NCBI GenBank assembly: GCA_032718475.1
Contig: JAUCBJ010008654.1
Span: 1 to 46,377, forward strand
Source: Nemertoderma westbladi
Lineage: Eukaryota; Animalia; Xenacoelomorpha
Direction of reading: 5' to 3'
Length of the DNA: 46,377 nucleotides
The position numbers were made by a program, and so were the translations under genes. The notes beneath the pieces are model-generated. The model ran no database searches, had not been told where the DNA came from, and was given only the letters and a program-made list of their open reading frames with translations. The first letter of the stretch is position 1, and each line of letters starts with the position of its first letter. Shown one piece after another: positions 1 to 46,377 of the stretch.

Positions 1-1103
1 AGCCTACTTTCCCTTAATGTGCCCTTGAATTGCTGGACAGTCTCCTGCATCTGCCCGAGCAGGATATCCATCCCCCGCCGTCTCTCGTCCACCCATTCGA
101 CCGCCGAAGCGGGAGTCGCCAACGTTGTAGCGGGCGGACGAGGGACAACGGGTGACAAATTGTGAATATTTCGCTCGGGGTCCAGGACCTGAACTGTCTC
201 TTGGGCAGTTCTACGGGGCACAGGTAGCTTAGTGCTATGTAGAGGGAATTTATAGGTAGCTTCAGGGAGCACAGGTGTATCTATTACCGTAGGGGTGATT
301 TCAAGAACAGGCCTACTTATTTCAGGCTCATCTACTATAGTAGGGAGTCTTTCTATTTTAATTATTTGGTCTGTGGGCTCTGTACTACCTAAGTTGGTGT
401 TATTTAGCTGCCTTCTAACAGCTGGAGGCAAATCAGGCAATTTCTGACGGTGGAATGTTCTTTTACGTCTACTTGGACGAGATATATTTCCCTTGCCTTC
501 AGTATCGGTGGTATCGCCTTCCTCAGATGATGTATATCCCTGTCTTTTGGGAGTAGATCGATTCATCATCTGCATATTACTAGCTGCTAACTGTTTATTT
601 ATGCAGTCTTGATTCTCCTGAATGTTTTCCAATTCTAATTGGGTGATTTCGTCAGCCGCTTTCTTTTCTGCTTCTGCCACTTTTGTCTCTGCCGCTGCCT
701 CTGCCTCTGCCGCTGCTTCTGCCGCTTTTGCCTCTGCCGCTGCCTTGGCCGCTGCCGCCTTTCTTTCTGCTTCTGCAACTACTACTGCTGCTTTCTTTCT
801 GTCTTCTATACGTTTTTTCCTTACTTGTTCTTCCCTTTCTCTAGCGATGCGGAGTTGTTCATCGAATTTAGCTTGGTTCGCCGCTAACCTATCCACATCA
901 ATCGCATCTAACACAAGTTTGGCTCCTTCGCTATTAGGGCTAAGTCCCTCTAGCCTTCTCCTCAACTCTTTATCTCCCAAAAAACGTTGATAGTCCGACA
1001 GGTAGATGTCAATGGCATCCCTCTTATGCGGCTTCTCTGCCGTCACTTCGCTCTCGGTTGTATCTAGTAGACTGTCTGATAGGTTCTGTCTTGCGTCAGA
1101 CAT
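1..1103 (-). CDS. gag: N-terminal part of BEL/Pao Gag-Pol polyprotein (partial)
   Basis: ATG at 1103 (minus). Reads MSDARQNLSDSLLDTT-ESEVTAEKPHKRDAIDIYLSDYQRF...IEDRK-(Ala/Glu-rich)-TQLELENIQENQDCINKQL, homologous to 30408 onward. It is probably absent from the ORF track because no stop falls inside the window. Confidence 0.85.
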   Translation of the reverse strand, partial: MSDARQNLSDSLLDTTESEVTAEKPHKRDAIDIYLSDYQRFLGDKELRRRLEGLSPNSEGAKLVLDAIDVDRLAANQAKFDEQLRIAREREEQVRKKRIEDRKKAAVVVAEAERKAAAAKAAAEAKAAEAAAEAEAAAETKVAEAEKKAADEITQLELENIQENQDCINKQLAASNMQMMNRSTPKRQGYTSSEEGDTTDTEGKGNISRPSRRKRTFHRQKLPDLPPAVRRQLNNTNLGSTEPTDQIIKIERLPTIVDEPEISRPVLEITPTVIDTPVLPEATYKFPLHSTKLPVPRRTAQETVQVLDPERNIHNLSPVVPRPPATTLATPASAVEWVDERRRGMDILLGQMQETVQQFKGTLRESR

Positions 1104-3254
1104 GCTTATGTGTACAGTTGAATGTCTACTGCTGTATTACAGTCTGAGCAAGTCTAGTAACTCAGTATTAACTGATAGCCTAGAAATTAATTACCGGTAC
1201 TGCTACTCAGTGTAGCGTGATATATATAATATATTAGAATACCGGTATGCTTATAGTATATATAACTATTATTACAGACTAGGTTTATCATAGAATACCG
1301 GTATAATTTTAGCACAAATATATATAAATATATAATAGGCCTATCGGGAATACCGGTATACAGCTTACAGTTTATAGTATATATAATTCTGGACTAGAAT
1401 TAATTACAAGTACCGGTATAATTTCAGCCTAAATTTATAGAAATAAAGATAATAGGCCTATCGTAAATACCGGTATATCAATTATTTTAAATAATTGAAT
1501 TTCTGTATTTTAGGGTTACTTGATTACTTTACTTACTTTACTTTACTACCGTTATTTAAGCAGTAATCCAACTGATATTGAGACCTAATGGTTGTATGGT
1601 AGGCCTACTATTTATAAATCGTTAGATTTGATTTATAATATATATATACCCGTTTTAATGGGTTTTGTCTATGTTTGAAATAAATGTTATTATTTCTGGG
1701 GTAATCACTACACAAAGCGGTGCGCTTTCAGTGAAGTGTTACGTATAGGACACTAAAACAAATAATTCTAATTTACCTAAGTTACTTAATACTACAAATT
1801 ACGTACAATTCGGGTGAGATTACAATCTCTAAATAAACACAAAAATTTACAAAAACACAAATACGAATTTTTAGGGTAATTTTACAAGAAGTCTACAAAC
1901 CAGCCTAACAAAGGGTTAGAAAACCGGTTATTACAACGGACAGGGTACTACGGTATTTGAAATAATAAGTAGTAGTAAATACACTGCGTTGTCCAGATAG
2001 GAAAATACCACCGCCTGACGACCTATAGCCGTATCGCTATAGGTTCTACGTTATGTATCACGGAGTGTTCCTACCTAGAAGTTAATAGAGCTAATCGAAT
2101 GTGCCTATCAACCACTTTACAACACAAATATAATGCCTACAATAATTACTTCGGAAAGTACTGTACACTAAACCCTAAATTAGGTACGAGTACTTGTACA
2201 ACAGATAATCAGTAATTAAATATACTTGAACAGCTAAAAGAACCACGGCATCTGCTGGAGTGACCGATGCACAAAATCACCAGTCTTTACCTACGCCGAG
2301 CAGCCCGTGTAGTACCGGGGTTAATTTAACTATAGCGGTATGTATAACAAACACAATTACTGTAGGAACAAACTTGGGGACTTGAATGTTGCGGATAATC
2401 GCATAAACTCTGAATAATAAATATTACGCTACGCGTACAAACTACTCAAACAAAATACAGACCGAACACTGACAGACTACTATCAAGCCTAAACAAACTA
2501 CGGTATATGCAGACTCCGAAATGATTAGGGAGTATGCGCTCTAACCCAGTAGTGCGACTTATTCTTTAGTTGGGGGTTTACCTTACAGCGTTCGCTGCCC
2601 CTACTGCCTAACCGTACTTAATCGGACAGATGATCTACACACGCGGCAATCCGTTCAGACCTAATAACAGCCAGACAACTATCCAGCCTACAAATTATCT
2701 AAATAAAATTATACGCTACCCGTACAGACTTACACAAACAAAGTACAGACTAAACGATGGCAGACTACTCTCAAGCCTAAATAAACTACAGGACATGCAG
2801 ACTCCGAAATGATTAGGGAGTATGCGCTCTAACCCAGTAGTGCGACTTATTCTTTAGTTGGGGGTTTACCTTACCGCATTGGCTGCCCCTACTTCCTAAC
2901 CGTACTTAATCGGACAAGTGCTCTACACACACTGCAATTCGTTCGGACTTAACAGCAATCAGACAACAGCTCAGCCTACAAATTGTCTGTACAATCTGAT
3001 CAGGTTTACACGCCTTCTGTTCAATACTGGCCTACAAACAAATAAAACTGACAGAAATAGGCCTAAGTAAAATCCCAATAAAAACCAGGCGTCCCCGATT
3101 AATTATTAAGACCTACCGGCATATATAATCAAATCGAATAATACTGCTGTACTTATACGGAAGTAGGTACCGGTCCGGATGATCAGGCAGTCAGGCCTAC
3201 TGGTTACCGGTCGACCGGTACTTTCGACTTTATTGCTTACTGCAATAAAGAAGC

Positions 3255-3266
3255 TATATCCTTTAA
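3255..3266 (-). promoter_or_regulatory. Non-tRNA primer-binding site of copy A (sense TTAAAGGATATA), complementary to LTR site 4027-4038
   Basis: Directly abuts the LTR end at 3267. Plus strand 3255-3266 TATATCCTTTAA is the exact reverse complement of 4027-4038 TTAAAGGATATA. Confidence 0.75.
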
Positions 3267-4483
3267 TGTTCGCGCTTTCAGACCTTTGGCAGTTTAACCC
3301 ACCAAATTAAGATGTCTTCTAGATATTAAATCGGTTTTTAGTCTATGACAAGTATTTGATTCACTACACTAGTCGAAACCAATCCGTGCGCGACCATTCA
3401 CCCGCTGGATATTCCCGGGAGATTGGGTTCGACGGTTTAATTTTATTGCTATGTAAGCCTAATGTATTATTCGACTGACAGTACTATATAATCTCTGACA
3501 ATATTATTCACCTTCGGTAATATTAACAGTTCCTTTAGGACGTGGCGCTTTATCTATATAAACAGAGTTATGACTTAAACTACTCACAACGATATGGCTT
3601 AATTATAATTCACATATATGGCGCATTCTTTAGGAATTGCTTCTTTAACAGACTCACTCATACACAATGCTGCACAATACTGCACACTAATCTGCCGATC
3701 TTCACTGATTTTAGTCACATATAAAAGGAACACAGACTGACTCATGTAGGGTCTATCAAATAACATTAGATTCACTTCAAACCACTTTAACATAAGTCAC
3801 AATCGTTTATCTGTAACCTTTCTCTCTTACCTTCGGTATATCAAGAATATTGGGTTTCGGGGTTATTTATCGTTATTCCAAATATAATAATTCATCAACC
3901 ATATTATGAAGAACTGACGGTAAATAGCAGTATAAAACAACAACTGAACACTGATTGTTATGAGTTTGCAATGTTTCAGCAGTCAGTATGTATGATCAGT
4001 TAGCAGTGATTCCATGAGTCAGGTAGTTAAAGGATATATGCCCTTTATAATTAAACCTACTAGTGTAAGACTAAAAACTGAAAACACGGAGGTGCCAAAG
4101 CCGGTTCTTAGGCTCTGGGCAAAAAACATAACACTGAACTACTGAGTTTCTGTATATACCTCCAACACAAAGACAACAAACGCTCTGATTGGTCAACCTG
4201 AACAACGAGAGAACAGAGAAACAAAGAAACGTCGACGTGGCAATATCAGCTGCTAGCCGTCGTCATGGTAGCGACACTGTTTTCAAGAGTATCGAGCTTT
4301 TACGTCACGGAATTACGGATTATGTCCTCTAAAGTACAAATACAGAAGAAATAGCTCTTATGTCCGCCAAAACACCAGTACAGCAAGGACACGGCCTTTT
4401 TATGCCTGGTAAACCAACTATACAGAGTACTTTACGGGAAAAATAAGGAAAAATAACCGGACAATTCAGTAAAAGCTTTTACA
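3267..4483 (-). repeat. 5' LTR of copy A (~1.2 kb, TGT...ACA)
   Basis: Sense termini are TGTAAAAGC...GCGCGAACA, matching 43134-44310; CCAAT box conserved. Confidence 0.9.
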
Positions 4484-7400
4484 GGACCAGATACCAATGC
4501 TAGAGGACCAGATACCAATGCTACAGGACCAGATTCCAATGCTATAGGACCAGATTCCAATCTATAGGACCAGATTCCAAAGCTATATGACCAGATTCCA
4601 ATGCTATAGGACCAGATACCAGTGCTACAGGACCAGATTCCAATGCTATAGGACCAGATTCCAATGCTATAGGACCAGATTCCAAGCTATAGGACCAGAT
4701 ACCAATGCTACAGGACCAGATACCAATGCTACAGGACCAGATTCCAATGCTATAGGACCAGATTACAATGTTATAGGACCAGATTCCAATCTATAGGACC
4801 AGATTCCAATGCTATAGGACCAGATTCCAATGCTATAGGACCAGATACCAGTGCTACAGGACCAGATTCCAATGCTATAGGACCAGATTCCAATGCTATA
4901 GGACCAGATTCCAATGCTATAGGACCAGATTCCAATGCTATAGGACCAGATTACAATGCTATAGGACCAGATACCAATGCTACAGGACCAGATTCCAATG
5001 CTATAGGACCAGATTCCAATGCTACAGGACCAGATTCCAATGCTATAGGACCAGATACCAATGCTACAGGACCAGATTCCAATGCTATAGGACCAGATTC
5101 CAATCAATAGGACCAGATTCCAATGCTATAGGACCAGATTCCAATGCTATAGGACCAGATTCCAATCTATAGGACCAGATTCCAATGCTATAGGACCAGA
5201 TTCCAATGCTATAGGACCAGATTCCAATGCTATAGGACCAGATTCCAATGCTATAGGACCAGATACCAATGCTATAGGACCAGATTCCAATGCTACAGGA
5301 CCAGATTCCAATGCTATAGGACCAAATACCAATGCTACAGGACCAGATTCCAATGCTACAGGACCAGATACCAATGCTACAGGACCAGATTCCAATGATA
5401 TAGGACCAGATTCCAAACTATAGGACCAGATACCAATGCTACAGAACCAGATTCCAATGCTATAGGACCAGATACCAATGCTACAGGACCAGATTCCAAT
5501 GCTATAGGACCAGATTCCAATCAATAGGACCAGATTCCAATGCTATAGGACCAGATTCCAATGCTATAGGACCAGATACCAGTGCTACAGGACCAGATTC
5601 CAATGCTATAGGACCAGATTCCAATGCTATAGGACCAGATTCCAATCTATAGGACCAGATTCCAATGCTATAGGACCAGATTCCAATGCTATAGGACCAG
5701 ATTCCAATGCTATAGGACCAGATTCCAATGCTATAGGACCAGATACCAATGCTATAGGACCAGATTCCAATGCTACAGGACCAGATTCCAATGCTATAGG
5801 ACCAAATACCAATGCTACAGGACCAGATTCCAATGCTACAGGACCAGATACCAATGCTACAGGACCAGATTCCAATGCTATAGGACCAGATTCCAAACTA
5901 TAGGACCAGATACCAATGCTACAGAACCAGATTCCAATGCTATATGACCAGATACCAATGCTACAGGACCAGATTCCAATGCTATAGGACCAGATTCCAA
6001 TCAATAGGACCAGATTCCAATGCTATAGGACCAGATTCCAATGCTATAGGACCAGATACCAGTGCTACAGGACCAGATTCCAATGCTATAGGACCAGATT
6101 CCAATGCTATAGGACCAGATTCCAATCTATAGGACCAGATTCCAATGCTATAGGACCAGATTCCAATGCTATAGGACCAGATTCCAATGCTATAGGACCA
6201 GATTCCAATGCTATAGGACCAGATACCAATGCTATAGGACCAGATTCCAATGCTACAGGACCAGATTCCAATGCTATAGGACCAAATACCAATGCTACAG
6301 GACCAGATTCCAATGCTACAGGACCAGATACCAATGCTACAGGACCAGATTCCAATGCTATAGGACCAGATTCCAAACTATAGGACCAGATACCAATGCT
6401 ACAGAACCAGATTCCAATGCTATAGGCCCAGATACCAATGCTACAGGACCAGATTCCAATGCTATAGGACCAGATACCAGTGCTACAGGACCAGATTCCA
6501 ATGCTATAGGACCAGATTCCAATGCTATAGGACCAGATTACAATGCTATAGGACCAGATTCCAATGCTATAGGACCAGATTACAATGCCATAGGACCAGA
6601 TACCAATGCTACAGGACCAGATTCCAATGCTATAGGACCAGATTCCAATGCTACAGGACCAGATTCCAATGCTATAGGACCAGATACCAATGCTACAGGA
6701 CCAGATTCCAATGCTATAGGACCAGATTCTAATCAATAGGACCAGATTCCAATGTTATAGGACCAGATTCCAATGCTATAGGACCAGATACCAGTGCTAC
6801 AGGACCAGATTCCAATGCTATAGGACCAGATTCCAATGCTATAGGACCAGATACCAGTGCTACAGGACCATATTCCAATGCTATAGGACCAGATTCCAAT
6901 GCTATAGGACCAGATTCCAATGCTATAGGACCAGATTCCAATGCTATAGGACCAGATTCCAATGCTATAGGACCAGATTACAATGCTATAGGACCAGATA
7001 CCAATGCTACAGGACCAGATTCCAATGCTATAGGACCAGATTCCAATGCTACAGGACCAGATTCCAATGCTATAAGACCAGATACCAATGCTACAGGACC
7101 AGATTCCAATGCTATAGGACCAGATTCCAATCAATAGGACCAGATTCCAATGCTATAGGACCAGATTCCAATGCTATAGGACCAGATACCAATGCTATAG
7201 GACCAGATTCCAATGCTACAGGACCAGATTCCAATGCTATAGGACCAGATACCAATGCTACAGGACCAGATTCCAATGCTAAAGGACCAGATACCAATGC
7301 TACAGGACCAGATTCCAATGCTATAGGACCAGATTCCAATGCTACAGGACCAGATTCCAATGCTATAGGACCAGATACCAATGCTACAGGACCAGATTCC

Positions 7401-8558
7401 AATGCTACAGGACCAGATACCAATGCTACAGGACCAGATTCCAATGCTATAGGACCAGATTCCAAACTATAGGACCAGATACCAATGCTACAGAACCAGA
7501 TTCCAATGCTATAGGACCAGATTCCAATGCTATAGGACCAGATTCCAATCTATAGGACCAGATTCCAATCTATAGGACCAGATTCAAATGCTATAGGACC
7601 AGATACCAGTGCTACAGGGCCAGATTCCAATGCTATAGGACCAGATTACAATGCTTTAGGACCAGATTCCAATGCTATAGGACCAGATTCCAATGCTATA
7701 GGACCAGATTCCAATGCTGTAGGATCAGATTCCAATGCTATAGGACCAGATTCCAATCTATAGGACCAGATTCCAATGCTATAGGACCAGATTCTAATGC
7801 TATAGGACCAGATTCCAATGCTATAGGACCAGATTCCAATGCTATAGGACCAGATTCCAATGCAATATGACCAGATTCCAATGCTATAGGACCAGATTCC
7901 AATGCTATAGGACCAGATTCCAATGCTTTAGGACCAGATTCCAATGACATAGGACCAGATTCCAATGCTATAGGACCAGATTCCAATTTATAGGACCAGA
8001 TTCCAATGCTATAGGACCAGATTCCAATGCTATAGGACCAGATTCCAATGCTATAGGACCAGATTCCAATGCTATAGGACCAGATTACAATGCTATAGGA
8101 CCAGATTCCAAGCTATAGGACCAGATACCAATGCTACAGGACCAGATTCCAATGCTATAGGACCAGATTCCAATGCTATAGGACCAGATTCCAATGCTAT
8201 AGGACCAGATTCCAATGCTATAGGACCAGATTCCAATGATATAGGACCAGATTCCAATGCTATATGACCAGATTCCAATGCTATAGGACCAGATTCAAAT
8301 CTATAGGACCAGATTCCAATGCTATAGGACCAGATTCCAATGCTATAGGACCAGATACCAGTGCTACAGGACCAGATTCCAATGCTATAGGACCAGATTC
8401 CAATGCTATAGGACCAGATTCCAATGCTATAGGACCAGATTACAATGCTATAGGACCAGATACCAATGCTACAGGACCAGATTCCAATGCTATAGGACCA
8501 GATACCAATGCTATAGGACCAGATACCAATGCTATAGGACCAGATACCAGTGCTATAG
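4484..8558. repeat. 21-bp tandem satellite (consensus GGACCAGATTCCAATGCTATA), ~190 units, with a local 480-bp higher-order period
   Basis: Directly visible. The variant ACCAAATACC recurs at 5321, 5801 and 6281. Confidence 0.98.
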
Positions 8559-9118
8559 ACGTTTCACCTTCAAGGGAAAAGTTTGTTTTTTATTTATATA
8601 ATTATAGTTTTGTTTTGACCTCAGGCCAATATTATTTATTTATTAATATTTATTATATCACCCACCATAAAAACACAAACAATGCAAATTATAATATGCT
8701 ACTATAATATTTTATTGTTGGTGTTTATGGTATACTGTCAATTAATTATGACCCAGACAATCAACCCTATTTCCTATCCACATAATAATATAGATTGAGA
8801 TTTTATTGACTTTTTGCAGCGAACAACTTATAAACGAGCACAGTATATCGAATATTACATGTAAAATAGCGATAAATTTTAATTAAGAACGATTTACTAC
8901 AAATAGTCTAAATGCTTATTAACAAGGACAGCTAATTCCGACCCACTAAAATATCCATGAAACTTAATTGGGCCGCAATTGTCGGTGTTGGATTTTCCGG
9001 GTCGGAAGTGTTCGGGTCGGAATTGTCCGCTTATTAATTATTATCCCATCGTATTGTTTTTTTATATTCATTCTTACATTCTCATGTAATCTTAAATATT
9101 TCATACTTTCTTGTTTAG

Positions 9119-9356
9119 GAATGTGAATAATACGAGGAAGAGTAAACAACTGCTGAAATCCAAGCGGGCTGTTTGGTCACCGAATTCATCTGTACGTCTC
9201 TGCGAAGCCTTCAGAGAAGAGATAAACGGAAAGTGGATTCCGAGAAATAATACCAAAATTGCATCTGTCCGTCGTCTATTTCCCGAAAAAACTGACAAAC
9301 AAATATACCAACGACTCAACGTTCTCAAACTAAAGATGAAACATGCCAAACCTTAA
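9119..9356 (+). other. Possible terminal exon or relic encoding a Myb/SANT-like helix-turn-helix
   Basis: Acceptor-like TTTCTTGTTTAG ending at 9118. Peptide ..KRAVWSPNSSVRLCEAF..RRLFPEKTDKQIYQRLNVLK resembles a SANT/Myb pattern. Confidence 0.35.
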
Positions 9357-9548
9357 CAAACAAACCGAACGTTATATCATATCTGTCGGCCTAGTTAAAT
9401 TCATAGTTAAATGAAGTGGGGGTTCTATAACTCACAAGAGCTAATCCTGAACAATGTTGTTGGCAAGCCTCATATTTGGACCCAATTTTATTGCAAAAAT
9501 TTATAATGTTTCTGCATTTAGTAGCTGAAACCTGAAATTGTTGCCCAA

Positions 9549-9755
9549 GTGAAGAATACCAGGTTTTCACTTTTCGGTTGAAATTATATTGTAATTTTAT
9601 ATTTGAAGAATTTGTATTTTTTTTAAATCCTTATTAAGTGTTTTTTGCACTCATTTCAGTCTTATAACCTGTACAGATACTAAGTCGTTTATTGTTTTGG
9701 TTAGATTCAGCCCTTCTGTAACCTGTATTTTTAGTGAAAACCTGGTATTCTTCAC
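9549..9755. repeat. 23-bp perfect inverted repeat pair (MITE-like relic)
   Basis: GTGAAGAATACCAGGTTTTCACT at 9549-9571 and its reverse complement at 9733-9755. Confidence 0.55.
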
Positions 9756-9884
9756 ATTGGGGTAAACTGTAAAGTGAAATATAACAGCAGAAAGTCTGGT
9801 ATATTTTACAATGGCTGAAATTGGTCATCAAGTTGTGAATGAATTCTCAGTTTGGTGTCCAAATAATGTCCGGCGAAAAATGTT

Positions 9885-10240
9885 ATCCCGGTCCCGATCA
9901 AGACTTTTATGGAACGGGATCCCGAAGTATAAATAGTGAAGTAAAATTGTTGAATATTATATGAATATTGAACCAGAACAAAATATTATTTTTGTAACGA
10001 ATTTGTATTTCGTCATAGTAAACCATCCAGTAATCAACTATAAATTAATTTTACTATAACTTTATATTACTAATATTTGAGTAAAAACCCATTTCGTACA
10101 AACAACTCCAGATATACTGAAAACTTTGAAGAAAATTGAATTCAAATTGCAATCACGATCCCGAAAATCGGGATCGCGAGGATGGTAATCCCGGTCCCGA
10201 TCCCGGAAATCCCGAAAAGTCTGATCCCGTTTAAACACTA
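9885..10240. mobile_element. hAT-like DNA transposon end with clustered ATCCCG subterminal repeats
   Basis: Many ATCCCG/CGGGAT motifs ending in ...CCCGTTTAAACACTA (TAGTG-type terminus). Partner end and TSD not found. Confidence 0.4.
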
Positions 10241-11529
10241 GTACACACATAATTTTATATTTCCTTGAAGGAGGGTAAAAAAGAAAAAGAAAATGTGAAT
10301 ACTTTTTTCAAATTATATGCAAATAATTTTATTTATTAAAAATATTATTGACAATTTTTTTCATTTTAGAAATTTTCTCTGTACACATTTATTTGTAATC
10401 ATATGCACTCACTATGTATGCTAAAAAAAACAAATTTTTAGCAAGTTGTTGTTTTGAAAACAATGGGTGTAAGAAGGTTTATTTCATGACATATTTCCAA
10501 CAATAACGTTTGTCTAAGATAACGCGCTAACTATTTTTTCAAGTCTCTGATTTAATTTCTGAATTCACTTTCTATGTGTGAATGAGTCTAACAGCCAGAA
10601 CTCGAGAAGTGTGAATAATATCTCACCAAGCTGTCTTCAGATTTGAAATCAATTATCTTATATAAAAATATGATCTAGAAATGATTAAAAACAAATAATT
10701 CCAAGTTATTTAGTTTAGTTTTTCAGAGTTATAGAACCATCCCCGAAATATTTGATTCTTGGAATCTAATCGTCTAGTTGTATTTTAATCATATAGTTTA
10801 GTTAAGCCTATCTTCTTAATAATTCAATTCTTTGTGCTTTGTTATTCTAATTCTTTTAAATTTAATATTAATTCAAATTAGTTTTTAGACAATTTATTTG
10901 CATTTCTCATTGCTCGCCCCGCCCCCTTTAGGAGGACTTAGTATTAGATTATGACTGACCGGCATCAGTGACAGTATTTCGATAACGGGTATTTCGTCGG
11001 ATAATAATTTGGATAATGGGCGTAACAGGCGTTATGGATCTAGGCATTCTAGGGCGTTTCGTCCCGCAATATTTAAATGGCTGTAAAAATGGGCCTGTAA
11101 TTGAAAAATGAAGTTGTTTATTAATTATTTGAAAGATAAACAGATGTTATAAGTCCTTAATAATAGTTAGTTAAGAATTAAAATAATACAGTATTAGGTC
11201 GTGGCAATGACCACTTTACACATCGAAACATTAACAATACAAGTTGTCTAATAATAAGCATGATCGATAAATTATTTCTGCTTATTTTTACACGTTAAGT
11301 ATCATAAATGTACGAATAATCTAATTTGTGATATATTTCTGACTCACAAAATTTATGTAAAATCAATCAAAAAATTTCTTAATTTCAATAATATCCGGCC
11401 TCTGTCACAATAGCCACATGGCCTATAGGCGTTACGCACTACCGCCACAATTTACACTATATGGCCCCGATATAAATCAAATTTCACACAAAGGCCACAT
11501 CTGTATATCATGGCCTTATGGTGTCGTTC

Positions 11530-11857
11530 AAGATATATAGAGATTTCTTTCAATTATCTTGGTCATATTTTGTGCTCATCCACCGATGATGACACTGACA
11601 TTACCAAGCAGTTGCACTTGTTGTATGCTAGAGCAAATTCTCTTGTGAGAAAATTTGGTAAAGCATCCATTTGTGTCAAGGTTGCGCTTTTTCGCGCTTA
11701 TTTAACCCCAATTTACTGCAATAGCCTTTGGGCTGAGAGTAACTACTCACACCGTGTCCATGAAAAGATACGAGTAGCATACAACAACTGTGCTAGATTA
11801 TTATTTAATATTCCCTATTTAACTAATGATGAACCGTATGTCGGCTACATTTGGTGA
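11530..11857 (+). pseudogene. Non-LTR retrotransposon ORF fragment, C-terminal to RT (RTEX-like)
   Basis: YLGHIL..DDDTDITKQL..LYARANSLVRKF..VKVALFRAY..LW..IRVAYNNCARLL is a motif string typical of this LINE region. Confidence 0.75.
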
Positions 11858-12231
11858 GCTTAATTTACCAATGTTTTGTCATCTACAGTCCCAATCCCAA
11901 TAAACATTAACTTGGTCATTTTGGCGGCCAAAATTACCAAAATGGCCAAGTAAAAACTGCGGTATTCATGAAAGGAACTGCTGAGGCACGTTGGCTTGTC
12001 AATCACAGCCAGTGAATACAGGCTGACTGTAAGTAAAGCCCAGCATGTTGGCGCTGAGGTAGAGTTCTGAGGTAGAGTTCTCTCTACCTTTAGGTAGAGA
12101 GAAAGGCTCCAGTGTAGTAATGGCTGGACACGCCACTGTAGTAAACATGCCTGTAAGTGTGCAGTGTGAGGCGCCCGCCCTAACTTATTATTTTCTACAT
12201 ATTGGTTCACGGTCCTTGACATAAGTGACCA

Positions 12232-13258
12232 TTATTACCGTAATGTGTGTGTGTGTGTGTGTTAGTGTGTGTGTGTGTGTGTCCAGAGCGATATCTCAGT
12301 TATTTATTAATCAATCGAAACAAAATTTGGACAAAAGTTAGATATAGGGATGGCGAAGGCTCATACAAAAAATTGGGTGTCGAGATGGTATTTGTGCGAT
12401 GTGAGCGCTATATTTGCGTGTTTTCGCATGGTTTAGGAAAAAGCTATCTTGTCATAGGGAACGCAATGAATGATTCTGATATTTGGCATGGAGGTACCTG
12501 AATTATTTCTAAATCGATTAACGGAGGCCGATTTTTAAATTTGGACCTACATTATGACCTAATTGAAGATTTAATTACAGAATTAAGGTAATTAATTAGC
12601 ACTTCTAGTACTGTCTGATTGTCTGCCTGTAGTAGGCATACCGGACCGGTACTACCTGACCACTGTAGGCCTATCTGCCTATCTTCATACTGTCATAGGT
12701 CAGTACAGCAGTAGGTCCTAGCCTAGCCCTAGCAGTAAATATAATATTTCGCCATGTTCGCAGGCGACTTCGCACTGACTACCGGTAGGCCTATGCAGCT
12801 ATGCTATTGAGATTAACCGTCCAGATGCATATGGTACCAGTACCGGAACGGGTTACGGTTTAATCCTGCATTTGTCAATTACGACAATACCGGTACGACT
12901 TTGAGTAGGCCTACCGCTGTACCGGTACGCGGTAGCCTACCGTTACCGGTTGACCGGTAGGCGTAGGCAGTAGACCTACGGTGCGATGGTAGCCAGCCGG
13001 TAGGTGGTAGGCTTACCTTACCGGTATAAATGTTGGCGGATGGCGGGATGACGTCGTGTGGCGCGTAATTACTTACCGGTTGCCGGTAGACGCCTACCCA
13101 ACTCGTAACTGGTGGTCGTGGTCGTGGTGGGATGAGCATGAGGTCGCCTACGATGGGAACAAGTGAAAAGGAAACATAGGCCTACCCGAACGAAAACGTA
13201 TTATTATTGTACTGATTAAGTAGGAGGACCGTGAACCCTCCAGGCTTGCCAGCTTGTT
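12232..13258 (+). mobile_element. Helentron/DINE-like non-autonomous element nested in the Tc1-like element
   Basis: Starts TTATTACCG followed by a (GT)n microsatellite and ends ..GCTTGCCAGCTTGTTTT in a T-run. Called on architecture only. Confidence 0.4.
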
Positions 13259-13503
13259 TTTTACTAATCTAATAATTAACACACCTTTACCTGTCACTTA
13301 GGTTACAAGCAGTGAGCTAGCACTTGCAGCGTAATAAGTAATTAATTATTTACTTTTATTCTATTCGATTGGTAATAAAAATAACAAGTTCATATATTTA
13401 ATTTGTAAACATTCTTTAAAATATGAGAAAAGTACTTTACATCGATTTTTCTTTATTTAGCTGTTTAGTACGCTATAATATAAATGCTCTCATAAATACA
13501 GTT

Positions 13504-13723
13504 AGGGGGGGGGGGGGGGGGGGGGGACTTGACGTAAATAACAGATGATTACTCTCAAAAATAAAACTGTAATGTTCATTTATGTTTAATTTATTGTTTT
13601 GGTTAAAATGACGTGCCACTATAACCTGCTCCTTTCCCTAAATTGAGAATTTAACATTGAGGCGGGATATTAATTCGCCAAGGCGAGTTTTGCGTCCAGT
13701 CCCCCCCCCCCCCCCCCCCCCCT
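13504..13723. mobile_element. 220-bp MITE-like element with G22/C22 terminal inverted repeats
   Basis: A-G22-ACTTGACGTAAA (13504-13538) and TTTGCGTCCAGT-C22-T (13689-13723). Confidence 0.6.
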
Positions 13724-15283
13724 GTCTCGATAAATAATAATTACAGCATCATCAATTCACCCAAATATTCCGGCTCTGTTGACTGTTAGCACAGAGCCAG
13801 AGCCTGATATTATAATGTTTTCAGTTACTATCGCCCTCGAATTCAGACCCAGCTACTAGAAATAGGCCGCGCCGTGTAATCTGAATTTCATCAGTATACC
13901 GAACTCGTTCGAGGCTGAGTGTCGCTATTTAATAGCTACCTCTCGCCCTGTCACAGACCCAGCTACTAACTATAAAACTATAATTAGGACGCCTTCATAC
14001 AGAACACGTTGCCATTTCATAATGACTCTAAACTGAAGCTACACAAAGGAAAAGGTGAGAAATGATTATCTAATAATAACACACAAAATCCGATTATTAT
14101 ACATACTCCTCCTTTTAACAAAGCCGCATTCAACTAACTCCCTTATTACGTATTAGCCTGTGCTGTATCAATGCCTCAGTGGGTGGTCTTTACTACAACT
14201 GAAAGGCCCGACTCAGCTCCAGGTAAGTTAACAATCTGTCAATAATAAAATTGAAAGCAAGCCGACATTTAGTCAGAGCAACCAAATGGATGGCCAATGA
14301 GACGGGCTGTCTGGACTTGACTGAGTCGAGTTAAATCGCTTCGCCAAAACGACCAAGTAGCCCATAGGAATACACTACATTTTTTGGGTGATTTTGGTCA
14401 TTTTGGCCGCCAAAACGACCAAGTTAATGTTTATTGGGATTGGGACTGTATCAGTACAGACTTTAGATGTTTATAATCAAAACACTTCAAAAGGCAGTAT
14501 ACAGTAGAACAATATAAGGATACAGTCGGGGTCTCAAAGTGCATCTGTTCTTTGAGATTTTCTCAAAGTTTTTCTAAAAGTGTCTGAAAGTCATTACATT
14601 ACTCCCAACGGCCGCTTTGAATTCTTGTAGACACTTTTAGTTGGGAATCTCAAAGTGATTTCCTGCTTTTAGGCACTTTGAATTCTTTGAATTCTTTGAG
14701 AAATGTCACTTTGAGGTAGTTTGCGGCACTTTTAATTCTTTGGGAAAATAAACTCCGAGGTATTCCTGATTGACAGCTCGTGGTAAGTTAACTGAGAGGC
14801 AGAGGCATTCTCGGGGAACAATATTATGCGGGCAACAAAGTGATACTTGTGTGCTGGCCAGTTGTTGCATAGAAGCTATATTCCCATTAATTTTTCAAAT
14901 TGAGGTTCCTGAGGTCATTACGGGATGGGTTTTCGGTCGCAAGTACAAATTGAATTTACGGCACCCTAAAGTCTTTCTAAAAAACATTCATTCAAATAAT
15001 ACATGAAACATAATTAGGGAAACTAGATTAATGCTTGACAAGATTGATTATTTTAATAACATAATACAATATCAGGTTAACAATTAATATAAGAGAAACT
15101 GCACTGTAGTATCTCTGTGTATACGCAGTTTCATTATAATGACCTAAAGAAGCCCTGTTGGGAGAAAGCTTGTAATAACATTTGTTATTCATTTTATTAG
15201 TCGCCTCAGGTCAAACCGTACTACCTTAACTGTTTAATTAATATGATAACTATGTTGACGAGAGCGCGAGAATTCCTTCTTAA

Positions 15284-16400
15284 CCCTATTAAACCCGGGG
15301 GGGGGGTCAATATGACCCCCCCCGTGGTTTTTTTATTATAATTCTGAAACAAACGCAGTTGGGAATCTGAAATTTTATGACTTTTCCTAAAAATCTATTG
15401 TCTTCATGGTAGTGAAAACCGTTTTCAAAAATATTGGGTACTTTTCGAGTTATAGCACCATTTTTTAACCCTACTTTTGGCACTTTTTTTGAGACGTTTT
15501 TTGAAAATTACATTTCATTAAATATGAATTGTAACATCTCTATTTTTGATTTACACCGGTTTTTTGGTGTTAGAAATTGGATGGAATTCATATAAATTGA
15601 TTTAGAAATTTCAAACTTGTTTTTTTCGATGGGTGCCAAATTTTGGTGCCAGCACCAAATTTTGAAATATGTCAATTTTGTAAATTGATTGTTTGAAACT
15701 TGTTTTGTTTTTTACGCAATTGGGGTTTTTTGGGGTTTTGGATTCGATGAAATATATACGAGTTGCACCAAGCGTATCAAACTTGTATTTTTCGGTGCTG
15801 TATGCAAATTGTGGTGCTAGCACGAAATTTTGAAAATCCATTCAATATATAAAATTGCTTGTGACAATTTATTTCTTGCGTTTTAGAGGTTTTTGGCTGT
15901 TCTGAATTCAATGGAAAATATAATTATCGAACTAGACATCTCAAACTTGTATTTTTTGGATGTGGGTGCAAAATGTGGTGCTAGCACCAAATTTTGAAAA
16001 CCATCAAATATATCAATTGATTGTGTCACCTTGTTTCTTGCGTTATACGGGTTTGTGATGGTTCTGAATTCAATGGACTCAGTAAAAATTTCATAAGAGT
16101 TCTCAAACTTGTATTTTTCGCCGGTGGGTGAAAATTGTTGTGCCAGCACCAAATTTTGGAAAATATGCAAATTGATAAGTAGATAGTATCACCTTGTTTC
16201 TTGCGTTATACGGGTTTATGAGGGTCCTGAATCCGATGGAATCAATAAAAACAGCAATGGACATCGCAAACTTGTACTTTTTGTTGATGGGTACGACATT
16301 TGGTGCTAGCACCAAAATTTGCCAAATGACGCCGAAAAATACAAGAAGCAATGATCTGGCATATTAGAAATGTATTCCATTAGAATCAGCGCCCTCGAAA
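15284..16400 (+). mobile_element. piggyBac-like left end with an internal ~164-bp tandem repeat
   Basis: TTAA|CCCT start and GGGGGGGTCAATATGACCCCCCC subterminal palindrome. About five units TCAAACTTGTATTTT..GGTGCTAGCACCAAATTTT at ~15611, 15777, 15941, 16103 and 16266. Confidence 0.55.
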
Positions 16401-16738
16401 ACCTGAAAATCTGAATTTATAGCATGGTATAAGTGAATTAAAAATTTTGTGTTCTAACTGAAAAGTGCTGGTTACTGGATAGTTCTTTTTACAGAACACA
16501 GCAGAACACAGTAGAACACAGCAGAACACAATAGAATACAGGCGGAACATAGGCGAACACAGCTGTAATTAAAATCTACACCAAAAAATAACACACTTGG
16601 GAAAGTACCGGACTTAATCATACAACTGTAAGATGTCAATTACATATTTAAATTAAATGGCGGTTTTCCATATCCTCCAAAATAAATTACCTGATCAGAG
16701 TTGCCCGATCAGCTGTTCGGTTAGGCCTGTACCTGTTA

Positions 16739-17338
16739 CTAGTCCAGCAGTCTGCTGGATGCTAACTGCTTAATAAGTCCAGTTAGTTCTTCATAAAACT
16801 TGACTGCTTGTTCTGGCTCTGATGCATTGGTTGGACTGTAGCAACATATAACTGTTGTCTTGGGATTCCCATCAAATGTTGCGATCATAACCCTGGAATT
16901 TATAGATTCGATGTTGTTTAGGGTCTTAAGTGCAAATGGGCTTAGCAGAATTCCTACTCCACCAATTGATGCATTGGCCGAGTTTCTTACTGCTGAGCTT
17001 GTTATCAACGTCCATCCATTTCCAATGTCATTGTACTTCATGGCAGTGTCTTCATGACAAATCCGATGTTCTTGGATGCAGATGATGTCGATGTTATATT
17101 CCATTGCCAGAGCGACCATGTCACCCTGTTTGCTCTGTGCTTTCAGCGTGCGTGCGTTCATTGTAGCAATCTTTAGTGTCTTTTTGCATTTCAACAGGTT
17201 GGTTCTTCTTTCTTCTCTGTCTTCTGTTCCAGTAGCCAATTTATCGACCCCAGCCTGGTGTACCACTGAGGGACGCGGTCCTTGTTGACCCGGGCGACGA
17301 CCGAGCCGGTATTTCTCCTGGAGGGTTCTCATACTCAT
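16739..17338 (-). pseudogene. RTE-like LINE, N-terminal AP-endonuclease domain, 3'-truncated
   Basis: LKIATMNARTL, DIICIQEHR, GGVGILLS and TTVICCYSPTN..FYEEL APE motifs. A GC-richer 5' UTR extends to ~17740. Confidence 0.85.
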
Positions 17339-18124
17339 ATCTTTCAGTTGCGGGAGTAAACCGCTTGTGGTCGCAACTCCTACAAGCGTCTTCGCAGTAG
17401 GTCGCCGTTGGTTGATTACCTTCCGCCAACCTTGTCAGCATGTCTAGCCGTTGGTTGATTACCTTCCGCCTATCCATGGCCTACAGCCCTGCTGCCGACT
17501 GTAGGGGTCCATTTGTTACACCCTGAACCAAGTGTGCCTCCTGGGTTAGGTTACCTAACACTGGTAGAGGAGCATCCAGTATAGACAGGGCGGGGCTTGT
17601 ATCATCTCTAATGCAGATGCGTATCAAGCCTTTGCCTTCAATGGTGCCCTAGGCGCTATAGCCCTCAATGACTTATTTAGTTGACGGGGCTGAACCAACC
17701 CACTCTTGATCAACTAAATAATGAATAGGCTATGCTTATCGGGCCTGCCCTACTGGGCTGACAGCTACAGGTAGTACCACATTACTGTAATAGTGGTAGC
17801 AGGCAGGATCTGGGGACCTGACATGACCTTTCTCGTATTAATATTACAAAATTAATTAAATATTGCGTAGGGTCGCCCCAACCAAGCGTACTTAATTATA
17901 AAAATCATTAATTCATTTACGATAATAATATATAACAAATATTTCTCTCCTCATGCAAAATAATATATCCAATTGTATACATACTTTAGGAAATTAGACG
18001 AATTTATTTTATCTAAAAATAAAATACTAATATAATATTCCCATATAAATTCAACTCTTAGTATACAGTATGCAGTACAGCAGTACCTGATTTGAGGCTA
18101 TAATTTTTTATTCATTCTTATATC

Positions 18125-20150
18125 TGTTACAGTAAATATATTCGCCAGTCTAAAATGGCTGCATCGTAAGAATTGACGTCTCAGATGGTTCGGTCTCAGC
18201 TGGATGCTGCATGCTGGGATGATTGACATACCTGGACACCGCAACTCCCGAATCTAAAGTACCGATAATGGCGGAGTGAAGTAACAATCGGCGGTTTCCT
18301 GGACGGCCGACGAATGGGATCGTGCGTAAGAGGGACATAATGACATAATGCAGTACCAGTAACAGGGTAATGGTAATATACATCCGATACCGATAGTCTA
18401 AAGGGAAGTCTAAAGGGGCAGCGGGAAATTATGCTGACACTAGATTAAGATGGGAAGGAAGCACCTTTTGTAGTGTCGAAACTGAGAGGCTGTTTTAACT
18501 GTCCTGCGGTAGCAACGCAGAGTCCCCCTTTGTGTTGTTACCAAAGGCAGTTGTAGGGAAGTCATACAGACAAGAGGTAAAACTTATTACCTACTAGCAG
18601 ACTAGGTTGCACTAGCACAGGCTAGGAGCCTATAGCACGTATATATAGAACAGTAGGCCTAGACCCGCATTGGCACTGGTTATGTTTTTATTAGTTTTAT
18701 TTAACACTATTTTCTAGAATATATTTCTGGTGTTTGTTTGCCTTAATTTGGACCTATTTTCTGCTATAAAAATTATATTGTTTCTGCTTAGATCACGCCC
18801 TACCAAAATTACCATTCGATTATTATCCAGTAAATTTTTAGCTAGACTCGTGTCTATTTATTTATAAAATTAAAATATTAGCGCTGAGTTTAGGATTTCC
18901 TTTGTGTTATTAGAATCTCTAATCTCATCCGTTTGTTTCAAATCTTAGACGCTAGCCGACTGGTAAGTGAGTAGTTAAAATTGGTAGAAAGTGACAGTGC
19001 TTGTTTGTTGCTTATGAAATTTCCCTAAACTGTCTCTGCGTCCTTTCGGAAATTGCCGTTTACACAAAGGGTTTTTGATTTACTGTTAAGCCTTCACCCT
19101 AGTTAGTTCTTCACCAGTCAGTGGGAACAATCTAGTGCTTTATCCGGTATTTGACGGGGTCCGGAATTGGTTTCGCTACCATTATATATTTCGGGACATA
19201 TTAGTTAGATTTATTTTTTATCTATTCGAGTTTTGGCTCCGAAATTCCGCTTTTGGTTTGTTTAGCCCTTTTTGCCTGTGTTTATGAACACATCATTAAA
19301 CAATTATCTAACGGAAAGTTATTATTTAGATTATCTAACGGAAACTTATTAGTTAGATTATCTAATGGAAACTTATTAGTTAGATTATCTAACGGAAACT
19401 TATTAGTTGGAATATCTAACTGAAACTTATTAGTTAGATTATCTAACGGAAACTTATTAGTTGGAATATCTAACTGAAACTTATTAGTTAGATTATACAC
19501 ACTTAGATTGTGTATTAACTGCATATATTAACATATTAACTGTATATAATTAGATAAGGTAAATAAAATCTATAGGTTCGTTTTATATTCATTTAATTTT
19601 ATACAGTATGTAACTTTAATTACGTATATTTTATAATAAAACCGCTGTGTATTGATTTACGGTGGCAAAAATGTATAAACCAAATATATGAATTTGCCGT
19701 TATGTAATATCCATTAAATCTACTGAATAATTGTGCTAATTTCGCATATGTTACTATATTAATCAATATTTGTGCTAAATTTACGTTTAAATTGCGCTTT
19801 TAATAATTGCCAAATTAATTTAGTGTGATTATGCGTTTCTGCTCGCTGGTTGGTCAAGAGTCCAGCTGGGAGAACCCTGTATCTGACCGATCATGTGCGA
19901 AGAATAGAAATTGTGTCATTCTTGTTTAGTTTTGTATTAGCCATCTTGAATTTGCACTTCCGTTTGGACTGTAAATTTGCTGCTTTTCTGCTAAAAATGT
20001 TACTTTGCAATTGGATTACTGCTTGGTCTGATTCTTGATTTTTTTCTGATTGTAATTATAATCACTACAATGTAATAAATCTCAACCAATTCTTTGTTTC
20101 TTCGACGACTGTCTCACTGTTTAATGTTTTATTACGCCGTTACGGTAACA
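18125..20150 (+). mobile_element. Putative ~2-kb LTR of an unrelated family
   Basis: TGTTAC...GTAACA termini and AATAAA near 20074. A related fragment occurs at 44535-44869. No TSD or PBS seen. Confidence 0.4.
19303..19496. repeat. 27-bp minisatellite (~7 copies, TTATCTAACGGAAACTTATTAGTTAGA)
   Basis: Directly visible. Confidence 0.9.
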
Positions 20151-22769
20151 GCCCAATTTAGCATGCAGGGCTAAAGGTAAGCGTAGCGGGCGCACTGTTC
20201 AGTAGCGGAGGCGGAGCGAGTTAGAGGATCCAATGTACGGCAGTACAGGCAAGGCTAGTGACTGTGGGTCGGACTGATGGAAGTCTAGGACCAGGGACCG
20301 GTCATCATTAAGGTGGTGAGGGCAAAGCAATCCAGACTTTGACTCTCCATATTTTAGTTAGTTTGATATTGGGACAAATAATATTGATCCTTGGGTGACC
20401 TTGGGTAATTACGCTATCGCTACAAATGTGGCTATCGCTACACACTATTGCTACGCTGTTATTATTGTTGTGTTGTTTAGGAAGTGTCTGATTCTTGACT
20501 AATGTTTCACATAGACTCTATTTCTTGATTGTTTTCTATTTCTAAATTAAATGCTTGCTTGAATTGCGGTTAGGTCAAATAATACGGTATTTAGGCTGAC
20601 TCTAGTGTAGCCCAGTAGCTTAATTAGTTAGCATTGCAATTCTGGAATACATTAATTTTAGATAGTTTGCAACTCCGTACGTTTGAGTAAATGTAGTTTA
20701 TGCTAGTATTTAGAACAAATAAGGATTCGTACGCTGCACAACGGAGAATAGTTGAGTTATTTACGTTTAGGAAATATTTAAGCTAATTTACGCTAGGCAG
20801 TTATCTAACAGTAGCGGGTTCGCAAGTCGTACAGTAGTTACAAGTGTAGCGAAGCAGTAAAATAGCTGATTACAGTCAGCACCAAGATCACAGGAGTTTA
20901 GGTAAACGGGTTTTCCCCTCATTTGCAACATTAAATATATCCTCACAACCAACATTTGACCGCGTGACGAACTGCTTTCTTTCTCTGCGAGAAGTGAACA
21001 GAATGGAGTGTTGAGTCACCGTCACTCGTATTAGTTGCCTGGGAAGCCAAATCGGATTTATTGTTTTGGTTATTTCTGTTTCGGCTTATATTTAGAGTGA
21101 TTAGCTTGGTAAGTTATAGTTTGATTAAACCTACTGTATTTGCTTCATTCGAAAATACAAACATATCAAAAGAAAGGAACCCCTTTGTGATTTCTTTACA
21201 CAAGGGTTCAGAAAATTTTGAGGTTTCGACTGACATTGCATTAAGAAACAACCGTTTCAATAAATGATAACTTTAATAAACAATAAATGATCACTTTACT
21301 AATTGAGGGAAACCATTTAGTCAGACAGTCGTTTTAAGTGTTTTAAGCTGGTAAGGGACAGTCCCCAAAGTAACCTCAACCACAACCTGTTGTCAGGTTG
21401 TGTTTATACACCTGTAGGCTATGGTACACCAATGCTGGTGAACCGGTACTGTACAATAAATAACAGTTGACAGTAACAGAGTAATACTGCAGTTGTTAAA
21501 AATTCAGTGCCCCTGAAACCGGAAAGAGCCTAAATCACCATGGAACTTGAACTTGAACCTGTACAGTACGGTTGATAAAGAGGAGCAGAGGCCTGGGGGC
21601 GTCAGGGTGGCTGTTGCTGGTAGACTAGGCCCTAGTCCCCGCCCCCGCTATGATGGCTGTTTAGCGTTACTCACGAGTAAGGCACTTTAGAATAACCAGA
21701 AACGCGATGTTTGCTGTTTATACAGTATGCAGTAAAACCTGTTGTCTGATAGCAGACAGCTCTGTAGGTTGATGTACCTTGGAGATCATAGATTGCCATT
21801 ATATCCTGATTGACGACCGTGCATCACATTACTGCAAGTTGACACATAAATTACATCTATAGGCCTACATTAATATATGGGACCAGGACTACACCTACAG
21901 ACCTACCTTACATTCACCCTACACGTGCATCTACATTCTACATGTAGGCTACACCTACCTACTGTACAGGTAGCCTCTATATAGGCTATACCTCTATACA
22001 CAAAAGATATACCCCACCCCATTTTCACTCACATTTACTGTATTATGGGTAAGCACTGTCAGACTGTTGCATATACCTATGGCTGCAATGGTAGAGTAGT
22101 CCTTGGTATGTACTGATGTACTATAAAGCTGAAAACCCTGGAAAATGCATGGGAACAGGGTATTAGTACGTTTGAACGACACTAGCCAAACCATACTGAT
22201 AATTATACTCAGATAATTAAGGGCTGAATTGTCGTTCAAACGTACTAATACCTGGAAACATTTACAGCTAGAATAAACACCGAGTTTGATAAAGGCCGGA
22301 AACATCTCGAAACACTTTGCTATTTTTTTTAGCGAAAATTCAAAAGAAAACGACATAATTAACTACCGTTGCCGTAACGTTCGTTGCCAGGAGTTTTAAA
22401 CTTAAGGAGTTTTAAATTTCAGAATTGATAAAAATTTAGCCAGTACGGTACTTCAGTAGAATGCACTGCGTGTACCGGTACTACTGTACTAGACTAGACT
22501 ACTCATATTCTGATATTAACGATTCCGACTAACTGAAGGCTTCACGATGAATACGATGTGGCGGCGAAAAATGCTCGGTTGAACATTAATATGGCAGGTG
22601 CACATGGAGTAAAAGTAAACCCGAGAACAAAGTAGCCGAGTCCAAATAAACCCGGAATGGAAGACTGATGTCCAATAAACTCAGAATGAAGACGACGAAG
22701 TCCAAACTTGGTTTTGTTGTTTAGTCTCATTGTGGTTTCCATCTAACGGAGCATTTATCGCCTTGAATG

Positions 22770-23409
22770 CGGTCCTACGAATTACCCAAAAAAACATAAA
22801 ATTACCCAAAAATGCACAAAAAAACACAAAAAGCACAAAAATTTACCCCAAAAAAACACAAAAAAACACAATATTACCCAAACAACTTACCCAAAATGAC
22901 AAAAATAATTTATATCCTATAGCTGTATACTGGTATAGGGTTGGAAAAATAAGACTGTAACCTCTGTTCTTTGGTTATCGTTTATTGTTTTGGTTAGAAC
23001 TGCTACTGTAACCTGCTCCTTCAGTCCTTTCCATTAGGCCTAATTAAGAAATCTGATTTTGTATGCTGTCTGGCAGTCTGGGTGGGTAGGCTTACCGGTA
23101 AACCGGTGGCAGTAGGTCATTAAAGGAATCTTCAAATGAACAAAATGTAATATTTTAAAAAAGTGAAAATTGAAAACTGAAAAGTGAAACTCTTCTTACA
23201 ATTAACCTAAATCTTATTGCATATTGTAGATACATTGTTTATGAAAAACATTTTTTTTTGTCTTTTTGGGTTGTTTTTTTTGGGTAATATTGTGTTTGTG
23301 TTTTTTTGTGTTTTTTTGTATTATTTTTTTTATTTTTTTTGTGTTTTTTTTGTGCATTTTTGTGTTTTTTTGGGTAATATTGTGTTTTTTTGGGTAATTC
23401 GTAGGACCC
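22770..23409. mobile_element. Mutator/Foldback-like MITE
   Basis: Long A-rich TIRs GGTCCTACGAATTACCCAAAAAAAC.. and 9-bp TSD CCTTGAATG (22761-69 and 23410-18). Confidence 0.88.
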
Positions 23410-24512
23410 CCTTGAATGCCACACCTACTCATCGTCAAGCTTGCAGTTTCAGAGTTCAGTCGGTATCATTTAAAGTCTAGTTTAATACCGGTACGGTTTT
23501 GTTCCACACTCCTACACACTGGTTGAATTGTTATCATTCTGCAATTTATAAAACCCGCTCGGGTTAACATAGCAACGGAAATATTTAAATAATCATGATG
23601 TTTAATTTCGTATTTTCGTCGTTAAAAAATTGTCGAACTAGGCCTATTGTTTTCTGCCTCAATGTTTATAAATCTAGGTGTTTCTATATGTAATACATGT
23701 TCCAGTCTATGACCCCGTAAGTGTTTTTTATACGACTGAGCTACACCATATAGATGTTTAGTACTGATATCGGACATTATAAACAAATTGGGTAGACTTC
23801 ACCAAACGGTTGAGCTGGTTTTTTAGAGGGTCTTAAACATAGCAATGGAGGAAACTGCCATAGCACAGCTCTTATAGTATATCTGTAGATATGATTAGTT
23901 AAAATTTATTGAAGATTACTATTTTTGATATGATGAAGTTAATGGCATATTTAGTTTTTTGAAAATACCATAGCAACCAAGTGAAAACGACCTTCAAAGT
24001 TAGCAGTATTGACAATGTCTGTAGCGACTAGCTTTACAGGTTACAGTTTCATAATCAGCTACGCGAACTTGAGTTTTTGGTTAAGTATTAGGTACCGGTA
24101 ATTAATCACTTAAGTTCAAACGCGGGCGAAGTTTGCTACATAGGAACTTTCGTAGTTTCATACAACCGCGACCGTACGTAGCACACTCTGTCTCTTTAAT
24201 TGAATCGCCAATAACATATTTAATAAATCACCTAAACCTTTACTCTCGAATCGTACTGGTACTGTAGGTACTGCTGGTACTGTAGTAGTGATAGTTTTCT
24301 TTTGGTTCCATTTGCTTGTCACTGTCACTATAACCTGCTCCATTCCGTTACAGGTTACAGCGACATGAAGTTTTGAACGCCCTTATATACTGATATAATT
24401 TATTTATTATATTTACATCGCATGAAATTTATATTAGTGAAAAGCTTGACATACCTAAAACTACTGCCACCTGTATTTAATTTATTGATTAATATTTATT
24501 GAAGATTTGATA

Positions 24513-26528
24513 ATGGATCAACATACTATTTTATTGAAAGAGAAATCATCTGGCGCCGATATAGTTATAAAGAAAGAACTAACAGACTTTATAATTATAA
24601 AGAAAGAACCAACAGACTCCACCCCCTATTATAGTGATGTTAATCAAGGGAAGTGCGTTTACGGATCATCTCCCATCGAAGATCACAACAATTTGTTCGG
24701 TGCAGTAGATGTTGTCCCTGTACTAGATGACGAAGATATTTCTTATGAACAATCTGGAGATTATTTTATTGTTGAAAAACGGGAAAACGACAGCCCAGGC
24801 TGTTCTTATCGTAGGCCCATTGGAACTGAAGGTACAGAACCAACAATCAGTTGTGCAACAACAGAGTCAGGTAGTTCTAATGAAACTGTTGGGGAGTTGG
24901 TATCTTCTTCAGACACCAGTTCCTGTTTGCATTGCAATGAATTATTTAATGACAAAGCAAATTTAGAGAGACATATAGAATCCGTTCATAAAGACGTCAA
25001 GAATAAGTATAAATGCGATTATTGTGAGAAATTGTTTACACGCAAAAATTATGTAAAGAAGCATGTTGACGCTACCCATAAAGGTATCAAACATAAGTGC
25101 GTTTATTGTAATAAAGAATTCAGCCAGCAAAGGAGTATAAACACCCATGTGAACTACTTTCATAAAGATATCAAGTACAACTGTTTCGATTGTGGAAAAT
25201 CATTTGCTACAAAAGCCGTACTAAAACAACATATCGACTCTATACATCAAGATATTAAATATAAGTGCGGTTATTGTAATAAAGAATTCAGCCAGCAAAG
25301 GAGTATAAACACCCATGTGAACTACTTTCATAAAGATATCAAGTACAACTGTTTCGATTGTGGAAAATCATTTGCTACAAAAGCCGTACTAAAACAACAT
25401 ATCGACTCTATACATCAAGATATTAAATATAAGTGCGGTTATTGTAATAAAGAATTCCGTTACAAACACGACCTAAAACGGCATTTCGACTCTGTACATA
25501 AAGAAATCAAATATAACTGCGGTTATTGTCATAAAGAATTCAGTTATCAAGGCAGTCTAAACACCCACATTAACTTTGCGCACAAAGGTATCATCAAGTA
25601 TAGCTGCTCCGATTGTGGAAAATCATTTGCTACAAAAGCCGAACTAAAACAACATGTCGACTCTATACATAAAGATATCAAACATAACTGCGGTTATTGT
25701 AATAAAGAATTCAGACAGCAAAGGAATCTAAACACTCACATAAACTTTGCCCACAAAGGTATCATCAAGTATAGCTGCTCCGATTGTGGAAAATCATTTG
25801 CTAAAAAAGATAAACTAAAACTACATGTCGATTCTATACATAAAGATATCAAACATAACTGCGGTTATTGTCATAAAGAATTCAGTTATCAAGGCAGTCT
25901 AAACACCCACATTAACTTTGCCCACAAAGGTATCATCAAGTATAGCTGCTCCGATTGTGGAAAATCATTTGCTACAAAAGCCGAACTAAAACAACATGTC
26001 GACTCTATACATAAAGATATCAAACATAACTGCGGTTATTGTAATAAAGAATTCAGACAGCAAAGGAATCTAAACACTCACATAAACTTTGCCCACAAAG
26101 GTATCATCAAGTATAGCTGCTCCGATTGTGGAAAATCATTTGCTAAAAAAGATAAACTAAAACAACATATCGACTCTATACATCAAGATATTAAATATAA
26201 GTGCGGTTATTGTAATAAAGAATTCAGCCAGCAAAGGAGTATAAACACCCATGTGAACTACTTTCATAAAGATATCAAGTACAACTGTTCTGATTGTGGA
26301 AAATCATTTGCTACAAAAGCCGTACTAAAACAACATATCGACTCTATACATCAAGATATTAAATATAAGTGCGTTTATTGTAATAAAGAATTCCGTTTCA
26401 AACACAACCTAAAAAGGCATGTCGACTCTACCCATAAACATATCAAACATAAATGCGGTTATTGTAATAAAGAATTCAGTCGGCAAAGGAATCTAAACAC
26501 CCATATAAATTCTGTTCATAAATCTTAA
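24513..26528 (+). CDS. Tandem C2H2 zinc-finger protein, 19 fingers (CX2C..HX4H, KDIKY-type linkers), acidic N-terminus
   Basis: Intact 671-codon ORF from ATG 24513. An upstream exon is possible via the acceptor-like AG at ~24504. Confidence 0.93.
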   Translation: MDQHTILLKEKSSGADIVIKKELTDFIIIKKEPTDSTPYYSDVNQGKCVYGSSPIEDHNNLFGAVDVVPVLDDEDISYEQSGDYFIVEKRENDSPGCSYRRPIGTEGTEPTISCATTESGSSNETVGELVSSSDTSSCLHCNELFNDKANLERHIESVHKDVKNKYKCDYCEKLFTRKNYVKKHVDATHKGIKHKCVYCNKEFSQQRSINTHVNYFHKDIKYNCFDCGKSFATKAVLKQHIDSIHQDIKYKCGYCNKEFSQQRSINTHVNYFHKDIKYNCFDCGKSFATKAVLKQHIDSIHQDIKYKCGYCNKEFRYKHDLKRHFDSVHKEIKYNCGYCHKEFSYQGSLNTHINFAHKGIIKYSCSDCGKSFATKAELKQHVDSIHKDIKHNCGYCNKEFRQQRNLNTHINFAHKGIIKYSCSDCGKSFAKKDKLKLHVDSIHKDIKHNCGYCHKEFSYQGSLNTHINFAHKGIIKYSCSDCGKSFATKAELKQHVDSIHKDIKHNCGYCNKEFRQQRNLNTHINFAHKGIIKYSCSDCGKSFAKKDKLKQHIDSIHQDIKYKCGYCNKEFSQQRSINTHVNYFHKDIKYNCSDCGKSFATKAVLKQHIDSIHQDIKYKCVYCNKEFRFKHNLKRHVDSTHKHIKHKCGYCNKEFSRQRNLNTHINSVHKS

Positions 26529-27224
26529 AGTTACCGGTAAAAAAATTGTTGTATTTTGTAGTAAACTATATATATTTGTAACTGATCAAATACATTGATT
26601 TTAATGTTTTCAGTGAATCTGATTTTAATGCAACATAACGAAATCAATCAATGAACCGAAGTGAAACTTATAAATTTATCGGATTGTCGATTCAGATGCC
26701 GCCACACCCCCTTCAACCGATTCCCACTTATTCCCATGCACTTATTCCTTTTTTACCAAAACAATAAACGATCACTTTAACAATTCAGTGAATTGGGAGC
26801 ACTTTACAGCGGCGTGGTTTTATGTATACAGTATGGAATGGTACCAGTTGGAGAAAAATTAAACATACGTGTGACGTTAGAATAGTTAGGTGAATCAGAG
26901 ATGACATAATGGCATTGGACCGAAAACTTTCTATTTTACTTTCTATTTTACATTTTTCATATTTTAAAATTTACGTGTTTACAGATTACGGATTTACTAT
27001 TATTATGAGTAAAACTATTATGGGTCATTTTAACCCAATGGCCCTTAGCGTTGCCTTAATAATAAAAGTCAAATAAAAAAAAGTGTTAAAGTAAAAGTTG
27101 TGACTCGGTTACATTTGGATAGAGTGTAAAAAAGTTGGAGAATTCATGAAATATTGTGACCCCCATCATTGTATTGAATTTGTCATCTTGTTATAGATCT
27201 TGTTGTAGATCTTGTTGTAGATCT

Positions 27225-28144
27225 TGTCGTTTCTTTGTTCGGTCAAACAATCAGAGCGATTCTCCTGTTATTTGTACAGAAACCTCCGGGAAATCACGCA
27301 ATGCATTATGGGTCAATGTTGACCTTTTTCCTGATGCCAGAAGACCGGCTTTGGAATCTCTGTGTTTTTAGGCTTTAGCCCAACATTAGTAGGCTTAATC
27401 ATAGAAACGTATATCTGTTATCAAACCAAAACATAACTCACCTAATCATATTGTCAACTACAAACACCGCATTTTTACTGCTATTTACTGTCGGTTATTC
27501 ATTATATCAATTGATGGAATATTGTTATATTTGGATAATATCGATCAATAATCAGAAACCCCAATCTTCTTGATATACTGAAGGTTAGAGAGACCGGTTA
27601 CATATAACAATTGCGACTTACATTAAAGTGGTTTTGGAGTGAATCTAATGCTATTTCATAGGCACTACATGTGTTGGTTGCTGTTCTCTTTATATGTGAC
27701 TAAAATTAGTGAAGGTCGGCAGATCGGTGTGCAGCATTGTGCGGTAGTGTATATGATTGTGACTGATAACAAAGCATCTCCTAAAGAATGCGCTATATAC
27801 GTGAATCCATAGCCATCCCGTTGTGTCTAGTGTAAGTCATAACTCTATTTACATATTTAGAACGCCACATCCTAAAGGAACTGTTAATATTTCCCGAAAG
27901 TGAATAATATTTGTCAGAGATTATATATTACGATCAGTCGAATAATACAGTAGGCCTACACCGCAATAAGGTTAGGCTTCCGAATCCAGTCTCCCGGGTA
28001 TATCCAGCAGGTGAATGGTCGCGCATAGACTGGCTTCGGCTAATGTAGTGTATCAAATACTCGTCATAGGCTAAAGTCGATTTATAATCTAGAAGACACC
28101 CAAATTTGGCAGGTTAAACTGCTAAAGGTCTGAAAGCGCGAACA
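27225..28144 (+). repeat. 5' LTR of copy B (first 257 bp missing)
   Basis: Matches 43391-44310 and ends GCGCGAACA. Confidence 0.93.
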
Positions 28145-28155
28145 ATAACAGATAT
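28145..28155 (+). promoter_or_regulatory. Non-tRNA primer-binding site of copy B (ATAACAGATAT), complementary to LTR site 27411-27421; duplicated at 28214-28224
   Basis: Exact reverse complement of ATATCTGTTAT (27411-27421; 43577-43587 in the 3' LTR). Confidence 0.75.
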
Positions 28156-28489
28156 GATATTCTGATTGCAGTGTAGGCAATAAATACAGTTTAATATTGT
28201 TCTGGTAAGAACAATAACAGATATTGCTTCTGTATTGCAGTAGGCAATAAAGCTGAAGTACCGGTCAACCGGTACCCAGTAGGCCTGACTACCTAACCAC
28301 CCGGACCGGTACTTACAGCAGTACAGGTACAGCAGTATTATTCGATTTTGATAATTATATACCGGTAGGCCTTAATATTTAATCAGGGACGGCCGCCCTG
28401 GTTTTTTATTGAGATTTTACTTATTTCTGTCAGTTTTATTTATTTGTAGGTTAATATTGAGCAGAAGACGTGTAAGCCTGCTCAGATTG

Positions 28490-29070
28490 TACAGATAATT
28501 TGTAGGCTGGACTGTTGTCTGACTGTTGTTAAGTCTGAAGGGACTGTAGTGTGTGTAGAGTGTATGTCCGATAAAGTACCAGTTAGGAATGTAGGGGCTT
28601 CCAGTGCTGTGAGGTAAATCCCCTCGAAAGAATAAATCGTACTACTCGGTTAGAACGCATACTAACTAACCATTTCGGAGTCTGCATATACTGTAGTTTG
28701 TTTAGGCTTGATAGTAGTCGGCCAGCGTTTGGTCTGTATTTTTGTTTGTGTAGTCTGTACGGGTAGCGTAATATTTCTTATTCGGATAATTTGTAGGCTG
28801 GATTGTTGTCTGGCTGTTGTTAGGTCTGAAGAGATTGCGGTGTATGTAGAGTGTATGTCCGATAAAATACTAGTTAGGAACGTAGGGGCTTCCAGAGCTG
28901 TGAGGTAAATCCCCTCGAAAGAATAAGTCATACTACTCAGTTAGAACGCATACTAACTAACCATTTCGGAGTCTGCATATACTGTAGTTTGTTTAGGCTT
29001 GATAGTAGTCGGCCAGCGTTTGGTCTGTAATTTGTTTGAGTAGTCTGTACGCGTAGCGTAATATTTATTA
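28490..29070 (+). repeat. ~295-bp tandem duplication in the leader, also present in copy A (~2420-2990)
   Basis: Repeated block GATAATTTGTAGGCTGG..GAGTCTGCATATACTGTAGTTTGTTTAGGCTTGA.. Confidence 0.85.
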
Positions 29071-30407
29071 TTCAGAGTTTATGCGATTATTCGCAACATT
29101 CATATCCCCAAGTTTATTCCTACAGTAATTGTGCTTGTTGTACATACCGTTATAGTTAAATTAACCCCGGTACTACATCAGGGCTGCTTGGCGTAGGTAA
29201 AGACTGGTGATTTTGTGCCCCGGTCACTCCAGCAGATACCGTGGTTCTTTTAGCTGTACAAGTATTTCTAACTGCTGATTATTTGTTGTATAAGTACTTG
29301 TACCTAATTTAGGGTTTAGTGTACAGTGCTTTCCGAAGGTAATTAGTGTGTAGGCAGTATATTTGTGTTGTAAAGTGGTTAATAGGCACGTTGGTTCTCG
29401 TAGACCACGGTAATTAACTTCTAGGTAGGAACACTCCGTGATACATAACGTAGTACTTATAGCGATACGGCTATAAGTCGTCAGACGGTGGTATTTTTCC
29501 TATCTGGACAACACAGTATATTTACTACTGCTTTGTTATTTTCAAATACCGTAGAATCCTGTCTGTTTGTAATAACCAGATATTCTAACCCTTTGTTAGG
29601 CTGGTTTGTAGACTTCTTGTAAAATTACCCTAAAAATTCGTACGTGTAATTTTTTGTGTTTATTTAGAGATTGTAATCTCACCCGAATTGTACGTAATTT
29701 GTAGTATTAAGTAACTTAGGTAAATTAGAATTATTTGTTTTAGTGTCCAACAAGTAGCACTTCACTGAGAGCGCACCTCTTCTGTGTAGTGACTCCTTCC
29801 CAGAAATAATAACATTTATTTCAAACATTGACAAAACCCATTATACGGGTATATATATATATTATAAATCAACTCAAACCGATTTATAAATAGTAGGCCT
29901 GTCATACAACAATTAGGTCTTAATATCAGTTGGACTACTGCTTAAATAACGGTGATAAAGTAAAGGAAAGTAACCAAGTAACCCCTAAAATTCAGAAATT
30001 CAATTATTCTAAAATAATTGATATACCAGTATTTACAATAGGCTTATTATATTTATTTCTATAAATTTAGGCTGAAATTATACCGGTATTCTGTAATTAA
30101 TTCTAGTCCATAATTATACTTATATATACTATAAGTGTAAGCTGTATACCGGTATTCACGATAGGCCTATTATATATTTATATATATTTGTGCTGGAATT
30201 ACATACCGGTATTCTGTGACAAATCTAGTCTGTAATAATACTTATATATATACTATAAGCGCACCAGTATTCTAATATATTATATATATATCACGCTACA
30301 CTGAGTAGCAGTATCGGTAATTAATTACTAGGCTAACAGTTGATACTGAATTACTAGACTTGCTTTAACTGTAATATAGCAGTAGGCATTCAACTGTACA
30401 AACAAAC

Positions 30408-33400
30408 ATGTCTGACACAAAGCAAAACCTGTCAGACAGTCTCCTAGATACGACCATCTGTGACCCAGACAGGAGTGTGGAACGTGTGAGACCGAAGTTC
30501 AACTCACCTCCTACTGTAAGAAAGATCATCCCTCCAGTAGTAGTATCAGACCCTAGGCTAGTCCAACACCGTAGGTCTATCATAGGCACTCGAGCTCAAG
30601 TCAAGCGAGACCAAGAAGCAGCGGAACAGCAGCAACACTCGAGCCGAGAACTTATTTCTCAGCGGTGCGACAGCTCCAGTAGTGCAGATACTGTAGAGCT
30701 GACACCCGAGTGCGGAGCAAAGATGGCGGATGCGGTTTATTCGGATCCCCTTCTCATCCTTCCTGCAGCCGTACTCACTAGGGTATTGATTGCGGTGGAG
30801 GAACACCAGATTGATTGGGCGAGAAGTAAGCGATCGACCAAGGATAGTTATGCGGGATATACAAGGGAAGAATTGAAGTCTATTGTCGAGTCGCAATGGA
30901 ACTTCCCCGGACCCGGACTCCCGTTTGACTTATCGGAAGCTGCCTGGGAAGACATACACAGGATGGGAGTAACAAAAGAAACCATCGATCCAGCTGTGTG
31001 GAAGAGGTCCGCAGCAGGATACGTACAGGGATTCTTCAGCTCTTTGGAGAGATTAGAGGAACAACTGTTTCGACAACCCCAAGGACCTCAAGAGCAGGGA
31101 GAGCTGCTTTATCAAGTTCGAGAAAGAATTCTAAGAATCAGACTAATCCTATCGGCATTTGAGGAAGCTTCGAAAAGAAGACAAGACACGTCGTTGCAAG
31201 TTGCTGTAAAGACTTGGTTCCAGCGGGTGAGTCTCCAGGTTCAAGGAACGGCCCAGTGGACAGCTCGGCTGGCAGAGCGCTCAACCCATGGAGAATCAAC
31301 AGACGCTACCTTTTCCCAAGTGGAAAGCGAAGCGACAGCAGAGAAACCGCATAAGAGGGATGCTATTGACATCTATCTGTCAGACTATCAACGCTTTGTA
31401 GGTGATGAAGAGTTGAGGAGAAGGCTGGATGGACTTAGCCCTAATAGTGAAGGAGCCAAGCTTGTGTTGGACGCAATCGATGCAGATATGATAGCTGCGA
31501 ACCAAGCTAAATTTGATGAACGTCTCCGCATCACTAGGGTCCAAGAAGAACAAGTAAAGAAAAAACGTATAGAAGACAGAAAGACAGCGGCAGTGGCAGC
31601 AGCAGTGGCAGTGGCAGAAGCGGAAAGAAAAGCGGCAGGGCAGCGGCAGCGGCAGAGGCAGAAGCAGAAAGAAAAGCGGCAGTGGCAGAGGCAGACACGG
31701 AAAGAAAAGCAGCAGAAGCGGAAAGAAAAGCGGCAGTGGCAGCGGCAGTGGCAGCGGCCGAAGCGGAAAGAAAGGCGGCAGTGGCAGCGGCCGAAGCGGA
31801 AAGAAAGGCGGCAGTGGCAGCGGCAGAGGCAGTGGCAGAAGTAGAACAGAGAGCGTCTGAAGAAACCACCCAACTAGAATTGGAAAACATTCAGGAGAAT
31901 CAAGACTGCATAAATAAACAGTTAACAGCTAGTCAAATGCAGATGATGAGTCGATCTACTCCCAAGAGACAGGGATATACATCATCTGAGGAAGGCGATA
32001 CCACCGATCCTGAAGGCGGAGGAAATAGATCTCGTCTAAGCAGACGTAGAAGAATGTCCCGCCGTCAGAAATTGCCTGATTTGCCCCCAGCTGTTAGAAG
32101 GCAACTAGCTAGCACAGACTTAGGTAGTACAGAACCCACAGACCAAATAATTAAAATAGAAAGACTCCCTACTATAGTAGATGAGCCTGAAATAATTAGG
32201 CCTGTTCTCGAAGCCACCCCTTCAGTGATAGAGACACCTGTACTCCCAGAACCTGCCTCTAAATTCCCTTTGCATAGCACTAAACTACCTGTGCCCAGCA
32301 GAACAGCCCATGAGACAGTTCCTGTTCTGGACTCCGAGCGAAATATTAATGATTTGTCGCCCGTTGTCCCCCGTCCACCCGCTACTACGTTGGCGGCTCC
32401 CGCTTTGGCAGTCGAGTGGGTGGATGAGAGACGGCGGGGGATGGATCTCCTGCTCGGGCAGATGCAGGAGACTGTTAAGCAGTTCAAGGGCACAGTAAGG
32501 GAAAGTAGGTTAGAGTTACAAGAAGTGCAGCAAAGTATCGCGTTAGAACGCGATAAATTAGTAAATACCCAAAGAGGTATACCACCAACCTCGGTAACAA
32601 TGTGTCAACCTGTTAGGTCTGAAGTATTTCATGCGCAAGCCCTACACGCATCTATACTGCTAGTGAATTAGAAACTCCTATAGTAAACCCTATTAAGGGT
32701 AATTATAAACCTGTTGACAATGATATCCCATATAGACTTGATAATAATCCGAGAAATTTATATACCGATAACTCGATATTAAATAACACGATGGCCCAAG
32801 AAAGTTTTACGCGTCAAATGGCTAGAACCGAAGCCTGTCAAGCGGTAAAGGTGGGAGAGATCGTCAAGTTCAATGGAGATGAGATGAAATGGTTACCTTT
32901 TAATGAATATTACAAAGATAACATACAGAACTCTGTGCTATCTAACGGAGAGAAACTTAGATTCCTCATCGAGTGCTTGGAAGGATCTCCCAAGTTAATG
33001 GCGTTAAAGTTTATTGGACATCCAGATGGATTAAGACAAGTTTGGGATACCCTAAACATCAGGTATGGTAATAGGAATAACATAGCTAGGTATTTGTATG
33101 CAAAATTGGTAGCGCCCCGAAAATTCATTAGCAGCGGGATTATAGAGTTTTCCGATGAAATTCAGGAGATCTGTAGACAATTAGATTGGCTCGGTAAGTC
33201 TCATAAATATCAGAGTTCTATGGTTATTGGAGCCGTGGCCTCTACTTTACCGAAGGGTGGAGTAGGTACACGCTGGGATAAGAAAGTGTTATATATGATG
33301 GAACAACAACGACGAGACCCTACCATGGCTGATCTCATGTCATTCTTGGATGGAGAAGTGAAATTACAACTCCTAAAGCAGTCCAGAGAGAAGACACCGG

Positions 33401-36400
33401 AAAACAAGGTAAGTGAGAAACCCGTTTCTAGGAGAAAGGTAACACCAGTGTGTTATACCGACGACGGCGAAAGCCAGGCTTCTCAAGGAGAGGACAGCGG
33501 GAAAGACACTGAAAGATCTTATTATGTCAACAAAGCGCCTAAGGACGTAAGTAAATTCAAGTCTCGAACCAATGACAGGAGAGAACAGGTAAGAAAAACT
33601 CCTCCTACATCTCCTAAGATAATTCAGGTAAGAAAGCCCGAAGAAAGAACGAGTGTGCACAACGTTACTCAAAATAAGGTAAGTAACATCAAACCGAAAT
33701 GTGCACTGTGTGACGGGCCCCACCGTTTGAATGTGTGTGATGAATTCCTAAAGAAATCATTAAAGGATAGACGGGAAGTCATGTGGGATAAGCGGTTGTG
33801 TTATAATTGCCTCAGACAAGGACACCAACGGCGAACCTGTTACTCCGACGTAAGGTGTGCAAAGTGCAGTGCGAAACATCATATCTTGTTGCACACTGAA
33901 TTCGAGCAAAACAGCCCGAGTCAGGTAAGTGATTCCGAACTGCATGTCCAATTCAGTGATGTGAACGACACTGACCAAAGTTCTGAGATGGAAGGATTCT
34001 ATACGGACGAATTCTCCGACGAAGACGAATCCTGTTACATGATAAATACCGCAGTGTATCGAGCACTTACGTATGAAAAGGACACCGACAGCGAGCTCAC
34101 CCTAACTACTTCTGACCGACAACCATCTTGGAAAGCACCAACTTCCAATGTAGGAATCCGAGAATTTCCAGTAGTGCAGTTAAGGGTCCACGGACCTAAA
34201 AGGAGTTATATAGTGAACGCCCTCCTTGACTCCGGTAGCACAGGAACATTCATCGACAAAGAACTAGCCGAAGACATATTTGCTGGACAACCCAAGTTCC
34301 GAACTAAGTTAAACATGTCAGGAATTATGCAGGTTTGGAAATCTACAGTGATAGCTGATTATTATGTAGGTGCGTTGTCCACCTCCCAGGACGAACTAGG
34401 AGAACATAGTATAAGGTCAGTAAAAATGGTGGCGATAAAGAACTTCGCTACCAGCCAAGTAGAACCTTATAACTGGGATGAGGACGATTCCACCCAGCAG
34501 CTTAATATACCTAGATTCAACACCGATTACCCTGGAGTGCAAATACTCATCGGTCAAAATGCGCATGAGGCGCTCGAGACATTGGAGAAACGGCCTGCTC
34601 AACCGCAACCACTACAAGCCTATGCGGGAAGAACTAGAGTGGGTTGGTACTTTACTGGCCCTTCCCGTAGAACTCTCATGGAAAGATTATCGAAAGATCA
34701 GGTATATCAAGTAAGAGAATGGGAAGTGGAGAGCAGTGAGTTAGACGATCCAACTGAGGGAACACCATACTCCTCAGATAACGACGATATCCACCAACTC
34801 TTCGACGAGGAGAATACCATTGATCTCCTTACGGAAAACGAGACTTGGCAAAACCAAGTGAACCTATGTCAGCTCATTCGCCCATCAGAACGAGTCGACT
34901 ATAACGACGAACTTAATGACGTAATTGAACGTTATAATGCAAAAACTCGGGATGAACACGCCGTACGATTCTTTACTCAAGAGGCTGTAGAGCCCAATTC
35001 CTACGATAAGGCCCTATCGGTAGAAGAAGAAAGAGCCAAGCAGATCCAAGAGACAACTACACGTTTTCTTAAAGATCAAGGTAGATATGAGATCGGTCTA
35101 CCTTTCCGAAAGCGAGAACCAAAGTTCATAAACAACAGACCCTTGGCGGAGAAAAGAATTGCTCAACTACATCGACGTCTTACGGCAAATTCTTCAGCTA
35201 AAGAAATGTATCAGACGCAGTTGAAGAAATATATTAACAAAGGATATGCGGAGCGAGTACCGGAAGGAACACCTATAACTGAGAGAACATATTATTTAAC
35301 ACATCATTACGTTCCCAAACCCGGTAAACCTCATGAGGTACGAGTAGTGTTTGACGGCTCCGCCCTTTACATGGCCCAATCCCTTAATTCCGAGTTGTTA
35401 CCAGGACCCAACTTACTCCAATCCTTGTTGGGAATACTCTTAAGATTACGACCATATCTCCTCCGCCTCCAATATAGAAGGCATGTTCTTACAAGTCAAG
35501 GCGCTGGATAGGGATCGAGATAGCCTACGATTTCTGTGGTGGCCTGAAGGAGACCTCAACCAGAAACCGGTGGAATATTGGATGACCATCCAGGCTTTTG
35601 GGATAATCTCGAGCCCTTCAAACGCCTGTTCAGTGGTGTGCACCACTGCTGATGACAACCAGGAAGCCTTCTCTAAAGAGGTGATCGACAACATCAAACG
35701 GGATATATACATGGACGACAATTTAAAGTCCCTTCCATCAGTCGAAGAAGCCATTGATGTCGCCAAAGGAACGGTAGAGTGCTTTAAAAGAGGTGGATTT
35801 CGGTTAACTAAATTCACCAGCAACTCCCGTGAGTTTCTGGAATCAATCCCGGTAGAAGATCGAGGAGCGAAAGACCTAGACCTAATCAAAGATGATCTTC
35901 CAGAAACCAAGACACTTGGTTTGAAATGGGACACAGAGAGAGATATCCTGTTTTACCAGCTAAAACAGCGAGATAATCCAGTTTGAACTAAACAGATTTG
36001 TTTAAGTATCCTGAGCACTTATTTCGATCCATTGGGATTTATTAGCCCAGTTATATTGATTGCTCGGAGTTTAGTACAACAAATGTGGCTTGAAAACCAC
36101 TCATGGGACAATCCACTCAAGGGAGAATTATTAAAGAAGTGGATGAAATGGGAAGATTCTCTACCAGCCATCAAGAACTTTATAATTTCCCGTTCATATT
36201 TTGGTCATGTTCTCCCTACGTATTCCTATCAACTCCACGTGTTTGGAGACGTCAGCGATATGGGAATAGGTATAGTAGCCTACCTGAGAGTTGAAACTCC
36301 GGATGGAATCAAGGTCGCCTTGGTTACCTCTAAGGCGTTGATAAACAACAAGTTGAAAGTTCCTCGAGCGGAGTTAAAGGCGGCTCTATACGCTACAGCC

Positions 36401-38594
36401 ATCGGCCGGAATGTAACAGAACAGATCGATTATCCATTGGAGAAAACTGTCTATTGGACCGATGCTTTACTCGTGTTGGAGTATATAACCAATGAAGTCT
36501 GTCAGTTCAGCGTCTTCGTTACCAACAGAGTAGCCATTATACTTAGTCGCACGAAGATGGATCAATGGAGACATTGCCCCGGAACGATTAATCCAGCAGA
36601 CATCGCCTCCAGGGGAGCAACTCCACAAGAACTGATAGATACTCCAGACTGGTTAGGTGGACCCGACTTCCTCTACAAAGAAGAAGAAGAATGGCCTCCT
36701 CATCTTACTACGGCAGAGATTAGACAGGCCAAGGGAGCGGAGAAAGTCAAACTTAAACCTCGGGCGAGTAAATCGAAGTTATTTAAACCTATGGTATATC
36801 TGTCTGTACTACACACTTCCGGAGATGACGCTTTGGATCAGAAACCCACAGCCACAAATAAGTCTGTTGTGGAAATCCGTGAGAAGGATTGGAAATCTGG
36901 AATACCAGACGTCTCGCAAGGACTCTCACCTCTCCTGCAGGGAGCGATACATCACTACAGTTCCTGGAATCAGCTCTGTAAGGCCGTTACATATTTAAGA
37001 CGATGTTTTCATCATCACTACTCCGGGACGAAGACCAATAGTGATACCGCTCCACTGAAATCTGTGCAGGTCCATGTTGTTAAAGATCTTCCCAAATATA
37101 AGATATCCGACAGGTTTCTGAAGGAGAAGATCAGTTATCAGGAGCATGAAGAAACCAACAAGCAGATGCTGAGACTCCTGCAATGCTATGAGGATTCTGA
37201 TAAGTATTTCCTGTTGTTGAGAAATCCACAGATGCGCTTAAGGGATCGTTTCTCTAGCACAATGATAGATGGGTTGATATGTGTTGGAGGAAGATTAACG
37301 AATGCTCCATTATCCTTTGACACTAAGTTTCCCATACTCATTAGAAATCTTGAGATACAAGTCAAGATGATTGTAGATGTTCACAGCAAACTTTATCATG
37401 CTGGTAGAGAACGAGTTCTTAGCGAAAATTCGAACTCGCTATTATTTTTATAAACCCCGTAGAGCTCTGAACCAAGTTCTTAGGAACTGCATACCCTGTA
37501 GGAAAGCATTCAGTAGGCCTTTAACACAGCGAGAGGCAGAATTACCTAGGGAACGAGTAAGCTTCTATGAACCACCCTTTACTAATACCGGTGTAGATTT
37601 ATTTGGCCCTATTGAAGTATATCGTGCTAGGACTATAGTCAAGAGATGGTGTGTCATCTTTGTTTGTATGACTTGTAGAGCTATCCATCTCGATATGGTG
37701 AACGATTTATCTACCAACAGCTTCCTATTAAGCTTACGACGACAGATCGCTCGCTTTGGAACTAGTAACACGATGAGATCTGATAAGGGAACAAACTTCA
37801 TTGGTGCCAACAATGAAATCAAAGCTTACGTCAAAGATTGGAACCAAAGACAGGTGGACAATCAGCTAAGGGTAACAGCGTCTAGCTGGACCTTCAACGC
37901 CGCCGACGCCCCTTGGTGGGGAGGAAGTTGGGAGAGATTAATCAGGAGCGTGAAGACCGCATTTCACTTTATAGTGCCGTGCCGCGCGTATCTCACCAAC
38001 GAACTTTTGCGGACGTTAATGGAGGAAATCGCCGCCTATCTCAACGAGAGACCGCTTATGCCACTCTCATCGAGTCCCGATTCCCTGGAAGCGCTAACAC
38101 CCGCGCATTTCCTACTGAAGAAACCTGTAGCCATGCTCCCACAATCGGAAATCACAGACGGAGACGAATACTGCCGGCAAACTTGGCAACTTATGCAGTT
38201 GTTATCCCGTCATTTCGCTGACCATTTCGAAAAACATTATCTGCCCACGCTACAACTTCGAACTAAGTGGTTTGCGCAGCAAGAAAACGTCAGCGCTGGA
38301 GACATGGTCCTTATTGTGGATTCAGATCTTCCACGTAAGCGGTGGCAGACAGGTCGTATCATCGAGACTCACATCTCGGATGACGGTTTGGTGCGATCGG
38401 TAGAACTCGTCGTCATGCGACGTAACTTCAAGAAACCGGGAATTGTCTTCGAGACACAGCAGCTCAATCGCCCAGTTGGTCGTTTATGTTTACTGGAAAG
38501 AGACAGAGAACTCTCCGGAAACTATGGAAGACAAGATACTCTTCCCACGACCACCTCCCTAATCCAACGAACATCTAGGGACTCCCCAGCTTAG
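30408..38594 (+). pseudogene. gag-pol: BEL/Pao Gag-Pol polyprotein (~2700 codons), disrupted by frameshifts (~31639, ~32640, ~35455, ~37420) and an in-frame TGA at 35984
   Basis: KFNGDEMKWLPF (Gag); CALCDGPH/CYNCLRQGH/CAKCSAKHH knuckles; ALLDSGS (protease); RFLWW and YMDD (RT); LHVFGD and NPADIASRG (RNase H); H..H..CIPC, GVDLFGP, SDKGTNF and WERL (integrase). The first RT Asp appears mutated (ASNIEGMF). Confidence 0.95.
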
Positions 38595-39139
38595 CAGCGT
38601 CTGGAGTGGGTGTGTGACCATATTATTTTATATTCTTATCATTTTATATTTATGTATATATTATTATGTAATTTTATTATAATCGTTTTCTTTAATTTTG
38701 TTTAGTAGAATGTTATTTTAGCGATTATTTAGTAGATTAGTGCAATATATATTTGCGTTTATTACTTAATTACTTATATATTATATATTTAGTGCGACGG
38801 CGAGAAATAATTATTTTTCTCTTTCCTTACTGTCCGTATTATATTACAAATACGTAACTACAGTAAGATGAAATCTCCGTACTTATCAAAGTACAATAAA
38901 GCTCCTACTATATTCAAGTATTATTGGTAAGTAGAGTATTAGGAATGCAAAATTCAGATCCTCGTGTCTCGGCTAAACCAAGCTCTGGGTAGACCTTGGA
39001 AACGACTTGCTTCTTCTCACTGACATTGCTTCGTGCGATATTGCTCTCATACCGTATATTAAATAATACCTATAGTAGCGTGATGTCACTTTAACAGTAG
39101 CGTACAACGCAAAATAAATCTGTTAAACCCTTTGACCAT

Positions 39140-39420
39140 CTGTAATTCTAGTCGATTAAGATATCGTGGCACCCACAGATATACTTGAAGGACAAAATTC
39201 TAGAATCAGTGGTTAACGTCCCCAGACAAGTTCTGGAATAAACTGGTGCCCATCCTAAATATTAACTATTAATATATATAAAATCTGTCAAATTTTAGAT
39301 CCTTTAAAATTCTAGTCTATTAAGATATCGTAGCACTTACCGATATTCTTAAAAAGATCAATTTCCTAGAATCAAGGATCCCAGTCCCCAGACATGTTCT
39401 GGAATAAAATTGTGTCTATT
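39140..39420 (+). repeat. ~165-bp diverged tandem duplication in the post-integrase region
   Basis: AATTCTAGTC.ATTAAGATATCGT.GCAC..GTCCCCAGACA.GTTCTGGAATAAA occurs at ~39144 and ~39309. Confidence 0.8.
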
Positions 39421-40225
39421 TAATATTAAATAATAAAATTTACGGGAATAAATTTAAATTCATCTTTTAATGAATTTGATAAATTGTCATTTTTATACAA
39501 TTTATAACATTCCCAAAATTCCAAAAATTAATAGATCATGGGAGCGGAGATTCACCCTATTAAGTATATTAGTGTGCGAGAATCTCCAATATATAGTCAA
39601 TAGCCGATAAAATTAATAAAATCATGTATAAAGAGAAATATTGACAATTAAAGAATTACTATTAAATAGCATCCCAGATCTGTATGCATGGGAATTACCC
39701 TAATTCTACCGCTAGCTTTCCATAATGTCACCATGGCAACAACCATGCTAGAAGTAGAAGTGAGTTAAAAGAACAATAGAACGCTTGCCCCATTGAATAG
39801 CATAGGGAATAAATAGCGCACTGCTAGTATCCAAGGATACATAATAATAAAGTGACATTCTGGAAGGCACTTGACTAACGGACAAATGGCCCGAATGTGT
39901 ACAATTTGTGACAGTTGTGTGGAATTTGTGTGTTTATAGGTGAATGTTACTGCTAAAGTGTGTTTACAGTAGCGAGTCACAATTGTGAAAGTAGCCCTAA
40001 CTCTGCCGAAAGAACCTGAAGTACATCTAAGCCTTTGGGACGGACAGTGGAGTGACTTGTGCCGGTTATCGTTGTCGTTGTGTAGCTACATCGTTGGCGA
40101 AAGCACAGCGACGACGGTACATCGGCGCTGAGGATCTTACACTGTCCGGGGGCAGAGAGGGGTAGGCAGCGACGCCCGCTAGCCTAAAATATAAACTCAT
40201 TATAATATTGATAAACTCATATAGT

Positions 40226-40624
40226 ATGACTGAGTTGATAGAAAATGATCTTGGTATCAGGGAACGATATACTCTACCTTTACAAGCGTTTGTTGATAGC
40301 TTGATACGCGGCGACGCTAGTCCAACTACTACGGAGGACGATGGTCGTTATATCGAACCACCAATGTCCCAGGAACAACTTACGCGTGAATTGGACTATA
40401 GAAAATTCACCGCTCGCTATACGCATCGTAATGGTACGTATATGGACTTCTTAACTACTGGCCATCCTATCGATTTACACGATACGGACGATGTAGACAC
40501 CGAAAGGGAAATGGTTTTATTTAAATATCATACCCAGCGGAGTCGGAACGATAAACCGAGAATAGAACACGAGAATTCTATTCGAAACCGACTCGAAAGA
40601 TGGAATGTGAAAGAAGGTTTGTAA
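40226..40624 (+). CDS. Hypothetical 132-aa ORF in the retrotransposon 3' region
   Basis: ATG-initiated ORF with coding-like composition, just downstream of a structured segment. No recognisable domain. Confidence 0.4.
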   Translation: MTELIENDLGIRERYTLPLQAFVDSLIRGDASPTTTEDDGRYIEPPMSQEQLTRELDYRKFTARYTHRNGTYMDFLTTGHPIDLHDTDDVDTEREMVLFKYHTQRSRNDKPRIEHENSIRNRLERWNVKEGL

Positions 40625-41357
40625 AGACAAGTAGAGGAGAACTACTGGAGAAAAGACATATGCTGATGTCCAGGGTCCATAATGTGAATAATTTTCCCCG
40701 GGGCACGGGTGCTCGCGGGCGGTCTCCTTCGGGAGGCTGTAATTTTCTCTTATTTCATCATCTTCCTGTAATTATTGTGATCAGTGTCGCAATTGAAGAG
40801 CAAGAATAAATGGTGACATAACAGAGAACAAGTCCATCGTGGTATCTTACAGATACTACCATATATCCTCCCTCCTCTTTACTACCCTTATCCCTCTATA
40901 CATCGCTATTAAAAATACAACATACTTCGTCCCACCTTCTCTTCCCAACGCGCTTGGAGCTTTGGGAGACGATCGACCAATCATTGCCGTATCGTGGTAT
41001 TGATCATACCGCCTCTTACTAAACCTCCCATCCCTTACTATTAATCTGGATGCTCATATTGGTGTCCGCACCTCCTGTCCATGTCACATTCTGTTGATAT
41101 TTATGATATCAACTTCCACCCTCTCGTTGTTGATTAGAAAATCAACCATCAATAATTTCCTTAAGTCCACAACCGTGATACAAGGACTGAAAGGACACAC
41201 GGATAGTTTGTGAACAACTGGTACCATTATGTGTCATAAATCTGGTTGTTCACCTCCCTTAATGATTGGGGATATAAATCTTATGTAGAACAACTGAGGC
41301 AAACATATCCTTGAGCTGGTTGTTCCCTGGGCAGAAGGCCGAGGTTTCTTCCGCACT

Positions 41358-43055
41358 ATGTACGCAAATACACCCAGCGGCATTACTAAAGTACAACGAA
41401 CCTCCATCGGACATCTTGCCTTTCAAGAATACGGATGGAATTTCAAGGTTGGAAATCCTATCAATTACCAACAAGTATATGGAGATCATTATTCTCGACT
41501 ATACTTTGACGGACCATTGACCACACCTGGCGCCGTGTATAGCTTTATGAGTGTACCACTTCGTCCCTCCTTAGCTATATACACGATCTTTGAAAACGCC
41601 GCACTTGCCGGTTGGCTAGCCGATGTGTGCAGTCGTACCATACGTGCCCATCCCTTAATACTTGGAACCAAACTCGCCAAGCTAGATGAACACAATAAAT
41701 TCATCCGCTTCGAATGTTTCCGGCGCTTTCTAACTCCGTTCTGTAACGTTGATAGTCAGTTCAAGGACCGCGCTCTGCCCAAACTCAGCCTAAGAGACTC
41801 AGCTGCAGAGAAGTTAAACAGCGCGGGATTCGCCCTTTTCCAGGATGTTCGTATACAGAACTTACATTCATCTGTTATACAAAGACCCCGAATACCCACG
41901 GGTTATTCTGTCGTGGAAGTTCAGACAGTGGGTCCGCTTGCGGAGACAGCCGCACCTACCTCAGCTACGCAATTGGAAGACAAACCAATATGCTTAGAAT
42001 CTGAGGAGATTCAGCCTACAGCGCCCCGGAGCAGCGATAACGACTACGCCTTGGAGTGGTATCAAGGTCCACAATGTCTCACCACATACGATTATCGACA
42101 CGCCAACTATGTTTCTCGAAAACGTTGCCGATTATGCGCATCGAGAGATCATTTCACCCCTATGGACTCAGACGTACCCTGCTCCTATTTCCACGAACAA
42201 CCGATGATGGAGATCTATTGTACGTATTGCAGGCTTAATAACTCGCACATTTTTGCAGTCTGCCCCCAATTTATGACTCAATGCCATCACTGTCAACTTA
42301 AAGGACATGCCAGTTTTAATTGCCCTTTTAACCGCGATTTAGAAAGCATAGATGAGATGATTACCCTGCGCTACATCCGAGCTTGGGAAGCGAACGCGGA
42401 TTTACATTGTGAGTCCCGCCATCACTATTACCCTGGACGCGCTTACGAGGGAGTTTACGCGTTCCATCCTTATCTATTCGCATCTGTTGAACAAAAAACA
42501 CGCACACCGAGTTACGAACTAATGAAGCGTGTTGGTGAGTGTATTTCCACCAAATTTGTTCGAAAATATCTCAGGAACGTCAATCCTAACGATATTACTT
42601 CATACCATTTGATCAATTTCATCCGTCAAGACCCTGAGTATGGCGATTTATTTATCAACTCGCACCCTGAGTTACAGGAAGTATCTCGACAGCCCTACGA
42701 ATATCGAGCCCGAGAACGCGAGCTGGAAAGAACCATTAAACCGAGGAAGTTTCTCACCACTCACGGTCCACCTACCGCTATTGTCCAGACGACCCGTCAA
42801 GGACCAGTAGGAGCTGCTGTCCTAAGACGCGCCCTAAAGGCAGTTAGACCTCGCTCCACTGAAGTTGATATCGATCAACCAGGTACCTCGACCGGCGGAT
42901 ATACCGATCGTAATCCTAAACCTTCTGATGCAATTGTATTGCACCCTTCACCCAGGAGTTATAGCCCTCCTAGTAAAGTGGCTCGCCCCAAAGAGAAAAG
43001 GACTCTTGCTAGCCTCAAAAAACTGCGTAAACGCCGTCCGCGTAAGAAAGACTAA
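41358..43055 (+). CDS. Extra 3' ORF (565 aa) with three CCHC zinc-knuckle-like motifs and a basic C-terminal NLS-like tail
   Basis: CRLCASRDH..C, CTYCRLNNSHIFAVC and CHHCQLKGHASFNC; ends KKLRKRRPRKKD ~70 bp before the PPT. No signal peptide or TM segment seen, so not env-like. Confidence 0.8.
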   Translation: MYANTPSGITKVQRTSIGHLAFQEYGWNFKVGNPINYQQVYGDHYSRLYFDGPLTTPGAVYSFMSVPLRPSLAIYTIFENAALAGWLADVCSRTIRAHPLILGTKLAKLDEHNKFIRFECFRRFLTPFCNVDSQFKDRALPKLSLRDSAAEKLNSAGFALFQDVRIQNLHSSVIQRPRIPTGYSVVEVQTVGPLAETAAPTSATQLEDKPICLESEEIQPTAPRSSDNDYALEWYQGPQCLTTYDYRHANYVSRKRCRLCASRDHFTPMDSDVPCSYFHEQPMMEIYCTYCRLNNSHIFAVCPQFMTQCHHCQLKGHASFNCPFNRDLESIDEMITLRYIRAWEANADLHCESRHHYYPGRAYEGVYAFHPYLFASVEQKTRTPSYELMKRVGECISTKFVRKYLRNVNPNDITSYHLINFIRQDPEYGDLFINSHPELQEVSRQPYEYRARERELERTIKPRKFLTTHGPPTAIVQTTRQGPVGAAVLRRALKAVRPRSTEVDIDQPGTSTGGYTDRNPKPSDAIVLHPSPRSYSPPSKVARPKEKRTLASLKKLRKRRPRKKD

Positions 43056-43122
43056 CTGTTTAGAGTATTTTTATATTTTAGAAACTGTGATTTTTTATAT
43101 TTTATAGACTTAAATCCCATTT

Positions 43123-43133
43123 TCTGGGAGCGG
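43123..43133 (+). promoter_or_regulatory. Polypurine tract before the 3' LTR
   Basis: TCTGGGAGCGG immediately precedes TGTAAAAGC. Confidence 0.75.
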
Positions 43134-44310
43134 TGTAAAAGCTTTTGCGGAATTAGCCGGTTATTTTCCCCGCAAAGTACTCTGTAGGTGTTTTAACGGA
43201 CATCAAAGCCGTTTCCTTACTGTACTGGTGTTTTAGTGGACATAAAAAGCCATTTCTTCTGTATGTGTACTTTAGCGGACATAACTAGCAATTCTATGTC
43301 GCAATACGCTAAAATCCTCTTGAAACAGTGTAGTTACTATGACGACAGCTAACAGCTGATCTGTACACGTGTAGCTTTTCCCTTGTTCTCTGTCGTTTCT
43401 TTGTTCGGTCAACCAATCAGAGCGATTCTCCTGTTATTTGTACAGAAACCTCCGGGAAATCGCGCAATGCATTATGGGTCAATGTTTACCTTTTTCCTGA
43501 TGCCAGAAGACCGGCTTTGGAATCTCTGTGTTTTTAGGCTTTAGCCCAACATTAGTAGGCTTAATCATAGAAACGTATATCTGTTATCAAACCAAAACAT
43601 AACTCACCTAATCATATTGTCAACTACAAACACCGCATTTTTACTGCTATTTACTGTTGGTTATTCATTATATCAGTTGATGGAATATTGTTATGTTTGG
43701 ATAATATCGATCAATAATCAGAAACCCCAATCTTCTTGATATACTGAAGGTAAGAGAGACCGGTTACATATAACGATTGCGACTTATATTAAAGTGGTTT
43801 TGGAGTGAATCTAATGCTATTTCATAGGCCCTACATGTATTGGTTGTTGTTCTCTTTATATGTGACTAAAATTAGTGAAGGTCGGCAGATCGGTGTGCAG
43901 CATTGTGCGGTAGTGTATATGATTGTGACTGATAACAAAGCATCTCCTAAAGAATGCGCTATATACGTGAATCCATAGCCATCCCGTTGTGTCTAGTGTA
44001 AGTCATAACTCTGTTTACATATTTAGAACGCCACGTCCTAAAGGAACTGTTAATATTTCCCGAAAGTGAATAATATTTGTCAGAGATTATATATTACAAT
44101 CAGTCGAATAATACAGTAGGCCTACACCGCAAAAAGGTTAGGCTTCCGAATCCAGTCTCCCGGGTATATCCAGCGGGTGAATGGTCGCGCATAGACTGGC
44201 TTCGGCTAATGTAGTGTATCAAATACTCGTCATAGGCTAAAGTCGATTTATAATCTAGAAGACACCCAAATTTGGCAGGTTAAACTGCTAAAGGTCTGAA
44301 AGCGCGAACA
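43134..44310 (+). repeat. 3' LTR of copy B (1177 bp)
   Basis: TGTAAAAGC...GCGCGAACA. Both ends are confirmed by copy A, and the 3' end also by copy C. Confidence 0.95.
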
Positions 44311-44534
44311 CTAAGTGTTCCAACTGACCTGAAAGCTTGCAACTTTTTTAACTTATCTTCATTAGACGACGTACGACTGCATTGAACTTCGTTATTTAAT
44401 TAATTATATTTATCCCCGCATTACTATGTTTATTTTCAATATATTCAACGACATTTGTTATGAATAAACTAGGGCAAATTGTTACGATATATGGTGTTGT
44501 GTCCGAAAAAGCCCATTATACAGTATATAATATA

Positions 44535-44869
44535 TTAGATAAGTGTATGTTAATACGCAACTGTAGTATAATTAGAATAAAATCGACAGGTTCGTTTTAT
44601 ATTCATTTAATTTTATACAGTATGTAACTTTAATTACGTATATTTTATAATAAAACCGCAGTGTATTCATGCATGGTGGCAAAAATGAATAATTGTGCTA
44701 TTTTTGCATATGTTTCTATAATCAATATTTGTGCTAAATTTACATTTAAATTGCGCTTTAGGGCAATTATGCGTTTCTGCTCGCTGGTTGGTCAAGAGTC
44801 CAGCTGGGAGAACCCTGGATATGACCGATCATGTGAGAAGAATAGACATTGTGTCATTCTTGTTTAGTT
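44535..44869 (+). repeat. Diverged fragment homologous to ~19503-19932 (putative LTR family)
   Basis: Shared AGGTTCGTTTTATATTCATTTAATTTTATACAGTATGTAAC.. and GGTTGGTCAAGAGTCCAGCTGGGAGAACCCTG..CTTGTTTAGTT. Confidence 0.85.
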
Positions 44870-45952
44870 AATCAAGGGAAGTGCGTTTACGGATCATCTC
44901 CCATCGAAGATCACAACAATTTGTTCGGTGCAGTAGATGTTGTCCCTGTATTAGATGACGAAGATATTTCTTATGAACAATCTGGAGATTCTTTTATTGT
45001 TGAAAAATGGGAAAACGACGGCCCAGACTGTTCGTATGGTAGGCCCATTGGAACTGAAGGTACAGAACCAACAATCAGTTGTGCAACAACAGATTCCGGT
45101 AGTTCTAATGAAACTGTTGGGGAGTTGGTATCTTCTTCAGATACCAGTTCCTGTTTACATTGCAAGGAATTATTTAATAACAAAGGAAATTTAGATAGAC
45201 ATATAGAATCCGTTAATAAAGACGTAGAGAATAAGTATAAATGCGATTATTGTGAGAAATTGTTTACACGCAAAAATAGTGTAAAGAAGCATGTTGACGC
45301 TACCCATAAAGGTATCAAACATAAGTGCGTTTATTGTAATAAAGAATTCAGCCAGCAAAGGAGTCTAAACACCCATGTGAACTACTTTCATAAAGATATC
45401 AAGTACAACTGTTTCGATTGTGGAAAATCATTTGCTACAAAAGCCGTACTAAAACAACATATCGACTCTATACATCAAGATATTAAATATAAGTGCGTTT
45501 ATTGTAATAAAGAATTCAGCCAGCAAAGGAGTATAAACACCCATTTGAACTACTTTCATAAAGATATCAAGTACAACTGTTTCGATTGTGGAAATTTATT
45601 TGCTAGAAAAACCGAACTAAAAAAACATATCGACTCTATACATCAAGATATTAAATATAAGTGCGTTTATTGTAATAAAGAATTCCGTTACAAACACGAC
45701 CTAAAACGGCATTTCGACTCTATACATAAAGATATCAAACATAACTGCGGTTATTGTCATAAAGAATTCAGTTATCAAGGCAGTCTAAACATCCACATTA
45801 ACTTTGCCCACAAAGGTATCATCAAGTATAGCTGCTCCGATTGTGGAAAATCATTTGCTACAAAAGCCGAACTAAAACAACATGTCGACTCAATAAATAA
45901 TGATATCAAACATAACTGTGGTTATTGTAATAAAGAATTCAGACAGCAAAGG

Positions 45953-45989
<37 letters not shown>
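44868..45989 (+). pseudogene. Truncated paralog of the C2H2 zinc-finger gene ending in A31
   Basis: Homologous to 24640-~25729. It lacks the first ~42 codons, fingers 1 and 9 have lost the last His (H>N), and it stops in finger 10 at polyA 45959-45989. Confidence 0.88.
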
Positions 45990-45992
<3 letters not shown>

Positions 45993-46276
45993 CGCGATTC
46001 CTAAATTTGTACACTACCCGGTTAAAAGAAAGTACGCATGTGATGGGATTAGTCCTACAATTGCGCCAATAAAAGATAAGTTATTTTCGGTAAAATAAAC
46101 TTATCATTCGAGGTTAAGACCCCTAGAACCCTTCCTATAATAAATGTATAATAACAAACACCTCGAAAAATACAGCTTGCCAAAACATTGTTACTATCAA
46201 TAATACAAAATCAGGGGCTAATAAAATGGCAGTCCTACAATTGCGCCAATAAAAGATAAGTTATTTTCGGTAAAAT

Positions 46277-46377
46277 TGTACGCGCTTTTATAGACCTTCA
46301 GCAGTTTAACCTGCCGAAATTTATATGTCTTTATTGATAATCTGCCTTTTGTAAGATGATAAGATTTAATACAAAAC
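46277..46377 (-). mobile_element. 3' tip of a third, more diverged LTR of the same BEL/Pao family (copy C)
   Basis: TGTACGCGCTTTTATAGACCTTCAGCAGTTTAACCTGCC resembles the reverse complement of the LTR end GGCAGGTTAAACTGCTAAAGGTCTGAAAGCGCGAACA. Confidence 0.8.

Follow-up and report, generated by a model that had tools for sequence, protein, structure and literature searches.

A primer-binding site complementary to its own LTR in a BEL/Pao retrotransposon: a probable case of Tf1-like self-priming

How does an LTR retrotransposon start reverse transcription if no tRNA-type primer-binding site (PBS) follows its 5' LTR? This question is raised by the window analysed here, a stretch of 46,377 nt. 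One LTR element, copy B, lies almost complete on its + strand (27225-44310). A relative, copy A, is present on the - strand with its 5' part only (LTR 4483-3267), being truncated at the window start. A first-pass annotation of the sequence had proposed that the RNA of this element primes itself by means of a short stretch of its own LTR. The feature is real and most likely works like Tf1 self-priming, in an element outside the Tf1/sushi group. The LTRs and the coding region on which the analysis is based are as follows.

27225..28144, + strand: 5' LTR of copy B; first ~257 nt absent; 98% identity with the 3' LTR over 924 nt
43134..44310, + strand: 3' LTR of copy B; complete, TGT…ACA, 1177 nt; preceded by a short purine run (43126-43133)
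3267..4483, - strand: 5' LTR of copy A; 1217 nt; 75% identity to B
30375..38594, + strand: gag-pol of copy B; six open pieces, interrupted by frameshifts and a stop

The end of the B LTR is set by its LTR pair, which reads …GAACA at 28144 and at 44310. A long 21-nt tandem array (~4436-8500) directly abuts the start of the A LTR, so no target-site duplication is readable there. The gag-pol region of B encodes the conserved Pfam domains DUF1759, Peptidase_A17 and DUF5641, in that order. The reverse transcriptase (RT) of B shares 35-50% identity with proteins most of which have BEL/Pao domains, and its closest named relatives are BEL/Pao-type proteins from corals, sea anemones, a lancelet and a fish (no more than 50% identity). 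An LTR-flanked gag-pol, BEL/Pao-type domains and an integrase (IN) placed after RT and RNase H (RH) are all found, as is expected of BEL/Pao (Belpaoviridae). The Tf1/sushi group is defined by a Ty3/gypsy chromovirus Pol; here BEL/Pao domains are present and there is no chromodomain match. The Sinbad/Suzu-like RT named in the first-pass annotation is a candidate label; in RT, RH and IN trees (IN in a quick version; without Sinbad/Suzu references), the row for the window sits on a long branch and joins none of the supported groups. Judged by its proteins, the element is BEL/Pao, a membership that is kept on protein phylogeny despite the absent tRNA PBS.

The ICTV description of Belpaoviridae gives an 18-nt PBS for tRNA-Arg or tRNA-Gly, a genome of 4-10 kb and a replication that is poorly understood (PMC8742986). 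The element agrees with this description in its LTRs, gag-PR-RT-RH-IN order, BEL/Pao-specific Pfam domains and PPT. It differs in having no 18-nt tRNA-Arg/tRNA-Gly PBS, a length of ~17 kb and extra ORFs behind pol. These ORFs lie between pol and the 3' LTR (41298-43055 and 40166-40624, + strand; 585 and 152 aa) and are possible accessory genes. The 585-aa ORF has zinc-knuckle-like Cys/His motifs, no Pfam match and no usable Atlas match. Behind the PBS, the leader (28145-30374, ~2.2 kb) contains several hairpins as well as repeats of 290 and 115 nt, all common to A. The element family looks abundant in public sequencing runs, in which depth is no copy number.

The sites that would take part in priming are as follows.

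27411..27421, + strand: candidate self-primer of B; LTR nt 444-454 (of the full 1177-nt 3' LTR); reverse complement of 28145-28155
28145..28155, + strand: PBS of B, directly behind the LTR end; no TGG
28214..28224, + strand: second PBS copy of B, inside a 69-nt leader duplication
4027..4038, - strand: candidate self-primer of A; LTR nt 446-457 (of the 1217-nt LTR); reverse complement of 3266-3255
3255..3266, - strand: PBS of A, 12 nt directly behind the LTR

The pairing described in the first-pass annotation was recovered when checked in the sequence: in B, 28145-28155 (ATAACAGATAT) and 27411-27421 are perfect reverse complements of each other, as are 3266-3255 and 4038-4027 in A. Three of the 11 pairs differ between the copies, each on both sides, and none is broken. 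Neither A nor B has a TGG within the 16 nt that follow the LTR, in agreement with the claim that a tRNA-type PBS is lacking. The 3' end of the candidate primer had been placed at the LTR boundary, facing U5, and in both copies the helix does end exactly there. It stops at this point because the next LTR base is a C in both copies, which mismatches the last A of the LTR. The site-to-PBS distance is ~735-770 nt. The duplication in the leader of B (28140-28277) has produced two identical PBS copies, only the second of which retains the leader that matches A.

Pairing of this length is rare in shuffled LTRs. Of 10,000 dinucleotide-shuffled LTRs per copy, 7 (B) and 1 (A) contained the match. Scanning the leader of B gave exact matches of at least 11 nt at 4 of 2,200 offsets, the PBS and its duplicate accounting for two; in A there were 3 among 2,097 offsets, the PBS accounting for two. 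The PBS of one copy pairs with the LTR of the other over only 5-6 nt. Among 64 helices of at least 7 bp that are common to A and B at aligned positions, site:PBS ranks first, and an 11-bp helix with three double changes was obtained in none of 100 column shuffles. Site and PBS are in phase in just two copies, a point against self-priming. Public contigs over 27340-28300 include no piece that spans both site and PBS. In public run X5, one loose contig end is a third post-LTR variant without TGG, and no X5 contig lies over the in-LTR site. The first five letters of the B PBS (28145-28149) are those of the Tf1 PBS as given in the accessible part of PMC11042837; this is probably chance, as the A PBS differs.

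The mirrored changes had been read as compensatory. They need not reflect selected compensation, because copying of the primer into the plus strand would yield them as well. Changes mirrored by copying would still point to priming.

Tf1 requires three duplexes, namely primer:PBS and two between sequence adjacent to the PBS and LTR sequence downstream of the primer (PMC10085805, in part). When an RNA starting at the site is folded as far as the leader, site:PBS has a mean probability of 0.94 (A) or 0.96 (B) across ~750 nt. The second duplex may correspond to the following structure.

28016..28144, + strand: U5 structure adjoining the PBS; helix 28019-28024:28136-28141, plus hairpin 28105-28126

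This structure has a pair probability of 0.93-0.96 in both copies on folding. Its helix is invariant between A and B, and its hairpin survives three one-sided changes. For the third duplex, A offers an unbroken run of nine pairs that joins 3647-3639 to the leader stretch immediately following the PBS. The B counterpart has five pairs plus three across a bulge and is found only at the second PBS copy (28214-28224); the PBS adjoining the LTR of B has lost it. All three duplexes of the Tf1 "pretzel" can thus be drawn in A, with the extra two predicted at 6 and 9 bp. The folding program does not show the three together because the third duplex crosses the central helix. A folding result speaks against self-priming: with the entire duplicated leader of B included, the probability of site:PBS is ~0.25.

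A second LTR stretch is also able to pair with the site and lies in a putative intron.

27765..27776, + strand: second partner in B; 27765-27771 pairs with 27416-27422; 3' part able to pair with the leader behind the PBS
3638..3649, - strand: second partner in A; 3649-3643 pairs with 4032-4026; nine consecutive pairs with the leader behind the PBS
27584..27860, + strand: putative LTR intron containing the second partner; strongest donor conserved at the aligned position; acceptor uncertain

The site:partner helix is 7 bp long and is formed by the last six bases of the site and the following C. It has the identical three double changes as site:PBS, such that all 14 pairs in the two copies are Watson-Crick pairs. 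None of 2,000 local column shuffles gave a shared match, for a helix that had been found before testing. Folding predicts site:PBS if the PBS is present and site:partner if it is absent; without the PBS, as in the 3' LTR, site:partner forms at 0.7-1.0 per pair. Because a second partner cannot be copied via the plus strand, its match is best read as selected pairing. It is likely, on covariation and folding, that this stretch masks the primer copy at the RNA 3' end. A hammerhead reading of the second partner was rejected, as the core is not retained in A (by eye).

Conservation within the family stops a single base past the site. Just behind the site, in LTR nt 451-500, A and B are 45% identical, the lowest value among 24 intervals compared. 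Among the public contigs of runs X1, X3 and X4, 11 of 20 pieces listed (of 157) end exactly at 27422, a count to which the end of the compared stretch itself, 14 nt further, may contribute. The donor of the putative intron (nt 617/654) is intact in the 3' LTR of B and in A and is altered in the 5' LTR of B. The joint of this intron is not among the joints listed from public contigs over 27340-28300. The mask and its link to splicing, which would be the newest parts of the picture, are suggested by two phased copies together with folding.

Where the RNA starts bears on what the primer would be. Upstream of the site lies a conserved block whose sequence pairs with U5.

27361..27400, + strand: upstream block; four nested helices with 28130-28140, 28069-28078, 28039-28046 and 27970-27978

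In that order, the four helices have 0, 3, 1 and 2 double changes and were equalled in 38, 2, 58 and 77 of 2,000 shuffles; the second alone is strong. An RNA that begins at the site would leave the block in U3, where its pairing would tie the two RNA ends together or serve in the nascent 3' LTR; with a start farther upstream, the block would keep a longer primer attached to U5. When folds are restricted to nested pairs (without pseudoknots), unspliced RNA starting upstream of the block gives a site:PBS probability of 0.0 in both copies, a point against self-priming, and starts from nt ~435 (A) or 27372 (B) give 0.91-0.97. With the block present and the putative intron removed, the values are 0.45 (B) and 0.0-0.84 (A). 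No TATA-like word is found 30 nt before nt 444, near which the first-pass annotation had placed the transcription start. Both copies have a CCAAT-type box at LTR nt ~280. A start at nt 444 is doubtful because the block pairs with U5 and because relatives, described below, take only 3-6 paired bases from an upstream exon.

An RT profile search of genome contigs identified nine loci (L005-L013) that are 31-46% identical. All are animal-type BEL/Pao elements inside bacterial MAG contigs and are most likely host DNA that was carried along. L012 (1.2 kb, no LTR) and L013 (no 5' LTR) were excluded before the count, such that seven relatives were tested; for L007 and L010, collapsed circular contigs served to infer the LTR ends. 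L006 has two identical LTRs and is intact. The same search of viral contigs found no relative. A search for the LTR-end pattern found none in viral contigs and four chance matches in metagenome contigs, which lack similarity to the window.

None of the seven relatives has a contiguous match of more than 9 nt between the post-LTR sequence and the LTR. Four of them (L006, L008, L009 and L010) have, at offset 0-1, an exact 11-nt match to a GT..AG exon-exon junction in the LTR; 200 shuffled leaders per locus gave no such match. Between L006 and L008, PBS and junction show two mirrored changes. As these two are close kin from one assembly, the four loci represent three independent lineages. L005 matches its junction at 10 of 11 positions (by eye) and, with this one mismatch, fails when an exact match is required; L007 and L011, with matches of 11 and 12 nt that lie at offsets 5 and 8, fail the strict test as well. 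These three of the seven speak against the self-priming reading. TGG is absent at offset 0 in all seven relatives and in A and B, and is present at offset 1 in L009. On the sequences, a PBS that matches a splice junction is hard to explain unless spliced RNA sits on it. The upstream exon supplies only 3-6 of the paired bases in these relatives, so that their primer probably does not coincide with the 11 nt at the 5' end of the RNA. For A and B, a primer made by splicing was rejected, as the best spliced match there is at most 7 nt (strict splice sites), compared with the contiguous 11-12 nt. The splice-junction elements and the present element are alike in an 11-nt PBS that pairs only with their own RNA. 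They differ in that the partner in A and B is contiguous in the DNA and has a covarying mask, instead of being formed by splicing.

Taken with these data, the sequence and the folds argue that the element's own LTR RNA stretch probably primes reverse transcription in this BEL/Pao element, in the manner of Tf1. The proposed model is as follows. The RNA would be cut directly behind the site, probably by the RNase H of the RT; in Tf1, RNase H cleaves the RNA between bases 11 and 12 (PMC7175516, in part). The freed 3' end of the site would then be extended into U5. The plus strand would later copy the primer back into the PBS, keeping site and PBS matched; about half of Tf1 cDNA bears a PBS copied as a single-stranded 3' extension (PMC11042837, in part). 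If the primer sequence lies in R, it would be present at both RNA ends, and the 3' copy would have to be kept from filling the PBS and from being cut. Removal of the mask at the 5' end would fall to the leader, which is found at that end only, or to splicing of the LTR intron that holds it. A wider picture can be drawn tentatively, in which a broad marine BEL/Pao lineage has dropped tRNA priming and deals in two ways with a primer sequence that stands at both RNA ends. Most relatives would splice their primer together, and this family would gate a contiguous primer with a covarying mask (removed at the 5' end by leader or splicing), such that host splicing may license reverse transcription in both. 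The self-priming reading of the first-pass annotation is thus retained, with the further duplexes, the covarying second partner, the conservation edge and the junction pairing of relatives added to it; mirrored changes as proof of selected compensation are given up.

One variant of self-priming, which shares in its probability, deserves to be considered a real possibility in its own right: the primer would still come from the element itself, not as its first 11 nt but as the 3' end of a longer leader RNA (with a start upstream of nt ~394), as the R copy at the 3' end or as a trans transcript. The block would then hold it on U5, as the extra contacts of a tRNA do. This would account for the four nested, covarying helices that the block makes with U5, for the CCAAT-type box with no TATA-like word near nt 444, and for relatives that draw so few paired bases from the upstream exon, as 3-6 nt is too short for a normal first exon. 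Against it, pairing ends at 11-12 nt, the third duplex abuts the 5' end of the site (in A and at the second PBS copy of B) as it would a true 5' end, and nested folds that include the block lose site:PBS unless the putative intron is removed. A different and rather unlikely explanation is that the helix is a structural switch, or a 5'-3' circularisation contact such as Ty1 CYC5:CYC3, that controls start-site access, poly(A) use or strand transfer, with another RNA as the primer. The two alternative partners of the site, the several covarying long-range helices in the LTR and the presence of the site in the 3' LTR would fit such a role. However, in both copies the helix stops exactly at the LTR boundary and points its 3' end toward U5, the offset is 0-1 in four relatives of unrelated sequence, and the helix fills the sole possible primer position, where no TGG site remains.

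Priming by a host tRNA half or other small host RNA, with the in-LTR match secondary, is improbable. Half-tRNA priming is known in Ty1/copia lineages (PMC6317226, in part), and ICTV assigns tRNA-Arg or tRNA-Gly to the family (PMC8742986). However, 3 of 11 PBS positions have changed between two close copies, and relatives have PBSs of unrelated sequence, yet each PBS tracks the LTR of its own element. Because no tRNA gene was found in the window and no Rfam match in 27225-30400, this interval appears to encode no tRNA-like primer and no known ribozyme. It is hardly credible that the match is due to chance, an old inverted duplication or an assembly artefact. The sequence is AT-rich, only two copies are phased and the extra helices were found after looking, but the shuffle tests, the mirrored changes at three places and the B-type sites in contigs from three independent studies speak against this explanation.

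Self-priming has been described for Tf1/sushi elements and predicted for Tcn1 and TAR (PMC6317226, PMC4600332, PMC6934838 and PMC5341516, each in part). Tf1/Tf2, Tj1, Tosmo1-3 and the Tf1/sushi group share with the present element an 11-nt PBS directly behind the 5' LTR that is complementary to an LTR stretch, the lack of a tRNA site and two further duplexes adjoining the PBS, which are predicted here (PMC10085805 and PMC7175516, in part). The present element differs from them in belonging to another superfamily, in the ~735-770 nt that separate site and PBS, in the covarying second partner and in the pairing of block and U5; the site as RNA 5' end is only a candidate here. For Tcn1 (gypsy) and TAR/Houba/Osr-1 (copia), which belong to other superfamilies, self-priming was likewise deduced from sequence alone. 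These are plant and fungal elements, and BEL/Pao lies outside that survey as far as its accessible part goes (PMC6317226). No description of self-priming in BEL/Pao was found in the openly readable literature; the Levin papers, Butler et al. 2001, Repbase/GyDB entries and supplements could mention it. The words "primer", "PBS" and "tRNA" are absent from the BEL/Pao survey PMC3118150, as are "PBS" and "tRNA" from the Sinbad paper PMC554778, and the accessible parts of PMC3601003, PMC4558846, PMC8220671 and PMC3286476 contain nothing on the subject.

Self-priming has been demonstrated only for Tf1 and is a prediction for some gypsy and copia lineages. If the present reading is true, a third LTR superfamily self-primes, in a form with extra RNA control, and the failure of PBS finders on many marine BEL/Pao elements would be accounted for. 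The candidate RNA cut, directly behind 27421 in B and 4027 in A, has exact coordinates and should be findable by short-read end mapping.

Several other features were observed in the window. The end of a third, more diverged LTR lies at 46377-46277 (- strand) and is followed by flank, not by a PBS; it retains the U5 hairpin with changed letters (by eye). Copy B is flanked by C2H2 zinc-finger exons (24489-26528 and 44846-45960) that are 96% identical over 1.1 kb, the second of which breaks off in a poly(A) run. An ORF at 16739-17434 (- strand) has no Pfam match and resembles, by eye, the endonuclease part of a non-LTR element.
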